DNA from: a virus
IMG/VR virus record: IMGVR_UViG_3300045988_080644
Reading direction: 5' to 3' (one strand)
Length of the DNA stretch: 64,000 nucleotides
Made by a program: the position numbers and the translations under genes
Notes under the pieces: generated by a model
Told to the model about the DNA's origin: nothing
What the model saw: the letters and a program-made list of their open reading frames with translations, nothing else
Databases searched by the model: none
In this document: positions 1 to 64,000 of the stretch, in pieces
Layout: each line of letters opens with the position of its first letter
How positions within the stretch are numbered: the stretch's first letter is position 1

Positions 1-56
1 TCTGTTAAGCTAAGACCGTAATTTATATCTGTCATTTTTTCTGTTATTATAATTAA

Positions 57-683
57 TTAAAGAAATGCAATTGTTGGACGCTTCATAGCATCAATTGAAG
101 TCCAACCTCCGAACTCACCAACTGCCTTAAAGCGCCATTCACCATCCTTCTTATAGGCAATACCAAGGATAACCGCCTGCTTATCAGAAATCTTAGTACC
201 CTCTTTGCCGTCTTCAAGATTAAACTTAGCTAAGACATTTACAGGAGTATTAGTGTTTCTCTGTACTTGATCACCAGTATAGATACGAAGACCCATATAA
301 GGAATCTCACCAAATGTCTGATGTGTAAAGTTATTGAGAGTAAATGCAATATACTCAACACGTGGGTCAAGTTCATTCAAGCATACCTCAATAGTCTCAT
401 TATCAAGACCATCATTACCATTGGTGTCACCTGAGCGGTCATCACCACTATGACGGATACCTGGAGCACTCAAATTGTAATAAGCTACTTCGCCAATACA
501 ATTCTTATTGGCATCATACAGAAGAACAGTAGAATCCAAATCTACTTTCTCAACAGACCCACCAATACCGAACAGTCCACGATGCTGAATGGCGCCCCAA
601 TTTGAACCAAAGTACAACTTACTCAAACCATTGTTAGACTCTTTAGACAGATTAATTCTGCCACCTTTACTTAAATTAATCAT
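57..683 (-). CDS. TerD-domain protein (TerD/TerE/TerZ stress-protein family)
   Basis: 208-aa track ORF. The INLSKGGRINLSKE N-terminus, acidic GDDRSGDTNGNDG..DNE loops and C-terminal GEWRFKAVGE match the TerD-fold signature. Paralog of 792..1394. Confidence 0.8.
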   Translation of the reverse strand: MINLSKGGRINLSKESNNGLSKLYFGSNWGAIQHRGLFGIGGSVEKVDLDSTVLLYDANKNCIGEVAYYNLSAPGIRHSGDDRSGDTNGNDGLDNETIEVCLNELDPRVEYIAFTLNNFTHQTFGEIPYMGLRIYTGDQVQRNTNTPVNVLAKFNLEDGKEGTKISDKQAVILGIAYKKDGEWRFKAVGEFGGWTSIDAMKRPTIAFL

Positions 684-791
684 AAAACTTTACTAAATAA
701 TTGTAAATTACTAATTAACTAAAAATGGGAGTACCTAATTAAAGATACTCCCTTATAGAATCAAGAATTAAAACCGAATTAACTTAATTAA

Positions 792-1394
792 TTAAATAGC
801 TGGAGCATCTGGCAAGATGAGTCCATAGCCACGAAGAATATCACGATAGATAACGTTCTGATAGCTACCCTTATCTTCTCCAAGAGCCTTGAACTTCCAA
901 TCACCATTATGGCGATAAAGTTGGCAAAATACAATACAGCGAGACATACTTGCATCCTCAGTGAGATCAAACTTAGCCAGAGGAGTAGTATTACCTTTAG
1001 CATACAAGTTGCAATAAGCATTGTTAACCATACCAAAGTTCTGCTGACGATTCTTAGCATCGTGAATATTAACTAAGATAATAATTTTCTGGACATCTGC
1101 AGGAACCTTAGTGGTATCTACTACAATTGTCTCATCATCTCCAGCACCAGCACCTGTACGATTATCGCCTGAATGCTTAATAGCATCTTTCCAATTTGGA
1201 TTATTGTAGAAAATGAAGCCATCATCAGGATCTACTGCTTTATCCTGAGCATTCAAAGGAATAGTAGCTACATCCAAATCAAATTCTACACCTGCCTGAG
1301 TTGCTATATCCCAACCCAAACCAATTGAAAACTCTGTTACACCATTTGCTTCTTTAGCGAGGTTGATGTTACCTCCTTTACTTAATTGAATCAT
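792..1394 (-). CDS. TerD-domain protein, second paralog
   Basis: Track ORF 792..1424 trimmed to the ATG that gives MIQLSKGGNINLAKE. The GDNRTGAGAGDDE loop and GDWKFKALGE C-terminus parallel the 57..683 protein. Confidence 0.75.
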   Translation of the reverse strand: MIQLSKGGNINLAKEANGVTEFSIGLGWDIATQAGVEFDLDVATIPLNAQDKAVDPDDGFIFYNNPNWKDAIKHSGDNRTGAGAGDDETIVVDTTKVPADVQKIIILVNIHDAKNRQQNFGMVNNAYCNLYAKGNTTPLAKFDLTEDASMSRCIVFCQLYRHNGDWKFKALGEDKGSYQNVIYRDILRGYGLILPDAPAI

Positions 1395-1408
1395 AATTGT
1401 GAATTTAA

Positions 1409-1600
1409 TTAAAATTTGCCGCAAAGTTTACGGCTAATTATAGTCATAACTTTATCATAAGTTAACTTTTTAGCTTCTTTCTCAGAATAACCTTCTATAA
1501 TATAAGAATCTACTATTTTCTCAATTGCAGCATTCATTTCAGAGAATAAGTACTTTTGTTCTTTAGTTAACTTATCATCGTATAAATAAGATTTATTCAT
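1409..1600 (-). CDS. hypothetical protein (63 aa)
   Basis: Track ORF overlapping both neighbours by a few nt, which suggests translational coupling. No motif recognised. Confidence 0.5.
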   Translation of the reverse strand: MNKSYLYDDKLTKEQKYLFSEMNAAIEKIVDSYIIEGYSEKEAKKLTYDKVMTIISRKLCGKF

Positions 1601-1868
1601 CTACTTGTAAATCCGCCTGAGTACTTTCTAAGTAATCCTTATTATCTAAGTCTTTAATAAGATTAACTAAGTCTTCCACAGTCTTTAGATTCTGAACTTT
1701 ATCATCTTTAATAGGATAACCAAACTCCTGTTCACATTCAATGATAATTTCTACTAAATCAAGGCTGTCTATGTACAAATCATCGAAAGTATCTGCACTA
1801 GTTATTTTTTCGCTTTCTATTCCAAGGACTTCACTAACAATGCTTATTACTTTTTCTTCTATACTCAT
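1593..1868 (-). CDS. acyl carrier protein
   Basis: 91-aa acidic ORF with the phosphopantetheine-attachment motif DSLDLVEII at the expected position of a four-helix ACP. Confidence 0.7.
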   Translation of the reverse strand: MSIEEKVISIVSEVLGIESEKITSADTFDDLYIDSLDLVEIIIECEQEFGYPIKDDKVQNLKTVEDLVNLIKDLDNKDYLESTQADLQVDE

Positions 1869-2671
1869 TATATATCTTCCCTTTTAGTTTTAAACACATG
1901 CTCTGTATGAGTAGAAGTAAATCCTGGATTATACTGCAATTTCTGAATACCAAGTACTTTATTATACATCACATTAGGAAAAGAATCCAACATAGAGTTC
2001 TGCTGTCTTACTGTTTCCATACATGCTTCTTCTAACTTGTAATACTCTTCTCGTTGTCCATTTACAAACCCAGATAAATCACCATAAAATTTAGTAAATT
2101 CAGAATAAGGAATATTTTGATTCTCTTGAAGCCATTTCCAAGTAACTTGTGCTCCATCATGTCTTCCTTCCATAATCATATTAGTGACTTCTAAGAAAGT
2201 ATTCTTGTTTAATTCACAAATTTCATACTTCTGAAGATACACTTTCCATAATTTATCGAAGAACATTTTACGAGCATACTGTTGCTTGTCTAGCTGATTG
2301 GTATATTCAATATTCTTATTATACAATTTTATTATAGCACCAATAGGACTTATAAACCAACACAATATAATAATTCCAGGAATTACAATCCACTTTTTCT
2401 TAATATTTACATTTGAATAGTCTTCCCTCTCATTACCAAATGTACATATAGCAGTTATAGCTAAAACAAAGGTCGCGATAAATAAAATCCACTGAATAAT
2501 ACAATGACAGAAACCCATTCTTATAGCGTTAGGGGAACCCTCTAAGGTTAATGGACCTTTATCACTAATTATATCATCTAATATCTGTGTATTCCACAAA
2601 TATAAAAACAGGATAGCACATATAATAGATGCACCTAAAAATAATAAACCATGCTTAATATTATTCTTCAT
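1868..2671 (-). CDS. membrane protein with LemA-like C-terminal region (tentative)
   Basis: 267-aa ORF with several hydrophobic N-terminal segments. The C-terminal REEYYKLEEA...QQNSMLDSFPNVMYNKVLG resembles the LemA R..YN...N...FP motif. Confidence 0.35.
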   Translation of the reverse strand: MKNNIKHGLLFLGASIICAILFLYLWNTQILDDIISDKGPLTLEGSPNAIRMGFCHCIIQWILFIATFVLAITAICTFGNEREDYSNVNIKKKWIVIPGIIILCWFISPIGAIIKLYNKNIEYTNQLDKQQYARKMFFDKLWKVYLQKYEICELNKNTFLEVTNMIMEGRHDGAQVTWKWLQENQNIPYSEFTKFYGDLSGFVNGQREEYYKLEEACMETVRQQNSMLDSFPNVMYNKVLGIQKLQYNPGFTSTHTEHVFKTKREDI

Positions 2672-2672
2672 A

Positions 2673-2849
2673 TTATTTAATTAAAAATTTATTAAACTTA
2701 TCGTGAAGAGGTTGAAATTCCTTTCTAAGTTCTACTAGTTCTCCCATTTCTTCTATAGAACTAACATCACTTAGTTTAATGTTATTAATCATATTCAAAG
2801 CATCTCTAAGACGACATTGAATACCTTTTATTAAAGTGTCATTTACCAT
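2673..2849 (-). CDS. small hypothetical protein (58 aa, below track cutoff)
   Basis: Hand-read ATG..TAA ORF MVNDTLIKGIQCRLRD... that fills the gap between track ORFs on the same strand. Confidence 0.3.
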   Translation of the reverse strand: MVNDTLIKGIQCRLRDALNMINNIKLSDVSSIEEMGELVELRKEFQPLHDKFNKFLIK

Positions 2850-3002
2850 AATTAAGATTCTATAAAGACTATTACAATTAAAAAGATAAGTACAATAAGT
2901 GCTGTCGTTTTACAAAACTCAACGAGTTCCATATTCTGTACGGCAAGTATACTTTCTATTATACCAAATAGCAATAAAACACTGCTTCTTATTATAAGTT
3001 TT

Positions 3003-3314
3003 TTAATCATCACCTAATAAACCTAATTTCTCTAATTTGGGGGTATCATCAATATGTATCTCCAATGGGTACTCCACATCTTTGATGTCTCTCATAAATT
3101 CCATATGTATAGCTCCATAATAAGCATCTGAATAAGCTTTTCGTAAAAGTCTTAAAAATAAATCAGTAGATAAAGTAATAGTACCATTAACTTCTTCTAA
3201 CCCTTCTAAATACTTACGACACCATTCATATGATGCAACTTTAGATAAGGGCTGTGAAGTACACATAGCAAAACCATCAAAATCAGGACATTTTGGACAA
3301 TTTAATTTAGCCAT
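3003..3314 (-). CDS. hypothetical protein (103 aa)
   Basis: Track ORF, co-directional and tightly packed. No motif recognised. Confidence 0.5.
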   Translation of the reverse strand: MAKLNCPKCPDFDGFAMCTSQPLSKVASYEWCRKYLEGLEEVNGTITLSTDLFLRLLRKAYSDAYYGAIHMEFMRDIKDVEYPLEIHIDDTPKLEKLGLLGDD

Positions 3315-3321
3315 AATTAAT

Positions 3322-3705
3322 TTATTTAAGAATCTTAACCTTTACATGTCTTATACTAATTCTTTTAGAGTTTTTGGGGTGTATCAATATATCGACTCTA
3401 TGTTTAAATCGTTTATTAGTAACATCCCTAACTTCATACACTCCAAATCCCTCTATAAACACCTTTTTAGGCTTATTCTTTGGAAATAAATAAAGTAAAT
3501 CGCGGGAAACTGCACACCACTTAATGTGACCCCTTTTCAAATGACGTAAATTAATTTTAGAACCATCAGCTGTAACTAATGGTTTACTGTCACATTGACT
3601 CTTTACAGGTTGATAACAAGTAAGAGTTACATGAGTAGTTGTTTGGCAGAAAGCCCCACTCATGAAGCTTAATAATAATAAAAATATTAATATCTGTTTC
3701 CTCAT
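3322..3705 (-). CDS. secreted 3D-domain-like (MltA/RlpA-type barrel) protein (tentative)
   Basis: Signal peptide MRKQILIFLLLLSFMSGAFC. TCYQP...CDSKPLVTADGSKI...WCAVSRDLL...IEGFGVYEVRDV...RVDILI follows the 3D-domain pattern TaY..c...P.TAdG...AV...i.G.G.Y.V.D...iDi. Confidence 0.4.
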   Translation of the reverse strand: MRKQILIFLLLLSFMSGAFCQTTTHVTLTCYQPVKSQCDSKPLVTADGSKINLRHLKRGHIKWCAVSRDLLYLFPKNKPKKVFIEGFGVYEVRDVTNKRFKHRVDILIHPKNSKRISIRHVKVKILK

Positions 3706-4854
3706 TTAATATATCTGATTAAACTTACCTGAAGCATTCGTAGAATACCCAGATTTAATTATATAAATAATAAAATGGTTATAACAAGTTACAATATATC
3801 CCTTCTTAGCATTTATATAGAATATAGGACGGTCATCAAATTCATCACCTATTTTAAGATACTTTATTTCTTTATTTACACTTACAGAATCTGTACGAAT
3901 ATAAGCACCTGCCATAGTGATTTGAGCATCCCGTTCCTCTTCAGTTAATTTAGAAGGGGACTTTCTTTCTATTTTACGAGTTACTTCACGACTTCTAATT
4001 ATTTTCTCAAATAACTGCTCATTAATATTCTGAACATTACTAAGAGAACCAGACTCTAACTCTATAGACTCTACTAAATAAGTAAAATCAGAGAACTCAA
4101 GATTAAAATTCTTACGGATTAAATCTATTTTGTCAACACCATGAATATTAACTTCCTGAGCGAGAGCCTTAACTAAATCAACAGTAACTATTTGCATCTG
4201 TCTAATTAAATCCAGTACTGGTTCTATTGCATCTTTGTCAATTAAAATATCATTAAGTAACTCAAGTGTGGTTTCTTCAGGTAAATTGCCAAAAGAACGT
4301 ACATATCTAATACGTGATGGACGACCTAATAAATTATTATTAATTTCTAACTCATTAGTGGTAAGTAGGAATATTTTACGATATTGTGAGTTGTGCACAC
4401 CATCCATAAAAGAAAGCACTAATGAGGATTCCCTAAATTCTTTTTCGTATTCATCAAAGAAGAAAATACAATCAAAGTTAATTTGAGTAGCTAAGAATTT
4501 AAGCATGTCATCTACTTCCTTACAGGATTTAACAATAATAACTGGAAGTCCAATACGATTACAAAGCTCTTCTGCAGTTACTGTCTTACCTGTTCCCTTG
4601 ATTCCATTAAATAATACGCCTAAATTACCAGTAGTATTATTGTAAGTCTTTATAAAATGATCAATAAACTTGTTATTAATACCATATAATTTGTAATTAA
4701 ATACAAAAGAATCTCCAAGTCTATTTAAATAATAACCTGTCATTGATTCTTTAACTTCATAAATTCCTTTAGGTAATCCTTCAGGATGTGCTTTTGTTGT
4801 GGCACTACCCTTTATAAAAGTATTACCGTCTTGAATCCAAATGTTTTGTTCCAT
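3706..4854 (-). CDS. AAA+/P-loop ATPase
   Basis: 382-aa ORF with Walker A GIKGTGKT and a Walker B-like CIFFFDEYE. It abuts the 3322..3705 gene with no spacer. Confidence 0.7.
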   Translation of the reverse strand: MEQNIWIQDGNTFIKGSATTKAHPEGLPKGIYEVKESMTGYYLNRLGDSFVFNYKLYGINNKFIDHFIKTYNNTTGNLGVLFNGIKGTGKTVTAEELCNRIGLPVIIVKSCKEVDDMLKFLATQINFDCIFFFDEYEKEFRESSLVLSFMDGVHNSQYRKIFLLTTNELEINNNLLGRPSRIRYVRSFGNLPEETTLELLNDILIDKDAIEPVLDLIRQMQIVTVDLVKALAQEVNIHGVDKIDLIRKNFNLEFSDFTYLVESIELESGSLSNVQNINEQLFEKIIRSREVTRKIERKSPSKLTEEERDAQITMAGAYIRTDSVSVNKEIKYLKIGDEFDDRPIFYINAKKGYIVTCYNHFIIYIIKSGYSTNASGKFNQIY

Positions 4855-4875
4855 AATTAACTAAATTATTTAAAA

Positions 4876-5109
4876 TTATTTAATTGTTTCACCTACTCTG
4901 TAATCGTCCCCATCACACACACGAATAGTTTTAATCTCATATCGATTAATTTTCTTATTATACATTCGTATCTTGAAAGTATAATGCTCTATATGTATTG
5001 TTTTTGATATTATTACCCCTCCCTTATAATTCAATATAGAATCTTTATATTGAACTGGAGGACCACAAGATACTAATAAAGATAAAATTACTAATACTAT
5101 TACTTTCAT
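4876..5109 (-). CDS. small lipoprotein
   Basis: Track ORF trimmed to MKVIVLVILSLLVSC, which has a lipobox L-V-S-C. The longer start at 5124 would lie inside the terminator T-run at 5120-5156. Confidence 0.5.
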   Translation of the reverse strand: MKVIVLVILSLLVSCGPPVQYKDSILNYKGGVIISKTIHIEHYTFKIRMYNKKINRYEIKTIRVCDGDDYRVGETIK

Positions 5110-5119
5110 AATAATTAAA

Positions 5120-5156
5120 CACAAAAATCCCTGAACTAAATAAATAGTCCAGGGAT
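5120..5156 (-). terminator. rho-independent terminator (reverse strand)
   Basis: 7-bp stem ATCCCTG/CAGGGAT (5127-5133 / 5150-5156), followed on the reverse strand by UUUUUGU. Confidence 0.5.
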
Positions 5157-5657
5157 TAAAATAACGTTAAATAATAAAAACAGTTCTATGAACTGGTGGA
5201 GCTAGACGGTACTGCCCCGTCGTCTTGCCTATTTGCATCAAAACGTTCTTACAGCATAGGTTTTAAAGACTTTCCTTGTCTTAGGGTTGACAAGATTAAC
5301 ATTGTCAACTTCCACCACTCTGTTCCTAAAGTATACAGAGAACTTATAAGAAATGAAAGAATAGTGCACCTTTCTGTTCCTAAGCAAGTGCTGCTCGGCT
5401 TCTCAGGCTGCAATAGCGTAAGAAGCGGAAGTGTTATTTACTTCGCCAATTAATTTTTTACTTGTCTATCCAAGTTGTCTTGCTGTGTTTCTTATCTCCT
5501 AGACAATCAAATACTAGTTTAGCCCCATACTTAAAAGAGTCCTAAATTAGAACTCTTTAATATCTTCTGATTCTTCGGCTATATGGAAAACCCATATCGT
5601 ACCAATCATCTGGATCTATTCTATCTTCATTACCCATAATTTAAAACTTAATTAATG

Positions 5658-5987
5658 TTAAAAACTAAATTGAATATCTCTATTGACATCTAATAATCCT
5701 CCTTGCCAATTAGATTGAATATCCATACTGAACCATGTACCATATTTAGTTCTTGCAAACCAAATAAGATGATTGTCGTACTTAGGAATATAACAACCTA
5801 TAAAATAGTCAGTATCTCCATTCCATATCCAACTACAGTTAAGAGCACTATTTATTAAATGTATCTTTAGATGTATATCAGCCCTATTAAAAGGAATTAC
5901 TTTCTTTACATAAGCTTTATATAATCTACTTGGCGAACATTTACCATCGTCAAAGAAATTATAAATCTGTCTCTTTTTCGGAATCAT
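5658..5987 (-). CDS. hypothetical protein (109 aa)
   Basis: Track ORF, co-directional. No motif recognised. Confidence 0.5.
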   Translation of the reverse strand: MIPKKRQIYNFFDDGKCSPSRLYKAYVKKVIPFNRADIHLKIHLINSALNCSWIWNGDTDYFIGCYIPKYDNHLIWFARTKYGTWFSMDIQSNWQGGLLDVNRDIQFSF

Positions 5988-6681
5988 TAATCATATACTG
6001 TCTTAATATATTTTCATTAACTGTACCATCATTTTCTCTAGTGAGATTGTCTAATAGTTCCAAATCAAATTTTTCTTTTCGAAATTTAAAACATTGTCTT
6101 AATATAGCTTCATTAACTATATTCTCATTTTCTCTTGCAAGTTTATCTAATAACTCTAGATTAAATTCTTCCTTTTGAAACTTAAATTGAATCCAATTAG
6201 GTTCAAATTCTCTGTAATCTAGATGAGACAGAGGTTCATCTGTATTTAATACATATTTAACTAGTCTAGTTAAACGTTCTCCAGCTAGTTTAGATACCAC
6301 AAAACCAGATAAATCATAACCTACACCTCTACTTCTCCAATATTCACCAACTTCAGGTTTAGAATCCGGAGCAACATAGAACATTTTATAATAATCTGAA
6401 GACTCTAAAGTTACATAAGTACCTAACTGACTACTACAACATATACCTAAACCAATATTAGAATACAAATTATTATCACGCTCTAATGTAAGAAATACTG
6501 GAACTTTATAAGGGTCTAAATTATTAATCTCACAATGATGCAATGCAGTATGTGCATACTCAAGTAATTTAGACACTGATATAGTACTTAGTTTAGTATC
6601 TTCTTCACTTTTGTTCTCTTTAATGGCAGCATCAGAACATCTAGTGTGCCAATTTTTCCATTTATCTCCTTCTAAATACAT
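5959..6681 (-). CDS. hypothetical protein with internal 32-aa tandem duplication
   Basis: 240-aa track ORF. The C-terminus carries two consecutive copies, FKFQKEEFNLELLDKLARENENIVNEAILRQC and FKFRKEKFDLELLDNLTRENDGTVNENILRQY. Confidence 0.55.
   Translation of the reverse strand: MYLEGDKWKNWHTRCSDAAIKENKSEEDTKLSTISVSKLLEYAHTALHHCEINNLDPYKVPVFLTLERDNNLYSNIGLGICCSSQLGTYVTLESSDYYKMFYVAPDSKPEVGEYWRSRGVGYDLSGFVVSKLAGERLTRLVKYVLNTDEPLSHLDYREFEPNWIQFKFQKEEFNLELLDKLARENENIVNEAILRQCFKFRKEKFDLELLDNLTRENDGTVNENILRQYMINDSEKETDL
5995..6186 (-). repeat. 2 x 96-nt in-frame tandem repeat inside CDS 5959..6681
   Basis: Copies at 5995-6090 and 6091-6186 encode the two 32-aa repeats. The similarity is also visible at the DNA level. 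Confidence 0.7.
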
Positions 6682-6790
6682 AGCAATTAACTTATATAAT
6701 ACAATAAAAAAGTCATAGAAACAATTAATATTCCTATCATAATAAAGAATAGAATTACAAATTGAATATCTGCATTCATATTATAAATAC

Positions 6791-7000
6791 TTAATCACCT
6801 CCAGGCAGGCTATCTAAATACTGAGGAATAGTTACTTCTGTATTATTCTTCTCTTTTTCAAGTTGCTGAATAGCATTTGACTGTCTATCTACAATTATTT
6901 GCAATTCCAGAATTTTTGCTTTCTGATAATAGTAGTTAGGAACTGACCAAGCTAAAACAATTATAAAACAAATTGTTGGTAATATCCAAAGTTTATTCAT
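6791..7000 (-). CDS. small membrane-anchored protein (69 aa)
   Basis: Track ORF with an N-terminal hydrophobic helix followed by a coiled-coil-like segment. Confidence 0.5.
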   Translation of the reverse strand: MNKLWILPTICFIIVLAWSVPNYYYQKAKILELQIIVDRQSNAIQQLEKEKNNTEVTIPQYLDSLPGGD

Positions 7001-7021
7001 ATTTTTTTATTTTTTTTATTT

Positions 7022-7261
7022 TTAACCCCAAATTACATAAACTCCATGTTCACCCTTATAACGAAGACTAATCTCAAATCCTAACTCTTTAAGGTAATTA
7101 TAATATTTGTCAACATTAGTTGGCGGAAGTATAGAACCAATCCAAGCTGCATAATTACCTTTACTAGCTTCTTTAATTATAGCAAAGTTTATTTGATCTA
7201 ATATATGCGGGTCTAATACAGCAGACCTAGATATAGTCTTTGCTTCTGTTGCTTTAATCAT
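7022..7261 (-). CDS. hypothetical protein (79 aa)
   Basis: Track ORF whose 4-nt overlap with the next gene suggests coupling. Confidence 0.5.
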   Translation of the reverse strand: MIKATEAKTISRSAVLDPHILDQINFAIIKEASKGNYAAWIGSILPPTNVDKYYNYLKELGFEISLRYKGEHGVYVIWG

Positions 7262-7662
7262 AACTTTTTAATTTTTAAACTAGCATCTTTAAACCATATA
7301 TTAAGTCTATCTATGGCACTTTCCCATTCAGATTGAGAGCAGATTTTATAATATTTTAAAAAGTTAGTATTACCTGCATTAAATTGGTATATACCTATAC
7401 ATTTACCACCAGGAGTGATTTTAGTTACAGTATATCCAGTACCATCATTGATAACTACTTTTAGATAAGATGTGTTATCTTTATAGTAAGGATGTTCTCT
7501 AAGAGCGCAATTATTAACTTGTATCTTTTTAGCTCTTATGTTACTTACTATTTCTCCTATAGTATTCTCTAAATTGTCTCTTTGACTTAGAAACTTTATT
7601 TTGAGTTTTTCCAAGTCCTCAATAGACATTTCCGAATAGTTATTTATATTTTCTGTTTCCAT
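7258..7662 (-). CDS. hypothetical protein (134 aa)
   Basis: Track ORF, co-directional. No motif recognised. Confidence 0.5.
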   Translation of the reverse strand: METENINNYSEMSIEDLEKLKIKFLSQRDNLENTIGEIVSNIRAKKIQVNNCALREHPYYKDNTSYLKVVINDGTGYTVTKITPGGKCIGIYQFNAGNTNFLKYYKICSQSEWESAIDRLNIWFKDASLKIKKL

Positions 7663-7664
7663 AA

Positions 7665-7961
7665 CTATAATTTTTTTAATATTTTTACATTTTTAATTAA
7701 TGGTTCGCCATCAGTACCAGTTTCATCTAACAAATCACCAGTTACTAGATATTTATTGCCAGTAAAGTATTTTACATTATATATAAAATCATTAAATGCC
7801 ATCTCATTTGTTGGAAATGGAAGAACGGGAGAGTATGTTCCATTTATATTTTTATGAGCTTCATAAACTGAAACTCCAGGTTCTTCTCCAACTTTTTCGT
7901 TGCATTTCCAAATACATGATTTCTCATTTTTAGGTATTTCACCAAATCTATAGAATATCAT
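7665..7961 (-). CDS. hypothetical protein (98 aa); ORF closed by TAG
   Basis: Track ORF whose stop codon is TAG (cta at 7665-7667), in the junction TAG-TT-ATG with the next gene. Confidence 0.5.
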   Translation of the reverse strand: MIFYRFGEIPKNEKSCIWKCNEKVGEEPGVSVYEAHKNINGTYSPVLPFPTNEMAFNDFIYNVKYFTGNKYLVTGDLLDETGTDGEPLIKNVKILKKL

Positions 7962-8099
7962 TTAGTTTTTCCTTAACATTCTTATACTCTTCTATGAAAT
8001 ACATAACTAGAGAAACAATACTTACTATAGCAGCTGCCACACAAATAACTGCTATCAAAATCATTATAGTTAATAAAATAACATCCATAGTTATTTTGT

Positions 8100-8291
8100 T
8101 TAATTCTCTTTAAGTTCTACTGGCTCATCATTCCAAGATAGTTCCCTTCCGATGAGTTTCTTAATGCTACCTTGTGGTATTTCTATGCATTTGCAAGAAC
8201 CATAATCGTCTCTCCAGCTATATACAGCTTTGTGAGGCTCTGTTTCAAATATAAGTTCCGTACCGAAACTATTAACACATACCCATGCCAT
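8100..8291 (-). CDS. hypothetical protein (63 aa)
   Basis: Track ORF, co-directional. Confidence 0.45.
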   Translation of the reverse strand: MAWVCVNSFGTELIFETEPHKAVYSWRDDYGSCKCIEIPQGSIKKLIGRELSWNDEPVELKEN

Positions 8292-8293
8292 AA

Positions 8294-8641
8294 CTATTCC
8301 TCCAATTTTTTAATTAATAAATTACTTTTCTTATCAAATAGTTTATAACCACTACGGAGATACCAATCCAGAACAAATCTATCAGATTCCTCTTCAACAA
8401 AGTGTAATCCGATGGTTTTTACTCCATTCAACTTAGCCTGTTGTTCTGCAAGTTGTAATAGGCTTTTTGCGACACCCTTTCTTCTATAATTATTATCTAC
8501 AAAGAGTGCATATATTAGAGCATCGGCTTTGCCAAAAATATCACTAACATATAATGGAATAAATATTTGAACCGAACTGAGATTTTCTTCATCGGTTATT
8601 AAAATTCTGATTTCATCCTTCCATGTCTGCTTTTGTATCAT
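8294..8641 (-). CDS. GNAT-family N-acetyltransferase; ORF closed by TAG
   Basis: 115-aa ORF with acetyl-CoA motif A, VDNNYRRKGVAKSLLQLAEQQAK. The stop codon is TAG, in a TAG-TT-ATG junction. Confidence 0.7.
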   Translation of the reverse strand: MIQKQTWKDEIRILITDEENLSSVQIFIPLYVSDIFGKADALIYALFVDNNYRRKGVAKSLLQLAEQQAKLNGVKTIGLHFVEEESDRFVLDWYLRSGYKLFDKKSNLLIKKLEE

Positions 8642-8981
8642 CCTCTAACTTTTTAAATTGATTTTTATAAAAGTCTGGAACTCTATTGACTCCCCACCAA
8701 GAACCTCCTTCATCACCACAAGACACTATCCATACTGGTTCTTTAGTATCTTTATCTCGGCAATAAACCATACCACGAACTTTATCATACATAAAGATTG
8801 ATTCTAGCTCAAAGTCTAAGTCTTCTAGAGTAGTATAGACTTTGCAAGAAAATACGTCTCTTTCTTCATTATAGAACCTAGCAGAAGATTCTTCATCATT
8901 CATTAGGTCTATTTTAAGTATTTCTAAGTTATAGTATTCAACAACTTCTAGAAGTGACTTTTTAACATTTATTTTACACAT
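8613..8981 (-). CDS. hypothetical protein (122 aa)
   Basis: Track ORF, co-directional. Confidence 0.5.
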   Translation of the reverse strand: MCKINVKKSLLEVVEYYNLEILKIDLMNDEESSARFYNEERDVFSCKVYTTLEDLDFELESIFMYDKVRGMVYCRDKDTKEPVWIVSCGDEGGSWWGVNRVPDFYKNQFKKLEDDTKADMEG

Positions 8982-9120
8982 TATTCATCCTCCAATTCTT
9001 CTTTAATGTTGTCTAACCACATAAGAATGACATCAATATTAACATAAGTGGTATGTTTTTCTTTACACTTTCTTAAAAGATTTCTCCTTTTAATGATTTC
9101 ATTGATTGCAGTTACTTTAC

Positions 9121-9474
9121 TCATTGCTTATCTCCTTCCTTTAGGAATAAATCATCAATATAAAGCCATCCCTTAAAATTTCTTTTAAAATCTTTAGGAC
9201 TCATATCATCACATACCCATCCTTCTGGATTACGGAAATATACACATAATTCCGTACTTTCATTTTTAAACTTAACCAAACATGTAACACAACATTCTCC
9301 TTGCTTAATGTTTGGCTCTTCACTAGCAGGATGCCATAAATTCTTCAAGAACTCATTGATAGCCCACTTAGCACCGGCCTTAAAAGCAAGAAGTTTATTT
9401 ATATTATAAGAATATCCACAATTATCTTGACTATATTCATTTGCAACAGTTTCTATTTTCTTATCATCTATCAT
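9121..9474 (-). CDS. hypothetical protein (possible DUF551-like C-terminus)
   Basis: Track ORF trimmed to MIDDKKIETV. WHPASEEPNIKQGECCVTCLV resembles the W...E.P motif of DUF551 phage proteins; the match is weak. Confidence 0.4.
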   Translation of the reverse strand: MIDDKKIETVANEYSQDNCGYSYNINKLLAFKAGAKWAINEFLKNLWHPASEEPNIKQGECCVTCLVKFKNESTELCVYFRNPEGWVCDDMSPKDFKRNFKGWLYIDDLFLKEGDKQ

Positions 9475-9585
9475 ATTTTTAAGTTTTATAGTGACCTCCA
9501 CGACCAGTATTGTTCTGGGGCTAAGAAGGTATATGGGCATAAAGCCTTAACTTACTTTCGCTCATTCTGTGTCGTGGAAGTTGTA

Positions 9586-10296
9586 TTATTCAAAATTATC
9601 TGTCGTACCTAGAAGATGTTCATTACCTTCGTAAGGAATACAATACTTACGACTAAATCCGATACACCGAAAAGGATATTGTGATTCTTCTCTATAATGA
9701 GAAAAGAGGTCAGCTTCCCATACATCATCTTTCTCATTTCGTCCCAATACTTTATCGAATGTCTTAAACTCACACTTAGGCTTTTCAATCTCCAAAGTTT
9801 CAAGATTGGGCTTGCCATCCAAACGCTTCTCTATGGTGTTAATGTAGGTCTGAGCAATATCCTTATCTTCAAGGGAATATCTTTCAGTTGTGCATAAGAA
9901 TTCTTCGTAATATACGATTTTATTCTTATCTTCACTGTTAAGGTAATGCTTACAATAAAAACTTGTATAAGTATCATCGTACCATTTGTCAAAGATAACC
10001 TCTGTGCCACCATCATTACTTATCAGTACATCACCTTTTTCCCATTGGAACTTAGACCAATCACGCATTTCCTTAGATGGGAAGATAATACATTCTCCGC
10101 CATCATACATATTACCAAATTTAATTAAGGTACATTCTCCAGATTGTGTTAAACCAAATTTTGAAGTACAGAAGTTTATTTTAAAAATTTCATCTGTTAC
10201 TGCTTCAGAACTACATTTACCATGAATCATAGAATACAATTTAGTACCCCTTGGTTTATTCTTCAAGATTTCTGCTATATTAAGTTTCTGTTCCAT
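9586..10296 (-). CDS. hypothetical protein (236 aa)
   Basis: Longest ORF at this locus. The five overlapping track ORFs on either strand are shorter and low-complexity. Confidence 0.55.
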   Translation of the reverse strand: MEQKLNIAEILKNKPRGTKLYSMIHGKCSSEAVTDEIFKINFCTSKFGLTQSGECTLIKFGNMYDGGECIIFPSKEMRDWSKFQWEKGDVLISNDGGTEVIFDKWYDDTYTSFYCKHYLNSEDKNKIVYYEEFLCTTERYSLEDKDIAQTYINTIEKRLDGKPNLETLEIEKPKCEFKTFDKVLGRNEKDDVWEADLFSHYREESQYPFRCIGFSRKYCIPYEGNEHLLGTTDNFE

Positions 10297-10309
10297 AATC
10301 TACTTAATT

Positions 10310-10453
10310 TTAATAAAACATATTGTATATTATATCTTCATATTTAAGTTTATCTATTACTTTATTCAAGTAATCGATAGCCACTTTACAATCAGGTCTA
10401 AATTTTTTTATCTCAGAAACTAGTTGCTCTAAATCTGATAATCTAGTATTCAT
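10310..10453 (-). CDS. small hypothetical protein (47 aa, below track cutoff)
   Basis: Hand-read ORF MNTRLSDLEQLVSEIKKF... that starts in a TAA-TT-ATG junction with the upstream gene and fills the gap. Confidence 0.35.
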   Translation of the reverse strand: MNTRLSDLEQLVSEIKKFRPDCKVAIDYLNKVIDKLKYEDIIYNMFY

Positions 10454-10455
10454 AA

Positions 10456-10854
10456 TTAGCTATTAACACTAGTTACAATAGAGTTATAAACTGTATTCCA
10501 ATTAGATCCTATCCTATCTCCTAAGTCTGGGTCTTGAATATCTTTCATTACAGCAAGATAAGCATTCTTAAACTGTTTTGATGTAATCTTTTTCCAGCCT
10601 TGAATGTAAAGTAGACAAGAATTTTCTCTGCAAATAGAGAAATTGTCTAAACATATATAATATACGTAATTACCTTGTATTGAAACAATTTTTATTAAAT
10701 TATCTTGTCTTGTATCTAAGTAACATTCACCAACAGTAAACTTAGAAAGTTTATCTTGATTTTCTAATGCTGTAATTTTATTATAGAGATTATTTTTTTC
10801 TTCTTGTAATTTCTTATATTTATTTTTTAGCTCTTCTAATGTTTCCATAATCAA
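10456..10854 (-). CDS. hypothetical protein (132 aa)
   Basis: Track ORF with an N-terminal coiled coil. Confidence 0.5.
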   Translation of the reverse strand: MIMETLEELKNKYKKLQEEKNNLYNKITALENQDKLSKFTVGECYLDTRQDNLIKIVSIQGNYVYYICLDNFSICRENSCLLYIQGWKKITSKQFKNAYLAVMKDIQDPDLGDRIGSNWNTVYNSIVTSVNS

Positions 10855-11471
10855 TTTTTATAAATGGCATCAAGAATATCTCTAAAATTAGGATTATCTA
10901 TTACTGCTTGAGCATCTTTTTTATTTTTAAAATAGATGTTATTAGAAATAGTCGTCCAATTATGATCTACTTTATAGATATCGCCGTTATATATAATAAA
11001 ATATTTATATTCATTTTGATCACTCCAGTTTGGCTTCCAATCCCCATTATAATATTTAGCAATATTCATTAGTCTACTTAAAGTAACTAACTTAGAGGCA
11101 TTGCTTTCATTGATAATTATACTCTTACAATTCTTGTCTAGCTTTAAGGTATCTTCAACATCTTCATAAGTAATAGTACTCTGCTTAAATCTAACTATAC
11201 CTTTAGCTAAATCACTATTTTCTAAATCTATCTCCATTCCTTCAGGAATATCAATAGTTAATTGATTATTCTTTATTTCCATATTATTTATTTCTTTAAA
11301 TATTACATTAGTTTTATCAGTTCTTTTAGTATAATCACAAGGACCTAAAAGTTCATTAACTAAGTCACAACAACCATTCTTTATAAAAGCACAACCCTTA
11401 CATGAAAAACCTTTTACTACCTGATAAATTTTACCATTATAAGTAAATATTTCACCTAATTTTCTTTCCAT
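10851..11471 (-). CDS. hypothetical protein (206 aa), Cys-rich N-terminus
   Basis: Track ORF with a CKGCAF..GCCD...GPCD cysteine cluster. Confidence 0.55.
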   Translation of the reverse strand: MERKLGEIFTYNGKIYQVVKGFSCKGCAFIKNGCCDLVNELLGPCDYTKRTDKTNVIFKEINNMEIKNNQLTIDIPEGMEIDLENSDLAKGIVRFKQSTITYEDVEDTLKLDKNCKSIIINESNASKLVTLSRLMNIAKYYNGDWKPNWSDQNEYKYFIIYNGDIYKVDHNWTTISNNIYFKNKKDAQAVIDNPNFRDILDAIYKN

Positions 11472-11491
11472 AATTCTTTTGTATCATATGC

Positions 11492-11839
11492 TTAACTTTT
11501 AAAATGTTTAACTATTTTATCTAGAGCTTTATCATACTCTTCTTTAGTACATTTCTTATAATATGTCTCTTCAAAAGATCTCCAATAATAAGTTTCCTTT
11601 GTAAGACTTAGTAAATCTGTAGTATCTAATTCATACACATGTATATTGTCACCTTTAATATCATAGACTTTACAGAATAAACCAAGGTTATTAGTATAAT
11701 ATCCTTTTTTAATATTTTTTAATTCTAGTATATCTCTTAATTCATTAATTTTACACTCTAAAACTGTAACGTCCTTCTTTAATAGGTCTCGTTGCTTTTG
11801 CAATTCTTTAATTTTATTAAAAAATTCTTGTTCATTCAT
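11492..11839 (-). CDS. hypothetical protein
   Basis: Track ORF trimmed to MNEQEFF. The conserved 13-mer TAACACATTAACA lies 9 nt upstream of this ATG. Confidence 0.5.
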   Translation of the reverse strand: MNEQEFFNKIKELQKQRDLLKKDVTVLECKINELRDILELKNIKKGYYTNNLGLFCKVYDIKGDNIHVYELDTTDLLSLTKETYYWRSFEETYYKKCTKEEYDKALDKIVKHFKS

Positions 11840-11848
11840 AATTAATTT

Positions 11849-11861
11849 TGTTAATGTGTTA
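11849..11861 (-). promoter_or_regulatory. 13-mer TAACACATTAACA, copy 1 of 6
   Basis: Exact TGTTAATGTGTTA on the forward strand, 9 nt upstream of the ATG at 11839. Confidence 0.6.
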
Positions 11862-12236
11862 AACGTAAAAAGGAGCATACTAACTAATTAGCTAATATAC
11901 TCCTGTGAAACCTGGCATTTCAGTCCATCAAAGACTTTGGAGAAGTAATACGAATTGAACGTACTTCAGCTACTTAGATAATAATCATGTTTCGCCTTAT
12001 CACCTGTCCTACATACTCCGGATTATGTAGGTAACTTCTCTTTTCTCTAATTAGGTACATAATTTCCTAACTAGGTACAACAACTGAAACTTCGCAGTGG
12101 GGACTTACGAATTAAACGTACTTCGAAACTTTCGTTCACAATTCCTGGGGGTTACTAGAATTACCCATTCATTGTTTCCGTTTCTTATCAATCTGCCCTA
12201 TAATATTCGCGACTATATAGGTATCCCCCAAATTGG

Positions 12237-12632
12237 TTATTCTTCTAATAATCCTAAATATTTAATATCAGTACTAACTACTTCTCTATATGCATAGTTG
12301 ATATATACAGTAGCACCTACTGGAATTTCAAATATTCCTATTTCAGCACTATACATTCTACCCTTAGCTATTTCTTCAGTTAAGTATGAATGATAACCTT
12401 CATGTATATAAAAACGATCATAATTCCAAAGTTCTCCCACACATCCCATAACAGAGCTATACCTTTCAAATTTAGGTCTTATCTTTACTGTAGGCATAAT
12501 CTGAGATTTATAGTACCTAAAATTTTGATATTGACTTATAAAGATACCTAAAGTTGCTAATTTACCTACTTTATAAACTCTTAAAGGCTTCTTCAATACA
12601 ATTGGAGTTGCCATATAATTTGACCAACACAT
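12237..12632 (-). CDS. 'MCW' family paralog 1
   Basis: 131 aa starting MCW. It shares VYKVGK, EGYHSY and a C-terminal block with 13396..14704. Confidence 0.55.
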   Translation of the reverse strand: MCWSNYMATPIVLKKPLRVYKVGKLATLGIFISQYQNFRYYKSQIMPTVKIRPKFERYSSVMGCVGELWNYDRFYIHEGYHSYLTEEIAKGRMYSAEIGIFEIPVGATVYINYAYREVVSTDIKYLGLLEE

Positions 12633-12642
12633 ACCTTAATTA

Positions 12643-12969
12643 TTAAATTGTTTTCTGCCATTTAAGAAATAAATTAAGTAGAGGAGAATAATCTTCTTCT
12701 CTAAAAGTTCTGTTTCTAGCTAAACAGATGACTCTTTGAAATGTTAAAACATCCCTTTTTAAATGCCATAACTTATTAAACTTATCTTTAGTTAATTTAT
12801 AGTGACCCTCATTCTCTATCCATTTGCGAGGTTCATCACAAGCATCAACTTGTATAGGATAAGTCAATACCATATCACCATTAAGTATATCAAATTCAAT
12901 ATATTCACAGTCATCTGGTATTTTAACTAACTTACCTTTACCATTATAATCATATATACGTATAATCAT
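12643..12969 (-). CDS. hypothetical protein (108 aa)
   Basis: Track ORF, co-directional. Confidence 0.5.
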   Translation of the reverse strand: MIIRIYDYNGKGKLVKIPDDCEYIEFDILNGDMVLTYPIQVDACDEPRKWIENEGHYKLTKDKFNKLWHLKRDVLTFQRVICLARNRTFREEDYSPLLNLFLKWQKTI

Positions 12970-13184
12970 TATTTAAATAATTCTATAATTGGATAATAAA
13001 TAATTGTATTATACTTAGCTATATTTAGTGCCCAAAGAACAGCCCAAATCATAGCAAAGACTCCTAATCCTACAGCGAAATATCCTGCTTTATATATAGT
13101 TCGAGTTTCATTTAATAGTTTTACTCTAAGTATTATATATAATACAATCATAACTATCCCTAACAATACTTTAAGTATAATCAT
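12969..13184 (-). CDS. small two-pass membrane protein (71 aa)
   Basis: Track ORF consisting almost entirely of two hydrophobic helices. Confidence 0.5.
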   Translation of the reverse strand: MIILKVLLGIVMIVLYIILRVKLLNETRTIYKAGYFAVGLGVFAMIWAVLWALNIAKYNTIIYYPIIELFK

Positions 13185-13399
13185 TTGTATGTATTTGCAT
13201 CTAAATCAACAGCCGCCATACCTACTCTCCGCCTACTATAGATAACTATCTTATGAGGGCGTTTCTTAGAATCATACATTATTTCTAATGTTTTATACTC
13301 ATAAGCTGGTGCTTTAGAGCCACTTCTAGTAGGATAGTTATAACTATTAACTATTGTAACAGTTAATAATAATCCTATAATTAATAATACTTTTTTCAT
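13181..13399 (-). CDS. small secreted protein (72 aa)
   Basis: Track ORF with an N-terminal signal-like MKKVLLIIGLLLTVTIVNS. Confidence 0.5.
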   Translation of the reverse strand: MKKVLLIIGLLLTVTIVNSYNYPTRSGSKAPAYEYKTLEIMYDSKKRPHKIVIYSRRRVGMAAVDLDANTYK

Positions 13400-13833
13400 A
13401 ATTTTATATATTTACCTGTATATCTAATATAATTAGATATTATTGTACCCATCTCATTTATAAAAAATACAGAGTTTTTAGGAATTACAAAGGTGGCTAA
13501 ATAAAATGGATTATCTATACTAAGTACTTTTTCACTATCCCCGCATTGTACAGTTTTAGATAAAGTTCCACCAACACCTGGTGCTATTGAATCACATACA
13601 AAATTTACAGACGAATAACTATAATAACCTTCTTTAATTTCTGCAAAAGAATAACTCGATCCAACTCTTACTTCTAAAATTCGAGAAGGATGTATACTAT
13701 TTTTATAATAAGTATATCCTATAAATAAAGATACACAAGATTCTTTATCAGCTTTTCTAACTACTTTATATACATTAATATCTTCTTTAGCTATTTGAGC
13801 TTTTAAATTTTCAATACAACAAGTCCAACACAT
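13396..13833 (-). CDS. 'MCW' family paralog 2
   Basis: 145 aa starting MCW, with VYKVV, EGYYSY, ATFVIPKNS and YTGKYIKL. Confidence 0.6.
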   Translation of the reverse strand: MCWTCCIENLKAQIAKEDINVYKVVRKADKESCVSLFIGYTYYKNSIHPSRILEVRVGSSYSFAEIKEGYYSYSSVNFVCDSIAPGVGGTLSKTVQCGDSEKVLSIDNPFYLATFVIPKNSVFFINEMGTIISNYIRYTGKYIKL

Positions 13834-13835
13834 AA

Positions 13836-14264
13836 CTACTCTTCAGAATTACCTATTCTTACGTACTTACCAGTATAAATTATATTAGAAGAAACTATTT
13901 CTCCTCCACCATTCTCGTAATATTCAGAACCTTTAGGTATAATAAATGTCGCAATAGAATAAATATTATTTAATCTAATATCTTCTGCAATCTTACCTAA
14001 ATAAATTGTTCTATAATATGAGCGCAAATCAGAGTAAGGCATAGCTATATCTTTATAAGAATGATACCCTTCATAAATTACATAAGAGGATTCATCTTTA
14101 AAGAATTGAATAGGATTTAGTTCAACTTTTTTATTTATTTCTTTTGGTTCATAAATAAAGTTTTGATACAAACTCTTAAAACCTTTATCAGATGCACGAC
14201 CTATTTTATAAACATAAAAATCTCGTTTAGCTATTTTTACATCGCACCTACCTACCCAACACAT
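13836..14264 (-). CDS. 'MCW' family paralog 3; ORF closed by TAG
   Basis: 142 aa starting MCW, with AKRDFYVYKIG, EGYHSY, ATFIIPKGSEYYEN and IVSSNIIYTGKYVRI. The stop is TAG in a TAG-TT-ATG junction. Confidence 0.6.
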   Translation of the reverse strand: MCWVGRCDVKIAKRDFYVYKIGRASDKGFKSLYQNFIYEPKEINKKVELNPIQFFKDESSYVIYEGYHSYKDIAMPYSDLRSYYRTIYLGKIAEDIRLNNIYSIATFIIPKGSEYYENGGGEIVSSNIIYTGKYVRIGNSEE

Positions 14265-14266
14265 AA

Positions 14267-14704
14267 TTATTTGCTAAAATTACTTATTCTTAAATATTTG
14301 CCTGTATAAATAATCTCAGAAGATACTATATGTCCATACTTATTTTCAAAGTATTCAGCACCTTCGGGAACTATAAAGGTAGCTATACAACAACCTTTAT
14401 ATAGTGATATATTCTCTTTTAAAGCAGAATTGTAATTACCTAAACATAAACATCTTTCGTTTGGATAGGTATCCTCTAGGGCTATCCATTTATAAGAGTG
14501 ATAACCTCTGTCTATTATATAACTATTTACACAAAGATTATAAGGCACTAAAGGAACTATTCTATTAGGACATTTAGGAGCATAGTTATACCCCCTAATA
14601 TCACTAATAAAAATATTATTCCATACAATCTTCCCTATTTTATAGACATAGAAATCTCTTTCAGCTACCTTTTTAATAACTGTATCATTGCTCCTCCAAC
14701 ACAT
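14267..14704 (-). CDS. 'MCW' family paralog 4
   Basis: 145 aa starting MCW, with AERDFYVYKIG, RGYHSY, ATFIVPEGAEYFEN and IVSSEIIYTGKYLRI. Confidence 0.6.
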   Translation of the reverse strand: MCWRSNDTVIKKVAERDFYVYKIGKIVWNNIFISDIRGYNYAPKCPNRIVPLVPYNLCVNSYIIDRGYHSYKWIALEDTYPNERCLCLGNYNSALKENISLYKGCCIATFIVPEGAEYFENKYGHIVSSEIIYTGKYLRISNFSK

Positions 14705-14733
14705 AATTATTTAACTAATTTATAGTCACCAAT

Positions 14734-14925
14734 TTAAAATCCTGCTTCTGTAGAATCTAAAGACCAAACTTCAGGAAATACTGTGAGACCATTAAATGAA
14801 TGACACTCTACTTCTATGCTGTTAGTAATTCTATCTATATTAAGAATTCTAAACCACATAGGTTTCTGACATCCTTTCCACGCTTGGGAAAAGATGTCAT
14901 TTACCTGTAACACTACTTTGTCCAT
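14734..14925 (-). CDS. hypothetical protein (63 aa)
   Basis: Track ORF, co-directional. Confidence 0.45.
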   Translation of the reverse strand: MDKVVLQVNDIFSQAWKGCQKPMWFRILNIDRITNSIEVECHSFNGLTVFPEVWSLDSTEAGF

Positions 14926-15206
14926 TCTGAATCAATATTAAGAAGTCTGAACACACCCCTAACAGTATACATAAGATGCTCATCAGGTTTCATATTTTTC
15001 CATATCTGATAAGCTAGTTCAGCATATTCTTTCTTTTCAAATCTGAAAGTGCCGAACATTCTCTTATCAGAGCTGACATAGTAACCATGCTCATCCTTAC
15101 TAATAGTGTACTCAGGCTTCTTATCAAGCTTTACACGTAATGCATTATACATTACATTTTGCTCTCCTGGACTTAGTGAATCAATAATTTTATTTATATC
15201 CTTCAT
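14913..15206 (-). CDS. hypothetical protein (97 aa); ORF closed by TAG
   Basis: Track ORF with stop codon TAG (cta at 14913-14915). Confidence 0.5.
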   Translation of the reverse strand: MKDINKIIDSLSPGEQNVMYNALRVKLDKKPEYTISKDEHGYYVSSDKRMFGTFRFEKKEYAELAYQIWKNMKPDEHLMYTVRGVFRLLNIDSEWTK

Positions 15207-15852
15207 CTTTGTGCATAAACTTAGTTAAATCTAAATAATTGATAAGCTGGTAAGCATACCATTTACTTTCTCCTAAATCCTCATAATAGTACCACTGTTT
15301 CTTAGAATTAACATAAAACATAATAATACCATTATTTACTTTTATTTTAGTAATCAGCAATTCATCTCTACCTGCCTTAGTACGAAACATATTAAAGCAA
15401 AACTGTTCTCCGCATAAATCAGATACTAAGTGTTCTTTACCATCATCAGGTATACTATTAATATGTTTGAACAATTGAGTATAGTCACTATTAATGTTAT
15501 TAATCTTTCTTTGCTGATACTCTGTTGCCCACTTAATAAATTCTTCTTTGGATATTTCCTTAGCACCTTCCAATTTCTTACTTAGCTCCTCTACATTCCA
15601 ATATTTACGGCTAAGATGCCCTGCTGTACTTACTAAAGTACAATTAAATATGAAACGCTCATGGTTAAGACGCTCTCCTCCAGTGTATAATAGAGAATAC
15701 CCCTTCAATTTAAAGAATCTTCTGTATCCATCAGAACTAGGTTCTGTGGACGCCTCCTTTAAAAGTTGCAAACGATCATTATTACGTTTCAACATTTCCT
15801 CTAATCTGAGCTTCTCAGATTCAAGAGTGTTTATTTCATTTGTAAAATCCAT
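15190..15852 (-). CDS. hypothetical protein (220 aa)
   Basis: Track ORF. The conserved 13-mer lies 1 nt upstream of its ATG. Confidence 0.55.
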   Translation of the reverse strand: MDFTNEINTLESEKLRLEEMLKRNNDRLQLLKEASTEPSSDGYRRFFKLKGYSLLYTGGERLNHERFIFNCTLVSTAGHLSRKYWNVEELSKKLEGAKEISKEEFIKWATEYQQRKINNINSDYTQLFKHINSIPDDGKEHLVSDLCGEQFCFNMFRTKAGRDELLITKIKVNNGIIMFYVNSKKQWYYYEDLGESKWYAYQLINYLDLTKFMHKDEGYK

Positions 15853-15853
15853 A

Positions 15854-15866
15854 TGTTAATGTGTTA
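15854..15866 (-). promoter_or_regulatory. 13-mer TAACACATTAACA, copy 2 of 6
   Basis: Exact TGTTAATGTGTTA, 1 nt upstream of the ATG at 15852. Confidence 0.6.
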
Positions 15867-15946
15867 TTTGATTAAACAATAAAAGAGCCTAACTAGATTA
15901 ACTAATTAGACTCTCCAAAATAAAATAATATGATAAAAGAAAGAGT

Positions 15947-16019
15947 GGGCTCGCCCGGGATTGAACCGAGAATAAGAGATTATGAGTCTCCCGTTTTAAC
16001 CGATTGAACTACAAGCCCG
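15947..16019 (-). tRNA. tRNA with anticodon CAT (Met, or Ile2 if lysidinylated)
   Basis: Hand-folded 73-nt cloverleaf with acceptor GGGCTTG/CGAGCCC, anticodon arm GGAGA-CTCATAA-TCTCT and T arm CTCGG-TTCAATC-CCGGG. Confidence 0.8.
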
Positions 16020-16228
16020 AAAATGTGCCTGAGGGTCGTTAATCCTCTCCTTTCTTAGTCAAGAGAACGTTGCAACTTGCCACTAAGACACACTGTTTTT
16101 GAGTTTTTGTAAGTCCTCCGACTTATTAAAGTTTTCGCATAATTTTGATAAGAATTCTACTTTCACAAGCAAAACTCTTTGAGCCTTATTCAATAATTTA
16201 AAAATTATATAAAATTTAGGATAGAAAG

Positions 16229-16300
16229 GAAATGCGGACAGATTCGAACTGCCGACCTTCTACTCTACGGTAGATGCTCTAACCACTAAGCTACACATTT
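16229..16300 (-). tRNA. tRNA-like gene with a non-canonical 6-nt anticodon loop (isotype unresolved)
   Basis: Good acceptor (AAATGTG/CGCATTT), D arm (GCTT-AGTGGTTA-GAGC) and T arm (GGCAG-TTCGAAT-CTGTC). The perfect anticodon stem TCTAC/GTAGA encloses only CGTAGA; the alternative fold is a 4-bp stem with an 8-nt loop. Confidence 0.5.
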
Positions 16301-16451
16301 CATTACAATTCAGTAAGAGCATTTGTTTTTATTAAACGCTTTACCTAGTTAGTTGACTATGTGCCACCACATACTGCCATATTGAATCAGACAGCCTATT
16401 CCAGGGATTAAGCATCTGGACATGCTATTATACTAGTATTGCTATATAGCC

Positions 16452-17057
16452 TTAATTCATAAAGGAGTGCTCTTTACATAATTTATATACAAAAGGCTTT
16501 CCTTTGTGTTTTTGATAATCACACATTATACATTTGGGGTTAGTACAATGCCTTGCCCCATAAAATCCATGACCAAATTCGTGTACTATTACAGCAACTA
16601 AATCATGTGTTCTATAATCACTAACTATAGATTTATTACTATTTAAAGGAGTTAATCCCATTATTCCATAGTTAGTTTGACCATGTATTTTGTATGATAT
16701 ATCCTTATGAGTTAAACCTATTACATAGGATTGCTCCTTGTTAATATTAAGGTCTTTTAACAACTCATTAGCTAAGTACCTATTCCGAGGCTTATAATAA
16801 GCTTTTTTGGGTAAGTCCTTATTAGCTAATACTTTTACATTAGTCCAATCACCTCCGTATACCTTACTTAATCCCCTTGTGATTTTAGAGGCTAGCTTTG
16901 TAGCTTCCTGTTGTGTAAAATCATCATAAGGTTGTAAATAAATATAAGCAATTGGATCTGCAGGAAAACTATCACAATCTGTAATATTTCCCTTTATAAC
17001 ATTATTAGAACAAGATGTAACTAATAATATTATTAATAATCTAAATAATAGTTTCAT
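16452..17057 (-). CDS. archaemetzincin-like (peptidase M54-type) zinc metalloprotease lipoprotein
   Basis: Lipobox LLVTSC. HEFGHGFYGARHC-TNPK-C-I-M...C..C matches the archaemetzincin pattern HExxH..G..HC-x4-C-x-M plus a distal Cys pair. Confidence 0.65.
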   Translation of the reverse strand: MKLLFRLLIILLVTSCSNNVIKGNITDCDSFPADPIAYIYLQPYDDFTQQEATKLASKITRGLSKVYGGDWTNVKVLANKDLPKKAYYKPRNRYLANELLKDLNINKEQSYVIGLTHKDISYKIHGQTNYGIMGLTPLNSNKSIVSDYRTHDLVAVIVHEFGHGFYGARHCTNPKCIMCDYQKHKGKPFVYKLCKEHSFMN

Positions 17058-17064
17058 AATCTAA

Positions 17065-18126
17065 TTAATATCCTTTATTATAATTTAAATTTAAATCATA
17101 TTTATTTGCATAATGTTTTCCCTAAACTCTTTGAGGAGCATTTCCATAATGTACTTTTAATGGATGTCCTTCTTCTCCAGATTCATATATATAATTACCC
17201 TATCTAACAGGCAAAGAATATATAGAATCTCCTACTGCGTTATTGTTTATCATATAGTTAAGTGCATCTGTAGGTAAATTAACACAACCATAAGATTTAT
17301 TTCTAATTCCATTTTTAAAATCAGTCTATCTACTCTTAGGCATAATATGAAATAAAACGGAAGTTTTCTACTTAGTGTTTGTATTATCTCTACTTCCCTC
17401 ATTCCATCTAAATGCTGGATGTCCTTCATAACTAGAAGAAGATAAAGTAAAAATACCAGCAGGTGTTACCTAGGCTTGTTTACTTCCATTATAAAAGTTT
17501 TTATCTTTCTAGTATATTGGATCAGTTTTATAATTATTCCAAAAATTATATCCATCCTAGTCATTAGATAAACCTGTCATAACATCAAATTGTGCTAAGG
17601 CTTTGTTTCCTTGCATGTGTTTTAATTGATGATTATTTCTATCTAGTATCCAATAAGGTTCAGTAACACCACTATGTATTTTATGGTCTATAATAGCCTA
17701 TTCATTCTTGTTAGTAGATAATGGATAAGGTTTTGGCTCAAACTTATTAATCCAATTAGTTAAACTAGTAAACATATCGGTATCTTTGTTAGTCTACTAA
17801 TTCTTTTTTAACTAATAATCATGCCATGCCTATTTACTTTTTACACCCCAATCTCCATCTACTGCAATATTATAACCAGCTTTAACTAGTTCCTACTGCT
17901 ATTGACGAACTTTGTTAGGGTCATACATAGCACCATATTTAGCTCTTAATCTAGCATCATAATTATTTTGCTGTTTTCTTCTAGTCTAGAGCTATTTAGA
18001 ACCCTATGTAGCTCTCTGATTCATCTATTTTACCTTTTTTAATCCAGAATTAGTAAAATCCTTCATTTTCTATCTTTGTACTCCAATAATGTTTCCAAGA
18101 TAACTATTTTCAAAATTTCCTGTCAT
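17065..18126 (-). CDS. L,D-transpeptidase (YkuD) domain protein with PG-binding repeat; TAG-recoded
   Basis: Absent from the track. Hand translation gives 353 codons from ATG 18126 to TAA 17065, with 19 in-frame TAG and no TAA or TGA. Reading TAG as Q gives QQELVKAGYNIAVDGDWGVKSKQAWHDYQ (PG_binding_1-like) and FHIMP...NKSYGCVNLP (YkuD His / catalytic Cys motif). Confidence 0.7.
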
Positions 18127-18199
18127 AAATATTAATATTTAAGTTATTATTTTTAATTGATTAATCACTTATTTATTATATGTCTATGGCATAGAAATT

Positions 18200-18243
18200 A
18201 CCAATAAATTAAAACTCATACTACTTTCGCAAGCAGTATGAGT
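18200..18243 (-). terminator. rho-independent terminator after the tRNA-Leu gene
   Basis: 9-bp stem ACTCATACT/AGTATGAGT (18214-18222 / 18235-18243), followed on the reverse strand by UUUUAAUUUAUU. Confidence 0.55.
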
Positions 18244-18373
18244 TAATGTGTAAGTCATTTTATTGACTTATCAACTCAACTACAAGAAATTCATCAATTT
18301 TCACAAATTAATAATTAATATGTCGCTTAGACGGGATTCGAACCCGTAAGACCATTCCTGGTCAAGGGATTTT

Positions 18374-18960
18374 CTTACTACACTTGCTTTTATACAAGCT
18401 AACTTAAATAAAGGGATTCGAACCCTTAATCCTCAAGAGATATTTAATGACGACTTTAGAGGAGATTCCGTCAATCTGCTGCCGTATACCAATTCCGCCA
18501 TATTTAAGTTATTGTAGTCTGGACTATTTTATTACCTTATCAATTAACTTCGAAGTAAGGAATTAGGTTTTACCTCTCTCAATGAGCGTCTCCTTTTTTA
18601 CATAATGCATTACTATTATAACCTTATTACTAAGGATGAAGTCTAAACCATTCCTTTTAATTAACTTAGGTATCTCCTCTATAGTCTCTACACATTTATG
18701 CTGTAACACTCCAATTTACATTTAAGATAGATTAGCGTTCTATCACAATTTAGCTCGTCACCACCAAAACCTATGTCACCATAAGTGAGGCTTCTGTCGC
18801 AAGTTAATTAGATTTCTGAATACTGCTTCTATAATCATTACTCTGCTTCTTACACAGATGCTAACCTTTTTACAATTAGTAATTAACTTGTTTAATTAGG
18901 GAGATTCTACTTCTATTATTTCTAATAGAGCACTCAAATTCACCATTACTGGTGTTCCAA
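18374..18960 (-). ncRNA. group I intron in the anticodon loop of tRNA-Leu(TAA)
   Basis: 587 nt inserted between U34 and A35. The 5' exon ends in U and the intron ends in G. Core elements are R-like GTAGAGACTATAG and S-like AAAATAGTCC (P7 GACTA/TAGTC), P3 candidate ATCTCC/GGAGAT directly 3' of P7, and IGS candidate GAGT opposite exon ACTT. There is no ORF inside. Confidence 0.7.
18402..18509 (-). ncRNA. tRNA-like module nested in the 3' part of the intron
   Basis: A 9-bp bracket ACTTAAATA/TATTTAAGT encloses a GG-containing D-loop-like AATTGGTATA and a consensus T arm AAGGG-TTCGAAT-CCCTT. The central arm is non-canonical and contains CTCTAAA (18455-18461). Confidence 0.45.
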
Positions 18961-19210
18961 AAGTCCCTCGTGTATCCCAGTTTCACCACTAAGCGATAAA
19001 GCAACTAATTATCTGCTAGTTGCCAACAATATTTGGGAAAAAACCAACATGTAATTTATGGGGGTTGGTATTCTTATTTTTCAAACAAATTAAATACGTT
19101 CAACATCATAGTCATATCCAATACCAATGTTTTCTAATAACCAAGATGGATCATCCAATACATAATCATCCGGAACTTCTACTGTTACTTTTAATACTAT
19201 TTTCTTCATA

Positions 19211-19570
19211 TTATAATTGTTCTAAAATATTCTTCGCAATATATAAGGATACTTCTCTAGTAGTATGCTCAGAATCATTAAGTACTAGAAGATATTTATC
19301 TTTATCATCAGTTTTCTTAGTTAATTCAAGTAAATACTTTTTATTAATTAATAAACCTTTAGTTACTACTATATATTCTATACACAATTTCTTAATAACA
19401 GCAGTTAAAGAGCAACCAATAATAAATTTTCTGCAATCTTTAGTTACTATTAGGACATATTTATTCAGTGCCTCTAAACTAACTATATCTTCTATATTTA
19501 TTTGTCGGTACTCAATGCCTTTAAATACAAGAAATGTGTCAGAATCAATTTGTATTGTTTTTATTTCCAT
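19211..19570 (-). CDS. LytTR-like DNA-binding domain protein (tentative)
   Basis: 119-aa ORF whose pattern I.DIVSLEA..KYVLIVTKD..F.....L..V...L......V.K..LIN..Y...L follows the LytTR beta-fold consensus. The antisense track ORF 19020..19583 is rejected. Confidence 0.4.
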   Translation of the reverse strand: MEIKTIQIDSDTFLVFKGIEYRQINIEDIVSLEALNKYVLIVTKDCRKFIIGCSLTAVIKKLCIEYIVVTKGLLINKKYLLELTKKTDDKDKYLLVLNDSEHTTREVSLYIAKNILEQL

Positions 19571-19583
19571 ATTACTAATTTAA

Positions 19584-19973
19584 TTAACCCATAATAAAGT
19601 GAGTGCTCACAATATCCTCAGGATGATGAATAGTTTTAGCTAACTCATCCTTTGCCCATTTCTCAATAGCAGAATGTTTAACGCCTGGAGCAATTTCGTG
19701 ATAATACATTAAATCATATACTTCACCACTCTTAAAGGTTACACGTATTTGAAAAGTAGGATCTACTTCATCTTCTATGAGTTTATCCATTTCTTCTCTA
19801 GTTACCATATAACTAAATAATGGATTAGAAAAATGTTCCTCCCAAAATTTCTTTTCCAATTTAGCTAACTCTGCTCGTGCATATTTAAGCACATTCTTAC
19901 AACCTAACTTCTCAGCACTATCTATTTGTGCCAATAGTTGGGTCTTCTTAATAAAATGTTCTTCTCTTGTCAT
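19584..19973 (-). CDS. hypothetical protein (129 aa)
   Basis: Track ORF. The conserved 13-mer lies 9 nt upstream of its ATG. Confidence 0.5.
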   Translation of the reverse strand: MTREEHFIKKTQLLAQIDSAEKLGCKNVLKYARAELAKLEKKFWEEHFSNPLFSYMVTREEMDKLIEDEVDPTFQIRVTFKSGEVYDLMYYHEIAPGVKHSAIEKWAKDELAKTIHHPEDIVSTHFIMG

Positions 19974-19982
19974 AATTTTATC

Positions 19983-19995
19983 TGTTAATGTGTTA
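19983..19995 (-). promoter_or_regulatory. 13-mer TAACACATTAACA, copy 3 of 6
   Basis: Exact TGTTAATGTGTTA, 9 nt upstream of the ATG at 19973. Confidence 0.6.
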
Positions 19996-20162
19996 ATAAT
20001 CTATTTAAATAATAGGCGATTTTCACTGGTTATATTTAAACTATTCCATTGTCCTCAGCTATCTAACGTTCTTTCTCTTTCTAACCCAAATGATTAATTT
20101 TAAGGTAATTACGCTATTTAATAGAGTTACTGAGAGTTGTTTAGTACCTATGTATTAATTAG

Positions 20163-20235
20163 TAGAGGATGGCAGAGTCGGACTGCCTATTAGGGAGTCA
20201 AAGTCCCTCGTGTGAAACCGTTACACTAATCCTCC
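20163..20235 (-). tRNA. tRNA-Gln(TTG)
   Basis: Acceptor GGAGGAT/ATCCTCT, anticodon arm AGGGA-CTTTGAC-TCCCT and T arm GGCAG-TCCGACT-CTGCC. Confidence 0.8.
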
Positions 20236-20239
20236 GAAT

Positions 20240-20267
20240 AAAATACTATTCTCACGAACCATATTTT
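20240..20267 (-). promoter_or_regulatory. conserved-loop hairpin (e), 4 nt 5' of tRNA-Gln
   Basis: Stem AAAATA/TATTTT around loop CTATTCTCACGAACCA (forward-strand reading). Confidence 0.55.
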
Positions 20268-20301
20268 CCAACTACAAGTTCACAATTTGTCATAAATGTT
20301 G

Positions 20302-20389
20302 CGGAGAAAGAAGGATTCGAACCTTCGAGCCATGTAATATGACTAACACCTTAGCAGGGTGCCGCTTTAGACCACTCAGCCATTTCTCC
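20302..20389 (-). tRNA. tRNA-Ser(GCT)
   Basis: 88-nt type-II cloverleaf with acceptor GGAGAAA/TTTCTCC, D arm GCT-GAGTGGTCTAA-AGC, anticodon arm GCACC-CTGCTAA-GGTGT, 6-bp variable stem AGTCAT/ATGGCT and discriminator G. Confidence 0.8.
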
Positions 20390-20394
20390 AATAG

Positions 20395-20467
20395 GGTCAC
20401 GCTAGGGATTCGAACCCTGTACTGTAGTCTCACAAACTACCGTGTTACCAGTTACACTAGACGGACC
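20395..20467 (-). tRNA. tRNA-His(GTG)-like, imperfect acceptor stem
   Basis: D arm GTGT-AACTGGTA-ACAC, anticodon arm GTAGT-TTGTGAG-ACTAC, T loop TTCGAAT and an extra 5' G typical of His. By eye, 3 of 7 acceptor pairs are mismatched (GTCCGTC vs GCGTGAC). Confidence 0.5.
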
Positions 20468-20473
20468 ATAAAA

Positions 20474-20499
20474 GCTTCCTATCTTCACAGACCAGAAGC
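20474..20499 (-). promoter_or_regulatory. conserved-loop hairpin (a), 6 nt 5' of tRNA-His
   Basis: Stem GCTTC/GAAGC around loop CTATCTTCACAGACCA. Confidence 0.6.
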
Positions 20500-20584
20500 A
20501 TAACAACTCTTTAACGTTATAAAGTCCGCCGACTTTATATTTTAAACATTAATCGTATTAGTTTTATTAAATAATATGAAAGAG

Positions 20585-20657
20585 TAGCACTAGCGATGCT
20601 CGAAATCGCCTTTTAACCTTGAAAGAGTTACGTCCTAACCAGCTAGACGATAGTGCC
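20585..20657 (-). tRNA. tRNA-Glu(TTC)
   Basis: Acceptor GGCACTA/TAGTGCT, anticodon arm TAACT-CTTTCAA-GGTTA and T arm GCGAT-TTCGAGC-ATCGC. Confidence 0.8.
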
Positions 20658-20662
20658 AAGTA

Positions 20663-20690
20663 GATTCTCTATCTTCACAGACTAAGAACC
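20663..20690 (-). promoter_or_regulatory. conserved-loop hairpin (b), 5 nt 5' of tRNA-Glu
   Basis: Stem GATTCT/AGAACC around loop CTATCTTCACAGACTA. The A/C position is a G-U pair only in the reverse-strand RNA. Confidence 0.6.
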
Positions 20691-20724
20691 TCAAGATTAA
20701 CAAATCAAAAAAATAATAGCATTG

Positions 20725-20799
20725 CGCACCCTGCAGGATTCGAACCTGCGACATCAAAATTAACAGTTTTGCGTTCTAGACCAACTGAACTAAGGGTAC
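20725..20799 (-). tRNA. tRNA-Asn(GTT)
   Basis: Acceptor GTACCCT/AGGGTGC, anticodon arm CAAAA-CTGTTAA-TTTTG and T arm GCAGG-TTCGAAT-CCTGC. Confidence 0.8.
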
Positions 20800-20803
20800 A
20801 AAT

Positions 20804-20832
20804 CTCTACCTATTTATCACAAACCAGTAGAG
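20804..20832 (-). promoter_or_regulatory. conserved-loop hairpin (c), 4 nt 5' of tRNA-Asn
   Basis: Stem CTCTAC/GTAGAG around loop CTATTTATCACAAACCA. Confidence 0.6.
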
Positions 20833-20867
20833 TTATAATGTTTCTTTAACTTTTGAATAATATGAGG

Positions 20868-20938
20868 TGCTCCCTGATAGTACTGACCTGTCTTCCCGAA
20901 ATTAAAAGTTTCGTGCTTCACCTTAAAGCTTAGAGAGC
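20868..20938 (-). tRNA. tRNA-Lys(TTT), atypical T arm
   Basis: Acceptor GCTCTCT/AGGGAGC, D arm GCTT-TAAGGTG-AAGC and anticodon arm CGAAA-CTTTTAA-TTTCG. The T arm GACAG-GTCAGTA-CTATC has one mismatch and a non-consensus loop. Confidence 0.6.
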
Positions 20939-20958
20939 TAATTTATAATCTTATTTTG

Positions 20959-21048
20959 CACACGGAGTAGGATTCGAACCCACGCTGTTCAACTTTCATC
21001 TCTATAGGTTTTGGAGACCTACCCTTTCGACCACTCAGGCATCCGTAT
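20959..21048 (-). tRNA. type-II (Ser-shaped) tRNA carrying anticodon CCA
   Basis: 90 nt with acceptor ATACGGA/TCCGTGT and discriminator G. The D arm CCT-GAGTGGTCGAA-AGG is nearly identical in form to the tRNA-Ser(GCT) D arm. Anticodon arm is TAGGT-CTCCAAA-ACCTA, followed by a 21-nt extra region and T arm GTGGG-TTCGAAT-CCTAC. Confidence 0.6.
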
Positions 21049-21052
21049 ATAG

Positions 21053-21125
21053 TGGAGACACGTGGAATCGAACCACAATCTCGGAATTTTCAGTCCCGCG
21101 CTCTGACCTTCTAAGCTATATCTCC
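21053..21125 (-). tRNA. tRNA-Phe(GAA)
   Basis: Acceptor GGAGATA/TGTCTCC, anticodon arm CGGGA-CTGAAAA-TTCCG and T arm TGTGG-TTCGATT-CCACG. Confidence 0.8.
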
Positions 21126-21378
21126 ATATGTCTAAGATTTACTTAGACACACCACATTTCTATAAGTAGAATAGTGGTAAGAACTTTGCCCAAATAGGCA
21201 TAACACACTAACAAAATATGATTAATTACAAAAATTCAAATTAAAGTGATAGTGTCTTCTCACATCATGGCTGGTGATTGTAGACTTTCCAATATTGTAA
21301 TAATCTACATACGTGAGGCACTAAGAGAATCATTTTTCTCCCGTTACTTCCCAAATTTGGACGAAATCTCCATAATTA

Positions 21379-21480
21379 GATAGCTAACTAATTACAAAAA
21401 TTAGAGGATTCGAACCCCTGTTTCTATCACTATATTTAAAATAGTTATACTGATTACAGCTTACTAATTAATTAGCTATC
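21379..21480 (-). ncRNA. tRNA-like module clamped by a 16-bp terminal stem
   Basis: GATAGCTAACTAATTA (21379-21394) pairs with TAATTAATTAGCTATC (21465-21480). The clamp encloses a mini hairpin, a 5-bp/7-nt hairpin ACTAT-TTTAAAT-ATAGT and a consensus T arm AGGGG-TTCGAAT-CCTCT. No matching acceptor 5' strand was found. Confidence 0.45.
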
Positions 21481-21742
21481 TTAACTAGTAATTGTTTCAT
21501 ATTAATCCCATTAAATGGGAGTTGCGCAATATTTTGAAACTAAACTTCTCTTCTAATCGACTCTTTACAGCTGATAGATTAGGCAGATAATGTTCTATAC
21601 TTCCTCTGGGAGGAGAGTCTCAATATAACTAACATAAATATCAATTTAAAAGAAAGTTTAGTGGACTTTGAGTGCTAGATATATTAAATAGTACATCCTA
21701 AATAATACTCTAGTTATCCACTAAACTTATCTTTGAAGAAAC
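21481..21742 (-). ncRNA. candidate second group-I-like ribozyme core (boundaries unresolved)
   Basis: ORF-free. It has R-like TTGAGACTCTCC (about 21612-21623) and S-like AAAGAGTCGATT (about 21555-21566) with P7 GACTC/GAGTC, a 12-bp hairpin AAGTTTAGTGGA/TCCACTAAACTT and nested hairpins GTTTCA/TGAAAC and TCCCAT/ATGGGA. It is followed by the clamped tRNA-like module, the same layout as the tRNA-Leu intron. Confidence 0.35.
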
Positions 21743-21771
21743 CTACAACTATTTATCACAAACCATTGTAG
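21743..21771 (-). promoter_or_regulatory. conserved-loop hairpin (d), upstream of the group-I-like element
   Basis: Stem CTACAA/TTGTAG around loop CTATTTATCACAAACCA. The loop is identical to copy (c) while the stem is fully different. Confidence 0.6.
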
Positions 21772-21854
21772 AATTATATTTTGTCGACCTATTTTAATTC
21801 ACAATTATTACAACTTGAAAATATTTTAAATATTTTTGTTGTAACTTGTAGTTG

Positions 21855-21990
21855 TGCTCCCATCCAGATTCAAACTGGAAACCCACAGCTTAGAACTAGA
21901 TAAAGGAGTCGAACCTCAATCTAATTAGATGATTTACAGCTCATTACACTGTATGAAGGCTGTTGCTCTATTCAGTTGAGCTATGGGAGC
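21855..21990 (-). tRNA. interrupted tRNA (Arg-TCT if a 61-nt insert is removed) or chimeric pseudogene
   Basis: Perfect outer cloverleaf parts: acceptor GCTCCCA/TGGGAGC, D arm GCTC-AACTGAATA-GAGC, anticodon stem ACAGC...GCTGT and T arm TCCAG-TTTGAAT-CTGGA. About 68 nt lie between the anticodon stem strands, beginning CTTCATA and ending GTTCTAA, and they contain a second T-arm-like GAGG-TTCGACT-CCTT. Confidence 0.5.
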
Positions 21991-22129
21991 TGCTAATTAT
22001 TAGCATTTTTCTACTAACCTTGCCAAGTGAACTAACTATATAATCAGTTATTTAGAATTGGTAGTTAATAAATGTTAATTTGTAATCAACACTTAAAAAC
22101 TTACCAATTCTTTTATAGGCATAGAGTAA

Positions 22130-22582
22130 TTATAGAGAATTAATTTTCTTCTTTAATTCTCTTATTTCAGCTTTAATACCATTTAATACTTGTTCATAGT
22201 ATTGTCCTGTAACTATGATAACAGCATCTTCATCATTACAGGTAAGCCAATAAGTAAGAGTATGCGTCCATAAACCACAAATATCACCAAGAAACACATC
22301 ATCCATAGACATAGTTGCTATGTTAGAAGTTCTGAACATTCCATATTGAGCTGGACATATTGCAGGATTCCATGCTAAATGCATTGCTCCTAACTGTCTG
22401 TGAATTTTAAAAGTGTCTTCAAGAGTGTGATGAGACATCAATTCACCTTTAAATTTAGTCAGCTGAAGGATTTGATGTTCTATCATATGTTTCTTATCCT
22501 TCTTCTCCTGATTTTTCCGAGCCATAACTCCAACTACAATAAATATAATTAAAGCTAGTAAGGCTATTACTGTTATTACCAT
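22130..22582 (-). CDS. membrane-anchored protein (150 aa)
   Basis: Track ORF with an N-terminal TM helix VITVIALLALIIFIVVGV. Confidence 0.5.
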   Translation of the reverse strand: MVITVIALLALIIFIVVGVMARKNQEKKDKKHMIEHQILQLTKFKGELMSHHTLEDTFKIHRQLGAMHLAWNPAICPAQYGMFRTSNIATMSMDDVFLGDICGLWTHTLTYWLTCNDEDAVIIVTGQYYEQVLNGIKAEIRELKKKINSL

Positions 22583-22596
22583 AATCTAATTAATTA

Positions 22597-22926
22597 TTAC
22601 AATAGAGGTGCTTCTCTATTTTGTTTATACTTATTTCCTATTAACCAATAGTAAAGATACTTATAGTTATTAACTAACTCAATGATTGGATAGTTTCTAA
22701 TATAAATATATTTATAATGGTCTATTACTAACTCACACAAAGCCTTAGCTGGGTTAGTTTTGTATCTCTTCTTCCACTCCTTAGTACAGCATAAATAGTT
22801 AGTAGTCCAAGTATTGGTTTTTCTAACACTTATTCTATTTTTAGGAATTACTGGAAGGACACTATCCTTAACCCAGAAATCTAAAGCTTCAATTAGTAAT
22901 TCGAAATTATCTTTATCGATAATCAT
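22597..22926 (-). CDS. hypothetical protein (109 aa)
   Basis: Track ORF, co-directional. Confidence 0.5.
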   Translation of the reverse strand: MIIDKDNFELLIEALDFWVKDSVLPVIPKNRISVRKTNTWTTNYLCCTKEWKKRYKTNPAKALCELVIDHYKYIYIRNYPIIELVNNYKYLYYWLIGNKYKQNREAPLL

Positions 22927-23082
22927 TCTTACTTAGTCATTTCGGAACCTACAATAGCTACAAATATTAATCCAAATACTATAGCCCAAACAATTCTAAG
23001 AAACTCCATTATTCTTTACTCCTTAGTATTAAAATAATAATAATAGGAATTGCTCCACAAATTATATTTAATAGTGTCATAA

Positions 23083-23481
23083 CTATTTGCCATTAGTTAA
23101 TTTGTAGATATAGTCCCAGATTTCCTGAGGAATATTATTGCCTGTCTCATGCACATAGTCTTTCATATGACACATATTGCCATCTTCAGCAGTCTTAATT
23201 ACTGCTTCAGTAAAAAGCTTAATGTCCTTGAGATTTGGAGTGACAAGAGTGATATTGGTAGAATCTGAAGCACCCATGCCAGCAAGCAGACCCTCAAAAG
23301 CAGTTAGTTTTCCATCCTTGACCTGATCACCAACAGCTCTACTAGTAATACGAGCAGCTATCATAAGGACTTCTTTCTTATCCTCAGTCTTAGTAGCACT
23401 GACACTTTCCATGATGTCATTGTTAACTACCAACACATTGCCAAACAAACCAAAATCGTTTACTTTCTTTGTAAAATCCAT
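23083..23481 (-). CDS. hypothetical protein (132 aa); ORF closed by TAG
   Basis: Track ORF with stop codon TAG (cta at 23083-23085). Confidence 0.5.
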   Translation of the reverse strand: MDFTKKVNDFGLFGNVLVVNNDIMESVSATKTEDKKEVLMIAARITSRAVGDQVKDGKLTAFEGLLAGMGASDSTNITLVTPNLKDIKLFTEAVIKTAEDGNMCHMKDYVHETGNNIPQEIWDYIYKLTNGK

Positions 23482-23619
23482 AATCTTATCTGTTTAATTA
23501 ATTATCTAAAAGTACATAAGTCTTGTCTTATGATTAACCAATTTACTTTCCAAGATGTCAACTATTTATTATACTCTATAGTACTAGAGTGCTATTTTAT
23601 CTTTATTCGTATTTTTATA

Positions 23620-23847
23620 CTATTTACAATTAAGAGAACGTCCATCTACTACACAAGTTCCTTTTAAATCGGAAATTACATAGTTAGTTACACAATTCTC
23701 ATTGTACTGAATAGAAACTACAATGTTTGGTTCAATAGTCATTGTATCCGGTTTAATATCTACACCCATTAACATAGTCTCTACTTGAGATGCAATCTTT
23801 TCTGCTTCTGCTGTTGTCATAGTTGTTCCATAATTAGTAAGTTCCAT
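23620..23847 (-). CDS. hypothetical protein (75 aa); ORF closed by TAG
   Basis: Track ORF with stop codon TAG (cta at 23620-23622). Confidence 0.45.
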   Translation of the reverse strand: MELTNYGTTMTTAEAEKIASQVETMLMGVDIKPDTMTIEPNIVVSIQYNENCVTNYVISDLKGTCVVDGRSLNCK

Positions 23848-23945
23848 AACTTTCTAATTAAATAGTAAAGACCTAACTAAACAATAACTATATAAATAAT
23901 TAAAGTCTAATTAGGTCTCTTGATTATGGAACTTAACAGAAAAAA

Positions 23946-24512
23946 TTACTTCTTTTTCTCCTCAATGAGGAGTTGCATAGCGTGACGAGACTTTTCCATC
24001 ACAAACTCGAGAAGTGTACGGAATGTGTATGGTTTACGATGCCACTTCTTAGGAACATAAGCAAGTGCCATCTCTGCCTGCCACCACATGTTGGCAGTAA
24101 ACTCGTCAAACTTCTCCTCTTCAGCTAACTTAATAGCTTCCTGCATAGCCTTGTAACTATTGTAGTCAAAGGTATCATCACAATCGCTCTTGGTCTTATA
24201 ATCCCAAGAGTCTACCTTACGCTTGCCCCGCTCTTTAGCATTGACAAGCTCATGTTCACACTTGTCAATATATTCCTTAAGCGCATAGATAATGTCATCT
24301 TTGAATAAGTGCAATAATTCTACATCATCAAACTCATGTGGCTTGTAATCACCATTTGAGTTCAAGATGATTTCAGTACGTTGTACACCATTAGCTACCT
24401 CTGTTTCGGTAGTCACTTTGACACCCTCAAATGTCCAAGAAAAAATTCCATTTTTCATTTTGTTGTAATCTAAAAATTGTGAATCTATAAACAGACATAA
24501 TGTCTGTCTCAT
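23946..24512 (-). CDS. hypothetical protein (188 aa)
   Basis: Track ORF, visibly more GC-rich than its neighbours. Confidence 0.55.
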   Translation of the reverse strand: MRQTLCLFIDSQFLDYNKMKNGIFSWTFEGVKVTTETEVANGVQRTEIILNSNGDYKPHEFDDVELLHLFKDDIIYALKEYIDKCEHELVNAKERGKRKVDSWDYKTKSDCDDTFDYNSYKAMQEAIKLAEEEKFDEFTANMWWQAEMALAYVPKKWHRKPYTFRTLLEFVMEKSRHAMQLLIEEKKK

Positions 24513-24678
24513 TATAATTGTGAATTGATACCTAAATACAATCTAACTACGCTTAATTAGACTAACTTTATTGAATGTCTTTATACTTACGGCAAAATCC
24601 TTACGTTAGTTTTAAAACTAGTAGGTTCACGACTTTTCTTAAATTGTTTCATTTTATTACTATTTATATTGTTAATAA

Positions 24679-24888
24679 CTAGGAATTAGCCCATTTAATA
24701 AGCCAATTCCAACCTGTATATTCCTTAAACAATTCTTCGTTCATAAAGGTAGAACAAAGAATACAAAGAGCAAATGCCCCGAAACCCATAAAGAGTGTCA
24801 CAAAGAGTGACATATGGGCAATGTAATCTATACCACTCACATAAGTGATGATATAGAATACTGTAAAGTAAAAATAAAATCTTTTCAT
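24679..24888 (-). CDS. small two-pass membrane protein (69 aa); ORF closed by TAG
   Basis: Track ORF with two hydrophobic helices and stop codon TAG. The 13-mer variant lies 1 nt upstream of its ATG. Confidence 0.5.
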   Translation of the reverse strand: MKRFYFYFTVFYIITYVSGIDYIAHMSLFVTLFMGFGAFALCILCSTFMNEELFKEYTGWNWLIKWANS

Positions 24889-24889
24889 T

Positions 24890-24902
24890 TGTTAATGTGT
24901 TT
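24890..24902 (-). promoter_or_regulatory. 13-mer variant AAACACATTAACA, copy 4 of 6
   Basis: TGTTAATGTGTTT on the forward strand, 1 nt upstream of the ATG at 24888. Confidence 0.5.
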
Positions 24903-24922
24903 AATTATTTTGTTACCAGCTG

Positions 24923-25222
24923 TCAGATCGATACATTATTAGCTAATTTAAATAGAGCAATATCTACTTTAACAATAGACATCTTTCTAATTGAGAACTT
25001 CTCATTAATTACGAGAGACATCAACTTAAATATCTCTGGAGTATATTCTAATCCAGATTCTTTAATAAGCTGATTTACTGCATAATTATGAGATTTTCTA
25101 TTAGCTACTGCTATATTACGATATTTAGCAGCATTGAATTTCCAGTTCTTATGTTCTTTTTCTTTTATCTTATTCTGATATAACTGGAATACCTGAATAA
25201 GTGTTGAACTACCTGTAATCAT
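24923..25222 (-). CDS. hypothetical protein (99 aa)
   Basis: Track ORF, co-directional. Confidence 0.5.
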   Translation of the reverse strand: MITGSSTLIQVFQLYQNKIKEKEHKNWKFNAAKYRNIAVANRKSHNYAVNQLIKESGLEYTPEIFKLMSLVINEKFSIRKMSIVKVDIALFKLANNVSI

Positions 25223-25431
25223 TTTCTGTTAAGTGTGTAATTGGGATAGAGCTGATAACCCACTACCTTAATTAGTATTTTATTGCATAATACTACTAGT
25301 TGCCACATTGGGTGATACTGCAACCATATTTATTTTACAACTCTATCCCTTATTGTTATTTAAATTGTTATTAAAGGGAGCAGTTTAAACTCATGCTCAG
25401 GAGCTCGTCTTAAAACTATGTGCGAATATTG

Positions 25432-25620
25432 TTACTTAACTAAAACATTATAATTATAAAATACTGAATCCATTTCGTCCAACTGATTAGCCTGTATAGA
25501 TATAACTTTTTTCAGCTGTTTGTTGGCTGTGTGACAATTAACTAAATTAATTGACAATACAACTACTGCACTTACTAATACTAACATAATAAGTGCTGTT
25601 ACTTTATTTATCTTATTCAT
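25432..25620 (-). CDS. small membrane-anchored protein (62 aa)
   Basis: Track ORF with an N-terminal TM helix. The 13-mer lies 8 nt upstream of its ATG. Confidence 0.45.
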   Translation of the reverse strand: MNKINKVTALIMLVLVSAVVVLSINLVNCHTANKQLKKVISIQANQLDEMDSVFYNYNVLVK

Positions 25621-25628
25621 AATTTTGT

Positions 25629-25641
25629 TGTTAATGTGTTA
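25629..25641 (-). promoter_or_regulatory. 13-mer TAACACATTAACA, copy 5 of 6
   Basis: Exact TGTTAATGTGTTA, 8 nt upstream of the ATG at 25620. Confidence 0.6.
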
Positions 25642-25702
25642 AAATATTATACTTATGTTATTTATTCATAGATAGCTAATAACGTACAACTGTTACTAGC
25701 TA

Positions 25703-25747
25703 TTTCGTCCAGTCTCATCAGTATGAATTTTATAGTCTCCTGGCTGA
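25703..25747 (-). promoter_or_regulatory. conserved ~46-nt upstream element, copy 1
   Basis: TTTCGTCCAGTCTCATCAGTATGAATTTTATAGTCTCCTGGCTGA aligns at roughly three quarters identity with 26700-26746. Both copies sit about 85-90 nt upstream of a start codon, and a non-conserved hairpin lies between element and ATG. Confidence 0.5.
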
Positions 25748-26275
25748 CTTATAAATTACCTGTCTTTCCAGGTTGTCAGTTGTCTCTCCAACAGTCTAAT
25801 ACACAAGACGCGCTGCTTGTGCTCAGCTATGTAAGACGTACCGCTCACACTCGGCTAATTAAACAATTTCTCTTACTCCTTGTTTAAGGGAAGCCTCTCT
25901 TTTAGCACCGAGGTTATCGCTTTAAAAATGTAGAGTCCTTCAACACTTACTATCCCCTCTACTAACTGTCTTTACGCTTTCTTACTTCTAAAGTCTTTTT
26001 AATACTTTAGTTCTACCAGTAATACTTTCAATGTGTTACGACGCGCTAAATACCTCCTGCACAAACCTATAAAGGATAAACACCCGTTCTACTATTTAGC
26101 TATATACTAGGATGATTTTTCAACTTAATTTAAAACATATTAGATAGGAACAGGTTTTACACAATACCCTGTATTACTTTCCGACTGTAGTACGGCAACC
26201 TATAGCTAGATATATCCTAGCCAGATTTTTTAGATTAAACACAGCAGTTTATACACTTACTCAGGTGTTTTTAAT

Positions 26276-26611
26276 TTATCGATGAATATCAATATCCATA
26301 TCAGATCCAGGAACTCTTAAACTTATTACATAGTTAATGTAATTAGTCGCTACTATGATAGCTACTTTATTTGGAGTATCCACGATATCTAAGTATCCTG
26401 GATATGGATAATTTTCTCTAGAATAATTAGCAATATTGTTGATAACATTTGCTAAATGTTTCTTAATATTCTCTTTTGGGAGTCTATTGGATATTTGTGT
26501 AATAACACAGTTCATCCATAGATCATTTGTTAGAAGAGCTTTCTTTGCTTCTTCAAATATGTCTACTGTGTTAATTACAGTAGTAATAAAGTTTTTTAAA
26601 TTCTTTTCCAT
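26276..26611 (-). CDS. hypothetical protein (111 aa)
   Basis: Track ORF. The 13-mer lies 2 nt upstream of its ATG. Confidence 0.5.
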   Translation of the reverse strand: MEKNLKNFITTVINTVDIFEEAKKALLTNDLWMNCVITQISNRLPKENIKKHLANVINNIANYSRENYPYPGYLDIVDTPNKVAIIVATNYINYVISLRVPGSDMDIDIHR

Positions 26612-26613
26612 AT

Positions 26614-26626
26614 TGTTAATGTGTTA
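26614..26626 (-). promoter_or_regulatory. 13-mer TAACACATTAACA, copy 6 of 6
   Basis: Exact TGTTAATGTGTTA, 2 nt upstream of the ATG at 26611. Confidence 0.6.
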
Positions 26627-26699
26627 TTTTTACTTATTTTAGTTCATGGACACAGAGTCATTACTAATACTATCCAGTGATTAATAATTTTCCTCTGTG

Positions 26700-26746
26700 T
26701 TTCGTCTAGGTCTCGTCAACATGAATGTTATACTCTCCCTAGCTGA
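26700..26746 (-). promoter_or_regulatory. conserved ~46-nt upstream element, copy 2
   Basis: TTTCGTCTAGGTCTCGTCAACATGAATGTTATACTCTCCCTAGCTGA, paired with 25703-25747. Confidence 0.5.
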
Positions 26747-26961
26747 GTTTTATTTTTGCATAAGCCATTATTAGTTAACCTATACACTAAAAGGTTTTTA
26801 ATTCTGATTTAATTATGACTATAGTTTATATTTTAGTGAAACATTAAAGTGCGAGTTACTTATGCACCCAATGTTTGAAAATTGACTTGTAATGTGAAAG
26901 TAGTAAAAACCACTCTCCCACAACAGCGCCACCTTGCAGCCGTCTCGATTGTGTTATCCGC

Positions 26962-27195
26962 TTATGTTTTGCATAAATAACACTGTCTGACTGAATATCG
27001 GCGTTCTCCGTTTCTAAGTACTTCTAATAGTTCTAATTGCCACCAACAATCACAAGCTGGATACTTGGTGATGTCTTCTCGAACTTTATAATACTTATAC
27101 TCAGAGACTAATAACCTTGAAGCCTTTTTATGAGCTTTTACAGTTATTAGTTTCCGAGATAGAGGATTAAGATGGCGACCTTTGTAGATTACCAT
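26962..27195 (-). CDS. hypothetical protein (77 aa), Cys-containing
   Basis: Track ORF with CDCW...CYLC cysteine pairs. Confidence 0.45.
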   Translation of the reverse strand: MVIYKGRHLNPLSRKLITVKAHKKASRLLVSEYKYYKVREDITKYPACDCWWQLELLEVLRNGERRYSVRQCYLCKT

Positions 27196-27205
27196 CTTAG
27201 CTTAC

Positions 27206-27772
27206 TTATGCTACCAGGTCATACTTGAACAAAGCCTTATCAATGAGCTTTGATGTGTCTTGTACACCATCCTTGAAACCAGTAGTCTTGTACATAACCT
27301 TTGAACTTACCTTGACTCTTTTGCCAGCCAAAAGTTCAACACCCTTCTGAGTATCACTCTTAATGATGTTACCGTTAGCATCGAGATCAGACTGACCCCT
27401 TACCTTCAAGAACTCAGTAACAGCTGTACCTTCTGGATAGAGTACATCTGATGTACGATATGGTTTACCTGCACTATCCTCAGCCCATACAAACAATGGA
27501 TTCTGGAAAGTTGTCGGGAACCAATTAATTGAACGCTTAGTTCCATCAGGTGCTTCCACTTCGATGACCATGAACTCATAGTCATTACCGTTGAATGTTC
27601 TGCTACCGATGCGGTCTTTCATCTCCTCCAAAGTTGGGAAGATCAAGATATCGCCCTCATTGAGAGCAGCACCGCCGTCAAATACAGGTTTCATACCTGA
27701 TGTGAACACTGTTAAACCCATCTTAATTGCACCATCTGCCTTATTGGCATTGATTCTTTCAATAACTGTCAT
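27206..27772 (-). CDS. hypothetical protein (188 aa), GC-rich
   Basis: Track ORF with clearly higher GC and non-AT-biased codons. No motif recognised. Confidence 0.6.
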   Translation of the reverse strand: MTVIERINANKADGAIKMGLTVFTSGMKPVFDGGAALNEGDILIFPTLEEMKDRIGSRTFNGNDYEFMVIEVEAPDGTKRSINWFPTTFQNPLFVWAEDSAGKPYRTSDVLYPEGTAVTEFLKVRGQSDLDANGNIIKSDTQKGVELLAGKRVKVSSKVMYKTTGFKDGVQDTSKLIDKALFKYDLVA

Positions 27773-27980
27773 TTTTAATTCTCCTATTGTTTAATTATGT
27801 AGTCTCTTACTATACATTAAGTATGCAAGATTTGCTACCACAACACTTATACTTGTTGCTAAGTTACAATAGGTGCTTATACACGGCTATTTTCTACCTA
27901 TTTATGGCTATTTTTATGAGAGGAGAAAATAGAGGGAAGAGTTGGGGGAGAAGTTAGAGAAGATTTTAAGAAGAAAAGCT

Positions 27981-28029
27981 AATTAAAAAATAAGGGCTAA
28001 CCCAAGGAAGTTATTTCCCTAGGTTAGCC
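27981..28029 (-). terminator. rho-independent terminator after gene 28034..28219
   Basis: Stem GGCTAACC/GGTTAGCC (27995-28002 / 28022-28029), followed on the reverse strand by UUAUUUUUUAAUU. Confidence 0.6.
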
Positions 28030-28033
28030 TTTC

Positions 28034-28219
28034 TTATTTTAGTAATCTCGGAAGAGTTTCATTAACAAAATCAATATAGAAACTTTTTACCTTTTGAAAA
28101 TTCTCTTCACTCATCTCATTAACTGTGCACCAGTAGTTATTAGCTCGGCTTTCAGTTATGCAGTTGCTAGTCTCATCATAGATGATTTCTAACAATTTTA
28201 AAATGTTTTCCTTTTTCAT
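28034..28219 (-). CDS. hypothetical protein (61 aa)
   Basis: Track ORF immediately followed by a terminator. Confidence 0.45.
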   Translation of the reverse strand: MKKENILKLLEIIYDETSNCITESRANNYWCTVNEMSEENFQKVKSFYIDFVNETLPRLLK

Positions 28220-28616
28220 AATTCTTTGTATTTAAAGGAGAGCAAGCTAATGCTCTCCCGATTTATTATATAAAGCCTCTACAAATGTATCTATGTATTC
28301 GTAGAGATAGTCCTCTTTCTCTTCTTCTGTCATATTTATATAAGAAAGTAACTCCAACACCAATTTAATGATGTTAGGGTTATTTTTTCAGTTAGTATAT
28401 CTCTTTGAACTCTGAATATCGGTGGTGCCATCCCTCCATATATGGATAGATAGTCTTTACTCTATTTTTGAACTCTTCAAGGGACTCACCATTGCGGGAA
28501 AGCATAGCGTGACTGTTGTTATTATATTTCCAAAGATAAACAATGTAAGTAATCATATTGAACACAATTCCACCACACTAGAGCTGAATTGAGAACGGCT
28601 TTAAAATGTTATTTTA

Positions 28617-29138
28617 TTAATCAACTAAGTCTGTATCTGGTAGGACTTGTAAGCCAAGTATGCCAAGAGCTTCAGTACCTTCTTGTTCATATCGGTTATT
28701 AGCATCCATTCCTCCAAGATAACCACGAGTATAAGCTAGAATAGCAGCTGTACTAGTCTTGAACTTTGCAGCCTTTAATCTCTTAAAGTACTTCCAACCT
28801 AGCATAATGGCATAGCTAGACTGAAAATTGAGGGTATGCTGAGAGCGTCCTATTTCACGAATAAACTCGGAAGCGTCTTCTCCGTCCACATAATAGTACC
28901 ACTTGTACCAAGCATCATAGATGTCTTTAGGAAGTTCGTACTTTGGTTCCCAGCCCTCGATGTCCTTTTTGACCTCGGTAATCAACTTAAACTTCCAATA
29001 GTCTTGAAGATTATCCTCATTCTTTTCCCAAGCGTACTTGGTGACTTGTTGAGAAGTCAACATCTTATCCTCAGCACAAAGTGCTAACTCAATGAAATCC
29101 TCGGAATAATTAGAAACTGTAAAATGTAATGTAATCAT
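28617..29138 (-). CDS. hypothetical protein (173 aa)
   Basis: Track ORF, GC-richer. The antisense 28836..29087 ORF is rejected. Confidence 0.55.
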   Translation of the reverse strand: MITLHFTVSNYSEDFIELALCAEDKMLTSQQVTKYAWEKNEDNLQDYWKFKLITEVKKDIEGWEPKYELPKDIYDAWYKWYYYVDGEDASEFIREIGRSQHTLNFQSSYAIMLGWKYFKRLKAAKFKTSTAAILAYTRGYLGGMDANNRYEQEGTEALGILGLQVLPDTDLVD

Positions 29139-29213
29139 GATTTTAATGTTAAAGAGTTAAAAATTTAATGAAAGAAAGAGGGAAATCCAAGTGGAAATCC
29201 CTCTTTGATAGAA

Positions 29214-29723
29214 CTACTTCTTAATGATGCCAAGCAGAGACTTTGTGTAAAGTCTTTCCTCGTATTTGCACATATAGTCCAGTTTGGTGAACTTATAGTC
29301 TGCAACATTGTTGAAGTGGTTAGCTACTCCCTCCATCCAGTCTTTCACTGTAGTATCAGCTGAGGCTGTGGAACGTGAGAATGTGTGTAGTTCGTCATTA
29401 GGTGTGACGAACGCAACAAATTCACCCTTCGCATCGAAGGTAGCAATATCATCAGTGAGTAAGTCCCACTGCAACATTGCAAACTCCAAGTGTTCCTTAC
29501 CATTGAAGTAAGGAACGAGACCACAATAGCAGTTTTCAGAGAAAGACTTGTCACGCTTCATATAGCGCAAATCATTATGGAAGACCAATTTGAAGTCATC
29601 AGGCATCTTGTCAGGATAAGCGGTGACAACGTTAGTAATTGCCATCGCATTGCGTAAGCTCATATTGCTTGAACCATTTGCAACCTGAACATTAGAGTCA
29701 TTGTTTACGATTACTGTAGCCAT
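29214..29723 (-). CDS. hypothetical protein (169 aa); ORF closed by TAG
   Basis: Track ORF with stop codon TAG (cta at 29214-29216). It is the first gene of the reverse-strand block next to the divergent control region. Confidence 0.55.
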   Translation of the reverse strand: MATVIVNNDSNVQVANGSSNMSLRNAMAITNVVTAYPDKMPDDFKLVFHNDLRYMKRDKSFSENCYCGLVPYFNGKEHLEFAMLQWDLLTDDIATFDAKGEFVAFVTPNDELHTFSRSTASADTTVKDWMEGVANHFNNVADYKFTKLDYMCKYEERLYTKSLLGIIKK

Positions 29724-30177
29724 ATTAAATCGGAATTAGGCGCAACATTACGCCGACCACTCTTTCGGAGTAGACGAGACTATCTCATTTTCTTGGAAAT
29801 GGGCAAAATCATTCAGTAGTTTAAGGTCAGACTGAATGCGTGACCGACGATGAGGTGCTCGGACAGCTGCCCCAGACGAGCTTGACGTGCTCGGATTCGA
29901 TATAATTATTTATATCTATGTTTTAATAGTTGCTAATAACTGGCTATTTTAATATTTATTTTCCCTACTCGATGCCCAGGGGGGCTAAAACGAGTAGTGA
30001 GCCCATGCTACGATCACTATGTGAATTTTTCATAAGTAATACTTATCCTCATCTTTGCTTTAGTATAAAATACTGATATTATGTTAGAATTAGCATTTTT
30101 GATAATTTTAACTTTGACCCTCCGATATTTTTGAGTATCTATCGTATAGATAAGTGATAACACTAAATTGAACAAAT

Positions 30178-31026
30178 ATGAAAAGAAATTTAAATGTATT
30201 ATTAGCAGTTATAAATGCATACGAAGAAAACGGAGAATTTTCTCATTTTAGTGGGGCAGAATTAAATCATAAATTTGGATTTGCTACTAAAAATATTCCG
30301 CAGATGTTAAAAGATTTAGTAGATCTAAAATATATAGAAAATCACACAATAAATGGATTTTATAATAGATATAAAATATTAAAACATATAGATTGTCCAG
30401 AATTTATATTAGATAATAGACTTTCTAATTCTCAAAAAGACTTCTTATTAAGATGTATAGAACAAAATATAACAGAAGATCTTTCTAAGAAAGAAATGGC
30501 TAGAAGAGTAAATGGAAATGAAAATGGATGGAATTTTTCACGTTCAGTAGATGGAATCCTGGAGATATTAGGAGAAGATAGTTTATTTGATATAATCAGT
30601 GAATTTAATATAGTAAAAGAATTAAAACCAGAAAATGCAATCAAAACAGAATTTGGATATAAAACAAATAAAAATATTAAGAGATTAGACTCTAGTGAAA
30701 AAACTCAAGATAATATAATAGCTCAATTTCTATTAAAGAAATCTTCTCAGTGTAGGAGAAGAAGAAATAAAGTATTGGAGTATAACTTAACATTAGAATA
30801 TATAAAAGAACTTTTGTTAAAACAAGAGTATAAAGACTATTATACTGGGCAAGTGCCAGAAAACTATGAAGACTATTCCATAGATAGAATAGATAGCAAT
30901 TTAGGATATATAGAAGGAAATATTGTAATTACAACTAATAGAGTAAACACTATGAAAAATGATATGTCTACAGAAGAATTTAAAAAACTAATTTCTGACA
31001 TATATAAAAATATTTCTAATTTCTAA
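30178..31026 (+). CDS. HNH-type endonuclease-like protein
   Basis: 282-aa ORF. The C-terminal SIDRIDSNLGYIEGNIVITTNRVNTMKND matches the HNH (D..d...gY...N......N..K) pattern of phage homing-endonuclease-like genes. Confidence 0.5.
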   Translation: MKRNLNVLLAVINAYEENGEFSHFSGAELNHKFGFATKNIPQMLKDLVDLKYIENHTINGFYNRYKILKHIDCPEFILDNRLSNSQKDFLLRCIEQNITEDLSKKEMARRVNGNENGWNFSRSVDGILEILGEDSLFDIISEFNIVKELKPENAIKTEFGYKTNKNIKRLDSSEKTQDNIIAQFLLKKSSQCRRRRNKVLEYNLTLEYIKELLLKQEYKDYYTGQVPENYEDYSIDRIDSNLGYIEGNIVITTNRVNTMKNDMSTEEFKKLISDIYKNISNF

Positions 31027-31273
31027 AGTCAGGATTTATAACAACCCAGGGGCTGTTTATATAAAGTACCCGTACCAGTTTTACTGTCGTTCAAATGCAT
31101 TTATCAATTAGTAATTAAGGGATTAAAACAATGATTTTTGACAATAATTTGGGTATAAAGCTCTTATTGTTACATTTTAAATTATTTTAACTTTTATATT
31201 TTCAACAATTAATCTATTGTAGAATGTGATTAAAAAAGAACTAAATTAAAACAATTTTAAAATATTAATTAAT

Positions 31274-31672
31274 ATGGTTGAAAACTTGTTAGAAGGAATA
31301 ATGACAAATGAAGAATTTCAAGAGCTTATGAAAGCTTCTGAAAATAACAAAGATTATAAATTTAATAAAAATGGTTTAGATATTTCAATGAATAGTTCAG
31401 ATAATGGTTTTGAACTCAGTGTTAAATACACTAATCCAGTACAATCTGAAGTAGAGAAGTTTACAGATTTCTTAAATAGTTTGGATGATGAATTGTTTGT
31501 AGACATTTGTGAACAGATTGGTAATGATGGTTTACAAAAGATTCAGAATTGTTTAGACTCAGAAAATATTGAATCTGTCCGATCTGCAGTTTCTTATTTT
31601 AAAGCACATGCACGAAAATTCATTGCAGATAAAACTAACTATTTGAATGAGCAATTAGTCAAATTTAACTAA
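31274..31672 (+). CDS. hypothetical acidic protein (132 aa)
   Basis: Track ORF, followed by the stem-loop GCTAGTT/AACTAGC (31692-31710). Confidence 0.5.
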   Translation: MVENLLEGIMTNEEFQELMKASENNKDYKFNKNGLDISMNSSDNGFELSVKYTNPVQSEVEKFTDFLNSLDDELFVDICEQIGNDGLQKIQNCLDSENIESVRSAVSYFKAHARKFIADKTNYLNEQLVKFN

Positions 31673-31716
31673 TAACTTAAATACACATTTGGCTAGTTTT
31701 GATAACTAGCTAATAT

Positions 31717-31788
31717 TCTCTTATGGTGTAATGGTCAGCACAGAAGACTCTAAATCTTTTAGTCAGGGTTCGAATCCTTGTGAGAGAA
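31717..31788 (+). tRNA. amber suppressor tRNA, anticodon CTA (reads TAG; probably charged with Gln)
   Basis: 72-nt cloverleaf with acceptor TCTCTTA/TGAGAGA (U1-A72), D region GTGTAATGGTCAGCAC, anticodon arm GAAGA-CTCTAAA-TCTTT (CTA at 31750-31752) and T arm CAGGG-TTCGAAT-CCTTG. Its D region resembles the phage's own tRNA-Gln(TTG). Confidence 0.85.
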
Positions 31789-31878
31789 GAATAGCAATAG
31801 TAGAAACCTCCACGTGGTGCTATTCGGGTAATGCTAATTCTACTTTAAAAAATGATTTAATTATAAAAGATATGTATT

Positions 31879-32190
31879 ATGATTATTGCAATTTATAGAC
31901 TAAATGACAAGCTTTTAAAAACAACTAATTTAGAAAAGAAACTTAAAAAGTTGAAAAAGTCTAAATTAGATAGTAAAATACAAATTCTTTTCCAAGAGGA
32001 TTATGAGGGGGATTTAAAAGAGGCTGAGAATTATTTAGATTACATAATTAAAAAGAACTATGTAATAGATGACAATGTAGATGATACTAGTAATGTGGTT
32101 TTACATCATTATGTCAATAGACAAACTGGTTATACACACACTAGTATATATGATAATGAAATTTTAGAAGGATATGAACAAATCGACTGA
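31879..32190 (+). CDS. hypothetical protein (103 aa)
   Basis: Track ORF, co-directional. Confidence 0.45.
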   Translation: MIIAIYRLNDKLLKTTNLEKKLKKLKKSKLDSKIQILFQEDYEGDLKEAENYLDYIIKKNYVIDDNVDDTSNVVLHHYVNRQTGYTHTSIYDNEILEGYEQID

Positions 32191-32374
32191 TGTTTTTAAC
32201 AGACTAATTAAACCTAAAAATAATATAATGGCTAACTATCTAAGTCGTAAAGCTACAATGTTAGCTGGTAATTGTGCAACTTTAAATCAAAATACTTTAG
32301 TTACACAATTTAAAGATAATCAATGGTACTTAGATTATTTAGATGAATTAAATACATATAGTACTCAGTATTAA
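32174..32374 (+). CDS. hypothetical protein (66 aa)
   Basis: Track ORF overlapping the previous gene by 17 nt. Confidence 0.4.
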   Translation: MNKSTDVFNRLIKPKNNIMANYLSRKATMLAGNCATLNQNTLVTQFKDNQWYLDYLDELNTYSTQY

Positions 32375-32396
32375 ATTGTAACTAATTAAATAATAA

Positions 32397-32708
32397 ATGA
32401 TTGATTATAAAGCAACTATTAAAAATATACACTCAGCATTGTCTGATTTAAATATAGATGAATTATTAATTATACTTGATTGTATTAAAGAGATTCCTAA
32501 TTATAATAACTCAGTACATATTAATAGTGGAGGTTACACATATCCTAGTATGGATAATGTTTTGTTAAATTCAAAATTGAAATCTCCTTCTGTTTCAGAT
32601 ACATTATATTCTCTGCAATTAGATACAGACCATACTACATGTAATTCAGTAAATTGTACTAATGTAGCTAAAAAACGTAAAGACAATGAAACCAATTCTT
32701 CAATTTGA
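32397..32708 (+). CDS. hypothetical protein (103 aa)
   Basis: Track ORF, co-directional. Confidence 0.45.
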   Translation: MIDYKATIKNIHSALSDLNIDELLIILDCIKEIPNYNNSVHINSGGYTYPSMDNVLLNSKLKSPSVSDTLYSLQLDTDHTTCNSVNCTNVAKKRKDNETNSSI

Positions 32709-32782
32709 ATTATAAAATATTTAAGGCGACCTAGCAATTAAGCTAAGCCGCCTTTTATTGTATCTATTAATTACTATAATAG

Positions 32783-32992
32783 TTATTTTCTCCATATACT
32801 AGTTATACTATCTATACCTAGTAATCCCATACAACAATATAAAACTGTATCTATCATATCAGGAGCTTGTTTAGTTACAATACTACAATATATAAGTACT
32901 ATTAAACTAACTACCCATCCTAATATGCCACACACTCTTTTACTACTTATTCCAGTATGTGCTGTTATTAATTTAATTAAAAACTATTTCAT
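32783..32992 (-). CDS. small two-helix membrane protein (holin-like?), TAG-recoded
   Basis: Absent from the track. Hand-verified 69 codons, MK(TAG)FLIKL...ILGWVVSLIVLIYCSIV...VLYCCMGLLGI...WRK, ending in TAA with one in-frame TAG at codon 3. Confidence 0.5.
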
Positions 32993-33113
32993 AATTCTAT
33001 ATTGTCATTTAATTGGGTGCATTTAATTAAATATTTATCCCATAACTATTTATCTCTCTCATTTACAAAATTTAGAAATTCTTGTAATTCATTCAATTGT
33101 ATATTTATATCTC

Positions 33114-33836
33114 TCATACCTAGTTACTATTCTAATTATATATTTGAGCAATTGGATTTAAACCCTATTGCTTATTCCACTAATTAATAATCTATTTATC
33201 CCTATTTCTCCCTCTATTCATTTCTACATTATAGAAGGCTGGTCTTGTATTATAGTTCTTCTATTTTAATCCCTATTTAAACTGTCCAAAGTTCTAAACA
33301 TTCTATAAGTTTTTATATCTACCATTAGTTAGACTATCAGTTACATTTTTAGTCCATCCACCTAAGTTAGATGCCCTTCTTCCAAATGAATAATATTTTC
33401 CAGGTCTGCCATCTTCTATCATAGATAAATGTGAAGTGTCAAAAGCAGCCTACTATGGAATACCCTAATTAACTAAGGAGATATATCTTTGTAATACTTG
33501 AGGCTATGAGTCACTAATCTAAAAAGGTCCGCCCTACTAATAAGTGAGAGGATGATTCTTCTTTAAATCTTTTGTTTTAAACCATCCATTATCTAATATT
33601 GATCTATGACCATTTGGCTTATGTACTTCACCACCATCTTCATGTTTCCATTTCTTTGCATTCTAAGCAAATATGGCTCTTTTTCTAGTTAGAGGATTTT
33701 TACTATGTGTTAATTCTTCAGTAGTTTTACCTGTTCTCTTTTTAGTCTCAGTAAATTTTCCTCTATTTTCTTTTTTAATGTGTATTCCTGAACCTTTAGC
33801 TAGATAAGGGATACCAAATATTTCTAAATCTTCCAT
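33114..33836 (-). CDS. hypothetical 240-aa protein, TAG-recoded
   Basis: Absent from the track. Triplet-by-triplet check gives ATG 33836 to TGA 33114 with 17 in-frame TAG and no TAA or TGA. The product MEDLEIFGIPYLAKGSGIHIKKENRGKF... matches no motif. Confidence 0.6.
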
Positions 33837-33959
33837 TTTAATTAAATTTAATAGTTTATATTACTAATTAATTTGTTATACACCTAATTATATATTATTA
33901 TTGAAAAGTTAAAAATTAGTTTAGATAAATATAAAATAAATGTAAAATGTTAATGTTAT

Positions 33960-34874
33960 ATGGAAAATTTAAGTATTGATAAACAAAACGGAACAGTAGC
34001 CTTTAATGAAGAAGTACATCGTTATTGGGATGTTAATGACCCTTCTATCAAGTTTACTTCTGTAACTACTATGATTGAGCAATTTGGTCAGCCATTTGAT
34101 AAGGAATTTTGGTCAGCATATAAAGCTTTAGAGAAATTATTACCTGCTGATGAATTTAAGATTGAGAAGAAGTCTCTTTTAAATACTAAGAAATTTGATC
34201 CTGTTCTGTTAGAGTTACATAATATTACAGAACTAGATTTTAATAAAGCACAGCAAGAAATATTAGACTCTTGGGATGAGGAGAATAGAAGGTCTTGTGA
34301 AAGAGGTACTAAAATACATGCAGGATTAGAGAATTCCTTTTACACCCAGAAAAAGAATATTACTCTAGATAAATATCAAATAGGAGGTAAATTTGAATGT
34401 CAAAAAGATAGAACTTCTTTAGATTTGGAAAACGCAGTATATCCTGAGTATTTAATTCATTGGGATTCTCCATCTGGTAAATTACATATTGCAGGTCAGA
34501 TTGATTTATTAGTTAAAAAAGGCAATTCCATCGTAATTGGAGACTGGAAAACAAATAAGAAGATTGATACCAAGAGCTATTTTGATTCTAAAGTAAGAAG
34601 TTCTGTTAAGATGAAGTTTCCTCTAAATAATTTAGATGATTGTAATTATTATCATTATTGTCTTCAGCTTAGTACTTATGCTTATATAATTGAATCATAT
34701 AATCCTGATTTTAGTATAGAAGATTTAGTATTAGTACATTTTGATCACAATGACAATATGACTGTTTATCATCTACCTTATCTTAGAAAAGAAGTAGAAC
34801 GTATGTTATCTTATTATGAAAAGGAACATCTTCTACAAGAACGTAGATTAAAGAATAAACGAATTGAATATTAA
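33960..34874 (+). CDS. PD-(D/E)XK (RecB/Cas4-like) exonuclease
   Basis: 304-aa ORF with GTKIHAGLE, the catalytic block GQIDLL...IGDWKT (D...D-x-K) and the distal QLSTYAY (QxxxY) motif. Confidence 0.65.
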   Translation: MENLSIDKQNGTVAFNEEVHRYWDVNDPSIKFTSVTTMIEQFGQPFDKEFWSAYKALEKLLPADEFKIEKKSLLNTKKFDPVLLELHNITELDFNKAQQEILDSWDEENRRSCERGTKIHAGLENSFYTQKKNITLDKYQIGGKFECQKDRTSLDLENAVYPEYLIHWDSPSGKLHIAGQIDLLVKKGNSIVIGDWKTNKKIDTKSYFDSKVRSSVKMKFPLNNLDDCNYYHYCLQLSTYAYIIESYNPDFSIEDLVLVHFDHNDNMTVYHLPYLRKEVERMLSYYEKEHLLQERRLKNKRIEY

Positions 34875-34965
34875 TATGATACTATGTATAGCATTATTAC
34901 TAATAGCTTATTTAATTTATAGCACTATAATGGAATTAACTAAGAATTAATATACAAATTAATAT

Positions 34966-35178
34966 ATGGAAGAATATATAACTAAACGTACTAAAATATG
35001 TAGAGCTTGTCCTATTTGTGACCAAGAAAATGAGATTTGTAATGCACATTTGTATTTAAATCCTGAAAATAATGATGTAAGTACAACACCTAAGAAGGGA
35101 TATTTAAAGGGATGCGGATGTTGGCTGCACGCTAAGATTAAAAACTTAAATAGTAAATGTCCTTGTGGAAAATGGTAA
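34966..35178 (+). CDS. Cys-rich small protein (paralog of 35776..36033)
   Basis: 70 aa with CRACPIC...C...GCGCW...CPCGKW. It shares the C-terminal GKW ending with the paralog. Confidence 0.5.
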   Translation: MEEYITKRTKICRACPICDQENEICNAHLYLNPENNDVSTTPKKGYLKGCGCWLHAKIKNLNSKCPCGKW

Positions 35179-35783
35179 TGTGTAAGGTAGAAGGATGTAT
35201 AAGTAATACAATACGTGCTAATGGATATTGTTCTAGGCATTATTATCAGATAAATAAATATGGTAAAATTTTAGATAGAATTAATCGAGATACTAATGTA
35301 ATCCACATAAAAGATACTTATGCAATAATTGATTTGTACGATAGAATAGGAAATAAGATAGGTGAAACTTTAATAGATTTAGAAGATATACCAAAGGTTA
35401 AGAGTATTGGATGGCATCTAACTCCAAATAAGCGTAATACACGATATTGTATCAGCAATAAGGGAGTATTATTACACCGTTTATTAATGGATGACCCGGA
35501 GGGTATGGTTATAGACCATATTAATCATAATGGACTTGACAATAGGAAATGTAATTTACGTATATGTACTAATCAAGAAAATATTTGTAATTGTGAAATA
35601 CCTAAAAATAACAAATCAGGATGTAAAGGGGTATATTGGGCTAAAGACAAGCAAAAGTGGACTGTACAAGTTACAATAAACAATAAAACTAAATATATAG
35701 GAAGATATGAAAATCTAGAAGATGCTATTAAGGCTCGACAAGAAGCTTCTAAGAAATATTATGGAGACTTTGCTAATGATTAA
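35157..35783 (+). CDS. HNH endonuclease with AP2 DNA-binding domain (homing-endonuclease-like)
   Basis: VIDHINHNGLDNRKCNLRICTNQEN is an HNH_3 motif. CKGVYWAKDKQKWTVQVTINNKTKYIGRYENLEDAIKARQEA is an AP2 domain. The true start may be the ATG at 35178. Confidence 0.7.
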   Translation: MSLWKMVMCKVEGCISNTIRANGYCSRHYYQINKYGKILDRINRDTNVIHIKDTYAIIDLYDRIGNKIGETLIDLEDIPKVKSIGWHLTPNKRNTRYCISNKGVLLHRLLMDDPEGMVIDHINHNGLDNRKCNLRICTNQENICNCEIPKNNKSGCKGVYWAKDKQKWTVQVTINNKTKYIGRYENLEDAIKARQEASKKYYGDFAND

Positions 35784-36033
35784 AGGAATGAAATTAAACA
35801 TATTAATTAAATGGTTACATGGTATTTTAACTAAGCCATTAACTATATTAAAAAGCATATATTATAATATTAAGAATAAACATCAAGATTTAGCTATTAC
35901 AAGATTAGGTATATGTCATAGATGCGACCATAAATTAAATACTAACTTCGGTGATTTATGTGATTTATGTGGATGTGTATTAGATAATAAAACTAGAGTT
36001 AAAGATGAATTTTGTGAACAAGGTAAATGGTAA
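35776..36033 (+). CDS. Cys-rich small protein (paralog of 34966..35178)
   Basis: Track ORF trimmed to the ATG at 35776. It contains CHRC...CDLCGC...CEQGKW. Confidence 0.5.
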   Translation: MIKGMKLNILIKWLHGILTKPLTILKSIYYNIKNKHQDLAITRLGICHRCDHKLNTNFGDLCDLCGCVLDNKTRVKDEFCEQGKW

Positions 36034-36056
36034 TTATTGCCGTAAATTAAATGTAA

Positions 36057-36662
36057 ATGACTATGGATTTTAGAAGTGAATTAAATGGAAAAGAGAAAGT
36101 AGCTCAATCACTTATCGGTATGGAAAGCACAGGAACTCCTATTGTAGTTAATGGACAAAGAGCAGACGTTATTTTAGCTAATGAAAAGAAGTCTAAATTT
36201 AATACTAAAGTAGATGAATATGTAGATAAATTTGAAAAACACAATAAAGCACTTGAGGACTATGCTAAGGAAATCTCAAAGGACATCAATGGTTTAGAGA
36301 TATTACCAATGGGTTCTTATGCATTGATTAAACCTTTTGATGAGAATCCTTTCCAAAAAATAACAGTAGAGAGTGGAATTATTACAGACCTAGGTGGATT
36401 TACTCCTCAATATAAGAGTGAAGAGGATGGTCAAATTCACGAATTGGAACAGTTTATTCGTGTCGGTACTGTAATTGAGACTGGGTTTAAATGTGAGTTC
36501 TTGAAAGAAGGTGATGTAGTATTCTTTACTAAAGCTAGTGAAGCTACTGTTCCATTCTTCAAGCAAGGATTTGTAGTAGTTAATGAATCGCGAATTATGG
36601 CAATAGTTAATGAGAAATTAACAGAAAGAAAGAATCAAATTAAGAATAATGGAAACAAGTAA
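36057..36662 (+). CDS. GroES/Gp31-like co-chaperonin fold with N-terminal extension (tentative)
   Basis: The C-terminal half ALIKP..E....SGII....VGTVIETG....LKEGDVVFF.K....V.F..QGFVVV.ES.IMAIV follows the GroES pattern. This is the last forward-strand ORF without in-frame TAG. Confidence 0.45.
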   Translation: MTMDFRSELNGKEKVAQSLIGMESTGTPIVVNGQRADVILANEKKSKFNTKVDEYVDKFEKHNKALEDYAKEISKDINGLEILPMGSYALIKPFDENPFQKITVESGIITDLGGFTPQYKSEEDGQIHELEQFIRVGTVIETGFKCEFLKEGDVVFFTKASEATVPFFKQGFVVVNESRIMAIVNEKLTERKNQIKNNGNK

Positions 36663-36672
36663 TAAAGTTTAC

Positions 36673-36858
36673 ATGCAGCCGGGAGATGTAGTTTAGTTAC
36701 GTTAGCGTGACAAAATGCATTGTCCGGCTATGCTTGTTATTAGAAAAGAGCAAGCAATATTTAAAGATGAAATGAAAGGATTAAGATGTAGATGGTTTAC
36801 TGATTCAGGTTTAATGTAGGAAGCAGTATTCAACACTAAGGATTTAATACTTGTATAA
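36673..36858 (+). CDS. DUF2158 (YodC)-like small protein, TAG-recoded
   Basis: 61 aa with 3 in-frame TAG. Reading TAG as Q gives MQPGDVVQLRQRDKMHCPAML...CRWF, which matches the GDVVQLKSGGP.M...C.WF signature. This is the first TAG-containing ORF of the late block. Confidence 0.6.
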
Positions 36859-36860
36859 TT

Positions 36861-38468
36861 ATGGCATGGAAAACAGTTAATGCAGCATAGTCAATGGATG
36901 CTCGAAGTCAAAATGCTTTTAGAAGATTTTCTAACATACTTATGTCCCATAGAAATGCTAATGGCAATATTTAGTATAATCCTCAGGATAAATCTTACCG
37001 ATTAGTAAATGATAATGGAATATTTTATTCTAATGGCAGATTCTTTTCTAGATCTGGAGCAAGGGGTAATTATGATATAAATACAGGAAATTTTTTAAAG
37101 AAAAAAGTAAATAAACCAGCTGCTCCTGTAAAATAGCAGTCTTCTGCTGGATCCAAAGATATAGTATCTTAGGTGACTAATCCTAACTATTTATATGGTT
37201 ATAAAGAGTAGGTAAATAAATAGAATAAAATTCCTACAAACTCTCCTGCTACTAACAAGCCAAGAACTGCATTAGCTCCAAAAGCTCCTGCATCTAATTC
37301 ATGGATTAATAAGGGTAGAGGAATATGGAATTATAATGGAGTATCTCAAGCAGATGTTGCAAATGCTTATAAGACAGGAGACTTTAGTAAAGTAGGAAGT
37401 TATTTATCACAACATAAAGATTTAGCTAGTTACTTAAATAATGTTTACAGTAAGAGAGGAGGTAACTAGTTTAATTAGTCTGCACAAACTCCTGCAGTTA
37501 ATACTATGACCTTATAGACATTAAACAATGTAGTACCAAAATCTCCAGTAAAGGAAGTTACTCCAACTGTAGAGTTACCTACTGCACCAACTCCTACTTA
37601 TAATAGAAGTTAGACTAGAGATTATATGCGTTCTATAGGTATGAATCCTTATGATTATTCAGGAAGTGAACGAAAAGCTTTAAGAACATATTTAAATAAT
37701 CCTGGGTCTATGGACTCTAAGTACCAGCCATTTATTAATTAGGTATAGAATTAGCGTACTTAGAAAATGGTAAATAGCATTGGAACTAATTAGTTATTAA
37801 AACCAGAAACTGATACAAATAAACTGAATAATTAGTTAGTTAATTTAAAATTTGAAAAGGGAGGACAAATGTATAAATACGCAGCAGGAGCACAAATGGT
37901 ACAACCACAATAGACTAATAGTCAAGATCCAATAGATTAGATAGCTTAGATAGCCGCGGAATCTCTATAGGGTGATGAAAATTCAAAACAATAGTTAATT
38001 TAGGTTTTAAGTAATAAAGAGATTGCACCTAAGTTATTACAAATAGTTGATGCCGGAGTTAAGAACTAGGACAAGAGAGCTGTGATTATAGCTTAGGCAA
38101 TAAAGGCTTTATAGTAGGGAAGTACTCGTAAAGCAAGGCTTGGTGCTAAGTTAGATTATATTAAATAGTCTATTGGGGAATGCCCTGAAGGTCAGGAAGT
38201 AGTATATTTTAAAAAGGGCGGAGAAATCTGTAAGATATGTGCAGGTAAAAAGATGCAAGATGGAGGAAAATCTGACCCTATTAAAAACTTTAAGAAAAAG
38301 AAGGATGTTGCAAAACAAACTTATTAGAGAAATCCTTATACTAGGGGTAAATCAGCTAAAGAAATTGCCGAAATGCAAAGAAGAAATCGACAAGAAGCTA
38401 GTGAGGGTAAAGGTGAGAATGATGCTAATGTTGCTCCATGGAACTATAAAAAGAAAAAGATGAAATAA
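36861..38468 (+). CDS. 535-aa Gln/Asn-rich protein with C-terminal CPEG..C..C knuckle, TAG-recoded
   Basis: Line-by-line hand translation shows a continuous frame from ATG 36861 to TAA 38466, with dozens of TAG and no TAA or TGA. Confidence 0.65.
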
Positions 38469-38495
38469 AATACTAATGTTTAATGTTAATGATTT

Positions 38496-39056
38496 ATGAA
38501 TGTATTTAATTATGATAGTGACCATCTTGTTCTAGAATTAAATGAGCCTGAGATTCTTTTAATCAGAGAATTTAAGGCTCTTCTAGATAGAGATAAAACA
38601 AAAACTAAGACTAGAGTAAATAAAGAACTTACTTACATTTATTTGGCTTTAGATTGGAAGTCTCCTTATTCTAATTATTTAGAATAGGAAAGACATGAAG
38701 AAGCCCTAGCTGATAGTGGTTTGACAGAAGCCTAGTTTAACGACCCTATATTTAGAGAAGCTTGTCGAAAATATAGGAAATTACAAGAATCAAATAAATC
38801 TGTGAAATTATTAGAAGCAGCTCGAAGGGCAGCAGATTAGTTTATAGATTATTTTGAAACTATTGTAGATTTAAATGAACGAGATATTAATGGTAAACCT
38901 ATTTTCTCTGCAGAAAAAGTAATGAAGGAGATGGCTTAGTTAAGTAATGTCCATGAGCAATTAATTACTTTAGAGAAAGAAGTTAAAGAGTCCGTATCAC
39001 AAGAGTCTACAACTAGAGGTGGAGTTAATACTGGATATGACCCAGGTGATTTTTAA
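38496..39056 (+). CDS. 186-aa protein directly upstream of terL (position compatible with a small terminase), TAG-recoded
   Basis: The track fragment 38496..38687 continues through 4 TAG codons to TAA at 39054. The function is inferred from position only. Confidence 0.55.
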
Positions 39057-39061
39057 TTGAT

Positions 39062-41422
39062 ATGCCTAGAAAGAAGAAAGTATTACCTGATGAAATCTAG
39101 TTAATTGTAGATGAAGTAAAAAAGAAATAGTAGGAAGAAGATACTAAAGAGGCTAAGAAATTAGTTGATGAATATAGAATTGAACGTTCTAATGATAAGA
39201 CATATTGGGATATTACTAAGGATATGAAAATAGAATGCTTCGATCCTACTTTATCTTATGAATTAACTGGTTATAGACCCATAGATGAAACTCATGGTTT
39301 AGATTTTGATCCTTCATGGTTTACTGAAGTTAGAGAAACATTTCTAAGAACTGGGAGATATTGTTCTTATTTACCTAGAAGTAAAAGATGGGATGCATTT
39401 TGGAAAGAACAATATACTAGATGTAAATACGGTATGACCTCACATGGATATACTATTACTGGAGATAACTATTTCTTCTTAAATTTTTATTAGTTACCAG
39501 TAGTAGATATGGATAAAGCATCAGGTGAAGGTACTAATGAAAGTTTTCCAGTATTCTTTGCTTCTCAATATATGTTCTTTCATTATTTACAGATGTGTAG
39601 AGTATTACATAAAAATGCTGCCTTAATGAAAGCGCGTTCAATTGGCTTTAGTGAGATAAATGCTTCTCTTGCAGCTAGACTATACACTACTATAAAAAGA
39701 AGTAGAACTATGATTACTTGTTTTAAAGATACTTATTTAAATGGTACCTTTAGTAAGTTAGACCATGCTCTCACATTCATTAATACAAATGCTGATGGAT
39801 TTTTTAAACCTAGATTAACAGATAAAGCCCTAGAAAAGAAATCAGGATATTAGGTTAAAATAGATGGTTAGTTCACAGACTTTGGATGGCGTTCTGTTGT
39901 AATAGGAATTAATGGAAGCAAGCCTTCTAATATTCGTGGTGATCGTGTTGATCTTCTTATTTATGATGAGGCTGGTTCGTGGCCTGATTTAACTACTGCC
40001 GTAGTGCAAGGACAAGAATTATGTGAAGTACAAGGTGTTCCTAGAGGTATTATGTTATTTGGTGGTACTGGAGGTGACTTTGGTCCCCCTCTTGAAGGAT
40101 TAAAAAAGATTTATTATAATCCTAAGGCTTTTAAAATTCTACCATTTAGGCATAAGTGGACACAAGATGGAACCACTATAGAGAGCGGATTCTTTCTTCC
40201 TTATTTTCTGCAGTCTTTGAATCCTGAATATATGGATTCTAGAGGAGTTTGTAATTAGACAGAGTATAAGAAATTATTACAAGAAGAAAGAAATAATCTG
40301 TTAGCTGTTCCTGAAGAGTATCTTAAAAAGTGTGCTGAGCGCTGCTGGAATGCAGAAGAAGCATTTACTCTCGAAGGTTAGAACAAGTTTAATAAAATGA
40401 AGATAGCAGATTAGTTAGCTAAAATACGTCTTCATAAAATTGGACCTAGACCACAAGTAGGAACTATTGATTATACTTATAAATCTAATAAACACTCTTT
40501 AGAAAATATAGATGGATTTAGATGGCTTCTTAATTCTGGTAAAGTTTAGATATTGGAACATCCAGTATGGTCTGATTTATATAAAGAACAGATTGAGAAG
40601 TAGAAGAGAGAAGCTGAGGAATAGGGGATTGATTTTGAAGCTCCTGTATACACAGAAATGAATGATTTATATGTAGCAGGTATTGATGGTATTGATATTG
40701 GTGCTGCTCAAACTTCTAAAGAAACTAGAGACCCTTCTGATTTTTGTATTGTAATTAAACGTAGAGCCTTTGGTCTTAATGAACCCCAATATGTAGCTAT
40801 GTATAAAGACAGACCTCAAAATATTAGAGAAGCTTATAAGATAGCTATGTGTATGTGTAGATATTATAATTGTAGAATTAATATAGAGGCTACCCGTGTA
40901 GGTATGATTACTTGGGCTAGAGAAAATAAATGTCTACAATACTTTATGAAAAGACCTAGAGCCACTTTGACTGATATTAAATATGGTACTACTAAATAGT
41001 ATGGTACTCCTGCAACTAAAACTATTATAGAACAACAAACAGACCTTATAGCTGATTATGTAGAAGACTATGGACATAATATCTGGTTTGAAGATATGCT
41101 AGAATAGTTAAATGGTTATAATGATGAGAATAAAACAAAATTTGATATTATAGCTGCTCTTGGAATGGTTGAACTTGCCGACTAGGAATTATCAGGAAGA
41201 CAACCTACAAAAGTTGACAAAGAAGTTGAAGAATTTTAGGACTACGGATATTATATAAATGACAAAGGTTATAGAGAATTTGGGGTTATTCCAAAGAAAC
41301 AATCAAATCAAATAGTAATTAAATAGGAGGAAAACAATGACCCATACCGAATTGAAACAAGTGATCCTAGATTATATGAGAACACAGTTTTAGATAGATT
41401 TTATAGGAGATATTCGTATTGA
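39062..41422 (+). CDS. terL: terminase large subunit, TAG-recoded
   Basis: Track fragments 39224.., 39509.., 40004.. and 40658.. all lie in one frame, and hand reading joins them into 786 aa. Motifs are Walker B-like RVDLLIYDEAGSW, GDNYFFLNFY(TAG)LP, CWNAEEAFTLEG and the nuclease-domain VAGIDGIDIGAAQ. The 3' end is either TGA 41420 or, if the TAG at about 41325 terminates, 32 codons earlier. Confidence 0.85.
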
Positions 41423-41639
41423 AGATTTGGATCCTATAGGATATAAAGTTTCTCTTAATCTAGACCATTCTGAGAACCCTTTTGTACTAATGGCAGATTT
41501 ACCTGATGCTAAATTTGTAGATTTTATAAAAGAGGAATTAAGAAGAAGTAAATTACATAGAGTAAAGTATTTTAAAGCAATTAAAATACAACCTCCAGAA
41601 TCTAAACTATGTTATGACAGACAAAGAGCTTATAGATAA
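41337..41639 (+). CDS. hypothetical 100-aa protein, one in-frame TAG
   Basis: The ATG is preceded by AGGAGGAAAACA, a rare strong Shine-Dalgarno in this window. It extends track ORF 41427..41639 upstream through one TAG. Confidence 0.5.
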
Positions 41640-43785
41640 GACTAACGAAACCATTTCTGAACTTGTATATGATAAAACTAAGTTATAGAAAGCTTATAAT
41701 TATTATAATGGAAAAAGAGACAAGGAATAGTTTCGTTATCTAGAAGAAAACTTTGGTATAGGAAGTCCTACTTCTGTTGAATTTACGCCTTTACTAAGAA
41801 AACATGTAGATGCTTTAGTTGGTGAATTTCTAGGAACTCCTATATTACCAAAAATATCCTGTAAAGATGCAGGAACTATCAGTAATATGGATAGAGAAAA
41901 ATAGCTATTGATATAGACACAAATAATAGGATTTTTAAAGACGCATTTAAATAATTCCTTACTTAAATTTGCTAATAACTAGGATATTACTGATAAATCT
42001 ATTAAATAGTAGTTAGATAAAATAATTGAAGAGCAAGATTAGCAATTTGTTTCTCAATATGAGATTGCTGCTTAGAATATTCTTCAATACATTATGTAGT
42101 CTGAAGAAATTGATTTTGTAACTAAACTTAGACAATTATTTATAGACTTATTAGTTACAGGTTATTGTTTTTACAGAGTAAAACCATCATTTAGTAAAAC
42201 TAATATTGAAATAGAGGTATTAAATCCTTTAAATACCTTTGTAGACAGAAATCCTGAATCTCCTTATGTTAAGAAATCTTATAGGTCAGTTGTGAGACAA
42301 TGGCTTTCTAAAAGTTAGATATTAGCTAAATATGGAAATGAACTGAGTAAAGAGGACTTACGTAATTTTAAATAGAACTGGACAGATGATGACACAGCTA
42401 GGTACAGAAGAGCCTATGGTCCGGTTGTAGATATAGATGAAGCTAGTGATGATGACGAAGAACAAGATTTACTTCCTGGTTATCCTGAAGATGATTCCCA
42501 TAGATATAATCTGATTCCGGTATATGAAGTAGAATGGATAGAAACTGATGATAAATTTATTATGTAGAGATATAATACAATTAGAATCGGTGATGAATAT
42601 TATATTCTTAGGGGAATTGATAAATAGGTAATTAGAAGTCATGATAATCCTAATTATTGTGGATTGTCGGTAAATGGTGTTTATTTTTTAAATAGAGCTC
42701 GTTAGCCTTATAGTTTAATCTTAAAATGTGCTCATTTGTAGGATCGTTATGATCTTTTACATTACTATAGAGATGCTATTGTAGCAAATAGCGGGGTTAA
42801 AGGTAGTATTATTGACATTTCTATGATTCCTAAAGTGTTAGGACCTGATTTTGGAGCTAGAGTAAAGAAATGGAGAGCTTATAAGAAACAAGGAGAAATG
42901 TTAATTGACTCTTCTCAAGAAGGAAGAATGGAAGATGGATAGGCTCCTTTAAATACTATATTTAATGGCTATGATGAATCTTTACCAGCTTAGGTAATAC
43001 AAGCAATTGATTTAGCTATACAATCTATTGAATCTACTGTGTCTTCTATTACAGGTGTATTTAGAGAAAGACTTAATGGCATTGAATAGAGAGATGCTGT
43101 AACTAATGTTAAATAGGGAGTAACTAATTCTTATACTGTAACTAAACCTATCTATTAGCAAATGGATTTAGTTGTAAGAGAAGTCTTACTTGATAGTCTT
43201 AACTAGGCTAAAATAGTTTATAAGAAAGGACTAACTGGCACTATTACTTTAGGGGATAAATATTAGAAAATATTTACAGCCCTTCCCGAATACTTTACAA
43301 TTACAGACTATGATATACATGTAATATCTAGTACTGAAATTATGTAGGATATGTAGACAATTAAATCTACATTACCTGATTTAATTAAGTCCGGATTAGT
43401 TAGTGCTGATATTATATTTGAAGCTCTTACTGCTAAGAGTTTGACTGAACTTAAATATACTGTTAAGAAAGCCATAGAAAAATAGAAAGCTGAAAATAAT
43501 TAGTTATAGCAACTGTAGTAGAAATTAGAGGAAACTAGTTAGTAGTTACAATAGACATAGCAAGAGTTATAGAAGGCTCAATAGAAAGCAGAATCTCTTA
43601 ATGAACAAAGAATGCAGCTTGATTAGCAGAAGATTCAATTAGAATATCAAGTTAATTGGTATAAAGCTCAAACAGATAGAACTTATAAAGATAGACAATT
43701 AGATATAGAGGATTAGAGAACTAAGGTTGAATTAGCTTAGTTAAATGATGGTAATCCTTATAATGACAAAATTAGACAATCGTAA
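41614..43785 (+). CDS. portal protein, TAG-recoded
   Basis: 723 codons verified line by line, with about 39 in-frame TAG and no TAA or TGA before TAA 43783. It lies next to terL. The N-terminal AYNYYNGKRDKE(TAG)F is recalled from crAss-type portals. The C-terminus becomes a Q-rich coiled coil if TAG is Gln. Confidence 0.7.
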
Positions 43786-44675
43786 TGGCAATCAGTTGTG
43801 AAAAAGTATACTCTGGAACTGGTGATTAGATTTATCCGGAGACAGCAGATAGAGCAGTTACAGTTTTAGCTAAACATACTACACTTGACCTTTATTTAGC
43901 GGATCTTGCTAAATAGATTTCAGAAAATTAGGGAGCTGATGAAGTAGCCAAATCTTTAAAGTTTAAAGTGGATTATTTGGCTACAAATACAGCCGATGTT
44001 AATAAAGTGAAGGAGTTAGAAAATTAGGATGAAACTAATTAGTGGGGAGAAAACTTTGTATTACCTTCTGTGAAAACTCCTTATACCTGGAAAAGAACTA
44101 TTGTATATTTTGAAGGTTAGGATCTTAAAAATGGTTAGAAATTTTATGAAATCGTAACTGCAGATATTGCTGAGATTAGTTAGACTCTGTATATGGTTAA
44201 AGATAATTCTTAGTAGCCTAGGATAATATATCCACAGAAAGCCGTAGAAGTGGGAGGAGACATATAGAATGTAGATGATACGGATGCTTCTATAGATGAA
44301 ATAATCAAAGCTAGTGAAGAAGGTAAAAATAATTGGAGTAAATACCCATCGGAAATAACTGCATCTAATCCATATGGATTTATGGCAGTACGATAGAGAG
44401 TAAGTGGTGCTTGGAGCTTATTTAAAATTGCTCTATATTCTAAATGGGCTTATGACAGTAGACTTGTTACTAAATTTACAGTAACTAATACTTTTGAAAA
44501 ACCTCAATTAATTAAAACTGCAGTAGATCCAGGTGACTAGTGGACAGATACTAATGAATAGGAATTTACTGGTTATCTATGGATGATTTCCGCCTCCTAG
44601 AACAATAATAATTATGTTTTAGATGATGATAAGAATATATGGAGTGAACCTCAATTAATTTCAATAGTTAAGTAA
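43785..44675 (+). CDS. structural protein (296 aa), TAG-recoded
   Basis: Continuous frame verified, with TAATG start/stop overlaps at both ends. Repeated YTWKR / YLWMISA...IWSEPQLIS motifs resemble virion minor structural proteins. Confidence 0.6.
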
Positions 44676-45454
44676 TGGAATTTAAAATAGATATATGTAA
44701 TTCGGTACAGGGTGATTTAACTGTATTAGATTTATCTAAAGAGTATGACCAATATTTATCTGAAGAGGAAGAGGTGGCTAGTACTTATGAAGATACATTA
44801 TTATTTAAATACAGTAAGTCGGTGACTGTAAATGTATTAATGAAAATAGGAACTACAGAAATAACATTCTTAGATGCATTAATACATGAACACAATTAGT
44901 TAGAAAATGGAGTATATAAAGATGATGCATGTACTTTCAACCTTAAAGAAGATGGTTTTTATACTATTGACCATTATGTATTTCCGAATATAGATTGGTA
45001 TAATTGGTATAAAAATAAAGCTTCACAAGAATATAAAGATAAAATAAATAGGGTATATATAATAGATGAAGGAGCTATTAAAAAAGAAGTAGATGGAGTA
45101 TTAAAAGAAACTACTCTTAGGGAAGTACTGGAAATGAATTTAGAAGGAACTCCTATTTAGTAGGAACACATAAATACTTTCTTTACAGGAAATATGCAAC
45201 AATGTTATATTAATTATTGTAAGAAATTATTTAATGCATTATTAAATAAATGTCGAACTTCTGCGTATAATGAAGATTTATATGCCAGAGACTTCATTTG
45301 GATGACTCTTAATATAATAGATTATTTAATCTAGTTTGAACAATTTATGGAAGCCGAAAAAATAGTAGAAGAATTTAATACTTGTGGAGGTTTCTGTTAG
45401 AATAATGAATATGGATAGCATACAGCTCATGGATGTGGATGTTCTAAAGCGTAA
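44675..45454 (+). CDS. structural-module protein (259 aa) with Cys-rich C-terminus, TAG-recoded
   Basis: Track fragment 44675..44899 extended through 6 TAG codons to TAA 45452. Confidence 0.6.
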
Positions 45455-45659
45455 AGCAATAGAACTTTATAGAGATTTATTAAATAGAGCAAAGAAAGGT
45501 TATCAAGATGATTATTCATTATTGTTAAATATTATTTGTTTTATTAGTTTACCTATAGATATAGATAATAAAGAATTTATTAAAGAGAACTTACTAAATT
45601 AGAATGATACACTCTATTTACAATTAGGTAGGGAAGGTAGGTTTAACACCATGTTCTAA
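45405..45659 (+). CDS. small protein (84 aa), one in-frame TAG
   Basis: Track ORF 45384..45602 trimmed to the ATG at 45405 and read through one TAG to TAA 45657. It overlaps both neighbours. Confidence 0.4.
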
Positions 45660-46926
45660 AGAAAGACCTAAACAACTTATACCTCTTTTAAAGAGTAATT
45701 TTTTAGGAGAGTTTCAAACAGAACTAGAAAAGAAATTAGCTAGAGAAAGTATAGGTGTAACAGTTACAGGTAAATATACATATCAACCTGACAGTGACCA
45801 TATAACAAACATAGAATAGATTACATCTATCTATGAAGCACTTGATTATGCTTTAACTCTAGCTAAATCTTATCAAGATAAAAAGATAGAAAAATAGATA
45901 GAAACTATTAAAGCTAATATAAATTAGTTAACTAGCACTGTTACTAATTAGGGGGAGGAGTTATCTAATTTATAGGAATTAGTTAATACTATTAATACAT
46001 AGGTAGGGGCCTTAAATAGTCAACTAGCTAATTTAAATGTAGATGATAAAATAGAAGCATGGATTAGAACACATTCGGGTTCAGTAGCTTTAAATGGGGA
46101 ATCTAAATTAGATTTTGCTATATCTCAAGCTGAAGGTAATGCTATTAAATCTAATGCAGATGGTCTCTATGTTGAAAGCTCTTCTGCAGCTGTATATAAA
46201 TCAGAATTATAGGATAATATTAAAATGAATATTTCTGTGGGAGGACTCAAATAGGGAACTAAAGTATCTGACTTAAAAGGTAAAGCATTCTCTACCATAT
46301 TAGATAAACTATTATTCCCGGTATTAGTTAGAGAATTAGTTCAACCTTATGTGGTATCTAATGTATCTAGTTAGCTAGTAGAAGTGGGTAGCCCTATCAT
46401 TCCTGCAAGTACAACTTTTATTAAAGGGGATGCTGGAGAAATAACTTCTAAAACAGATTCTATAACTCACAATGATTAGGCTTACACAGAATCCACATAT
46501 ACAGAGTTGGGAGATTATATTTATAAAGTAGTAATTGATTATTCTGCCGGAGAATATTTAATTGATGATAGAGGATAGACTACTGATAAAAGAATTGAAG
46601 CAGGTTCTATAAATAAAACAGTGGCTACTATTTCTGCAACATATCCCTGGTATTATAATACTCATAAAGGCACTTTAGTTAAGTATGGTACTCAATCTAA
46701 TATAATGGAAATTAATTTATCGGGTAAAGCCGTTATTAAAATACCGGGCGCTAATTCAACTTTAGATAGCTTAAAAGTAAATGGTGGTTTAGGATTCTTA
46801 GAGATTGATATGTCTGGATGGACTAAATCTATTGAACAGATAAACGATTATACATATTAGGTATGGACTAAGAATGATTCTTATGCTTCTGAACTACCTC
46901 ATCAAATTCAATTCACATTAGCATGA
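45604..46926 (+). CDS. tail-fibre-like protein (440 aa), TAG-recoded
   Basis: Frame verified from ATG 45604 to TGA 46924. The N-terminal CSKERPKQLIPLLKSNFLGEFQTELEKKLARESIGV is shared with the 55784 gene. Confidence 0.6.
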
Positions 46927-48038
46927 AATATACAGGTGATTCGTTGTTGGGAGTTTCATTTTCAGTACAAACTCCTAAACCATTAGATTGTAGAACTGTA
47001 GTAAGTACTACTTAGGAATTATATACTATTCCTGTTGAAATAGCATATGAAGGTATGTCAGTTTCTAATCTTGAAGATGGTTATATTTATATGTTAGTGG
47101 ACAAAACTAATATAACTAATTCTGACGGATGGGTGGCTTCTTATAAAGCTCTTTAGTTAGTTAGTTGCACAGAAGCCGAATATACAGAATGGAAGAAAAA
47201 TACTACAGGACAAGGGACTGCAATAGATTCTGAAAAACCATATTTACATAATGACACTTATTATTATATTTATGAGGATAGTATTGAAAATAAGGATACA
47301 TATTATGTAAATCAAGAATAGTACCAACGTGTTTGGAACCTAGCATCTTCTAAAGCTGATAACACTAGTTTCCTGGCTTTACAAAAGAAAGTGGAAAGTA
47401 ATAATACTAATATTACTACCAACTACTTAACTAAAGAAGACGCCACAAATACTTATATAAATAAATCATTTTTAGAAGGTACTGCAGAAACTACTTTAAA
47501 AGAAGTAACAGATAAGTATCAAACAGCAGAAACATCTGATTCTAAATATTTAAAGCCTTCAAATTTTGGAGTAGATGATGTAAATACTTAGTTTTCATTT
47601 TTAAATACTACAGCTTTTGAAGAATACAAGTCTACTGTTACAGAATAGTTAGACACCAAAATAACTAAAAACTCTAGAGCCACGTTGGAAAGCTTAATGG
47701 TAAATACTATCCAGAATACTTCAGGTAATACCATGAGTATTAAAACTGACGGTATATTCTATGGCACAGAGAAGTTAGCTAAAGTTTCGGAAGTACCTAA
47801 GTGGATGTGTTTATCCCAAGAAGAATATAAATAGTTAGAGACAGATGGGGCTTTACAGGATGATACTTACTATTTAACATATGGCAAAAATGCAGATGAT
47901 TCGGGATTTGTAACTGCAGACTTATTAGAAAGATAGATAAAGTCTATTATGTAGGGTGTAACTAATCTACAAGATTCAGCAACTTTAGCAGATTGTATTT
48001 CTAAAGTAAATGAAATAATAGATAAATTCAAAGTTTAA
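46923..48038 (+). CDS. structural protein (371 aa), TAG-recoded
   Basis: ATGA overlap with the upstream gene. Frame verified to TAA 48036. Confidence 0.6.
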
Positions 48039-48095
48039 TAATATTCTTATATTGTTGTCTTTTCCTATTATTTATTAAACTAAAACTTATTTATT

Positions 48096-48704
48096 ATGTC
48101 AACAATTTGGAAAAATGGAAAATATTAGCCTTTAATTAGGTATGTCACTAATAAAGATTTTAAACTATTATCTAACCTTGTAAATATTATAAATGGGGAT
48201 TCCAATACTAAAGGTTCCTTTAGAAAAACTATAAAAGACTTAATTGGAGGAGCCCCTGAAGCTTATGATACATTGAAGGAGATTGCAGATAAACTCAAGA
48301 ATAATGATAATTTATACACAGCTATTAGTAATACTATTGCTACTAAGGCTACTACAGTTGCTCTTAATGAAGAAATCACAAGGGCTAAGGCAGCAGAAGC
48401 GTCTATTACATCAGATGTTAATGCTAAGCTTTCAAAAAAGGCTAACTCTACTGCCCTTAATGATTATGTTCTTACAACAGTACTTAATGAGCAGGTTAAC
48501 ACACTAAATGCTGCTATTGATGCAAAGTAGCCTAAAGGTAATTATCTTACAGAGCACCAGTCTCTCGAAGAGTATGCCAAGAAGAGTGAGATTGCTGAAT
48601 AGATTGCTGCTAAGGCTGACGTTACAGCTCTCACAGCACTTGAAGCACGTATTGCAGCACTTGAAGCCAAGCATACTGAAACTAATACTTAGATAGAAGC
48701 TTAA
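48096..48704 (+). CDS. tail-fibre-like coiled-coil protein (202 aa)
   Basis: It contains GGAPEAYDTLKEIADKL, the widespread phage tail-fibre motif aPeaLDTLkELA, followed by heptad-like ALN/ALE repeats. It has only 4 TAG and is locally GC-richer. Confidence 0.6.
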
Positions 48705-48725
48705 TAAAATTATATTAGATGTTAA

Positions 48726-48947
48726 ATGATATATAGAAATGGTAAGTTAGTTTCTGAAATTAATAAAAATCTTTCAGAATTAATCGACACAATTGAATAG
48801 GTAGCACAGAGAAGTATAGGAGCTGTATATAAAGGTTCCTAGTTAGTATTTTTAACTGTGCTAAATGCTATAAAGAGCTGTTATGGTAGTGGTTCTTGGC
48901 TTTCAGATAAAAATTGGTTAGATAATGATTATTGGAAAAATAAATAA
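48726..48947 (+). CDS. small protein (73 aa), 2 in-frame TAG
   Basis: Hand-read ATG..TAA ORF between two fibre genes. Confidence 0.45.
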
Positions 48948-48952
48948 ATAAA

Positions 48953-51900
48953 ATGGCAATCTTTAAAGATTTAGAAAATAAAATTGAATCGCTTGAGACA
49001 CCTTGGAATGAAAAAACCGGTCAATAGGTAGAAGATTTAATCTCTCGCCATCTTGTTAATTCTATGGATTTTGCTAATAGTACCCTTACATTAAGAGATT
49101 ATAATGGGGAGGCAATTACTTCTACTAGAGTTACTGTAGAAACTCCATCCTACGATTAGGATGTATTGGTAGTTGCTGTTAGAATTAATGGTACTATTTA
49201 TAAAACTGGTGAAGTAGTTATGTAGTGTAATTCTAAGAGTAAAGTAGAATTAGCAGTAGCTACAAGTCATACTTCTACTACCTAGTCTTTTGGTGTTTAG
49301 GATGCCGCCGGTGCCGTAAAAGTTAAGATACAATATGGGGTTAATAGTATGGAAACTACTGTCGCTCCTTATGCATTAAAAGATTTTACATTAGATTCCT
49401 CTGGTACAAGAATTGAACATCTTAATAAAGCAGATAGTGAATTAAGATGGGTAGACATTACAGAATTGTTTACTGATTCATAGGAGAGTAAAATTACTGC
49501 TACTCTTGTAGATTATCCACAAAAATCTAGCATTCTTAATGTATCTATTAAAAGCTAGAAGATAACTCTGTTGTATACAGGCAATATTATTTCTACCACT
49601 GCTCAGTTCACTCTTAGTGGAGGCTTATCTACAGAATATCATTTAGAGGGTTATCTAAATGCGAAACCTACAAATACTACTGACGGTGATCTGTCTTTTG
49701 GTGAGTTATAGTCTGGCTTAAATTTATTAACTGTTAAGGCAGTACATAAGACTCAAAACATTGCAACAAATTATATAAATGTTTGTGTAATTAATCCTTC
49801 AGGATTTAGTGGGGTTGCTGTAGCGGTAAATGGAATTACGGGTTCTATTAATAACCACGATACAGTAGAGTTGTATACACTTACTGTTTATAGTCCTACT
49901 AAAGAGTCAGTAACTATTAATACCTATCTAAATTCTGACTCATCAGATGATAGATAGAACTTACTTGATACAGTAATAGTTAATGCTTAGAATTATACAG
50001 CGGATAATAAATACGAGGTTACTTATAAGAAATATATAGAAGTAAATAGTGATGATGCTAAATAGTATTTACAAGTAGAAGTAAATGGCTAGCTTTATTA
50101 GTTCCAATCAACTAATTCTAATAAGGTATTTATGTCTAATTATTAGACATTATCTATCTCTAAGGCAAATGCTAATTATTTGTATACTGCTAGTCCCCGA
50201 CCTACAATTAACTTTGATTAGATAAATGGTAGAACTACTACTTTATTTAATGTAAGTCCGGATTATTGGACGGCTTCAGATGGTAAAATAATATATAGAG
50301 TAGAATCTAATACTAATAAGGTATTTGAAACTCCTGTTAATTTATAGTTAAGTAATAACTTTACTCTTGAATTTGGTTTTAAATCCTATAATATAAGTAA
50401 TGAGGAGTCTCCAGTAATTACATTTGGTCAAATGTTAATTAAACCAACTGTAGTATGTTGGAACACATCAGCAGAGTAGCTTTATAATGCTAGATTTGCA
50501 CAATTCAAGGAAGATGCGGATACACATATTACTATTACAGTACAAAAGGGGTTTACTCTTAATTAGAATGATCCATATTATCCTAATTATTTCTTAGCAT
50601 AGGATTCTTATAATACATTAAAAGCTAATTTGGACAGTGCCAAATTTAACTTAGTAAGAATCTATGTTAATGGAGTAATTAATAGAGAAATATCTATTGA
50701 TGATGCCACTTTACTTGCACTGTAGCAGGAGGCTTAGTTACAAATAAATCCTAAGGGTTCTGATTTAGACTTATATTTATTAAGAGTTTATAATTCTACG
50801 GCACTTACTTTTGATTAGATTTAGCATAATTATATTTCCTTCTTAGCTACTAGAGAATAGAAAGATAAGTTCTACGATAGAAATAATATCCTAGGAACTA
50901 ACGGTGCGATTTCATTTGCTAAAAGTTTTGGTAAATACAATACGTTAGTATATGTATTCCCTAAAGGGGGTAAGTTACCAAATAGAACCTGGCAAGCTGA
51001 AAATAATAAACCGGGAGATCAAGATAAAGCAGCTAAGAAAATTAGATGTACGTTATTTATTAACTATGCTGATTAGGCAATTAATAAAATATATGGTGGT
51101 AGAATAAATAATGGTCTTGTTAAGGGTTAGGGTTCTTCGGCTATGCGTTATTTAATTTGGAATACAACATTCTAGTTAAATAAGTTTAAAGACAATGAAA
51201 TTAAGGTGAAGAGTGTGTTTACTCCTTACGAAGATTTAGATACTTCTACTAATAAATTTATAGCTAAACCTACTCATGAAAAGAAGGGTTATTATAATAT
51301 GCCTCCTTACAGTGGTTAGTATGATTCTACTGAAAAAGATTTAAAGGTAACTAAACTTGTAGGTAAGGTCAATTTCGCTTCTTCTATGCAGTCTCATAAA
51401 GAGGGAGCTTGTAAACTTTATAATGATGCATATAAATCGGATTCTGATTAGACCGGATTACTTATGGGAGGCCGTAAGGCAGTACATGAAGAAGCTTTCT
51501 TATACTTCTATTTAATTACTGATTTAGAGTCTGTGGCTAACTATGAATTAGCAGACTTACTTAAGAATCCTGATATTTAGTTTATGGGATTCCAGACATT
51601 TGGTTCAGCTAAAGGTGATAAGGCTACTTTCGGTTATGATGAGAATGCAACTCCTGAATATATCTTAATAGAAGGTGGTGAGAACTCTGATCCCCATGTT
51701 AACTTTAGAAGACCTTGGGCTGCTTTGCAACGTGCCGGATTAAATTCAGCAAGTTCTAGAACATTAACTAATTTCCCAACTGTTACAGTAGAAGAATAGC
51801 AATCACCTAATAGAGATTATACAAAGAATCTTTGGATTTCCGACGAATCTATTGTTTACTAGAATCGTGGTTCTTGGGATGTAGACTTTGGATTAAATGA

Positions 51901-54900
51901 TGATGCCAATGATTTTGCAGAACCTGCTCGTAAATCATTAAATAAGTTTGGAGAGTTTGTAGACTTTGTTTACAAATATAACTTTAATTTAGTTAAGACA
52001 GGGGAGACAGATGTTACTAAATGGGATACATTAAATAGATATATAGCTACTAAGGCTATTCCGGCATTTACTGGTTCTAAAGAAGGCGATATTTATCGCT
52101 ATGATGAGTTTGCAGGAAGTACAAGTGCTACTGGAGAGGCTGTTGGAGGCTGGGTAAGAGGAGGTACTATATATGATCCTACTACTGGTTGGTCAAGACT
52201 AAATATCTATGAAGATTTTGGAATGGATTCTAGCATTAATTAGCTTGATATAGCTATTGATGAACTCAAATCTTTATTTAAAAAGGGAATAACTAAATAT
52301 ATAGATATAAATGATGTAGCCATGCATTAGGCTGTAATTAGATTTTTATCAGGTACTGATAATAGGGCTAAAAACACTTACTTTTAGATATTTGGTAAAA
52401 TCTATGAAAATAAAGCAGTGTCCGATGAAACCGATAACTGGTAGCCGTCAGACAGAGGTGATTATTTAATTAGATTATATGGTGATGACTTAGATACTGT
52501 TATTGCAACTGATAATAACGGTCTGTAGTCTAAACCTTATAATTTACTTGAACCATCTTATGTTTCAGAGACTGCCTCCCAATGGGGTGATAGTGGATTA
52601 AATGCCTTCTTCTATATGTTTGATTTGCAGTTTGAAGATATTATTAAAAATAAACTTCATACAGTAATTAATCAAGCATTTGGAACAGCTTCGGGAGAGA
52701 ATACTAATTTCTATAAATATTTCTATAGTATTTAGGCAGACAAGTGTCCTGCTATTGCTTATAATCATACTGCTCAAATTTATTATGAGAATGCTCAAAT
52801 AATTAAGAATGCAGGTGCTATTGAGTATTATGATAATAACTAGATCGAACCTATTGAGCAGAGTCATGGTTCATGTCTGGAAGGTGAGCAGTAGTTTATG
52901 GAAAAGAGAAGGAATTTCTTAGCTTCATATACTAAGTAGAGTACTACTCCCGATTATCCAACAGGTTCTTCTGCCGGAGGTAATAAGAGACCCTTGTAGT
53001 TAAGATTAGAATTTACTCCTTTTTAGGATTTTTATCCTACATATTACTATGATGGTACTAAGTATTTGATGCCTAATAATAATGCCGATTATAGACCGGA
53101 TATAATTAAATATTTAGTTAAAGCAGATTAGAATTATGTAGTTAATCTAAAGGAAACAGGTCCAGCTATTAATGAGGGTTTAATTTCTACAGTATTATAC
53201 AAGAAACTTAATATAACTGGTCTAGTTAACTACAGTATTAAACCTAAAGATTCATATACTAGATTAACTAACTTTACTATTGATAATAATAACTTAAAAG
53301 TATATAAAGACTTCTTTGGAACTGATTATCCTAAATATAGATTGGATGAATTTGCAATGAGAGGTCCGGTATTAGAGAGTTTAACTCTTAATAATATGAC
53401 CACACTTGAAACTCTTAATCTTACAGACTTTAATAAGTTAAAAGAGATTAATCTGAGTGGGACTACATTCAAGAGAGTTATATTACCAAGTAAAGCAGAA
53501 ACTGTAATTCTTCCTGAGACTATCGAGACATTAGAATTATATAATCCAGTTAAGGAACTCAGATTAGAAGGAATTAGTAATTTAAAGACAGTAGATTTAT
53601 CTAATGTTGGACAATTTGATGTGAATTCTTTCTTAGAATAGTTGGTTGATTGTAACAGTCTTGAATCTGTTTCTTTACGTAACTTAACTATTAATGTAAC
53701 TGAGCAAACCCTCTCTAAGTTACTCTCTGTTAAAAACAATATTACTGGAACAATTAATATTGTAGATAGTACAGGTGATTTGGTAGAAATTAGTTATGAC
53801 ACTAAGAAGAGCTTGGTAGAATAGTTTGGAGATATTGATAATGCAACTAATAATCCAAAAGTTAATTATAAAGCTTCTAGTTCAGCTTTCTCTGCTACTT
53901 GTGATTCTGAAATAACTATATTTGGATTGGGTGATAAGGGAACTGGTAAATTTAATTTATAGATTAATAGTAACTAGGTAAAAATAGTAAGTGACCCAAC
54001 TCCTAGATTACATATTGATTATTAGTTAGCTAGTTCTACTTATGATTAGTACTTAAAGGTAGACTCAAAGACAGGTAATATTACTTTAATTAAAGAAAGT
54101 ACTACTGTATAGCCAGTAATTAATATCTTAGTATATAAAATTGGAAGTTCTACTCCTACTAAACTTACATGTAAAGTTAAAATCTAGTGGACAGCCCCTC
54201 AAATTGGAGACTTTGTTTACTATGATGGTTCATACTCTAATAACTATAATGCTAATAAAACTTGTGTGGGTATGGTATATGCTGTAGAGAATACTAATGA
54301 TACTAGTGGAACAGCTTATGTTATAGGTAAGGAGAATATGACTGAGAATACTTCATTCTACCTAGGATTTAGTCCAGAGGGTATTAGTGGTAGCGAAGAT
54401 TTAGTTCTTAAAGAATTATATGCTATAGGTGATTGGCTTAAAAATTAGAGATTAATAGCTAATATTACCAGTTCTGATGCTAGTGACTATATAGCTATGT
54501 CTGGTGTATCCACTGATAAACCAGTAGATTAGATTACATATAAATCTTATACTGACTTTACTACAAATGGATTTACTGGTAAAGAAGATACTGCTATTTA
54601 TGTAAATACAGTGAATACCACTGTTCTTAATAAATTATATTCTAGTTTTTAGAATTAGGTTAAGAGTTACATTGCTTATGATAGTATTACCCAAACTTAT
54701 AGTATAAAAAGTATGGATAAGTTAATATCTTTGTGTAAGGGATTAAAAATTACTAATGTAACTTCTGATGAGTTATCTAGTTGTGTAATTTATCCTTATT
54801 ATTATGCTGCTACTTTGTATCAGCCTACATTAAAGTCTACTGAAAGTACTATTTATAACTAGTTTGCTTAGGGTAATTGGTATATTCCATCTGCTAAATA

Positions 54901-55327
54901 GTTAGCAAGAATTATGTATTATAGAGGTTATAGTGCTAAAGGTACTAACTTTATTGATAGTACGTCTGTTTCGGAAACTATTACTAAACAAAGTTCCGGT
55001 ACTGAGGCTAAGAATAAAGCAATATTCTCTAATGCTAAATCAGTTATGGGAACTAACTTCCCTTCTGTGTGGTCTAACATAGCTAATAATTAGAATACAA
55101 CTACTACTATAAATAATTCCTCTAATTACAATAGTTATTCCTATTAGAATATGTGTACAGATTATAGTTGTACCGCACATAGATATGAGTGGATTCCAGG
55201 TAGAACCTTTAGCAATAATGCATATGATGCTAATATGTAGTAGTATATAGCGGCTTGGAGGGTGACTAAACATTAGGGAGTTCCATTTACACAATTTACT
55301 TATAATAAAAGCACTTAGAATGATTGA
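48953..55327 (+). CDS. giant 2,124-aa virion/host-interaction protein with leucine-rich repeats, TAG-recoded
   Basis: All 107 sequence lines were read in frame: about 65 in-frame TAG and zero TAA or TGA from ATG 48953 to TGA 55325. Four track fragments share this frame. LRR block LTLNNMTTLETLNLTDFNKLKEINLSG...LELYNPVKELRLEGISNLKTVDLSN lies at about 53.34-53.76 kb. Weaker resemblances are CotH-like at about 50.9-52.9 kb and DUF1566-like GNWYIPSAK(TAG)LARI at about 54.2-55.3 kb. Confidence 0.75.
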
Positions 55328-55787
55328 TAAGAATTTATCTTTAAATAATATGTTAGAGAGGGGAGACCTATTGGCTCTTCCTCTCTCTAAATGGAAAGAA
55401 TTATTAATAGAAAAAGATGGAGCTTGTTTTGACTTTTAGTTAAAGGATATTTTACAAGCTAAATTAACATCTTATGATAAATCTATTGATGTAAATTCTT
55501 TCTATTATAAAGAAGATAAGAAGTGGTTGAATAAAGATACTAGAATTGGATTATAGAATTTAATTAATTGTGGGGCTTAGACTGTAACTATTTAGTTAGG
55601 TTCTGAATTATTAGATATTTCTGCTGACAAATTAAAAGAATTCTTAAATAAGTTAGAAGTTTATGCGGGGGAATGCTTCTCTACAACAGCTAAACATAGA
55701 ATAGCTATTAACTAGTTAAAATCTACAGAAGAATTACTTAATTATGATTTTACAGCAAATTATCCTAAGAAAATAAGATTACAATGA
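55320..55787 (+). CDS. 155-aa protein (possible DUF4376-like fibre accessory), TAG-recoded
   Basis: Frame verified, with 5 TAG. It overlaps the giant ORF by 8 nt and the next gene by ATGA. Confidence 0.5.
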
Positions 55788-56227
55788 ATGATATAAAGAT
55801 TGGACTGGGAGATAATTCCTCCTGGTCCATTTTTGTTCCACCACAACCTGAAAAACCCCCTTCTATTCCTATTGAAATTCCAGATAAAGTGGAATTTAAA
55901 AAGACAACTATAGATAGTGGATTTAGTTGTGATGATAAATTAACTACAAATTGTCCTAAACCATAGTTACATACTCATCTTTGTAAAGAAAATTATTTAG
56001 GAGAATTTAAAGAAGAATCTGAGAAAGCATTAGCTAGGGATAATTTAGGAGTTTATAGTAAAGATGAGATAAGTAAAGTTTTAGAAGATGCAGTTGCAAA
56101 TCTAGACACATCTATTTTTATTACTAAAAAAGAAGTATATAATTTAGTTGAGAATTTAGATTTTGTTAACTCTACTATTAAAGCAAACATAGATTATGAA
56201 ATTCCTGAACAATTATTTAGTTTATGA
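55784..56227 (+). CDS. fibre-module protein (147 aa), one in-frame TAG
   Basis: Track fragment extended. It contains CKENYLGEFKEESEKALARDNLGV, paralogous to the N-terminus of the 45604 gene. Confidence 0.55.
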
Positions 56228-56805
56228 CAGAAATTAGAAGACTATTTCAACAAGGTAAAGAATTTGTTCCTATTTCTTTAGCAGAAGCAGTTGTAGTTAA
56301 TACTAATAATCTTCCAGGATTTAGTTCCTTAAAGATAACGACACTTGATCGAGTCTTATACAGCTTAACAGGGGTAGTTGGTACTAATTCTATAAATATT
56401 AAAAATTTATAGGATACTAAATAGGATAAATTAACAGCTGGTAACGGTATAGTTATTAAAGATGGAGTAATTAGTACAACTGCTAATATCGGAGACATTT
56501 ATAAAATTGTTTCAGTATTACCACATGCATCTGCAGAATTAACTAATACTCTATATTTAGTTCCAACTACTTCAGATAGTACTGAAGATGGAACAAATAT
56601 ATTTGTAGAATGGCTATGTGTTAAAGTAGGGGAAACTTATAAGTGGGAAAAATTAGGAGAGTCTAAAACCACTATTGATTTATCAGATTACATAACTAGT
56701 ATTCCAGTAACTAATAGTAGTGGCACTATAATTAAGGTTAACTACGAAATTCCTAAAGATTTATATGATAACTTAATGGATGGAAGTAATGTCACAACAA
56801 ATTGA
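56224..56805 (+). CDS. fibre-module protein (193 aa), 2 in-frame TAG
   Basis: Frame verified to TGA 56803, with an ATGA overlap upstream. Confidence 0.55.
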
Positions 56806-57133
56806 GCAACTTAAACACGGTACAACTCTTATATTTCCAAGAACTTCACAAGAAGCGGTATTAGTTATTTATAAAAATAAGGTATAGACTTTAGGAGACT
56901 ATATAAATAGAACTGTAATAACTCCAAATGAAAGTCCTTAGAATATAAAAATTTAGTATAATAAATAGGGAGAAATAATTAATACGAAACCTGTTGAAAA
57001 ATTAAATATATTTATAAATGGAAAGCAATATATTGGATATGATGGGAATACAGAAGATAATCTAAATTTTGGAGATGATTTCATTAGCGAAAATAATAAT
57101 ATTAAATTAACTTGGGGAAATGGCATTACTTAA
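56789..57133 (+). CDS. fibre-module protein (114 aa), 4 in-frame TAG
   Basis: Frame verified from ATG 56789 to TAA 57131. Its N-terminus, like that of 56224, has ..FP.TS.EAVLV. Confidence 0.5.
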
Positions 57134-58715
57134 TTTTGCATCAAATTATCAAGACGTAGTTAAATATAAAAATTTAACAGCAAATTCTCCTAGCCTTAGT
57201 GGCTCTAATGAGAATGATTATGTTAAATTAGTATTTACAAAAGATGGACATATTATTACACATGGTGTTGACTATATTCCATCAGTATGGGATATTAGTA
57301 AACTACCGGTTGATAGTACAAAAATAGATAACAAACATTTGTGGGATTCAGCAACTATTAACTAGAAAATTAATGATAGTTATGTGATTAACTCTGCAAT
57401 GCGATTTAAGGGTACTATTGGATTAAATCCTACTTATAATGGTACCTCAGATACAAAGAAATACTTAGTTAATGATGTAAAATCAGATATACCTGCAGCA
57501 TAGGTAGGTGATACTTATAGGGTTACTTCAAAGGGTAATTATGAAGGATTTACTTGTGAAGCAGGTGACTTATTAATGTGTATTACTGCTAGTGGTACTA
57601 ATAAAGCTGCAGGATGGACGGTAGCGTAGACAAACATCAATGGTACTGTTGACTTTGTAATTAACGGTAGGGTACATAAAATATATTCTAATGATACCTC
57701 TGGTTTGACTATGTTCGCCCCAGTAAGTGCGGGCACTCTTGGAAATATTTTGGTTTCAGGTGGAACAGGTAGTGCGCCTACTTGGGCAAATCCTGCTAAT
57801 TTAACTGTAGGAACAGCTAATAAAGTATCTAATTCTTTATCTAATGGGGCAGGTATTGTAACATTTTCTTACGACGGTTCAAGCGCTAAAAAAATCGCCC
57901 TTGCTCCAGCGACTGCTACCACTATTGGCGGTGTTATTGTAGATGCAGCAGGAGATAAAGCTACTATATCAGTCGATTCAAATGGTAAAATATCTTTAAC
58001 TGCAACTAACGTTAGAAATGCATTAGGATATGATCCAGTAGGAGTAAATAATTGGCGTCCAGTATATGTGGATGGAGAGGTATTTCAAGGAAGTGCTACT
58101 AATACAGGAAATCTTAGTATTAAACATGGTTTAGGTATTATTATAACTAAAGATTCTCAAACTCATGACATTACCTTTAGTACCAATACTAATTATGTAA
58201 CTAATGACAAGAATTATAAAGTAGAAGCAGATCCTTCTACAGGAGGTTTATATGTAAATGTGCCATGGTCTAATACCACTTATGGAGTAGTAAGTGGCAC
58301 TTCAAACGGTCTAGCACCTAGGGTAGTTAATACTAATACAACATTAATTAATAATGCTTTCTATTTACTAGCTTCTTCGAATGGCACTAATACTCCTAGT
58401 TGGTACAAATTACCTGCCACTGCATTTGCTAATACCTGGAGGGATATAAAGATAAAGGGAACTAGTATCGGTAGTAATGCTTTAAATTTACTCGAAGGCA
58501 GCCACATAACTTTATCTAATTCTAATGGTACTGTTACAATCAGTTCTGCTTGGAGAGATATTTAGATAGGTCAAAATTCTATAGGTACACGAGCATTAAA
58601 GATAGATGCTTCAAGTGATATTTATGTATCTGAATCAAAAACAGATACAGTAGAAACAATAAGCTTTGGAATTTCTTGGTATAATTTAGATACAGATGAA
58701 TATGAACATGTTTAA
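57120..58715 (+). CDS. tail fibre protein (531 aa)
   Basis: Track fragments 57120.. and 57705.. share a frame and were joined by hand. It has 4 TAG in total, and the 286-codon stretch 57705-58562 has none. GTLGNILVSGGTGSAPTWANPANL is a typical fibre motif. Confidence 0.65.
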
Positions 58716-58721
58716 TAAATA

Positions 58722-61700
58722 ATGAAAATATCATTTAACCCCTCGAATTCTAATAAGAACATTCTTGATCTTATTAAAAATAATAAAGATATAATATTCG
58801 ACCTCAAGGGGCATAGTATATTTGCACGAGGGGTTGAATTTAAAGGCACAGATACTAATACATGGAGACCAGTAGTGGATAACTTAACTAGTGATTCCAC
58901 TACTAGTTCTCTTTCTGCTAAACAAGGTAAAGTTTTAAAAGCTTTAATTGATGGCAAGTCTAATTCAGATCATAATCACGATGGTAGATATGTTAGATAT
59001 TATGCCGTTACTACATTAGATTGTAATAATTTAGCGGCAGGTTTAACTTCTGCAAGAATATCTGCTACTAATGCAGCTCATACTAATCATAGTGCTTATT
59101 TATATATTTCTGATGTAGGAACTCCATTTCAAATACAAATACCTGATTCTAGTATACCTTATATTTATAAAAGATATTATGGTTCAGGTAAGTGGAGTGG
59201 GTGGTTTAAATTAAATGCTGGATATGCAGATTCAGCAGGCTCTGTAGCTTGGGCTAATGTAACAGGGAAGCCTTCATCATATACACCATCAGCACATACT
59301 CATGCTTGGAACTCTCTTACTCATTCTAGTACTACTGAGAATCAAGCTATCTTAACTAATGGAAAGGCTAATGGCTGGAAGCTATAGACATTAAATATAG
59401 CTAGATGGGATAATGCAGCTAATAATGCACATTCTCATGCTAATAAATCAGTACTCGATGGTATTACTTCCGCCTTAGTTAATAGTTGGAATACAGCTTA
59501 TAACTTTGTTAGTAACATAACTGGAACTGATACTGATAAGGTTATTAATAAATGGGAAGAAATAGTTAATTTCTTAGCAGGTATTACAGAGGATAATAAA
59601 TTAAATACTTTATTAAATAGTAAGCTATCTGTATATGAATTAGCTGATAACACTAATGTAGGAACTATTAAAAATAATGGTATTTATTATAGTACTACAG
59701 ATGCTTCTTCTAGAACTTTAATTAATTCTCCTTTTAATACTGGATTTGCCTTCATAAACATGACTTCCTATGATGGAGGTGATGATTTGAGAAGATCTCG
59801 TTTAGCATTTAATGCCTTTGGAGAAATTAAGGTATCAGATGATAGAGACTAGGCTAATACAGCAGAAACTTGGTATAATGTATTAACATCTAAGAACTCA
59901 GGTATAAATGGTTCTACTATTAAATTAAATGGAACTAGTATTACTGTATATAGTAGTGGTACTGCTGATGGTAGATATGTAAAGAAGTCAGGAGACACTA
60001 TGTCGGGTGTTTTAACTATTGACACTACAAATTTTGGAGCATTAACTATAAAAAGAAACGATGATGCTAATGGTGCTTCTATTCAATTTAGAGGTAAATC
60101 AAGTGTATATGGATATATAGGATTAAATAATAGCACTAAGGATAAATAGTTTTTGAGATGGAGTTCTGATATTTCTAGAATTTATACTATTCTTGATACT
60201 TCATCTACTTATATATCTAATGGTAAAGGAGTTATTAATGGAACTACTATAACTCAAGTAGACAATGCAACAAACTCTACAAATTCCACAAATGCAAGAA
60301 AATTAGTTAATTGGTATTCTGCTAGACCAACTTCACTTAATGCACAATTTGGTGACGGTAGTTTAAGAATATTTTATGCTACTTCATCTACTACTGAAGG
60401 AAAACCAGCTGAAGATTCTCATATATTACACTTAGCTTGGGACAATACTGGTGGATATGATGCTCAATTAGCTGTACACATACGTTCAGGTAAAGTTAGC
60501 ACTCGTGCTCAAAATGATGGTACTTGGCAACCTTGGAAAACTTTAGCTTTTACTACAGACATTCCGTCATCTTTAAAGAATCCATACTCATTTAATGTAT
60601 TTGGAGTGGTATATGATGGTTCTGCTGCTAAAACAGTTACTACTTCTACTTTTATCAGTTAGGTTAATGAAGGTACGTCTACCATAACAGATGGTACTAT
60701 GCTTATTACTTCATATGCATCTAATAGTGGATTTGCAGATACTAATGCTGTCAATGTCCCATATAAGAGAAGGGCTATTCATTTATGGGAATATATAAAA
60801 ACAAAGACTGATTCTCTTTATGCAACAAAGGGGCATAATCATGATGGAAAATATTTAAAATTAACAGGTGGCACAATGTTAGGTGCTCTTAATTTTGCAA
60901 ATAATACTTGGAATTTAGTAGGAGACGACTCTTACATAGGAGATTGTAATATATCTGGACATTTTGGAATTAAAGCTGCTAATACTACATATCCAGGAAT
61001 AACCTTTTTTAATAATGCAAGTACTTTTTTAGGAAATTTAACTGCCTATAGTGGCAATATTAAATATGGAGCATATAGTCTCCAATTTCTTGATAATGGA
61101 AATACTAGTGTAAGTGCTAGTACTTGGACTAATCCGTTTAGTAATTACAATAGTAATGCTGTAGCAGATGGGCAAGCCATTTGTGTTTGGGGACAGAGCT
61201 CTTATTTAAGCAATTTATCAACAGATACTGGAGATATGTCTTTATGGTTAAAAAGAATTAATGCTAATGCGGCTACATTAAATATGGTGTTAAATGGTGA
61301 GTACTATGCTAATGGAAATTAGAGATTAGCTCATGTGTCTGAAATACCTAATAAAGACAGTTGGAACTATGACGATAGATACCTAAGACTAACAGGTGGT
61401 CGGATGTCGGGTGATATTAATTTTGGAGGCGATAATAAAATACACTGGGGACGTAATACTGATTCTGCATCTATTTCATTTAAAAATGATGGAGATGGGG
61501 ATGCTAATTCTTATATGAGTTTTGTTACTTCTGATAATGGTAATGAATACTTTAGATGGAGTCATAGCTCTGGTTCCACTAATACAGAATGGATGGCGTT
61601 AAGAAGCGATGGTCTTAGAGTAAGAGGAACTAAAGTTAGCTTAGAAGGGCACTCTCATAATGACCTTTATTATACTAAAGCTGAGTCTAATGCGAAATAT

Positions 61701-64000
61701 ATAACTGATATAGCTACTTCTGTAAATAAATTAACATTTACTAGAAACGGATCTAATATTGCTAGGAATATTACAGTAAATGTAGTATATAGTTAGGGAA
61801 ATTTAACTGATATTTCTAATAAAGATAATACTACTAAAGCTAGTTCAGGATTATATATATATAATAGTTATAATTAGGTCATAGGAACTAATTCTTATAG
61901 TTCAGTATTATCAATAAATACTGGAGGAACTATTCAAATAGCTGGAAATTGGGGGGACGATTAGACTAGAAATCTTTATTGGAGAAGTTAGTCAGATAGA
62001 AATGTTGCTGATTATCCATGGAAATCTTGGAGAACTATTTTAGATAGTGAGAATTACTCATCTACCTTAGATTCTCGTTATTATACAGAATCAGAAGTAA
62101 ATAGTCTTCTTGATGCTAAATTAAATAGACAAAATCTGTCATATGGTAATTGGAATCCTAGAGGTTGGAATTTAGCAGCTGATTATCATTATAATGGAGG
62201 AGATTTATCTATTTCTGAGAATAATGGTAAAATGTATATTTCAGTAGATGGTTGTTTTTGGTAGAATGAAGGTCAATATAGAGTGTTAGATACTTCTGAT
62301 ATTGGTGATATACAAGGTAGGGTAACATTATCCCAATATTTATCAGCTACAGATGCTACTTGGTATCCTCTAGTGTGGGGAGGAAATGCTCACAAAAATA
62401 CTAGTGATTCTACTGGAGCTGTTTGTAAATCTTATGATAAATTATCTTGGTAGACTAGTAGTTAGACATTATATGCTACCAACATTCAAACAAATAATAT
62501 TAAAAACTTATCTATAGGAGGAGGCATTTATTGGAATCCTTATGCAGAATCGGCTTCAGATGGTAGTGATGCAGCTTCTATTACATTAGTTAGATCTGGT
62601 GTAGCAGGAGGAACTACTTTAGTACTTAGTTAGATGAATGATACTAACGATACTATATAGTTTAAAACTAATACTGCCGCTAGATTGTATCATAATAGTT
62701 ATCCAATATTAACTACTTAGAATACTTATGTAAGTAATAATAAGGGTTATATAAATGGTACTGAGATTACTTAGGTAAATAATTCTGATAAAGTAGATAA
62801 TAGACATGCTATATCTACTACCCCGAATACTGGTATAATTTATAAAGCAGCTATTTACACTAGTTCTTCATTAACATCATACTGGGTAAGACTAGCTAGT
62901 ATTCCTAGTATTAGTTAGAATGGCGAATTTGTTGCCACAATTCATGTATAGTCAGGACATTCTAATCCTGGAAGAAGTGCTATTTTATTAGTATATCTCA
63001 GAGGTAATGCATCGTCATTTATGTCAAAAAGCTTTAAGATATGTTGTAACTCTAATTATGATCCTAACAGATTTAGATTATATTATAAAGACAGTGATAA
63101 AACTTCAGAAATATGGTACCAAACTACTGGTTAGTGGGATGGAATTATTACAACAGTGATAAGTTAGAGTGCAGAAGGATGGCTATATGAGGGACTTACT
63201 CTATATAGTGGAAGTATCACTGCAGTACAAACTCCATCCGTGAGCACATACTTATCTGCTTAGGTTAGCACTATCACAGATAATATATCAGGAAATGCGT
63301 CTACTGCAACTAAACTTCAAACTCCTAGAACTATTTGGGGTCAAAGTTTTGATGGAACTGGTAATGTAAGTGGTTCTTTATCAGAAGTTGGTAATATACA
63401 TTTTAAGGTAGATAATAGTTATGACATAGGCTCTGATGCTGCTGCTAGTAGATATATTTACACTCATTGGTTAGGGGCTAGGTCTGGACGAAAATTAGAA
63501 TTAGGAGCAAATAATAGTGGATTTGGACAGGGATTATGTATAGATACTAATTTAAATGTAGGTATTGGAACTAATAGCCCTACACAAAAATTAGATGTGA
63601 TAGGAAATATTAGAGCAACAGGACAATTATATTTACCTACTAATGGTAATTATAATGCTATCCTTATGGGTGATGACTGTTGGATGGGAGATTGCAATAT
63701 AAATAATGTTATTGGTTTAAGTGGTACAGGTAATGCTAATTCGGGAGGCATTAAATTTGGTAAAGGTGGTATGTATATAGGTTATAATGGTTCTAGCCAT
63801 TATTCTAGTGGTACCTCTCTATGGTCTAATTTTAATGCTGATTTATTAGATGGTTATCATGAAAATTCTTTCTTACGTTATAGGGGAGCTACATACACAG
63901 ATTAGGAAGCCACTTTATGGAGTTAGATAGGAATTAAATAGTATAATAATGCTCTCCCAGACAACTTAACTGGTGTTTATAATTACGGAAGTGTAATAAG
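58722..64000 (+). CDS. giant tail fibre protein, partial (>=1,759 codons, continues past window end)
   Basis: Track fragments 58722.., 60153.., 60699.., 61335.. and 63597.. all lie in frame 0, and the gaps were read by hand with only TAG interruptions. Module junctions recur: DHNHDGRYV, GRYVKKSGDTMSGVL, GHNHDGKYLKLTGGTMLGAL, DDRYLRLTGGRMSGDI, GHSHNDLYY. It also contains IWGQSFDGTGNVSGSL. Confidence 0.7.

Follow-up and report, generated by a model that had tools for sequence, protein, structure and literature searches.

A candidate two-code lysis cassette in a crAss-like phage: an amber-recoded YkuD-fold gene beside a metzincin lipoprotein gene

Introduction

Two adjacent genes on the minus strand of a crAss-like gut phage genome of about 180-190 kb are written in different codes. 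The upstream gene is read with TAG as Gln and encodes a YkuD-fold domain behind a putative wall-binding module; the downstream gene, 7 nt away (8 nt in a sequence-only reading of the same DNA), avoids TAG and encodes a predicted lipoprotein with a zinc protease site. On balance, we read the locus as a two-gene, two-code cassette of crAss-like phages, comprising a late, suppressor-gated YkuD lysin and a standard-code periplasmic lipoprotein protease. The YkuD enzyme probably contributes to bursting the host in late infection. Lysis genes with a TAG bias have been described before, and so has the YkuD class of lysin domains. What is new is the split-code pairing of a YkuD gene with a metzincin lipoprotein, which is of moderate interest as an unusual variant of a known phage strategy. 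Here, the window is the whole stretch of DNA analyzed, 64,000 nt of IMG/VR record IMGVR_UViG_3300045988_080644.

The amber-recoded gene

The minus strand from 18126 to 17065 holds 353 sense codons and a TAA stop (17065-17067), with 19 in-frame TAG codons and no internal TAA or TGA, just as the sequence-only reading had counted them. This ORF is a real gene, in which TAG is read as Gln. The chance of a 354-codon run without TAA or TGA, estimated from base composition, is about 4e-10 per start; for all six frames of the window it comes to about 5e-5. Seven orthologues were compared (34-95% identity), and all are intact, TAA or TGA disrupting none of them, while TAG and CAA/CAG exchange in the same Gln columns. 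Synteny is conserved in related genomes, and near-identical full-length proteins (P0001-P0020) are found on contigs of up to 192 kb. A standard-code gene caller cannot see the gene, as might be expected of a chance open frame or a decaying pseudogene, but the low chance of such a run and the intact orthologues with their TAG/CAA/CAG exchange led us to reject that explanation. The invariance of the catalytic residues and the significant Pfam and fold matches (below) also speak against it, and we give it practically no credence.

Codon use sets the gene apart from its surroundings. TAG accounts for 19 of its 30 Gln codons, or 5.4 per 100 codons, which matches the most recoded structural genes, whereas the pooled neighboring minus-strand ORFs have one TAG against 93 CAA/CAG (1 of 94). 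The earlier proposal of late-gene codon usage is upheld, although the genes around it use the standard code. The first in-frame TAG is codon 19 (18070-18072), and the presumed decoder of all 19 is a suppressor tRNA with anticodon CUA, encoded at 31716-31789 on the plus strand. Because codon 19 onward needs an active suppressor tRNA, the gene would be translatable past codon 18 only when that tRNA is active, and synthesis of the protein is predicted to be late.

Some 19 kb separate the gene from the structural operon, which is on the opposite strand; around the pair are tRNA genes, a LytTR-like gene and small ORFs without assigned function. The apparently ORF-free gap in this region does hide the recoded gene, but its remainder (18321-18997) is a tRNA-Leu(UAA) gene interrupted by an insert of 587 nt. 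A group I intron would be expected in such a place, but an Rfam search of the insert returned none at E<=10. Between this upstream tRNA gene and the YkuD gene, a terminator-like hairpin of 14 pairs is followed by a T-run (18244-18213, minus strand). The recoded gene had been credited with its own upstream terminator at 18200-18243; the hairpin and T-run are there, but because the rest of the gap upstream holds the tRNA-Leu(UAA) gene, they are most simply taken as the terminator of that gene. A sigma-70-like promoter match (TTGGTA, 18-nt spacer, TATAAT; 18175-18204, minus strand) precedes the YkuD start. It is a consensus match only, and such matches are no commoner in the region upstream of the gene than in shuffled sequence.

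The YkuD-fold domain

The catalytic domain spans aa 132-353 (17068-17733, minus strand). Pfam PF03734 (YkuD) matches its aa 159-302 at 26.8 bits (E=8.5e-6), above the cut-off of 23.4, and the match covers HMM positions 4-144 of 146. The motif FHIMP...SYGCVNLP is present as had been noted, and places the catalytic residues at His260 (17347-17349) and Cys281 (17284-17286), with 20 residues between them, within the YkuD pattern H-x(18-21)-C. All of 14 diverged sequences (41-94% identity) share His260, Ser278, Gly280, and Cys281. Two residues past the Cys, where transpeptidases have the Arg of GC[IV]R, the sequence SYGCVN has Asn283 instead. Asn is found at this position in at least 90% of family members, and GCVR only in P0043.

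For the structure model and the exhaustive homologue search, P0001, which is 99% identical to the window protein, served as a stand-in. The AlphaFold model has a pLDDT of 80-94 across much of the catalytic domain, with loops of lower confidence. In a Foldseek search of the PDB, all 27 matches at E<=1e-3 have the L,D-transpeptidase fold with probability 1.0, and the second best is the carboxypeptidase Bd1075. The extra N-terminal module and inserts keep the TM-scores low (0.23-0.6). A single-sequence search of the PDB with the YkuD protein gave chance matches only. Relatives are few: 253 of 1.84 billion cluster representatives match the protein at E<=0.001, tblastn against 50,697 GenBank phage records gave no match, and an IMG/VR scan with the family alignment recovered only three close relatives. 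By its motifs and predicted fold, then, the C-terminal domain belongs to the YkuD fold family, in a very divergent branch.

The N-terminal module and domain exchange

The N-terminal module (aa 1-110; 17797-18126, minus strand) comprises a long helix and a PG_binding_1-like motif at aa 69-105 (17812-17922). The window protein has no Pfam PG_binding_1 match at E<=1, and the similarity emerges only from orthologues and other libraries. Orthologues match PG_binding_1 at E 0.008-0.02, under the Pfam cut-off; aa 28-109 resemble PHROG endolysin families (E about 4e-4); and the family profile matches the PG-binding domain of PDB 4xxt at E=9e-4, reaching no other part of 4xxt. These matches point weakly to a wall-binding role, and the module is best called putative in this respect. 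In place of the PG-binding repeat proposed earlier there is one weak PG_binding_1-like domain.

Across related phages, the N-terminal 110 aa (58-67% identical) are joined to three different C-terminal domains. The P0032 (310 aa) and P0113 (381 aa) types carry the same module with two other C-terminal domains, for which Pfam, PHROGs, and PDB profile searches returned nothing and which are not identifiable as hydrolases; the AlphaFold model of P0113 (pLDDT 42) is unusable. By eye, these two C-terminal parts have a Cys...His pattern, which is a lead only. In P0023 and P0025 the YkuD domain lies behind a different N-terminal region with a glycine-rich hydrophobic segment. The neighbors at one sister locus are Amidase_3 and GH25 genes. 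In a sister phage where the fused YkuD domain has been replaced, a separate YkuD_2 gene lies downstream, indicating that a YkuD-type function is kept at the locus. A more distant relative has Phage_lysozyme2, SLT, and YkuD in one protein, and relatives of the catalytic domain lie inside very large proteins with LysM, and inside one protein with a phage tail lysozyme domain.

Lysin or cross-linking enzyme

The protein had been called an L,D-transpeptidase. The YkuD fold and the His/Cys pair are present, but the function is doubtful. No 19-residue window reaches 1.7 on the Kyte-Doolittle scale, the search for a signal peptide, lipobox or membrane anchor was negative, and the N-terminus, MTGNFENSYLGNIIGVQRQK, is polar. 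A protein without an export signal cannot reach the wall of an intact cell. Together with Asn for Arg and the exchange of the domain in sister phages, as happens in lysins, this argues for a lysin rather than a cross-linker. The protein would gain access to the wall only through the breaching of the membrane as infection ends. It would then hydrolyze L,D-type peptide or amide bonds of peptidoglycan (as a carboxypeptidase, endopeptidase or amidase) and would not be a biosynthetic L,D-transpeptidase. Timing, chemistry, and role in lysis are all predicted here from sequence features. Endolysin-like traits are seen in the domain shuffling among related phages and in the fold itself, since YkuD is among the catalytic classes that PhaLP lists for phage lytic proteins (PMC8310338; the endolysin-domain list is reused in PMC5017753). 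Like members of that class, the protein appears to combine a YkuD-fold domain with a (putative) wall-binding module in a modular phage wall enzyme. What sets it apart from them is its strong divergence, its origin in a crAss-like phage of Bacteroidales, its amber recoding, and the Asn that stands where the motif has Arg.

The fold and the full catalytic pair would also be accounted for if the protein were, as in the sequence-only reading, a genuine L,D-transpeptidase, forming new cross-links in host peptidoglycan or remodeling it during infection, for example to keep the cell stable until assembly is finished. The relative P0043 retains GCVR, and in the cellular protein 4xxt, from a Clostridium, PG_binding_1 likewise precedes YkuD, with an SxGC motif that aligns with that of the phage protein. 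Such cellular proteins, however, are exported and keep GCIR, whereas the phage protein lacks any signal or anchor and nearly all its family members have exchanged the Arg for Asn. Synthesis after the code switch would also leave little time for remodeling, and the domain can be exchanged for unrelated ones. We therefore regard a cross-linking role as improbable.

YkuD-related folds that cut peptidoglycan rather than build it are known from the T6SS effectors Tae5 and Tlde1 and from the L,D-carboxypeptidases Csd6 and Bd1075. Tae5 is a DUF2778 protein with a shorter His-Cys spacing, while the phage protein keeps the YkuD spacing of 20 residues. DpaA (LdtF/YafK), the E. coli amidase that detaches Lpp from peptidoglycan, is a YkuD-family hydrolase that lacks the Arg conserved in LD-transpeptidases (PMC12729407), and so shares with the phage protein both the His/Cys pair and the absent Arg. 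It differs in being a secreted housekeeping protein without a wall-binding module, and no significant match between the two sequences emerged.

Several points count against the lysin reading. Known YkuD hydrolases trim stems or detach proteins and do not dissolve the sacculus, so YkuD activity alone might not lyse the cell. The GCVR of P0043 would suit a transpeptidase, and the hydrophobic segment of P0023 and P0025 would put their YkuD domain in the periplasm before lysis. The weak PG_binding_1 similarity, and the sister-phage C-terminal domains that are not identifiable as hydrolases, are further such points. Nor do the surroundings form a familiar lysis module. Hydropathy revealed no recognizable holin or spanin beside the pair, in the 64-kb window of a genome of about 185 kb; many small hydrophobic ORFs turned up as holin candidates, none adjacent or convincing. 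A second lysin was sought in the window by tblastn with Amidase_3, GH25, YkuD_2, and other neighbor proteins of the sister loci, without a match, and Pfam searches of four late proteins of the window, one of 2124 aa included, found no lysin. Since the window covers 64 kb of about 185 kb, a canonical endolysin may sit elsewhere in the genome.

The metzincin lipoprotein

The second gene (16452-17057, minus strand) encodes a predicted lipoprotein of 201 aa with an archaemetzincin-like zinc protease site. Its signal and lipobox occupy aa 1-16 (17010-17057, minus strand; MKLLFRLLIILLVTS then C), with LVTSC ending at Cys16. The lipobox is kept in three lineages, the orthologues having NLVSC and LCAC, although Pfam LPAM_1 matches the window protein weakly (E=0.51). 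The zinc site reads HEFGHGFYGARHCTNPKCIMC. The zinc motif HEFGHGFYGARH (16548-16583, minus strand) has its first His at residue 159, which would make Glu160 the Glu of HExxH. It is followed by CTNPKCIM, and together they fit HExxHxxGxxH plus C-x4-C-x-M (the Met-turn) with one extra residue before the Gly; one orthologue, L004, has the canonical HEFLHSRGLPHC. As for the second, structural Cys4 zinc site of archaemetzincins, with its C-terminal CxxC, cysteines are found at positions 171, 176, 179, and 194 without forming a CxxC; the L004 orthologue has CNRC.

The archaemetzincin-like zinc site noted in the sequence-only reading is upheld. NCBIfam NF033823 (archaemetzincin) matches with 66 bits (E=3.8e-18), under its cut-off of 145, and PDB 2x7m matches at E=2.2e-5; Pfam PF07998 (Peptidase_M54), on the other hand, has no match to the lipoprotein at E<=1 and is found only on distant homologues (33-40% identity). 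Like the archaemetzincins (MEROPS M54), the protein has a core around the HExxH...GxxHC...C-x-M zinc site, which aligns with that of AmzA (PDB 2x7m). It differs in being a phage-borne lipoprotein with a signal peptide, in the extra residue of the zinc motif, in having no C-terminal CxxC in this lineage, and in scoring below the family cut-offs.

In four lineages, TAG accounts for 0 of 6, 0 of 8, 0 of 4, and 0 of 6 Gln codons of the protease gene, 0 of 24 in total, the window gene being one with none among six; one orthologue has TAG as its stop. The gene is therefore translatable in the standard code of the host, unlike the YkuD gene. Export of the protease to the periplasm would not depend on the code switch, and its likeliest substrates would be envelope proteins or copies of the YkuD lysin itself. 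This location and function are predictions from its motifs.

Two genes, two codes

The two genes occur together in five diverged lineages, a distribution that marks them as inherited as a unit. This conserved adjacency could also reflect block descent and not functional coupling. In crAss-like phages, lysis genes are the most TAG-biased genes, the spanin gene among those with the bias (Borges et al., preprint, 10.1101/2021.08.26.457843). As there, a presumed wall-degrading gene prefers TAG over CAA/CAG and must await the code switch. The genes of Borges et al., however, encode a lysozyme-type amidase beside a spanin, near the structural genes, whereas here a YkuD-fold gene is isolated on the opposite strand, surrounded by standard-code genes and tRNAs, with a TAG-free partner. 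Literature searches combining crAss-like phages with transpeptidase, and archaemetzincin with phage, returned nothing relevant, and a metaproteomics study of code 15 names no wall enzyme in its main text.

Three bacterial genomes also have the protease gene by itself, as an island of low GC. In the chromosome of Prevotellamassilia timonensis, a truncated remnant of the YkuD gene with in-frame TAGs is followed by an intact protease gene. Two contigs, L013 and L014, had been taken as plain bacterial contexts with the metzincin alone; this was rejected when tblastn found a TAG-bearing lysin remnant upstream. Bacteria have repeatedly captured the protease gene in the form of such islands.

Such islands, one of them behind a truncated lysin remnant, recall orphan immunity genes, which likewise sit behind toxin fragments, and the arrangement at the phage locus resembles an effector gene followed by its immunity gene. 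Among T6SS effectors related to YkuD, some are known to have an immunity gene downstream (10.1101/2020.02.18.954545); Tae5 is toxic in the periplasm and has its immunity gene in the same locus. It may be, then, that a virion-packaged YkuD enzyme opens the wall at injection, and that the metzincin, made early in the periplasm, destroys incoming copies of it or other phage proteins, giving superinfection exclusion. A late enzyme gene as TAG-rich as the structural genes, a TAG-free periplasmic partner downstream, and the relatives inside very large LysM and tail lysozyme proteins would all fit. Against this, the YkuD gene is far from the structural operon and on the other strand, and it is endolysins that more typically exchange a catalytic domain behind a wall-binding module. 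The downstream gene, moreover, looks like a protease with an intact site and not like a known, binding-type immunity protein. We consider such an entry and exclusion role unlikely.

In a broader form of the idea, the pair would be a toxin-antidote or exclusion cassette in two codes. The YkuD enzyme would be made only after the amber switch and delivered by the virion or released at lysis, while the protease, made first, would neutralize it or incoming phage proteins. Bacteria would have captured the protease as an anti-phage gene, since it needs no suppressor, and its repeated stand-alone capture by Prevotellaceae and other gut bacteria would follow. The truncated, TAG-bearing piece in Prevotellamassilia timonensis would be what such a capture left of the enzyme gene. 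We find this cassette quite unlikely.

The pair might instead release the outer membrane, with a DpaA-like YkuD enzyme cutting the proteins or stems that link it to peptidoglycan and the protease cutting non-covalent tethers, as the last step of lysis with or in place of spanins. The periplasmic face is the predicted site of action of both proteins, DpaA shares the missing Arg, one lineage has phage-encoded OmpA-like and Band_7 genes adjoining the pair, and the separate YkuD_2 gene preserves the YkuD function where the fused domain was replaced. But we know of no covalent links between outer membrane and peptidoglycan documented in Bacteroidales. TAG bias marks the spanin gene of crAss-like phages, and the absence of TAG from the protease gene here speaks for early action and against a terminal one. 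This possibility seems very improbable to us.

Implications

To our knowledge, lysis is essentially uncharacterized in the large crAss-like phages of Bacteroidales, none of which appears to have been cultured. The YkuD protein is a specific lysin candidate whose catalytic class is rare. The pair also presents code gating at the resolution of single genes, since the host code cannot read one of them, while its neighbor 7 nt away avoids TAG. The fossil in Prevotellamassilia has in-frame TAGs in a chromosome that uses the standard code. It is direct evidence of DNA passing from a recoded phage into a cultured bacterium, and it gives a lead to the host. If the protease does turn out to be an exclusion factor or an antidote, it would represent a new kind of phage-derived defense gene.

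An amber-recoded YkuD gene

The reverse strand from 18126 to 17065 (gene 1, the candidate lysin gene) has 353 sense codons before a TAA stop; 19 of them are TAG, and none is TAA or TGA, as the sequence-only reading had claimed. The motifs quoted there are present in the translation. At the G+C content of the window (31%), the chance of a 354-codon stretch free of TAA and TGA is about 4e-10 per start. The full-length product is already in the protein database (P0001-P0020, at 84-99% identity), together with more distant relatives. When orthologues from the window and six other loci are compared, with catalytic domains 34% to 95% identical, all seven genes lack internal TAA or TGA and have 10-21 in-frame TAG each. 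Frame disruption in relatives, which the same reading had named as evidence against the gene, is thus absent from the seven. In an alignment of five YkuD-bearing genes, several Gln columns (e.g., 30, 57, 98, 99, 136, 202, and 252) are shared by TAG and CAA/CAG. The gene and the domains of its product are almost certainly real.

Two genes, two codes

A tRNA with anticodon CUA, the presumed decoder of these TAG codons, is encoded at 31716-31789 (+). In the plus-strand genes from 36861 on, including those for the terminase large subunit and portal, TAG makes up 33-83% of Gln codons. The share in gene 1 (19/30) falls in this range, bearing out the late-gene codon usage ascribed to it, whereas the minus-strand ORFs around the gene pair have, when pooled, a single TAG vs 93 CAA/CAG. 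The adjoining protease gene (gene 2, 17057..16452, -) has none in six Gln codons, and its phage orthologues have 0/8, 0/4, and 0/6. If TAG were as frequent as in gene 1, a count of 0 in 24 would very rarely arise by chance. The orthologue at L004, a locus in a diverged phage, stops with TAG, and the others with TAA. Judged by codon content, the two genes appear to be written for different codes, gene 2 being suited to standard-code translation and gene 1 to translation after the switch. Few genes of crAss-like phages prefer TAG; those for the amidase and the spanin reportedly do, and lysis has been proposed to be timed by recoding (Borges et al., 10.1101/2021.08.26.457843). Gene 1 agrees with that pattern, but gene 2 is its opposite.

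In size, tRNA load, amber suppression, and G+C content this phage matches published descriptions of Zeta crAss-like phages (PMC12386605), and by these traits it is a candidate member of that group. Near-identical copies of the gene 1 protein are on contigs of 175-192 kb, and the terminase is 27-29% identical to those of crAss-like phages and 42-47% to those of two uncultured gut phage records.

Apart from gene 1, an ORF scan finds a single TAG-rich gene that lies away from the structural operon, at 33114-33836 (-), with 17 TAG vs 5 CAA/CAG. Its 240-aa product has no Pfam or PHROG match but has 1626 relatives; among the matches listed, most are of 379 aa and align in two blocks, so about 139 residues are either absent here or gained in the relatives. 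A downstream ORF of 69 aa (32783-32992, -) contains a single hydrophobic segment.

The catalytic domain and its chemistry

The HMM search proposed in the earlier reading gives, with TAG as Gln, a Pfam YkuD match at aa 159-302 (26.8 bits, cut-off 23.4). An AlphaFold model built with P0001 as query plus 13 relatives has a mean pLDDT of 74, with 80-94 across much of the catalytic domain and less confident loops. Its Foldseek PDB matches with E<=1e-3 all have the L,D-transpeptidase fold, including Ldtfm and LdtMt2, and the second-ranked is Bd1075, a Bdellovibrio carboxypeptidase. His260, Ser278, Gly280, and Cys281 are kept in all 14 sequences, and the His-Cys spacing of 20 residues agrees with the YkuD family motif (10.1101/2020.02.18.954545).

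Two residues past the Cys, transpeptidases have Arg; at least 90% of the members of this family have Asn there, and P0043 alone keeps GCVR. We infer that the Arg-to-Asn change marks hydrolase chemistry, which we consider somewhat better founded for the gene 1 product than transpeptidase chemistry. True transpeptidation would suit the fold, but the missing export signal and the missing Arg weigh most against it and make it improbable. The YkuD call in the earlier label of L,D-transpeptidase was accurate, but its functional part is weak. DpaA, a YkuD-family amidase, is also without the Arg conserved in LD-transpeptidases (review, PMC12729407). A module for outer-membrane release of the DpaA kind would share this feature; we regard it as highly improbable.

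A putative wall-binding module with exchangeable C-terminal domains

A long helix and then a short unit of three helices are predicted for the N-terminal 110 residues of the gene 1 protein, with the motif V..QQ.LV.AGY...VDGDWG..S..AW..YQ. PHROG endolysin families match this module at E ~4e-4, and the family profile matches the PG-binding domain of PDB 4xxt (E=9e-4), itself PG_binding_1 plus YkuD, like the layout proposed here. In the Pfam search PG_binding_1 matches orthologues below its cut-off (E=0.008-0.02) and does not match the window's own protein. What had been called a PG-binding repeat is a single domain of weak similarity, and the case for a wall-binding role is weak. No hydrophobic segment is found in the gene 1 protein.

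Exchange of catalytic domains behind a targeting module is a hallmark of phage lysins. In sister phages the N-terminal module (58-67% identity) is joined to two other C-terminal domains, represented by P0032 (310 aa) and P0113 (381 aa, a very common type), neither of which is identified by Pfam, PHROG, or PDB profile searches. Conversely, relatives P0023 and P0025 have the YkuD domain behind another N-terminal region, whose end is hydrophobic and rich in glycine (LIIGGIGGIGGIGSIPLIF). Other relatives have 1000-2200 aa with LysM and YkuD domains, and one combines Phage_lysozyme2, SLT, and YkuD. At sister locus L010, the neighbouring genes encode an Amidase_3 protein and a GH25 muramidase that carries a lipoprotein signal. 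In the P0025 lineage (L006, 5343-9982), Band_7, Trans_reg_C, and OmpA-family (333 aa) phage genes precede the YkuD-metzincin pair, and a TAG-containing gene encodes a 294-aa protein whose C-terminal half is glycine-rich and hydrophobic; together these look like an envelope-directed cluster.

An exhaustive profile search with the gene 1 family finds only 253 proteins at E<=0.001 among 1.84 billion cluster representatives. The family is thus a small, divergent branch, set apart from the mass of cellular YkuD proteins. IMG/VR has three close relatives of the gene 1 protein, and tblastn finds no match to it in GenBank phages.

The metzincin partner

Gene 2 starts 7 nt past the TAA of gene 1, not 8 nt as reported earlier, and encodes 201 aa with the N-terminus MKLLFRLLIILLVTSC and an internal HEFGHGFYGARHCTNPKCIMC. 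NCBIfam archaemetzincin matches it at E=3.8e-18, under the model's cut-off, and the top PDB sequence match is archaemetzincin AmzA (2x7m, E=2.2e-5), the alignment spanning HExxHxxGxxHC....CxM. Pfam gives weak matrixin and reprolysin matches only, and the suggested M54 check gave no match, although homologues at 33-40% identity carry PF07998. The lipobox is kept in three lineages. From these family matches and the intact zinc site, the product is predicted to be an archaemetzincin-like lipoprotein protease, below strict family thresholds, much as the earlier reading had it.

The non-coding stretch directly 3' of the gene 2 stop (~16330-16450, -) is apparently conserved in the diverged phage L004, where the gene caller ran through TAG (11650-11720) and the translated tail ...KGMLNHWNRLSVMAVCGGT matches window DNA. 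It has no Rfam match and may be a structured RNA or regulatory element.

A proposed role for the pair

In the best-supported overall account, the gene 1 product would be a YkuD-class lysin, made late in the cytoplasm under suppressor gating, that meets the wall only once the membrane is opened and there hydrolyses a bond of L,D type within the peptides of peptidoglycan. Its partner would be an exported lipoprotein protease whose production is independent of the code switch. That the lysin is the phage's endolysin proper has at best an even chance. The absence of TAG from the protease gene makes it less likely that the protease serves terminal lysis alone. In a rival account, which we hold to be unlikely, the gene 1 enzyme is delivered by the virion at entry and the protease acts in exclusion. 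The domain calls of the sequence-only reading were accurate, and its emphasis on remodelling was a weak part.

YkuD is a rare catalytic class among phage lytic proteins, with 10 entries in PhaLP (PMC8310338). Hydrolytic YkuD relatives (DpaA, Csd6, Bd1075, and Tae5) and TAG-biased lysis genes have been described. The searchable literature has nothing on YkuD-type lysins of crAss-like phages, on archaemetzincins in phages, or on a gene pair divided between two codes.

Surroundings of the pair

A terminator-like hairpin with a T-run is present upstream (18244-18213, -); the earlier reading took it for the pair's own terminator, but it is most simply that of the adjoining tRNA gene. A promoter-like match lies at 18204-18175 (-), but such matches are no commoner here than in shuffled sequence. 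The rest of the supposed ORF-free gap (18321-18997, -) is a split tRNA gene: its 5' (18997-18961) and 3' (18373-18321) parts join, by ARAGORN, into an 87-nt tRNA-Leu(UAA) with a long variable arm. The 587-nt insert (18960-18374) follows a U, ends in G, and separates anticodon nucleotides 34 and 35, which we take to be the classical site of tRNA-Leu group I introns; Rfam finds no group I intron in it. The stretch 18334-18940 is 77-88% identical to DNA of Prevotella Lak megaphages, and the insert also matches cr116_1 and, in the crAss-like IAS virus (NC_049978.1, L018, 86472-87072), the 515 nt that separate two CDS pieces annotated 'DNA primase'. These matches suggest a mobile, intron-like element common to very different Bacteroidales phages. 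Rfam and ARAGORN also see a weak tRNA-like structure within it (18403-18507, 33 bits).

Two tRNAs lie at 16228-16300 and 20395-20466 (-), one with an abnormal anticodon loop (ARAGORN 'tRNA-???', 2-base anticodon; Rfam 52 bits) and one weak (Rfam only, 35.7 bits). RAGATH-1 hammerhead ribozymes above the Rfam gathering cut-off lie in the early region at 25666-25750 (-, 81 bits) and 26644-26749 (-, 70 bits). A gene some 1 kb upstream of the lysin locus encodes a 119-aa stand-alone LytTR-domain protein (19211-19570, -), which may be a regulator. It recurs at L001 (8473-8832), L004 (7753-8118), and L008 (8251-8610), and is kept in all three phage lineages examined, regardless of the lysin's catalytic domain.

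The pair across lineages and in bacterial genomes

A YkuD domain directly followed by the metzincin gene is found in five settings: the window and close relatives (L001-3, L019-21); L004/5 (34% and 44% identity for genes 1 and 2); L006/7 (55% and 62%, with another N-terminal region); L011/12 (P0043 type, the contig ending inside the partner gene); and L013/14/L023. Loci with another catalytic domain in gene 1 lack the metzincin. In its place L008 has a 150-aa YkuD_2 gene (E=1.5e-29), and L010 a TAG-rich gene without assignment plus a GH25 lipoprotein. The YkuD domain and the protease travel together across two different N-terminal contexts, which is compatible with a functional link and also with simple linkage.

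When one genome per species is scanned, a metzincin at 58% identity is found on a 765-kb contig of Prevotellamassilia timonensis Marseille-P2831T, a cultured bacterium that uses the standard code (L023, 2555-3612; NZ_LT629844.1, ~457.7-458.8 kb), arranged as at L013/L014. Directly upstream, with a 10-nt spacer, are 144 codons that share 94% identity with residues 207-350 of phage protein P0029. This remnant has two in-frame TAG, both at Gln positions, and the remainder of the gene is missing; the metzincin gene is intact. The 1.2-kb island has a G+C content of 26-34% vs 45-53% in its flanks, which carry housekeeping genes, and a HigA-like gene adjoins it. In two further genome assemblies, at L022 (3001-3600) and L024 (2659-3621), the metzincin is alone, at ~30% G+C with clearly higher flanks. 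At L024, whose bin label (Wujia chipingensis) may reflect a mis-binned contig, it is preceded by a 5' piece of a GH25 muramidase lipoprotein gene that resembles the one at L010. There are also metzincin homologues in Bacteroidota (L015-17) with a G+C content equal to or above that of their flanks. The simplest reading of these sequences is that recoded-phage DNA entered such genomes more than once, and that after transfer the TAG-free gene would still be readable and the TAG-bearing gene would not. The phage-like remnant in Prevotellamassilia timonensis points to Prevotellaceae as a lead to the host, at least that of the P0029 lineage.

Follow-up and report, generated by a model that had tools for sequence, protein, structure and literature searches.

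The classical bacterial tRNA-Leu intron occupies a site designated 'Leu.3Ug', which is written CUU/a...g/AAAA (Williams 2020). In phages, all introns known by 2014 were located in protein-coding genes, despite the many tRNA genes that phages carry (Hausner 2014). In two further reports, one on crAss-like phages (Yutin et al. 2021, PMC7886860) and one on Jug phages (PMC12880540), group I introns interrupt protein-coding genes. These were found by way of endonuclease domains or covariance models, and the passages on introns in the two papers describe none in tRNA genes. Lak megaphages carry 'enigmatic' tRNA introns, and a tRNA was predicted within one of them (Devoto et al. 2019, PMC6784885). 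The Lak introns in that report are short, were found by eukaryotic-mode tRNAscan and were left unclassified by Rfam, and a single tRNA intron (Tyr) was counted per Lak-B genome.

Here we describe an insert of 587 nt in a tRNA-Leu(UAA) gene of an AT-rich gut phage in which TAG is a sense codon and which has its own suppressor tRNA. The stretch of DNA analyzed, hereafter the window, is 64 kb long, and the split gene and its parts are on its minus strand. The insert, at positions 18960-18374, is very likely a group I intron that splits the gene between U34 and A35. As the initial annotation had noted, this is the insertion point of the cyanobacterial and plastid trnL(UAA) intron (listed as IC3): the gene is the same, and U34/A35 corresponds to the classical Leu site of the anticodon loop, CUU/intron/AAAA. 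Both introns follow a U, end in G and lack an ORF; they share pairing of the guide to the two exon ends and a P2 hairpin, and neither has a P5abc extension. The likeness is one of site, ends and layout. The phage intron differs in its host, a tailed phage that reads TAG as sense rather than a cyanobacterium or plastid, and in its length, 587 nt compared to about 250 nt, because it carries five peripheral insertions. It also differs in containing a nested tRNA-like element and in having close relatives in other tRNAs and in a protein-coding gene.

A tRNA-Leu(UAA) gene in two exons

Two reverse-strand pieces, 18995-18961 and 18373-18323, had been proposed to form a type II tRNA-Leu(UAA). We joined them in silico and analyzed the spliced sequence with ARAGORN, both with and without flanking sequence. 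The 86-nt product scores as tRNA-Leu, with an acceptor stem of 7 bp, D and T arms, an anticodon arm whose loop reads CUUAAAA (anticodon UAA), a long variable arm and discriminator A, which confirms the proposal. When introns are permitted, ARAGORN recovers the same gene from the genomic sequence and places an intron of 587 nt directly behind U34. The 5' exon (18961-18995) contains the 5' strand of the acceptor stem, the D arm and the 5' strand of the anticodon stem, and ends with C32-U33-U34. The 3' exon (18323-18373) provides A35-A36, the remainder of the anticodon arm, the long variable arm, the T arm, the 3' strand of the acceptor stem and the discriminator A.

Both exons are colinear with the intronless tRNA-Leu(UAA) of the crAss-like phage cr273_1, which aligns uninterrupted over the junction, with GAGGGACTT followed directly by AAAATCCCTTGACCAG. 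The predicted ligated-exon junction of the window gene reads GAGGGACUU followed by AAAAUCCC. At the syntenic locus of the closest GenBank relative, tRNA-Leu(UAA) is likewise present without interruption. The intron (18374-18960) is preceded by ...ACUU and has the 3' end ...GUAGUAAG. Its last nucleotide is the omega-G at 18374, so that the insert does begin after a U and end in G, as first described.

Some 80 nt downstream of the 3' exon, at 18213-18244, is a terminator-like hairpin with a run of T, and a similar one, also with a T run, can be read from the sequence upstream, at about 19040-19075. Because such elements are present on both sides, the split gene looks like its own transcription unit. 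TTA accounts for 486 of 791 leucine codons (61%), and the phage therefore needs a tRNA that reads UUA. No other tRNA-Leu is present in the 64-kb window; since this is the only visible part of the genome, a second, intact tRNA-Leu(UAA) may lie beyond it.

Searches for group I introns

A search of the reverse strand of this locus with the Rfam group I model had been proposed as a check. RF00028 (Intron_gpI) does not match the window at its gathering threshold, nor does it match the 1.1-kb segment 18100-19200 even at E<=10, and the long-form homologues from Lak phages and primase genes are likewise unmatched. Compact relatives of 205-250 nt score about 49-56 bits with this model (L094, 56.0; L069, 50.5; L074, 49.1), for which the cut-off is 50 bits, and they carry the same R, S and P9 motifs as the 587-nt intron. 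We read the missing match as a false negative that results from the five large peripheral insertions. Because the core motifs recur in compact homologues that reach or almost reach the cut-off, and because covariation supports the fold (see below), we do not count the failed search as evidence against the intron; the refutation that the initial annotation had attached to such an outcome is not valid for the long form.

A profile prepared from compact relatives (n=7) matches only this locus in the window. The match consists of three pieces in the order and orientation of the profile, with E values of 7.6e-17, 2.5e-7 and 1.5e-5. No endonuclease ORF is present in the intron, where the longest frame on either strand extends for 65 codons with TAG read as sense. 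The insert is thus not an endonuclease-carrying mobile intron, in agreement with the earlier statement that it has neither an ORF nor a homing endonuclease. What it does have are the hallmarks of group I: a U before the 5' splice site, an omega-G, P10, the core topology and a P7 with R and S elements.

Comparative support for the intron core

To evaluate the structure, we compared helices P1, P10 and P2-P9, including the P3/P7 pseudoknot, in 29 relatives, and used slid partner strands as a control. The structure is 93.5% paired across these relatives, compared to 34-46% when the partners are slid, and compensatory changes are observed in 34 of the 62 pairs. None of 500 shuffles reached the observed values.

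The internal guide sequence (UUUGAGUGC, 18930-18938) takes part in helices 1 and 2 of this comparison. In P1, the guide nucleotides GAGU pair with exon nucleotides ACUU, as had been suggested, and form a U.G wobble at the splice site. The wobble is kept as U.G in 27 of 28 relatives, and covariation is seen in the other three P1 pairs. In P10, UUU of the guide pairs with the three A residues that open the 3' exon. At tRNA-Leu and primase sites, UUU-GAGU matches ACUU/AAA. In relatives from tRNA-Lys, the guide is altered to UAA-GAGUG, which fits the exons CACUU/UUA, with P10 formed by UAA and UUA. The terminal G is kept in all 29 aligned relatives except for one shifted row (L053).

P2 (18913-18928) is the hairpin CUAUUA-GAAA-UAAUAG, in which five of six pairs show compensatory changes and the GAAA loop (L2) is invariant. 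The 5' strand of P3 (UCUCC, 18900-18904), which is followed by J3/4 (CUAAUU), is 100% paired, and 5 of 5 pairs covary. Its 3' strand (GGAGA, 18673-18677; comparative helix 4) closes the P3/P7 pseudoknot, and the pairing AUCUCC/GGAGAU that was first noted 3' of P7 is therefore both present and supported by covariation. The P4-P5 domain (18753-18800; comparative helices 5-7) consists of P4 (CGACA/UGACG, with a conserved A.A mismatch), P5 (GCC/GGU) and P5a (CUUAUG-GUGA-CAUAGG). Two compact relatives placed in the Rfam alignment, L069 and L094, have the same P4 with a purine-purine mismatch. P5a covaries, as does P8. The P6 region with J6/7 (AUAAAUGU; 18692-18752) has an interior that varies across the family. 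Here the outer C-G pair is invariant, and 11 of 29 sequences lack pairing at the outer G.U position. The region includes two small putative inner hairpins, GAUAG/CUAUC and UGUAA/UUACA, which are drawn from few variants.

The 5' strand of P7, G[A]GACUAU with a bulged A (18681-18688), contains the core of the R element. It is invariant in the 29 relatives, and aligns to P7 of RF00028 in L069 and L074. The 3' strand, AUAGUCC (18521-18527; comparative helix 9), contains the core of the S element and was also recovered by an S-motif scan. The R-like GUAGAGACUAUAG and S-like AAAAUAGUCC elements of the initial annotation are present as stated, and the comparative data agree with them. Since P7 is invariant, it has no covariation support of its own, and its pairing as first described is backed by sequence identity.

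P8 (18533-18672) has the base UACC/GGUA, in which three of four pairs covary. The flanks, CCUAAG ... UAAGG, match the 11-nt GAAA-tetraloop receptor motif and might act as such a receptor. The variant UAAGG in place of the family consensus UAUGG is shared with L012, L024, L029 and L098. The P9 domain (18377-18518; comparative helices 11-13) has a closing stem, ACUACA/UGUAGU, around P9a (AACUUAA/UUAAGUU) and P9b (GCUUGU-AUAAAA-GCAAGU); the 3'-terminal AAG comes next. Compensatory changes include replacement of C-G by U-A in P9 and of G-C by A-U in P9b. Overall, the core matches the family consensus in the U.G wobble, the guide, P3, P4, P7 including the bulged A, and the terminal G.

Peripheral insertions and a nested tRNA-like element

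The 587-nt intron is a long form of the 205-250-nt compact core that recurs across many phage tRNA genes, enlarged by hairpins or cargo at five spots: the P1 loop, the position after J3/4, P6, P8 and the P9a loop. The P1 loop holds a small hairpin (CACCAGUAAUGGUG, 18941-18954) that is variable or missing in relatives. An 89-nt hairpin with a 10-bp closing stem (AAGUUAAUUA/UAAUUAACUU) lies between J3/4 and P4 (18801-18889). This module recurs in some tRNA-Leu relatives and in one primase intron, and it is missing from Lak introns, from L014 and from compact introns, while some long forms have different inserts at this position. The distal extension of P8 adds about 120 nt. Together, the ~340 nt of insertions could slow folding or send it astray.

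A tRNA-like element that was overlooked in the initial annotation occupies the P9a loop (18403-18507; Rfam tRNA, 33.1 bits). Its acceptor stem, D arm and T arm are present, and a conserved domain stands where the anticodon arm would be. Judging from covariation assessed manually, this domain is probably a pseudoknot with helices H1 and H2; RNAalifold returned no convincing central fold for the element. The family to which it belongs occurs at a minimum of 57 loci, mostly as free-standing genes, and the free gene is usually located 9 nt upstream of a suppressor tRNA(CUA). The nested copies in L011, L023 and L013 have deletions or mismatches that are not seen in free copies, and the window copy reads UCU where 23 other copies read GCG. 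The nested RNA is decaying. We rejected the interpretation of this element as a real tRNA: the ARAGORN readings vary from copy to copy, being Leu-UAA (25-nt intron) for the window and Val-GAC (16-nt intron) for cr60_1.

Different relatives carry different structured cargos in the P9a loop. In Lak introns this position is a plain hairpin, and the cargo must therefore be dispensable for the intron. The nested element could draw RNase P or RNase Z and lead to cutting of the precursor.

An intron family of tRNA and primase genes

Homologues are found in many IMG/VR phage contigs and in Lak megaphages, altogether dozens of gut-phage and megaphage contigs. They are inserted after U34 in tRNA-Leu(UAA), Lys(UUU), Arg(UCU) and Ile(UAU), and a member is also present in the DNA primase gene of crAss-like phages (IAS virus and cr116_1). 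The primase introns are 72-95% identical to the 587-nt intron in core blocks and have the same guide and target (ACUU/AAAA), and their removal restores the reading frame exactly, at ...AAACTT followed by AAAATTTACC. The introns described from protein-coding genes of these phages are in part the same intron as that in tRNA-Leu(UAA).

Lak-B and Lak-C phages carry a homologue in tRNA-Leu(UAA), and in Lak megaphages two introns have to be removed from this tRNA. These are, like the Lak tRNA introns already described, intervening sequences in phage tRNA genes. Because Tyr alone was counted per Lak-B genome, the group I introns of Lak Leu(UAA) appear to have been missed in the earlier survey (PMC6784885). 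Near-identical long forms are found in several different phage contigs (L013, L023 and L026). Relatives of 600-780 nt encode HNH_3 or HNH proteins, and in cr116_1 an HNH gene directly follows the split primase. When GTDB genomes were scanned with a 19-base core pattern, only four contigs were found, all from metagenome-assembled genomes. At least one of these (L035) has a phage-like look; it contains two such split tRNAs.

A full-text literature search turned up no description of a group I intron in a phage tRNA gene. The intron is not a single case, as the family is widespread. The tRNA-gene setting in phages is new to the literature searched, and the kind of intron is itself known. This example overturns the 2014 generalization that phage group I introns occur only in protein-coding genes. 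It also exposes a blind spot in annotation, as split phage tRNA genes escape both standard tRNA finders and Rfam. Phage tRNA counts are too low because split genes are missed, and this includes the counts for Lak megaphages.

Relationship to other group I introns

The Azoarcus pre-tRNA-Ile intron (IC3), whose crystal structure has been solved, is likewise a small intron of a tRNA anticodon loop. It forms a tertiary contact between L2 and P8, and the core of the phage family has an invariant GAAA on P2 and an 11-nt-receptor-like CCUAAG/UAUGG in P8. The Azoarcus intron differs in its site and its tRNA, and in the phage intron L5 is a GUGA tetraloop and the P9 domain branches at a three-way junction that bears a cargo loop.

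Conserved R and S elements are likewise found in the phage-borne group I ribozymes of T4 (td, nrdB and nrdD), Twort and SPO1. Unlike the intron described here, all of them are in protein-coding genes, and the mobility of some members is tied to homing endonucleases. These classical phage introns mostly belong to subgroup IA, with P7.1 and P7.2, whereas in the 587-nt intron the 3' strand of P3 directly follows P7.

Splicing, mobility and alternative interpretations

The 587-nt intron is very probably able to splice. By analogy with the group I mechanism, a precursor would be transcribed as a unit of ~0.8 kb, and the guide UUUGAGU would pair with the 5' exon end ACUU to form P1 with its U.G wobble. 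Free guanosine held in P7 would then attack the 5' splice site, while the same guide sequence, through P10, would keep the AAA at the start of the 3' exon in place. The terminal G (18374) would subsequently take the place of the free G, and exon ligation would yield the 86-nt tRNA-Leu(UAA). We infer these steps, the rate of splicing and the route of mobility; the intact exons, the homology, the conserved and covarying fold and the guide changes that match the exons are observed.

It is conceivable that the insert is a dead group I intron, in which the insertions, the change in the P8 receptor and the presence of the nested tRNA-like element have abolished splicing. In that case the tRNA-Leu would be reduced to a pseudogene, leaving the phage dependent on a host tRNA or a different phage tRNA. 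The failure of Intron_gpI to match, the five peripheral insertions, the UAAGG receptor variant, the visible decay of the nested cargo in several relatives and the lack of an endonuclease could all be read in this way. However, every core element is intact and is the same as in the family consensus, both exons are undamaged, and near-identical long forms persist in the L013, L023 and L026 contigs. The insertions, moreover, are confined to loops and junctions that tolerate inserts across the family, and TTA remains dominant among leucine codons. We consequently consider loss of splicing to be highly improbable. Even less credible, to the point of being nearly negligible, is the notion that the insert does not self-splice at all and reflects disruption by a mobile element, removal by proteins in the manner of BHB introns or joining of tRNA halves in trans. 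Lak tRNA introns that could not be classified with Rfam (Devoto 2019), and a tRNA-Arg(UCU) of the window whose insertion is too short for group I (see below), could be cited in its favor. But a protein-spliced BHB intron would be expected at 37/38 rather than 34/35, no BHB motif was seen, and the 587-nt length and group I core do not fit this class. The core, the guide-exon pairing and the terminal G are conserved and covarying, homologues are recognized by Intron_gpI, and primase homologues restore the reading frame. Finally, neither transposase ORFs nor terminal repeats are found at the insert.

A functional intron might also be put to further use by the phage, either as a timing device or as a carrier of the tRNA-like RNA. 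In the former case, the supply of tRNA-Leu(UAA), and hence translation of UUA-rich genes, would hinge on splicing conditions; in the latter, RNase P and RNase Z would free the nested RNA from the excised intron. Such use is made attractive by the conservation of the tRNA-like RNA as a stand-alone gene near the suppressor tRNA(CUA), by the different but structured P9a cargos of relatives and by a phage that combines TAG as sense with its own suppressor. The damage to the nested copies, including the UCU of the window copy, and the plain P9a hairpin of Lak introns argue against it, and we regard an added function as unlikely.

The preferred reading remains that of a splicing-competent group I intron, and several signs suggest that it belongs to a mobile family: the copies in primase genes, the intronless syntenic relative and the larger relatives that encode HNH proteins. 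The intron probably persists and spreads via recombination between co-infecting phages. New sites that match the 4-6-nt guide may be reached by reverse splicing, or, alternatively, HNH endonucleases in or beside relatives may help. Because one family occupies tRNA and mRNA sites that share only the match to the guide, the long-debated reverse-splicing route becomes testable. A broader interpretation would combine guide-matched moves among the Leu, Lys, Arg and Ile anticodon loops and primase with a cargo bay in P9a, which may spread small structured RNAs, and with release by RNase P and RNase Z of a tRNA-like RNA that might act in reading TAG as sense. This combination is tentative and has a rather low chance of being correct as a whole, but if true it would be the clearest natural case yet of site switching by reverse splicing. 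The family also raises the question of whether phages serve as carriers of tRNA introns between bacteria.

Other elements in the window

Further matches to the R and S motifs, for example at 23782 and 19342-19399, fall in coding sequence and were rejected as due to chance. At permissive settings, Rfam yielded nothing in 21100-28000 beyond two hammerheads. The stretch 19992-20152 is 96% identical to Lak phages, and shows no fold beyond chance (z = 0.36). The window contains a second interrupted tRNA, Arg-UCU (21854-21990), with an insertion of 62 nt, a length that is far too short for a group I intron.

An Interrupted tRNA-Leu(UAA) Gene in a Phage That Reads TAG as Sense

The window comes from a tailed phage with AT-rich DNA (~31% G+C), whose large terminase shares 27-29% identity with those of Crassvirales and 43-48% with those of unclassified human-gut phage contigs. 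This phage decodes TAG as sense. With TAG translated, 17 ORFs reach ≥250 aa, versus 6 under the standard code; in-frame TAG codons number 248 versus 231 for CAA and CAG combined, and a suppressor tRNA(CUA) is encoded at 31716-31789 (+).

On the reverse strand, segments 18995-18961 and 18373-18323 lie 587 nt apart and join to form an 86-nt tRNA-Leu(UAA), whose acceptor stem has 7 bp, whose variable arm is long and whose anticodon loop reads CUUAAAA. The initial annotation had proposed these coordinates and this cloverleaf, and both hold: ARAGORN calls tRNA-Leu(UAA) on the spliced sequence, and alignment to the intronless tRNA-Leu(UAA) of crAss-like phage cr273_1 is colinear, crossing the junction without a break. 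In genomic DNA, ARAGORN finds no split tRNA-Leu(UAA) in the window unless introns are permitted, in which case it calls the same tRNA with a 587-nt intron directly after U34. This position, also recognized from the start, fits the CUU/a...g/AAAA arrangement described in a survey confined to bacterial genomes (Williams 2020), and is identical to the classical site of the cyanobacterial and plastid trnL(UAA) intron. Terminator-like hairpins flank the gene on both sides.

TTA accounts for 61% of leucine codons in the window, and no second tRNA-Leu was found in these 64 kb; a functional tRNA-Leu(UAA) is therefore expected to benefit the phage. MT835539.1, the closest relative in GenBank, shares upstream and downstream blocks with the window and carries at the syntenic site (1367-1451) an uninterrupted, sequence-divergent tRNA-Leu(UAA), upstream of which the promoter-like block ATATTGTTRGCAACTAGCAGAYAATTAGTTGC is also present.

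Evidence for a Group I Intron

The Rfam model Intron_gpI (RF00028) yields no match to the window at the gathering threshold, nor at E≤10 within a 1.1-kb search region. Read literally, this result argues against the assignment, as the initial annotation had named the lack of a significant match as grounds for rejection. Homologues in Lak phages and primase genes likewise escape the model. We nonetheless regard the miss as a false negative because of the remaining evidence from compact relatives, a profile search and the fold. Compact members (205-250 nt) that carry the same AAAUAGUCCAGACNACAA block score 56.0 (L094), 50.5 (L069) and 49.1 bits (L074) with RF00028, for which the cut-off is 50 bits. 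A profile HMM made from seven compact members and no long forms hits the 64-kb window at a single place, the intron, which is matched in three colinear pieces on the reverse strand: 18943-18891 (E = 1.5e-5), 18797-18645 (E = 7.6e-17) and 18575-18500 (E = 2.5e-7). The intron is therefore a homologue of sequences accepted as group I by the curated model.

The Rfam structure line was carried over from L069 and L074 to an alignment of 29 distinct members from which variable insertions had been cut out. The 62 pairs assessed (P1, P10, P2, P3, P4, P5, P5a, outer P6, P7, P8, P9, P9a and P9b) are standard in 93.5% of cells, versus 34-46% when 3′ partners are slid by 1-3 columns. Two-sided changes occur in 34 of the pairs, and none of 500 shuffles attained any measure observed for the structure. 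The pseudoknot helix P3 (UCUCC/GGAGA) is always paired and covaries at all five pairs; covariation is also strong in P2, P5a, P8 and P9b. P7 (G[A]GACUAU/AUAGUC-C) contains a bulged A and does not vary among the 29 members, and P4 retains a purine-purine mismatch throughout the family. An invariant GAAA loop caps P2, and P8 carries CCUAAG...UAUGG, the 11-nt GAAA receptor sequence (UAAGG in the window version); together these elements make an L2-P8 contact likely.

The guide sequence follows its exons. Leu and primase introns have UUU-GAGU, which pairs with ACUU/AAA (the slash marks the insertion site), and Lys introns have UAA-GAGUG, which pairs with CACUU/UUA. The P7, P3 and guide pairings agree with those originally described. 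Guide changes in step with exons are a requirement of the group I mechanism; such matching is also expected from reverse splicing into new sites, and as evidence for that route it is circumstantial only. The 587 nt constitute a genuine group I intron in the classical trnL(UAA) position, very probably able to splice.

A Mosaic Family in tRNA and Primase Genes

Sensitive BLAST of GenBank phages with the intron interior matched three groups: the Prevotella megaphages Lak-B1 to B9 with Lak-C1; the crAss-like IAS virus, in the gap separating two "DNA primase" CDS; and cr116_1, in the corresponding gap. Exact-pattern scans of IMG/VR found 25 loci with the P7/P3′ block and 92 with the P7′/P9 block, and intron-aware ARAGORN places the motif inside split tRNA genes at ~50 of these pattern loci. 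After obvious ARAGORN mis-parses were mended, the hosts comprise tRNA-Leu(UAA) (ACUU/AAAA), tRNA-Lys(UUU) (CACUU/UUAA), tRNA-Arg(UCU) (UCUU/CUAA), tRNA-Ile(UAU) (UCUU/AUAA) and DNA primase (AAACTT/AAAATTTACC). Insertion in tRNA hosts is directly 3′ of U34 in every case, and the primase reading frame runs on across the intron site. Intron lengths range from 205 to ~780 nt.

Lak-B1 (MK250020.1) has two group I-like introns in one tRNA-Leu(UAA) gene (1153-1896): a 311-nt intron in the D loop (1173-1483; P1 GGU/GCC, P10 GUGU/ACAC) and a 348-nt intron in the anticodon loop (1497-1844). Removal of both leaves a clean 85-nt tRNA-Leu(UAA). The D loop is an unusual place for a tRNA group I intron. "Enigmatic", unclassified introns have been noted in Lak tRNAs, with one counted per Lak-B genome (Devoto et al. 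2019, PMC6784885); the group I introns in Lak tRNA-Leu(UAA) were apparently overlooked in that study. A 62-nt insertion after C32 of the window's tRNA-Arg(UCU) (21854-21990 (-); ARAGORN intron mode alone) resembles these enigmatic introns and holds the T-arm-like GAGGTTCGACTCCTT; it is much too short for a group I intron.

As first noted, the window's intron encodes no protein of appreciable length, with no ORF exceeding 65 codons even when TAG is counted as sense. ORFs of 157-182 codons occur in eight related tRNA introns of 600-780 nt (L039, L043, L050, L055, L057, L078, L089 and L091). Those of L039, L043, L050 and L078 were scanned, and all four resemble HNH endonuclease families; L043 and L050 (Pfam HNH_3) exceed the Pfam cut-off. 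An HNH gene also adjoins the split primase of cr116_1.

Compared with the compact core, the intron of the window is enlarged at five points: a small hairpin occupies the P1 loop, another of 89 nt (18889-18801 (-)) follows J3/4, P6 is branched, P8 is extended distally by ~120 nt, and the P9a loop holds a cargo. Because such additions are found in differing combinations among relatives, the introns are mosaics, and that of the window belongs to a family widespread in tRNA and primase genes of phages.

As of 2014, no phage intron was known outside protein-coding genes, numerous though phage tRNA genes are (Hausner et al. 2014), and the intron passages of Yutin 2021 (PMC7886860) and of the Jug-phage paper (PMC12880540) give group I introns for protein-coding genes only. 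[quoted passage not shown] The mechanism is ordinary; what is new is the host context, together with the family's breadth and a P9a loop that carries cargo.

A tRNA-Like Passenger in P9a

The P9a cargo (18403-18507 (-)) is tRNA-like, scoring 33 bits with the Rfam tRNA model. Lak introns have a plain hairpin at this position, and other relatives hold unrelated inserts. Scanning located at least 57 loci of the tRNA-like RNA (~104-131 nt; one copy at 1494-1597 of L004), the majority free-standing on crAss-like contigs, 9 nt 5′ of a suppressor tRNA(CUA). Apart from the weak tRNA match, no Rfam family fits. Acceptor, D and T arms resemble those of a tRNA, with freely covarying acceptor and T stems, and a conserved two-helix domain takes the place expected for the anticodon arm. 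Helix H1 is GACG/CGUC (GACA/UGUC in L012), and H2, which crosses it, varies among GCCC/GGGU, CCUC/GAGG, GCUC/GAGU, ACCC/GGGU and GCCC/GGGC; the two probably form a pseudoknot. Nested copies have deletions or mismatches, and the window copy has UCU versus GCG in 23 others, so that the passenger looks as if it is decaying.

A different conserved P9a cargo of ~65 nt, AAAAGAACAAAAGYGYCUGAAUAGUUCAAGAUGUGRCRCC...GACGAGAAC, occupies tRNA-Leu introns of four contigs (L010, L024, L025 and L029). Apparently free copies of the window-type RNA lie 3′ of tRNA-Leu genes in L029, L097, L118 and L145, and retain P9a/P9b flanks joined to the final tRNA-Leu 3′-exon bases. These look like remnants of deleted intron-bearing tRNA-Leu copies which, if so, would be a sign of recombination among intron variants.

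Other RNA Features

The 161 nt directly 3′ of tRNA-Gln(UUG) (19992-20152) are 96% identical to Lak-A and Lak-C1 genomes, with a predicted fold not above that of shuffled sequence (z = 0.36). Two further tRNA candidates are a gene with an undetermined two-base anticodon at 16228-16300 (-) (ARAGORN; Rfam 52 bits) and an Rfam match of 35.7 bits at 20395-20466 (-) that ARAGORN does not call. RAGATH-1 hammerhead ribozymes are found ~1 kb apart at 25666-25750 (-) and 26644-26749 (-), with scores of 81.3 and 69.7 bits, respectively (gathering score, 56.3). The related phage contig L047 carries a Hatchet ribozyme (11311-11434; 103.5 bits) close to its intron-bearing tRNA genes.

Follow-up and report, generated by a model that had tools for sequence, protein, structure and literature searches.

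Bacteroidales are the dominant Gram-negative clade of the gut and their RNA biology is poorly charted; to our knowledge, they are without Hfq and ProQ. Among described RNAs, the Bacteroides-1 family (RF01694) contains an internal hairpin at model positions 23–47, with a tip of the form u / gUAU-GUGA-AUAu / a on a 5-bp stem. In FopS sRNAs, a sigma-ABfr promoter precedes a 5′ stretch that is single-stranded, and a terminator hairpin closes the unit (PMC11697453). Theta ribozymes, which are small structured RNAs between tRNAs of recoded gut phages that infect Bacteroidota, abut the 3′ end of a tRNA, with the cleavage-site G1 as first nucleotide within about 5 nt of it, and depend on a catalytic C at the first position of J4/2 (PMC10879173). 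The DNA analysed here, referred to as the window, is a 64-kb stretch of phage sequence that likewise holds small structured RNAs between its tRNAs: seven copies of a hairpin, five canonical and two variant, all on the tRNA strand.

20240..20267, minus strand: copy a, AAAAUA-UG-GUUC-GUGA-GAAU-AG-UAUUUU, 4 nt 5′ of tRNA-Gln
20473..20500, minus strand: copy b, (U)GCUUC-UG-GUCU-GUGA-AGAU-AG-GAAGC(U), 6 nt 5′ of tRNA-His
20663..20690, minus strand: copy c, GGUUCU-UA-GUCU-GUGA-AGAU-AG-AGAAUC, 5 nt 5′ of tRNA-Glu
20804..20832, minus strand: copy d, CUCUAC-UG-GUUU-GUGAU-AAAU-AG-GUAGAG, 4 nt 5′ of tRNA-Asn
21743..21771, minus strand: copy e, CUACAA-UG-GUUU-GUGAU-AAAU-AG-UUGUAG, abutting a structured RNA of about 350 nt
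16151..16178, minus strand: copy f (variant), AGAGUU-UU-GCUU-GUGA-AAGU-AG-AAUUCU, flanked by tRNAs at 16228–16300 and 15945–16018
18213..18244, minus strand: copy g (probable variant), AACUCAUAC-U-GCUU-GCGA-AAGU-A-GUAUGAGUU, then UUAAUUUAUU

With a covariance model built on 94 distinct examples, the canonical copies scored 35.0 bits (copy a, E 8.9e-9), 38.3 bits (copy b, E 6.7e-10), 36.5 bits (copy c), 35.1 bits (copy d) and 35.4 bits (copy e), with E values from 7e-10 to 9e-9, and the next-best matches in the window reached at most 20.7 bits. All five had been picked out in the sequence-only reading as hairpins with freely covarying basal stems, and all were recovered where that reading had placed them, on the minus strand, at 35–38 bits. 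The core GTYYGTGA(N2–3)ATAG has exactly five matches in the 64 kb; a match with one mismatch at 16612 lies inside an ORF and was set aside as chance. The canonical copies are minimum-free-energy (MFE) hairpins of −6.6 to −12.2 kcal/mol, with z scores against shuffles of −2.7 (copy a) to −4.1 (copy b) and of −3.1 for copy d. Copy f scored 20.7 bits (E 7e-4) and carries a C–G pair in place of the otherwise invariant U–A pair, a compensatory change, and its orthologue in the relative L001 (8110–8137) has G–C where the stem of copy f has G·U. Copy g, located past the tRNA-Leu that bears an intron and 75 nt ahead of an ORF start, scored 13.7 bits (E 0.18) and was called terminator-like by the consensus scan.

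The element consists of a variable basal stem of 5–9 bp and a fixed tip, 5′-Y N G U Y Y [G U G A] R R A U A G-3′. The tip had been described as a conserved loop of 16–17 nt; it folds instead into a small helix: a Y:G pair and an N/A 1×1 mismatch are followed by an invariant G·U pair and a 3-bp helix that covaries, capped by a GUGA (GNRA) tetraloop, so that no large loop is present. In copies d and e, GUGA is replaced by the 5-nt tip GUGAU. At least ten apical positions are fixed across unrelated stems, and AUAG on the 3′ strand of the tip is nearly invariant; the inner helix occurs as UCU/AGA, UUC/GAA, UCC/GGA, UUU/AAA, UAU/AUA, CCU/AGG and CUU/AAG, and variation of the tetraloop is confined to GNGA. 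Across the 94 distinct sequences 98.9% of cells are paired and double changes occur in eight of the 11 pairs, whereas controls with slid partners drop to 33–45%, and the covariation score was reached by none of 500 shuffles.

The basal stems contain 51 G·T against 7 A·C combinations, from which it follows that the folded molecule is the tRNA-sense RNA. The earlier choice of the tRNA strand as the functional strand therefore stands, although the G·U pair that had been taken to fix it was assigned to copy b and is in fact in the third copy (copy c, 20663–20690), in the basal stem; the orthologues of copy c in L001 and L064 read GAUUCU there, a change from G·U to A–U. The bias shows that the hairpin is folded as RNA in the tRNA-sense orientation. 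The idea of a recognised RNA element agrees with a structure-constrained, sequence-conserved tip and with the compensatory changes in relatives; a conserved tip on a freely varying stem points to recognition by some factor, which is probably a conserved protein and most likely one that the host encodes.

An element that acts at the level of DNA, as an N4-type hairpin or cruciform promoter or as a recombination site bounding tRNA cassettes, is disfavoured and highly improbable. The hairpin-to-start distance of N4 early promoters resembles the 4–5 nt between hairpin and tRNA found here, and tRNA indels and swaps break beside the hairpins; however, the bias of G·T over A·C shows that it is the sense strand that folds stably, a GNRA tip and a covarying inner helix are what an RNA would show, and chromosomal copies with U-tracts lie at gene ends. 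The N4 polymerase reads its hairpin on the template strand, as a DNA hairpin with a 3-nt loop at early genes, whereas the tip here is a 4-bp helix with a tetraloop. Moreover, the cultured phage crAss001 carries one copy per 100 kb, so the hairpin cannot be a general phage promoter.

The expectation of further copies with covariation was borne out in the window, in relatives, in gut-phage contigs and in bacterial genomes. The collection comprises 176 distinct examples from gut-phage contigs, crAss001 and Bacteroides/Prevotella genomes. Exact 14-mer matches in IMG/VR are flanked by an inverted repeat in 95 of 132 cases, with less than 10% expected, and 42 of 121 16-mer matches in bacterial genomes have an inverted repeat, nearly all of them in Bacteroides, Prevotella or Muribaculaceae; the bacterial matches that have none are scattered over many phyla. 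The single copy of crAss001, at 1880–1907, scores 39.8 bits and lies 7 nt 5′ of tRNA-Glu. Judged from these matches, the hairpin is common in Bacteroidales gut bacteria and their phages and is not private to the phage of the window, and it may serve as a host-range marker, because the hairpin-bearing bacterial matches are almost all from Bacteroidales.

The family is apparently unnamed: full-text literature searches and an exact-sequence search found no published description, and no Rfam 15 family fits the hairpin, either at gathering score across the whole window or at E ≤ 10 over 19900–22200 and for one hairpin alone. The recurrent crAss-like tRNA locus L003 had no megablast match among GenBank phages. 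The internal hairpin of Bacteroides-1 has the same tip shape, a nearly identical sequence and the same clade. Identity with this family was nevertheless rejected, as the match reaches 10.8 bits where the gathering score is 43 and the remainder of the 82-nt model is missing; 18 Bacteroidales loci with the hairpin yielded no full Bacteroides-1 match.

The hairpins of the tRNA cluster alternate with the following tRNAs and spacers.

20162–20235, minus strand: tRNA-Gln, after copy a (ARAGORN/Rfam)
20268..20300, minus strand: spacer a, from the 3′ end of tRNA-Ser to copy a, 33 nt
20301–20389, minus strand: tRNA-Ser, after tRNA-His (ARAGORN/Rfam)
20395–20466, minus strand: tRNA-His, after copy b (Rfam only)
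20584–20657, minus strand: tRNA-Glu, after copy c (ARAGORN/Rfam)
20691–20723, minus strand: equivalent spacer, 33 nt
20724–20799, minus strand: tRNA-Asn, after copy d (ARAGORN/Rfam)
20833–20867, minus strand: equivalent spacer, 35 nt

Family-wide, the next tRNA begins 2–11 nt after the hairpin in 32 copies, with a mode of 4–5 nt and A/U linkers that are almost free of G, and the preceding tRNA is never less than 29 nt away. The proposed link to tRNAs is thus seen in the spacing but does not extend to specificity for tRNAs or to a need in their maturation, since most phage tRNAs are without the hairpin: it precedes one of 25 in crAss001, three of about 22 in L033 and four of 11 in the clusters at 15.9–21.2 kb of the window. 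As only a minority of tRNAs carry it, the hairpin is not a general tRNA-processing signal. A more restricted signal, by which an endonuclease would mature the adjacent tRNA 5′ end with the hairpin as an RNase P helper or as the target of a nuclease of the RNase E/Y/III type or of a phage nuclease, would suit the tight spacing and the single-stranded linkers; we nevertheless consider it very unlikely, given the small fraction of phage tRNAs concerned, the many copies that have no tRNA nearby and a helix of 11–13 bp, which is too short for RNase III. Furthermore, where tRNA-His is absent in a relative, the same hairpin adjoins tRNA-Ser.

Comparison with relatives separates the hairpin from the tRNA that follows it. 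Spacer a and hairpin a are missing as one unit in L001, and between the window and the 97%-identical L064 a tRNA-His indel and a tRNA-Gln swap break directly after the hairpin plus its linker. These breakpoints indicate that the hairpin goes with its upstream spacer and is not tied to any one tRNA. Compared with L064, spacers c and d are hypervariable, and spacer c is wholly different. The plain stem-loops reported 4–6 nt before tRNA-Phe (about 21130–21150) and before the CUA suppressor tRNA (31692–31710) are present; they take the same position as the conserved hairpin, in front of the first tRNA of a block and of a solitary tRNA, respectively.

Intrinsic terminators resemble the element in being stable sense-strand stem-loops, in the T-rich 3′ tract found family-wide and in the location of some copies at gene ends. 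They differ in that the tip sequence is not conserved in terminators, whereas it is fixed here, and in that the tRNA-linked copies mostly have no U-tract and stand 2–11 nt before an RNA gene into which transcription has to continue. Over the whole family, the 6 nt 3′ of the hairpin are 50–73% T, with 61–73% T and 2–8% G at positions +1 to +4. Four or more consecutive T stand after 60 of the 176 examples (42/129 viral and 18/47 bacterial) and after only 4/32 of the tRNA-linked copies. In the window, copies b (UUUUAU), e (GUUUCUUC) and g (UUAAUUUAUU) are U-rich downstream and copies a, c, d and f are not; the letters that follow copies a (AUUC), c (UACUU) and d (AUUU) form no real U-tract. The earlier view that the hairpin is no plain terminator consequently suits the tRNA-linked copies, which are mostly without a U-tract, but not the roughly one-third of the family with at least four T, some of which lie between convergent genes.

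Copies with U-tracts between convergent chromosomal genes are those of L130, L139, L186 and L188. The L130/L188 and L139 units are composed of a sigma-ABfr-type promoter, a 45–70-nt body, the hairpin and a U-tract, which is the layout of FopS/GibS-type sRNAs, with no sequence relation to FopS shown; the phage copies differ from this type in that they sit in tRNA arrays, mostly without promoter and U-tract.

Our best reading, which we put forward tentatively, is that the element is a 3′-end 'punctuation' hairpin, a cap for RNA lying upstream once this has been ended by termination or cut by RNase P; in this role the hairpin seems to mark the boundaries between small RNA genes. On this view the hairpin and a short A/U-rich tail would form the 3′ end of the RNA that lies upstream. 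For the chromosomal copies and many phage copies this end would arise from intrinsic termination at the U-tract, and in tRNA arrays it would arise from the RNase P cut at the 5′ end of the tRNA downstream. With the hairpin as cap, the released piece, made up of a spacer of at least 29 nt and the hairpin and about 65 nt long in the window, would be shielded from 3′ exonucleases; the hairpin would not be required for tRNA 5′ maturation. In favour of this reading are the T-rich positions downstream, the U-tract copies between convergent genes, the units of promoter, body, hairpin and U-tract, the short distance to the RNase P site in tRNA-linked copies, the linkage of the hairpin to its upstream spacer and the small share of tRNAs that carry it. 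Most window copies have no real U-tract and spacers c and d are hypervariable, both of which count against this reading, and the boxes upstream of the hairpin and the bias of gene starts described below fit a role in the 5′ leader at least as well.

The main rival is a 5′-leader hairpin just downstream of a promoter. Here the spacers would contain the promoters of separate transcription units starting at or a few nucleotides before the hairpin, which as the 5′-terminal structure would stabilise or insulate the primary transcript (pre-tRNA, ribozyme RNA or mRNA) until its removal by RNase P; we regard this as possible, if on the doubtful side. The minimum of 29–37 nt from the preceding tRNA to the hairpin is promoter-sized. 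TAnnTTTG-like −7 boxes with at most one mismatch that end no more than 20 nt upstream of the hairpin are about 2.5-fold enriched, L161 and L217 have exact boxes whose ends lie 9–10 nt upstream, TTTG is most frequent at −15 to −13 relative to the hairpin, and a GUUUUAUUUUGUGUUUGUG tract is conserved upstream in one phage lineage. The −10-box-like CATAA(A/T) was found about 20 nt upstream 21 times against 5.9 expected; divergent gene starts were rejected as its source, as 22 of 24 cases are neither an opposite-strand ORF start nor a same-strand ORF stop when ORFs of at least 60 aa are considered. Same-strand ORF starts lie within 60 nt downstream of the hairpin in 20 cases, compared with five in the mirror arrangement; the viral counts use a boundary within 60 nt instead of ORF-based orientation classes, which are noisy in viral loci because of recoding and shadow ORFs. 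The plain hairpins before the suppressor tRNA and tRNA-Phe also suit a leader.

However, the window spacers show no consistent promoter motif, spacer c has nothing in common with its counterpart in the 97%-identical L064, and the spacer of crAss001 has no canonical box, whereas the promoter of the array itself, 230 nt upstream, has one. A sigma-70-type promoter scan of 15.8–22.2 kb gave fewer sites than shuffles. In addition, the U-tract copies between convergent genes have nothing downstream to lead, and a U-tract directly 3′ of a 5′ hairpin would abort the transcript.

A regulated attenuator or antitermination site, at which a phage or host protein bound to the GNRA tip would alter read-through, could time tRNA expression in a TAG-recoded phage. 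Lambda-type boxB/nut sites are also short hairpins with a GNRA-like tip as the recognised part; boxB occurs once or twice per genome, adjoins boxA and serves antitermination. The GNRA-capped conserved tip on an otherwise free stem, the U-rich tract that often follows it, the position directly before RNA genes and the combination of TAG recoding in late genes with a suppressor tRNA are all compatible with such a site. We judge it distinctly unlikely, however, as the suppressor tRNA itself is preceded only by a plain hairpin, ordinary chromosomal genes also have copies at their ends, a boxA-like partner was not seen and crAss001 holds a single copy.

Alternatively, although this is unlikely, the element would not serve as a boundary, and the functional product would be a small free RNA with a variable spacer of at least 29 nt and a constant hairpin with the conserved tip. 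Processing by RNase Z and RNase P could free such an RNA from tRNA arrays, or it could be transcribed from its own promoter and ended at the U-tract. It might act bound to a protein, as an sRNA or a guide-like RNA in which the 5′ segment varies and the hairpin is the constant handle, in which case it would be a natural counterpart of engineered tRNA–gRNA arrays, or it might serve as a decoy for a conserved RNA-binding protein of Bacteroidales, which it would titrate during infection. A search for antisense guides in the spacers against the phage's own genome gave only the chance-level 11-mers of AT-rich DNA.

Several known motifs were considered and rejected. A theta/HDV-like ribozyme filling the spacer, with the hairpin as P4, would lack G1 and P1 pairing, and the hairpin lies at least 29 nt from the tRNA; the first letters of the spacers after tRNA-Ser, tRNA-Asn and tRNA-Glu are A, A and U, copies b and d have no C in their tails and so no catalytic C, and the Rfam search of 19900–22200 at E ≤ 10 gave no HDV-family match. 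Hammerhead, twister, pistol and hatchet ribozymes were absent at the hairpins in cmscan searches with permissive filters (19900–22200 and 20655–20700), a search that works, since RAGATH-1 hammerheads were detected elsewhere in the window. The hammerhead-linked copies L062 and L086 have no obvious cleavage site adjoining the hairpin, which counts against the punctuation reading. A CRISPR repeat or RNA anti-CRISPR mimic does not agree with basal stems that are all different, and the sole CRISPR-DR match in the region (20555–20582) is sub-threshold and away from the hairpins. The sequence order also does not appear to fit K-turn, loop E/sarcin–ricin, group II domain 5, IRE or SECIS motifs.

If the tip is a protein-recognition module, the hairpin would be a common, so far unnamed, cis-element of Bacteroidales RNA metabolism, which would have been adopted by phages, including crAss-like and TAG-recoded phages, within tRNA and ribozyme gene clusters. 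The covariance model (R1) offers a compact searchable signature for small-RNA-gene boundaries in gut phage genomes, and crAss001 is a cultured system that carries a single copy and is thus directly testable.

Copy e is followed not by a tRNA gene but by the structured RNA below.

21390..21742, minus strand: structured RNA of about 350 nt, starting directly 3′ of copy e, with a tRNA-like T-arm end (AGGGGUUCGAAUCCUCU)

This RNA had been described as a group-I-like element, a description to which Rfam, with no group I intron match at E ≤ 10, lends no support. It is strongly folded (z −4.6) and contains a weak tRNA match at 21395–21473 (20.7 bits, Rfam).

The five hairpins proposed in the sequence-only reading were all confirmed on the tRNA-sense (minus) strand, and the first four stand 4–6 nt upstream of tRNAs, as described:

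20240-20267, minus strand: first hairpin, 4 nt from tRNA-Gln
20473-20500, minus strand: second hairpin, 6 nt from tRNA-His
20663-20690, minus strand: third hairpin, 5 nt from tRNA-Glu
20804-20832, minus strand: fourth hairpin, 4 nt from tRNA-Asn
21743-21771, minus strand: fifth hairpin, directly upstream of a long structured RNA

The core GTYYGTGA(N2-3)ATAG has exactly five exact matches in the window; the sole additional match with one mismatch, at 16612, lies inside an ORF and was ruled out. The plain stem-loops reported ahead of tRNA-Phe and the suppressor tRNA are both present. The supposed conserved 16–17-nt loop is not a loop, as folding and the comparison of many copies show a helix capped by a tetraloop, with the layout 5'-[basal stem, 5-9 bp, any sequence]-Y-N-G-U-Y-Y-[G-U-G-A]-R-R-A-U-A-G-[basal stem]-3'. 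In the conserved tip, the first Y pairs with the last G (U.G and C-G being about equally common), N, which is G in about half of the copies and otherwise A, U or C, lies opposite a conserved A, the G.U pair is invariant across an alignment of 94 sequences and the three pairs above it covary (UCU/AGA, UUC/GAA, UCC/GGA, UUU/AAA, UAU/AUA, CCU/AGG and CUU/AAG). A GNRA tetraloop forms the cap, mostly GUGA and also GCGA, GAGA or GGGA; in the fourth and fifth window copies it is the 5-nt GUGAU.

The covariation of stems of different sequence extends to the 94 distinct sequences of this alignment, the stems of which were pre-selected for at least four pairs: 98.9% of cells are paired, double changes occur in 8 of 11 pairs, the covariation score was reached by none of 500 shuffles, and pairing falls to 33–45% in a slid-partner control. 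The strand-bias test avoids this pre-selection by choosing stems by Watson–Crick pairs only; here G.T exceeds A.C by 51 to 7, so that the tRNA-sense strand, already proposed as functional, is the one that folds, which argues for RNA, and an element acting at the DNA level is less likely. It is the third copy (GGUUCU/AGAAUC), not the second, whose odd pair reads as G.U on the tRNA strand only. These sequence patterns indicate an RNA hairpin whose tip is probably recognised.

A covariance model, as had been suggested, yielded two more window copies; run unfiltered on the window, the model scores the first five copies at 35–38 bits. From all sources, 176 distinct hairpins were collected. The further copies and covariation looked for in relatives were found in the close relatives MT835539 and an IMG/VR contig (L064, 97% identical), where these hairpins are conserved, with minor compensatory changes. 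The window is a 64-kb segment of an AT-rich phage genome (GC about 31%) encoding a large terminase and a portal. Its late structural genes (36.8–64 kb; 36840-64000, plus strand) form long ORFs only with TAG as sense, giving 29 ORFs of 200 aa or longer compared with 17 under the standard code. The tRNA and other small-RNA genes are grouped at 15.9–22.0 kb on the minus strand. All seven hairpins lie on this strand within small-RNA clusters, and none of the seven is at the end of a protein gene. The further features are as follows:

16151-16178, minus strand: sixth hairpin, 20.7 bits; C-G (GCUU-GUGA-AAGU) replaces an otherwise fixed U-A pair
18213-18244, minus strand: seventh hairpin, 13.7 bits; GCUU-GCGA-AAGU on a 9-bp stem, then UUAAUUUAUU; found independently by a consensus scan, as terminator-like
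18322-18995, minus strand: tRNA-Leu with a 587-nt insert (ARAGORN, intron mode)
21390-21742, minus strand: strongly folded RNA of about 350 nt (z -4.6), starting directly after the fifth hairpin
21854-21990, minus strand: tRNA-Arg with a 62-nt insert (ARAGORN, intron mode)
25666-25750, minus strand, as the tRNA clusters: RAGATH-1 hammerhead ribozyme, 81.3 bits
26644-26749, minus strand, as the tRNA clusters: RAGATH-1 hammerhead ribozyme, 69.7 bits
31716-31789: suppressor tRNA, CUA anticodon

The RNA at 21390-21742, previously called group-I-like, has no match as a group I intron or other Rfam family; at its 5' end it base-pairs with a segment immediately ahead of a tRNA-like T-arm (AGGGGUUCGAAUCCUCU). 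The 62-nt insert of tRNA-Arg is cleanly missing from L064. An atypical tRNA-like gene after tRNA-Trp (20868-20938, minus strand), detected by Rfam only (34 bits) and missed by ARAGORN, is kept in both relatives. A second small hairpin, AAGUC-GGNG-GACUU, recurs in two tRNA spacers (about 20525-20545 and about 16105-16125, minus strand), and in the relatives its stem is kept and its loop altered (GGCG, AGUG, UGGUG).

No family in Rfam 15 matches the hairpin; the only echo is Bacteroides-1 (RF01694), whose internal hairpin, identical in its apical module, gives a partial match of 10.8 bits, and the core sequence was not found in the literature searched. Theta ribozymes, already known as small RNAs next to tRNAs in such phages, were rejected, as the window hairpins lack their defining features. 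The resemblance to Bacteroides sRNAs of the FopS/GibS type is one of unit architecture. The hairpin is classed as terminator-like or as the 3' module of an sRNA, unusual in that its tip is sequence-specific.

The wider distribution was sampled with an exact 14-mer (GTCTGTGAAGATAG) in IMG/VR and an exact 16-mer in prokaryotes, one genome per species. Among the matches listed, 95 of 132 in IMG/VR are flanked in register by an inverted repeat of 4 bp or more (<10% expected by chance) and 42 of 121 in prokaryotes are hairpin-flanked. These counts of listed exact matches are no measure of abundance, and the example set is biased toward the GUCUGUGAAGAUAG variant. Hairpin-flanked prokaryote loci with listed titles are mostly Bacteroides, Prevotella, Bacteroidaceae, Muribaculaceae and other Bacteroidales (23 of 27), and listed 16-mer matches without the repeat are spread across many phyla. 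The bacterial hairpins adjoin ordinary genes (MatE, OPT transporter, peptidase M3, glycosyltransferase 4 and OmpA) and prophage genes, with gene calls in the fetched loci being ORF heuristics.

Among the 176 hairpins, 32 are tRNA-linked, 2–11 nt upstream (mode 4–5) of tRNAs of many identities, Glu being the commonest, through A/U-rich linkers that contain a single G in 150 nt. In crAss001, a cultured Bacteroides phage with 25 tRNAs, the only strong copy (39.8 bits, 1880-1907) lies 7 nt upstream of tRNA-Glu, and in a further locus (L033) three of about 22 tRNAs have the hairpin. Because so few tRNAs carry the hairpin and plain hairpins can replace it, it is not a general tRNA-maturation signal, and the processing role first suggested does not hold in that sense; an endonuclease signal is also less likely. 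Other copies lie upstream of hammerhead ribozymes (L062, L059 and L086) or ORFs; the RAGATH-1 family adjoins copies in L086, L177 and L064.

By our reading, all contexts allow an RNA end to form a few nucleotides downstream of the hairpin, at a U-tract or an RNase P site. The first four bases 3' of the hairpin are 61–73% T family-wide, and four or more consecutive T come next in 42 of 129 viral and 18 of 47 bacterial copies, with just 4 of 32 among tRNA-linked hairpins. On the other side, the gap from the preceding tRNA 3' end is never <29 nt and clusters at 29–37 nt. The window differs from L064 by an indel of tRNA-His and a replacement of tRNA-Gln, both with breakpoints right after the hairpin and linker; in MT835539, the first hairpin and its 33-nt spacer (20268-20300) are wholly absent as one unit. 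This minimum and these breakpoints indicate that the hairpin travels with its upstream sequence, which, together with the possible downstream end, tentatively favours a 3'-end 'punctuation' hairpin. Such a hairpin would cap the RNA lying upstream of it and present the conserved tip (3'-strand AUAG, G.U and GNRA) to a conserved, probably host-encoded factor, with end formation, exonuclease protection and binding all predicted. An antitermination site is less likely.

The main rival, a 5'-leader hairpin directly downstream of a promoter, would account for the 29-nt minimum and for the enrichment of promoter boxes: the canonical Bacteroides -7 box TAnnTTTG occurs 10–70 nt upstream in several loci, near-consensus -7 boxes ending no more than 20 nt upstream are about 2.5-fold enriched, and the k-mer CATAA is found about 20 nt upstream 21 times compared with 5.9 expected. 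We nevertheless consider it less likely, as the window's own spacers are without any conserved promoter and copies between convergent genes fit it poorly. The spacers of the third and fourth copies (20691-20723 and 20833-20867) are far more diverged from L064 than their 97%-identical surroundings. In bacterial loci, hairpin and neighbours are co-oriented (20 same/same), and four U-tract hairpins lie between convergent genes. Two Prevotella loci (L130, about 3470-3560, and L188, about 2290-2385) share a unit of a TACCTTTG -7 box, a 45-nt A/U-rich body, a conserved-tip hairpin and a U-tract, which, in its convergent-gene gap, looks like an sRNA gene.

The TROVE-domain (Ro60-like) protein gp96 of crAss001 (L243:46870-48288) suggests that the same genome may hold a Y-RNA-type partner; no link between this protein and the hairpin was seen. 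In several phage and Bacteroides/Prevotella loci (L034, L035, L080, L161 and L194), a recurring RNA that begins GG(G)UGGCUAC...CYGAAUGGUAGC, for which ARAGORN makes no tRNA call, lies downstream of the hairpin and U-tract. Permuted tmRNA genes and RAGATH-12 and RAGATH-15 RNAs share hairpin-bearing phage small-RNA clusters (L098:60-250, L086:6173-6408 and L098:6632-7515).

Follow-up and report, generated by a model that had tools for sequence, protein, structure and literature searches.

Within the 64,000-nt stretch of viral DNA analysed here (IMG/VR record IMGVR_UViG_3300045988_080644; hereafter the window), a fusion of a suppressor tRNA with a CUA anticodon, tRNA(CUA), to a theta ribozyme lies close to where the rightward arm begins and probably serves to decode UAG as Gln for the late genes of the phage. 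The pathway that we infer, from co-transcription and cleavage through end healing, charging by GlnRS and timing to the defeat of release factor 1 (RF1), would run as follows. tRNA(CUA) would be transcribed together with its flanks, that is, the gene for a 132-aa protein and a hairpin on the upstream side and the ribozyme and gene 31879-32190 on the downstream side. Host RNase P would cleave at U1 (31717), whereas the ribozyme would cleave itself off between 31788 and 31789, exactly after A73, thereby bypassing the 3' trailer nucleases of the host. Enzymes encoded outside the window would remove the 2',3'-cyclic phosphate and add CCA, and host GlnRS would then charge the tRNA with Gln, recognising it by C34, U35, A37 and G10 as well as by the weak first pair U1-A72. 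Once charged, tRNA(CUA) would read UAG as Gln, out-competing RF1, so that the genes for packaging, structural and cell-wall proteins, which use TAG as their majority codon for Gln, could be translated; early genes would avoid TAG or keep it as a true stop.

The tRNA(CUA) gene and its 3' ribozyme

The preliminary description had proposed a 72-nt CUA cloverleaf on the forward strand, to be checked by a tRNA call. ARAGORN indeed makes such a call at 31716-31789 (+), with cta as the anticodon, and the Rfam model RF00005 matches 31717-31788 with 63.3 bits, well above its gathering score of 29 (E=2e-11). The tRNA is 72 nt long and has no encoded CCA; position 1 corresponds to U31717, the anticodon to 31750-31752 and the discriminator base A73 to 31788. 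Its acceptor stem, TCTCTTA/TGAGAGA, opens with a U1-A72 pair, and the D stem GTGT/GCAC encloses a D loop of 8 nt, AATGGTCA, that includes G18G19. The 5-bp anticodon stem (GAAGA/TCTTT) carries a normal 7-nt loop, CTCTAAA at 31748-31754, in which both U33 and a purine at position 37 are present, and is followed by a variable region of 4 nt and the T arm CAGGG-TTCGAAT-CCTTG. Compensatory changes in relatives confirm this cloverleaf as that of a genuine tRNA. Among nine distinct members of the family, 97.9% of the pair cells hold standard pairs and 11 of the 21 pairs show both-sided change, a level of covariation that 0 of 500 shuffles matched, slid controls being 42-56% paired. The loop core CUCUAA is invariant in all nine (one relative, L023, has C at position 38), and the gene recurs in synteny in all relatives of at least 72% TerL identity for which sufficient upstream flank sequence is available. 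The remaining tRNAs of the window, which holds 9-12 in total, were all placed by ARAGORN and Rfam on the - strand at 15.9-21.1 kb, in line with the earlier statement that tRNA(CUA) stands apart from the reverse-strand arrays.

Judged by its architecture, the covariation within its family and its adjacency to the tRNA, a theta ribozyme is fused to the 3' end of tRNA(CUA) (Table 1). Its predicted cleavage site, A31788/G31789, falls directly after the discriminator base, and the ribozyme is presumably active in self-cleavage. The HDV-type models of Rfam score below threshold (CPEB3 with 23.8 bits against 35, HDV-F-prausnitzii with 23.6 bits against 44), and no Rfam match carried a theta-family label; both of these models include a P4 helix, which minimal ribozymes do not have. 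Across 81 unique homologues, P1 is paired to 99.3%, compared with 55.5% in shuffles, and P2 reaches at least 6 bp in 73 of them, compared with about 6 in controls; 54 distinct P2 strands occur. The 3' end of a tRNA lies within 2 nt of the ribozyme in 71 of 117 homologous copies; beside the other tRNAs of the window, no HDV-like element came up in a relaxed Rfam scan, whereas in relatives a theta ribozyme also follows tRNA-Leu(UAA). A loose HDV descriptor of our own was discarded as evidence, as decoys with a mutated catalytic base matched it as often as the active form. The preliminary description did not mention a theta ribozyme at this 3' end.

Within the near-identical clade, the window and 5 of 17 related contigs carry the ribozyme; the other 12 contigs lack it, as do all clades at 72-77%. 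IMG/VR contigs 075331 and 080621 are examples of such natural variants. Since so many relatives do without it, the ribozyme cannot be essential for suppressor function. This polymorphism, with the tRNA otherwise the same, amounts to a natural experiment on whether 3' processing by the ribozyme controls the code switch, and it argues for a dispensable accessory rather than a trigger of the switch.

Table 1. Positions of tRNA(CUA), its ribozyme and related features in the window
Feature	Position	Strand	Details and basis
tRNA(CUA), amber suppressor, most likely Gln-accepting	31717-31788	+	ARAGORN, Rfam, covariation, synteny
Minimal HDV-like 'theta' ribozyme, 56 nt	31789-31844	+	Sub-threshold Rfam, published parse, covariation, tRNA adjacency
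Ribozyme P1	31789-31795/31819-31825	+	7 bp, G1-initiated
Ribozyme J1/2	31796-31798	+	
Ribozyme P2	31799-31805/31838-31844	+	AGTAGAA/TTCTACT
Ribozyme P3, 3 bp	31806-31808/31816-31818	+	
Ribozyme L3, 7 nt	31809-31815	+	UCCACGU
Ribozyme P1.1, 2 bp	C31810, C31811 with G31826, G31827	+	
Ribozyme L4, very short	31828-31833	+	Replaces P4
Ribozyme J4/2	31834-31837	+	CUAA; predicted catalytic C at 31834
Stem-loop in tRNA 5' leader, 7 bp	31692-31710	+	GCTAGTT/AACTAGC; read from sequence, terminator-like
Gene for conserved 132-aa protein, no known family	31274-31672	+	Synteny, homologues, AF2 model
Conserved non-coding block	31040-31270	+	CCCCAGGGGCT-TTTATATAAAGTACC ... TTTTAACTT ... TATTGTAGAATGTGA; alignment, 8 loci, 5 clades
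Strand-switch intergenic region	29724-30177		At cumulative GC-skew minimum
TAG as genuine stop of early gene 29217-29723	29214-29216	-	Orthologue comparison
TAG-recoded late block	36649-64000	+	TerL 39062-41422, portal 41614-43785, tail fibre, others; ORFs, TAG-Gln alignment
Recoded unit between tRNA and late block	32723-33836	-	Conserved in relatives, up to 23 TAGs
Gene with 17 TAGs	33114-33836	-	1.3 kb downstream of tRNA(CUA)
Small hydrophobic protein, 1 TAG	32783-32992	-	
Terminator-like hairpin, 13 bp	32754-32723	-	
Recoded leftward-arm gene, 19 TAGs	17065-18126	-	YkuD L,D-transpeptidase-like cell-wall enzyme domain

Genomic setting and time of expression

Within the rightward arm, tRNA(CUA) stands about 1.5-2 kb from the strand switch. 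The gene immediately upstream of it in every clade that has the tRNA encodes the 132-aa protein (35-43% identity). In recoded relatives that are more distant, the 10-kb flanks contain neither this gene nor tRNA(CUA). The 92 homologues of the protein are all metagenomic and unannotated. The protein belongs to no Pfam or PHROG family, a sequence search of the PDB gave no match below E=0.06, and its AF2 model (pLDDT 84.5) has no PDB fold match in Foldseek at E<=0.001. A two-part code-switch module in which this protein acts as the suppressor's own partner, neutralising RF1 or otherwise raising UAG decoding to ~99% per codon, is highly doubtful; the pairing of gene and tRNA fits plain conserved gene order equally well.

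Between this gene and the tRNA lies the 7-bp stem-loop noted previously, which ends 6 nt before tRNA(CUA), is unique within the window and can be extended to 10 bp (31689-31713). It is kept only in the 97% and 77% clades, by sequence and not by covariation, and is absent from the 72-75% clades. Once RNase P has cut, the stem-loop may shield the 3' end of the upstream mRNA; alternatively, it may be a weak terminator or a signal for processing. Ahead of the 132-aa gene, the conserved non-coding block is a candidate for the promoter, or another regulatory region, of gene and tRNA as a unit. Nowhere else in the window are its motifs seen, and neither they nor the leader hairpin form a recurring class of promoters or terminators there.

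From the placement of tRNA(CUA) in a forward, non-recoded module, early transcription had been suggested before. This argument does not hold, because the expression of a tRNA is independent of how its neighbours are coded; moreover, the placement is not conserved and says nothing on timing, since in the clades at 72-75% TerL identity the gene just upstream of tRNA(CUA) has 1-4 in-frame TAGs. Promoter scans, both of the sigma-70 type and of the Bacteroidota type (TTTG...TAnnTTTG), were not enriched over shuffles and thus give no information on timing. Recoded genes are also found near tRNA(CUA) or to the left of it (33114-33836 and 17065-18126).

It may be, though we incline somewhat against it, that tRNA(CUA) is made late, sharing transcripts with the recoded genes as part of a feed-forward loop, an alternative that concerns timing only. 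The tRNA is co-oriented with the late block and stands at its head, the gene directly upstream in the 72-75% clades itself needs TAG suppression, and a separate promoter was not found, with only those 6 nt between hairpin and tRNA(CUA). However, the surrounding + strand genes (30178-36662) are free of TAG, as expected for translation before the switch, and the conserved block upstream could be an early or middle promoter.

TAG as a glutamine codon and as a stop

When TAG is read as sense, coverage by long ORFs rises from 28% to 67%. The codons of the late block include 244 in-frame TAG, 147 CAA and 28 CAG, the last ORF included; with that ORF left out, the listed late genes have 30.5 TAG per 1000 codons. 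All genes of the block terminate in TAA or TGA. In-frame TAGs number 17 in TerL, 39 in the portal gene and 65 in the gene for a 2124-aa protein, and every relative has TAG in TerL too. The first in-frame TAG of the + strand is located at 36694, as stated in the preliminary description, and is codon 16 of ORF 36649-36858. In alignments with relatives, Gln is enriched 10-fold in the TAG columns of TerL and 7.2-fold over 348 TAG columns of 7 proteins; where the partner residue is invariant, it is Gln in 15 columns and His in none. In other crAss-like phages, TAG as Gln has been shown by metaproteomics (PMC9523058). On this alignment evidence, the late genes of the phage read TAG as Gln, and both the CUA anticodon and the recoded late genes bear out the earlier view of a phage-encoded amber suppressor.

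At the same time, comparison with relatives reveals a dual use of the codon: one early gene at least still has TAG as its true stop, while in the late genes TAG is the majority Gln codon. Exactly where gene 29217-29723 has its TAG stop, its orthologues in two relatives (L015 and L023) carry TAA or TGA; suppression of this stop would add 18 residues, and in five more early genes a lone TAG lies 1-18 codons ahead of the next stop. The base that follows sense TAG shows no difference from that following CAA or CAG (p=0.84), which gives no sign of selection against RF1-favoured contexts. Dual use without such a context bias means that RF1 must be overcome almost completely, and the gene with 65 TAGs requires ~99% read-through per codon. 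It is not obvious that a suppressor tRNA by itself would account for this; among the ~59 proteins of the window, searches with Pfam and PHROGs found no release factor, synthetase (aaRS), CCA-adding or RNA end-healing gene.

As for the amino acid carried, tRNA(CUA) is most likely charged with Gln. The identity set of E. coli GlnRS consists of the weak U1-A72 pair, G2-C71, G3-C70, G10, U35, G36, A37, U38 and G73, and, by established E. coli work, a first pair U1-A72 (or U1-G72) and an anticodon CUA speak for this enzyme. In the tRNA(CUA) family, U1 is invariant, paired as U1-A72 in seven and as U1-G72 in two of the nine sequences, and pairs 2-7 covary. An invariant U1 in an otherwise covarying acceptor stem fits an identity role, which lends weight to the earlier proposal of the first pair as a tRNA-Gln identity feature. 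Of the E. coli set, G10, U35 and A37 are present in tRNA(CUA), while the tRNA of the window departs from it in C2-G71, U3-A70, A38 and A73, although the rules of the true host may differ; G2-C71 and G3-C70 are both found in two relatives (L042 and L051).

A second argument for Gln, the resemblance of the D arm to that of the phage's own tRNA-Gln(UUG), fails: the D-region strings had been quoted correctly, but they are not specific for Gln, the closest tRNA being tRNA-His. tRNA(CUA) is 58% identical to the phage tRNA-Gln(UUG), 68% to a His-like tRNA of the phage and 72% to a Patescibacterial tRNA-His. A scan of 185,579 species genomes for its D-arm/T-arm body gave 21 matches, of which 3 were phage relatives binned into MAGs and the other 18, the only cellular tRNAs, were tRNA-His(GUG) of Patescibacterial and archaeal type. 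Since the scan returned tRNA-His, the D-arm argument was dropped, and descent from tRNA-Gln is not supported, as no cellular tRNA-Gln was among the matches. The Patescibacterial tRNA-His matches carry the G-1/C73 pair typical of tRNA-His, which is absent from the tRNA(CUA) family, where every member has T or C at position -1 and A at 73. A His identity was rejected on account of this missing pair and of the Gln signal in the TAG columns. The suppressor combines a His-type body with a Gln-type acceptor end. In relatives, a second tRNA family toggles among the anticodons CUG, UUG, CUA and UUA; side by side, the His-body suppressor and this toggling family illustrate two evolutionary routes to a suppressor.

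Insertion at TAG of a residue other than Gln, such as His, Trp or Ile, in a rare or unreported code is very unlikely. At columns with at least 75% agreement the partner is Gln in 30 and His in 1, in addition to the invariant columns above; G-1 and C73, which mark tRNA-His, are missing; and the first pair and the anticodon are those that favour GlnRS. What speaks for such a code is that the nearest tRNA bodies are tRNA-His, that the E. coli GlnRS set is only partly present and that, for some phage suppressors, isotype predictions point to Trp (19%), Ile (10%) or Tyr (1%) (Kienbeck et al., PMC10879173).

Charging with Gln being the preferred reading, the purpose of the decoding could still be another one. 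Many Zeta phages have CTA suppressors without recoding (PMC12386605), and for such phages it has been proposed that the suppressor serves to harm or reprogramme the host by read-through of host UAG stops; suppression would also lengthen the TAG-terminated early proteins of the phage itself. That this is the main role here, with phage decoding secondary, is most improbable in view of the 244 TAGs of the late block, which include those of the essential TerL and portal genes, as no such proteins would be made without UAG decoding. The two roles are nevertheless not mutually exclusive. Finally, tRNA-Pyl, a label that ARAGORN prints for any cta anticodon, can be dismissed together with a non-functional tRNA-like relic, given that tRNA-Pyl has a 6-bp anticodon stem, a 3-nt variable loop and a small D loop without G18G19, whereas tRNA(CUA) has the canonical elongator cloverleaf (G18G19, 8-nt D loop, TTCGAAT T loop, 5-bp anticodon stem, 4-nt variable region), that no pyl genes were detected among the window proteins scanned, and that strong covariation and conserved synteny speak against a relic.

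Comparison with known systems

The window appears to be part of a ~185-kb crAss-like phage, putatively of the Zeta type. Related contigs measure 180-190 kb, and TerL is 25-29% identical to that of crAss-like phages and is interrupted in some relatives. The traits compared were those described for the Zeta group (PMC7886860, PMC12386605), namely a genome of 145-192 kb, a crAss-related TerL, many tRNAs, introns or inteins, and code switching. A near-identity search of the 28-40 kb region against GenBank phages gave a single match of 200 bp. With code-15 crAss-like phages, especially Zeta (Yutin 2021, PMC7886860; PMC12386605; Borges, 10.1101/2021.08.26.457843; Peters 2022, PMC9523058), it shares the large low-GC genome of a gut phage with many tRNAs and a CTA suppressor, the use of TAG as Gln mainly in genes of structural, packaging and lysis type while others keep the standard code, and the depletion of TAG and CAG in early genes. 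It differs from them in that the GenBank phage set contains no close relative of it, that its suppressor joins a His-like body to a Gln-like acceptor end, that one early gene at least demonstrably still has TAG as a true stop, and that neither a release factor nor a synthetase gene was seen in the window.

Among ribozyme-linked tRNAs, ~20% are suppressors, 99.7% of these are amber suppressors and 96% of the phages concerned use code 15 (PMC10879173). The ribozyme described here has the architecture of theta ribozymes (Kienbeck et al. 2024, PMC10879173) and follows, segment by segment, the parse of the most frequent published one, no. 1; shared, too, are a G1 that abuts the discriminator base, which puts the predicted cleavage site within the 5 nt of a tRNA 3' end that characterise the family, and an amber suppressor without encoded CCA in a code-15 phage. 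In comparison with no. 1, P2 has changed in a compensatory manner (AGTAGAA/TTCTACT here, ATGAGAA/TTCTCAT there) and J1/2 is 1 nt longer, and the exact ribozyme and tRNA(CUA) sequences did not occur in the searched part of the supplement to PMC10879173.

The classical counterpart is E. coli supE (glnV/glnX, tRNA-Gln CUA), which has in common with tRNA(CUA) a CUA anticodon derived from the Gln box, the weak U1-A72 pair, G10, A37 and a 4-nt variable region, as well as presumed charging by GlnRS and competition with RF1. Suppression by supE is only partial, whereas tRNA(CUA) would have to act at near-complete efficiency. Furthermore, a point mutation in a recognisable tRNA-Gln does not account for tRNA(CUA), whose pairs 2-71 and 3-70, position 38 and discriminator base are unlike the E. 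coli identity set. [quoted passage not shown] The likeness consists in a suppressor amid standard-code genes ahead of recoded late or lysis genes; however, the Jade module serves to read TGA as Trp and not TAG as Gln, and here no synthetase or release factor gene is nearby, the sole constant partner being the 132-aa protein. Both features, the suppressor with its recoded late genes and the ribozyme-tRNA fusion, have already been published from related phages (Yutin 2021; Borges 2021/22; Peters 2022; Kienbeck 2024) and no new principle is involved. The value of the present locus is that of a clean, fully mapped example, in which the ribozyme polymorphism, the dual use of TAG and the origin of the suppressor make open questions testable.

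The suppressor tRNA and its relatives

The tRNA(CUA) placed by the preliminary description at 31717-31788 (+) is called by ARAGORN (31716-31789, +, anticodon cta) and by the Rfam tRNA model, the latter over 31717-31788 (63.3 bits, threshold 29, E=2e-11), and hand reading gives a canonical cloverleaf of 72 nt. The remaining landmarks of that description hold as well: the U1-A72 first pair is seen in the cloverleaf, the 7-bp hairpin at 31692-31710 is present, occurs once in the window and leaves 6 nt before the tRNA, the first in-frame TAG of the + strand is at 36694, and the suppressor stands apart from all other tRNAs, which are confined to 15.9-21.1 kb on the - strand.

Features in the tRNA(CUA) region, the recoded genes and the leftward arm (tRNA(CUA) parts by hand reading, theta ribozyme parts by fold reading)
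Feature	Position	Strand	Details
tRNA(CUA) acceptor		+	TCTCTTA/TGAGAGA, U1-A72
tRNA(CUA) D stem		+	GTGT/GCAC; D loop AATGGTCA
tRNA(CUA) anticodon stem		+	GAAGA/TCTTT; loop CUCUAAA; anticodon 31750-31752
tRNA(CUA) variable region		+	4 nt
tRNA(CUA) T arm		+	CAGGG-TTCGAAT-CCTTG
tRNA(CUA) 3' end		+	Discriminator A73; CCA not encoded
Ribozyme P1		+	GAATAGC/GCTATTC
Ribozyme P2		+	AGTAGAA/TTCTACT
Ribozyme P3		+	ACC/GGT
Ribozyme L3		+	UCCACGU
Ribozyme P1.1		+	CC:GG
Ribozyme L4		+	6 nt
Ribozyme J4/2		+	CUAA; predicted catalytic C at 31834
TerL	within 36649-window end	+	17 TAGs
Portal	within 36649-window end	+	39 TAGs
2124-aa protein	within 36649-window end	+	65 TAGs
Tail-fibre protein	within 36649-window end	+	In TAG-recoded late block
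YkuD L,D-transpeptidase-like cell-wall enzyme	17065-18126	-	19 TAGs
ORF with GNAT domain	7982-8899	-	8 TAGs; may be partly spurious extension
71-aa ORF	14685-14900	-	5 TAGs; may be partly spurious extension
HNH gene 1	30178-31026	+	Homologue only in L055
HNH gene 2	35157-35783		
tRNA-Trp (ARAGORN)	20959-21048	-	90 nt; long variable arm (type II, Leu/Ser/Tyr-like body); loop CUCCAAA; anticodon CCA (Trp)
tRNA, ARAGORN anticodon lacking	16229-16300	-	Otherwise good, 52 bits; anticodon loop only 6 nt (CGUAGA)
Weak tRNA-like match (Rfam only)	20395-20466	-	35.7 bits; GUG (His) anticodon; acceptor stem imperfect
Weak tRNA-like match (Rfam only)	20868-20938	-	34 bits; UUU-like loop; T arm degenerate
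Weak tRNA-like match (Rfam only)	18403-18507	-	33 bits; 105 nt; may carry insertion
RAGATH-1 hammerhead	25666-25750	-	81.3 bits
RAGATH-1 hammerhead	26644-26749	-	69.7 bits
TerD-domain proteins (two neighbours)	57-683; 792-1394	-	Tellurite-resistance/stress family; window's left end

Relatives of the window's TerL were found at 48 loci in IMG/VR, with identities from 98% down to 46% and nearly all on contigs of 110-193 kb. Every relative with at least 72% TerL identity and enough upstream flank carries a + strand tRNA(CUA) 5.4-9.3 kb upstream of TerL. Among the nine distinct sequences of this family, standard pairs make up 97.9% and 11 of 21 pairs are altered on both sides; the pairing was matched by none of 500 shuffles, and slid controls were 42-56% paired. 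U1 and A73 are invariant, the rest of the acceptor stem covarying freely. The fold is under selection; the tRNA is real, it is a suppressor, and the recoding of the phage is genuine.

The window's TerL shares 25-29% identity with crAss-like phages and 42-47% with two unannotated human-gut phage records, and nothing in the GenBank phage set is a near relative. In its size, low GC (31%), abundance of tRNAs and, among some relatives, interrupted TerL, the phage fits the Zeta crAss-like group (PMC7886860, PMC12386605). Stop-filled insertions of 0.3-1.2 kb break TerL in the relatives L042, L055, L058 and L059-L062, which accords with reports of introns or inteins in Zeta crAss-like phages. Three family contigs, L070, L072 and L075 (186 kb, 153 kb and 35 kb), lie within MAGs named Bacteroides sp., Clostridium sp. 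and Acholeplasmataceae; they look like contaminants of the binning, and the MAG names should not be taken for hosts.

A second, unrelated tRNA family (U1-A72/A73) occupies the - strand 2.4-3.4 kb upstream of the + strand tRNA(CUA) in L024-L058, L070, L072 and L075, that is, in the 72-74% TerL clades (L033 and L042 are without it), and is absent from the window's clade. Its anticodon is mostly CTA, with TTA in L025, L053, L070 and L072, CTG in L055, TTG in L075 and a malformed loop in L030, L031 and L045; it is a natural Gln to amber to ochre suppressor series. TerL of the TTA carriers seems uninterrupted (full-length tblastn match). Within the window, the tRNA at 20959-21048 is unusual in joining a Trp anticodon to a type II body.

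TAG recoding and the amino acid inserted

Long-ORF coverage is 28% with TAG as a stop and 67% with TAG as sense. With 244 TAG, 147 CAA and 28 CAG codons, the late block uses TAG for most of its Gln-box codons. In alignments, the residues of relatives that face the TAGs of TerL show a 10-fold enrichment of Gln, and across 348 TAG columns from seven proteins the enrichment is 7.2-fold; the residue opposite TAG is invariably Gln in 15 of these columns and invariably His in 0. This agrees with TAG=Gln as demonstrated by metaproteomics in other crAss-like phages (PMC9523058).

The tRNA body points elsewhere than the preliminary description supposed. The likeness of its D arm to the phage's tRNA-Gln(UUG), advanced in favour of Gln, fails as an argument: the suppressor is 58% identical to that tRNA, versus 68% to the weak His-like tRNA at 20395-20466 and 72% to a Patescibacterial tRNA-His. 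A scan of 185,579 species (one genome each) for tRNAs that share this D-arm and T-arm body, whatever their anticodon, matched 18 genes for tRNA-His(GUG) and no tRNA-Gln; the three other matches were phage relatives that had been binned into MAGs. The matched tRNA-His genes have G-1, G1-C72 and C73, all three lacking in the suppressor family. With the D-arm argument gone, the case for Gln therefore consists of the TAG columns, an unchanging U1 in a weak 1-72 pair, G10, U35 and A37, and the fact, cited by Borges et al. as well, that GlnRS tends to accept a CUA anticodon. The window's copy of the suppressor departs at 2-71, 3-70, 38 and 73 from the E. coli GlnRS identity set, which may not be that of the host. 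Altogether, the suppressor very probably inserts Gln.

A further cta tRNA called by ARAGORN, in a MAG contig labelled only ‘uncultured bacterium’ (L066, 7049-7121, -), lies a few kb from that contig's tRNA-His/Arg/Leu/Val genes in a neighbourhood like that of the Patescibacteria matches; its sequence is unrelated to the phage suppressor.

In-frame TAG is almost absent from the leftward arm (57-29723, -), where six genes have one each, 1-18 codons ahead of the next stop. The TAG of gene 29217-29723 coincides exactly with the TAA or TGA of its orthologues in two relatives; it is a true stop, whose suppression would add 18 residues. Heavy recoding on the - strand is limited to a few genes, among them the YkuD-like enzyme (17065-18126) and a conserved pair at 33836-32783 (-), only 1.3 kb from tRNA(CUA), whose larger gene contains 17 TAGs. 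As for efficiency, 0.99^65 is 52% and 0.9^65 is 0.1%; the 65-TAG gene needs read-through of about 99% per codon and, as TAG context shows no bias relative to CAA/CAG (p=0.84), RF1 must thus be overcome almost completely.

Genomic surroundings of the tRNA

A 132-aa gene (31274-31672, +) lies directly upstream of tRNA(CUA) in all tRNA-bearing clades, with 35-43% identity between clades; its product has 92 homologues, all unannotated and metagenomic, and its confident AF2 model has no fold match in PDB. In the 72-75% clades the counterpart of this gene itself has 1-4 TAGs, so that the ‘non-recoded module’ in which the preliminary description placed the suppressor is not a conserved property; there, a 39-aa ORF, read by eye from the alignment, takes the hairpin's place. 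A non-coding block upstream of the 132-aa gene (31040-31270, +) is strongly conserved across all clades (window, L015, L023, L024, L033, L034, L042, L051), with the motifs CCCCAGGGGGCT-TTTATATAAAGTACC, TTTTTTAACTT and TATTGT-G-ATGT-A and no second occurrence within the window; it may be a promoter, operator or structured leader. No promoter could be assigned around tRNA(CUA). The strand switch and the GC-skew minimum fall at about 30 kb, and both HNH genes are seemingly insertions that most other clades lack.

A theta ribozyme at the tRNA 3' end

A relaxed Rfam scan around the tRNA gave sub-threshold HDV-type matches at 31783/31789-31844 (CPEB3, 23.8 bits; HDV-F-prausnitzii, 23.6 bits). Passed over in the preliminary description, 31789-31844 is predicted to fold as a minimal HDV-like (theta) ribozyme, whose G1 (31789) directly follows the tRNA discriminator. 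Scanning the viral collection for the P3/L3 core yielded 117 copies, 81 of them unique; among the latter, P1 is 99.3% paired (shuffles: 55.5%) and shows 4-5 pair types at each position, and P2 reaches at least 6 bp in 73 versus about 6 in controls. In 71 of the 117 copies a tRNA 3' end is no more than 2 nt from G1, the joined tRNAs being Met-CAT (31), Leu-TAA (15), CTA (7), Ile-TAT (6) and others.

Within the window, the suppressor alone among the tRNAs has such a ribozyme. The stretch is an insertion not found in most close relatives: in the 97-98% clade five other contigs have it and 12 lack it, and the 72-77% clades are without it. A paralogue that shares its P1 (GAATAGC) and has P2 ATGAGAA/TTCTCAT lies 3' of tRNA-Leu(UAA) in L101 (1965), L121 (5274), L151, L158 and L165, two of its contigs (101367, 058566) being close relatives of the window phage, and may be the donor of the suppressor's copy. 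The two RAGATH-1 hammerheads, above the Rfam gathering threshold, sit between small ORFs of the leftward arm; the phage therefore has at least two self-cleaving ribozyme classes.

In the best-supported model, tRNA(CUA) would be excised from a polycistronic transcript, with RNase P cutting its 5' end and the ribozyme its 3' end; end healing and CCA addition would follow, host GlnRS would charge the tRNA, and UAG would finally be decoded as Gln in the late genes. The hairpin, left on the 3' end of the upstream mRNA, could conceivably protect that mRNA. A scan of about 59 window proteins found neither a release factor or synthetase nor an enzyme for CCA addition or end healing.

Suppressor tRNAs and attached ribozymes are both already described for phages of this kind, and the window's pair is modest in significance; worth keeping are the suppressor's His-like body, the proven dual use of TAG as stop and Gln in one genome, and the presence/absence polymorphism of the ribozyme. 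The ribozyme has the theta architecture described by Kienbeck et al. 2024 (PMC10879173): segment by segment, it parses like the ribozyme that they found most often, compensatory P2 changes aside, and the tRNA distribution of the 117 copies matches the published one.
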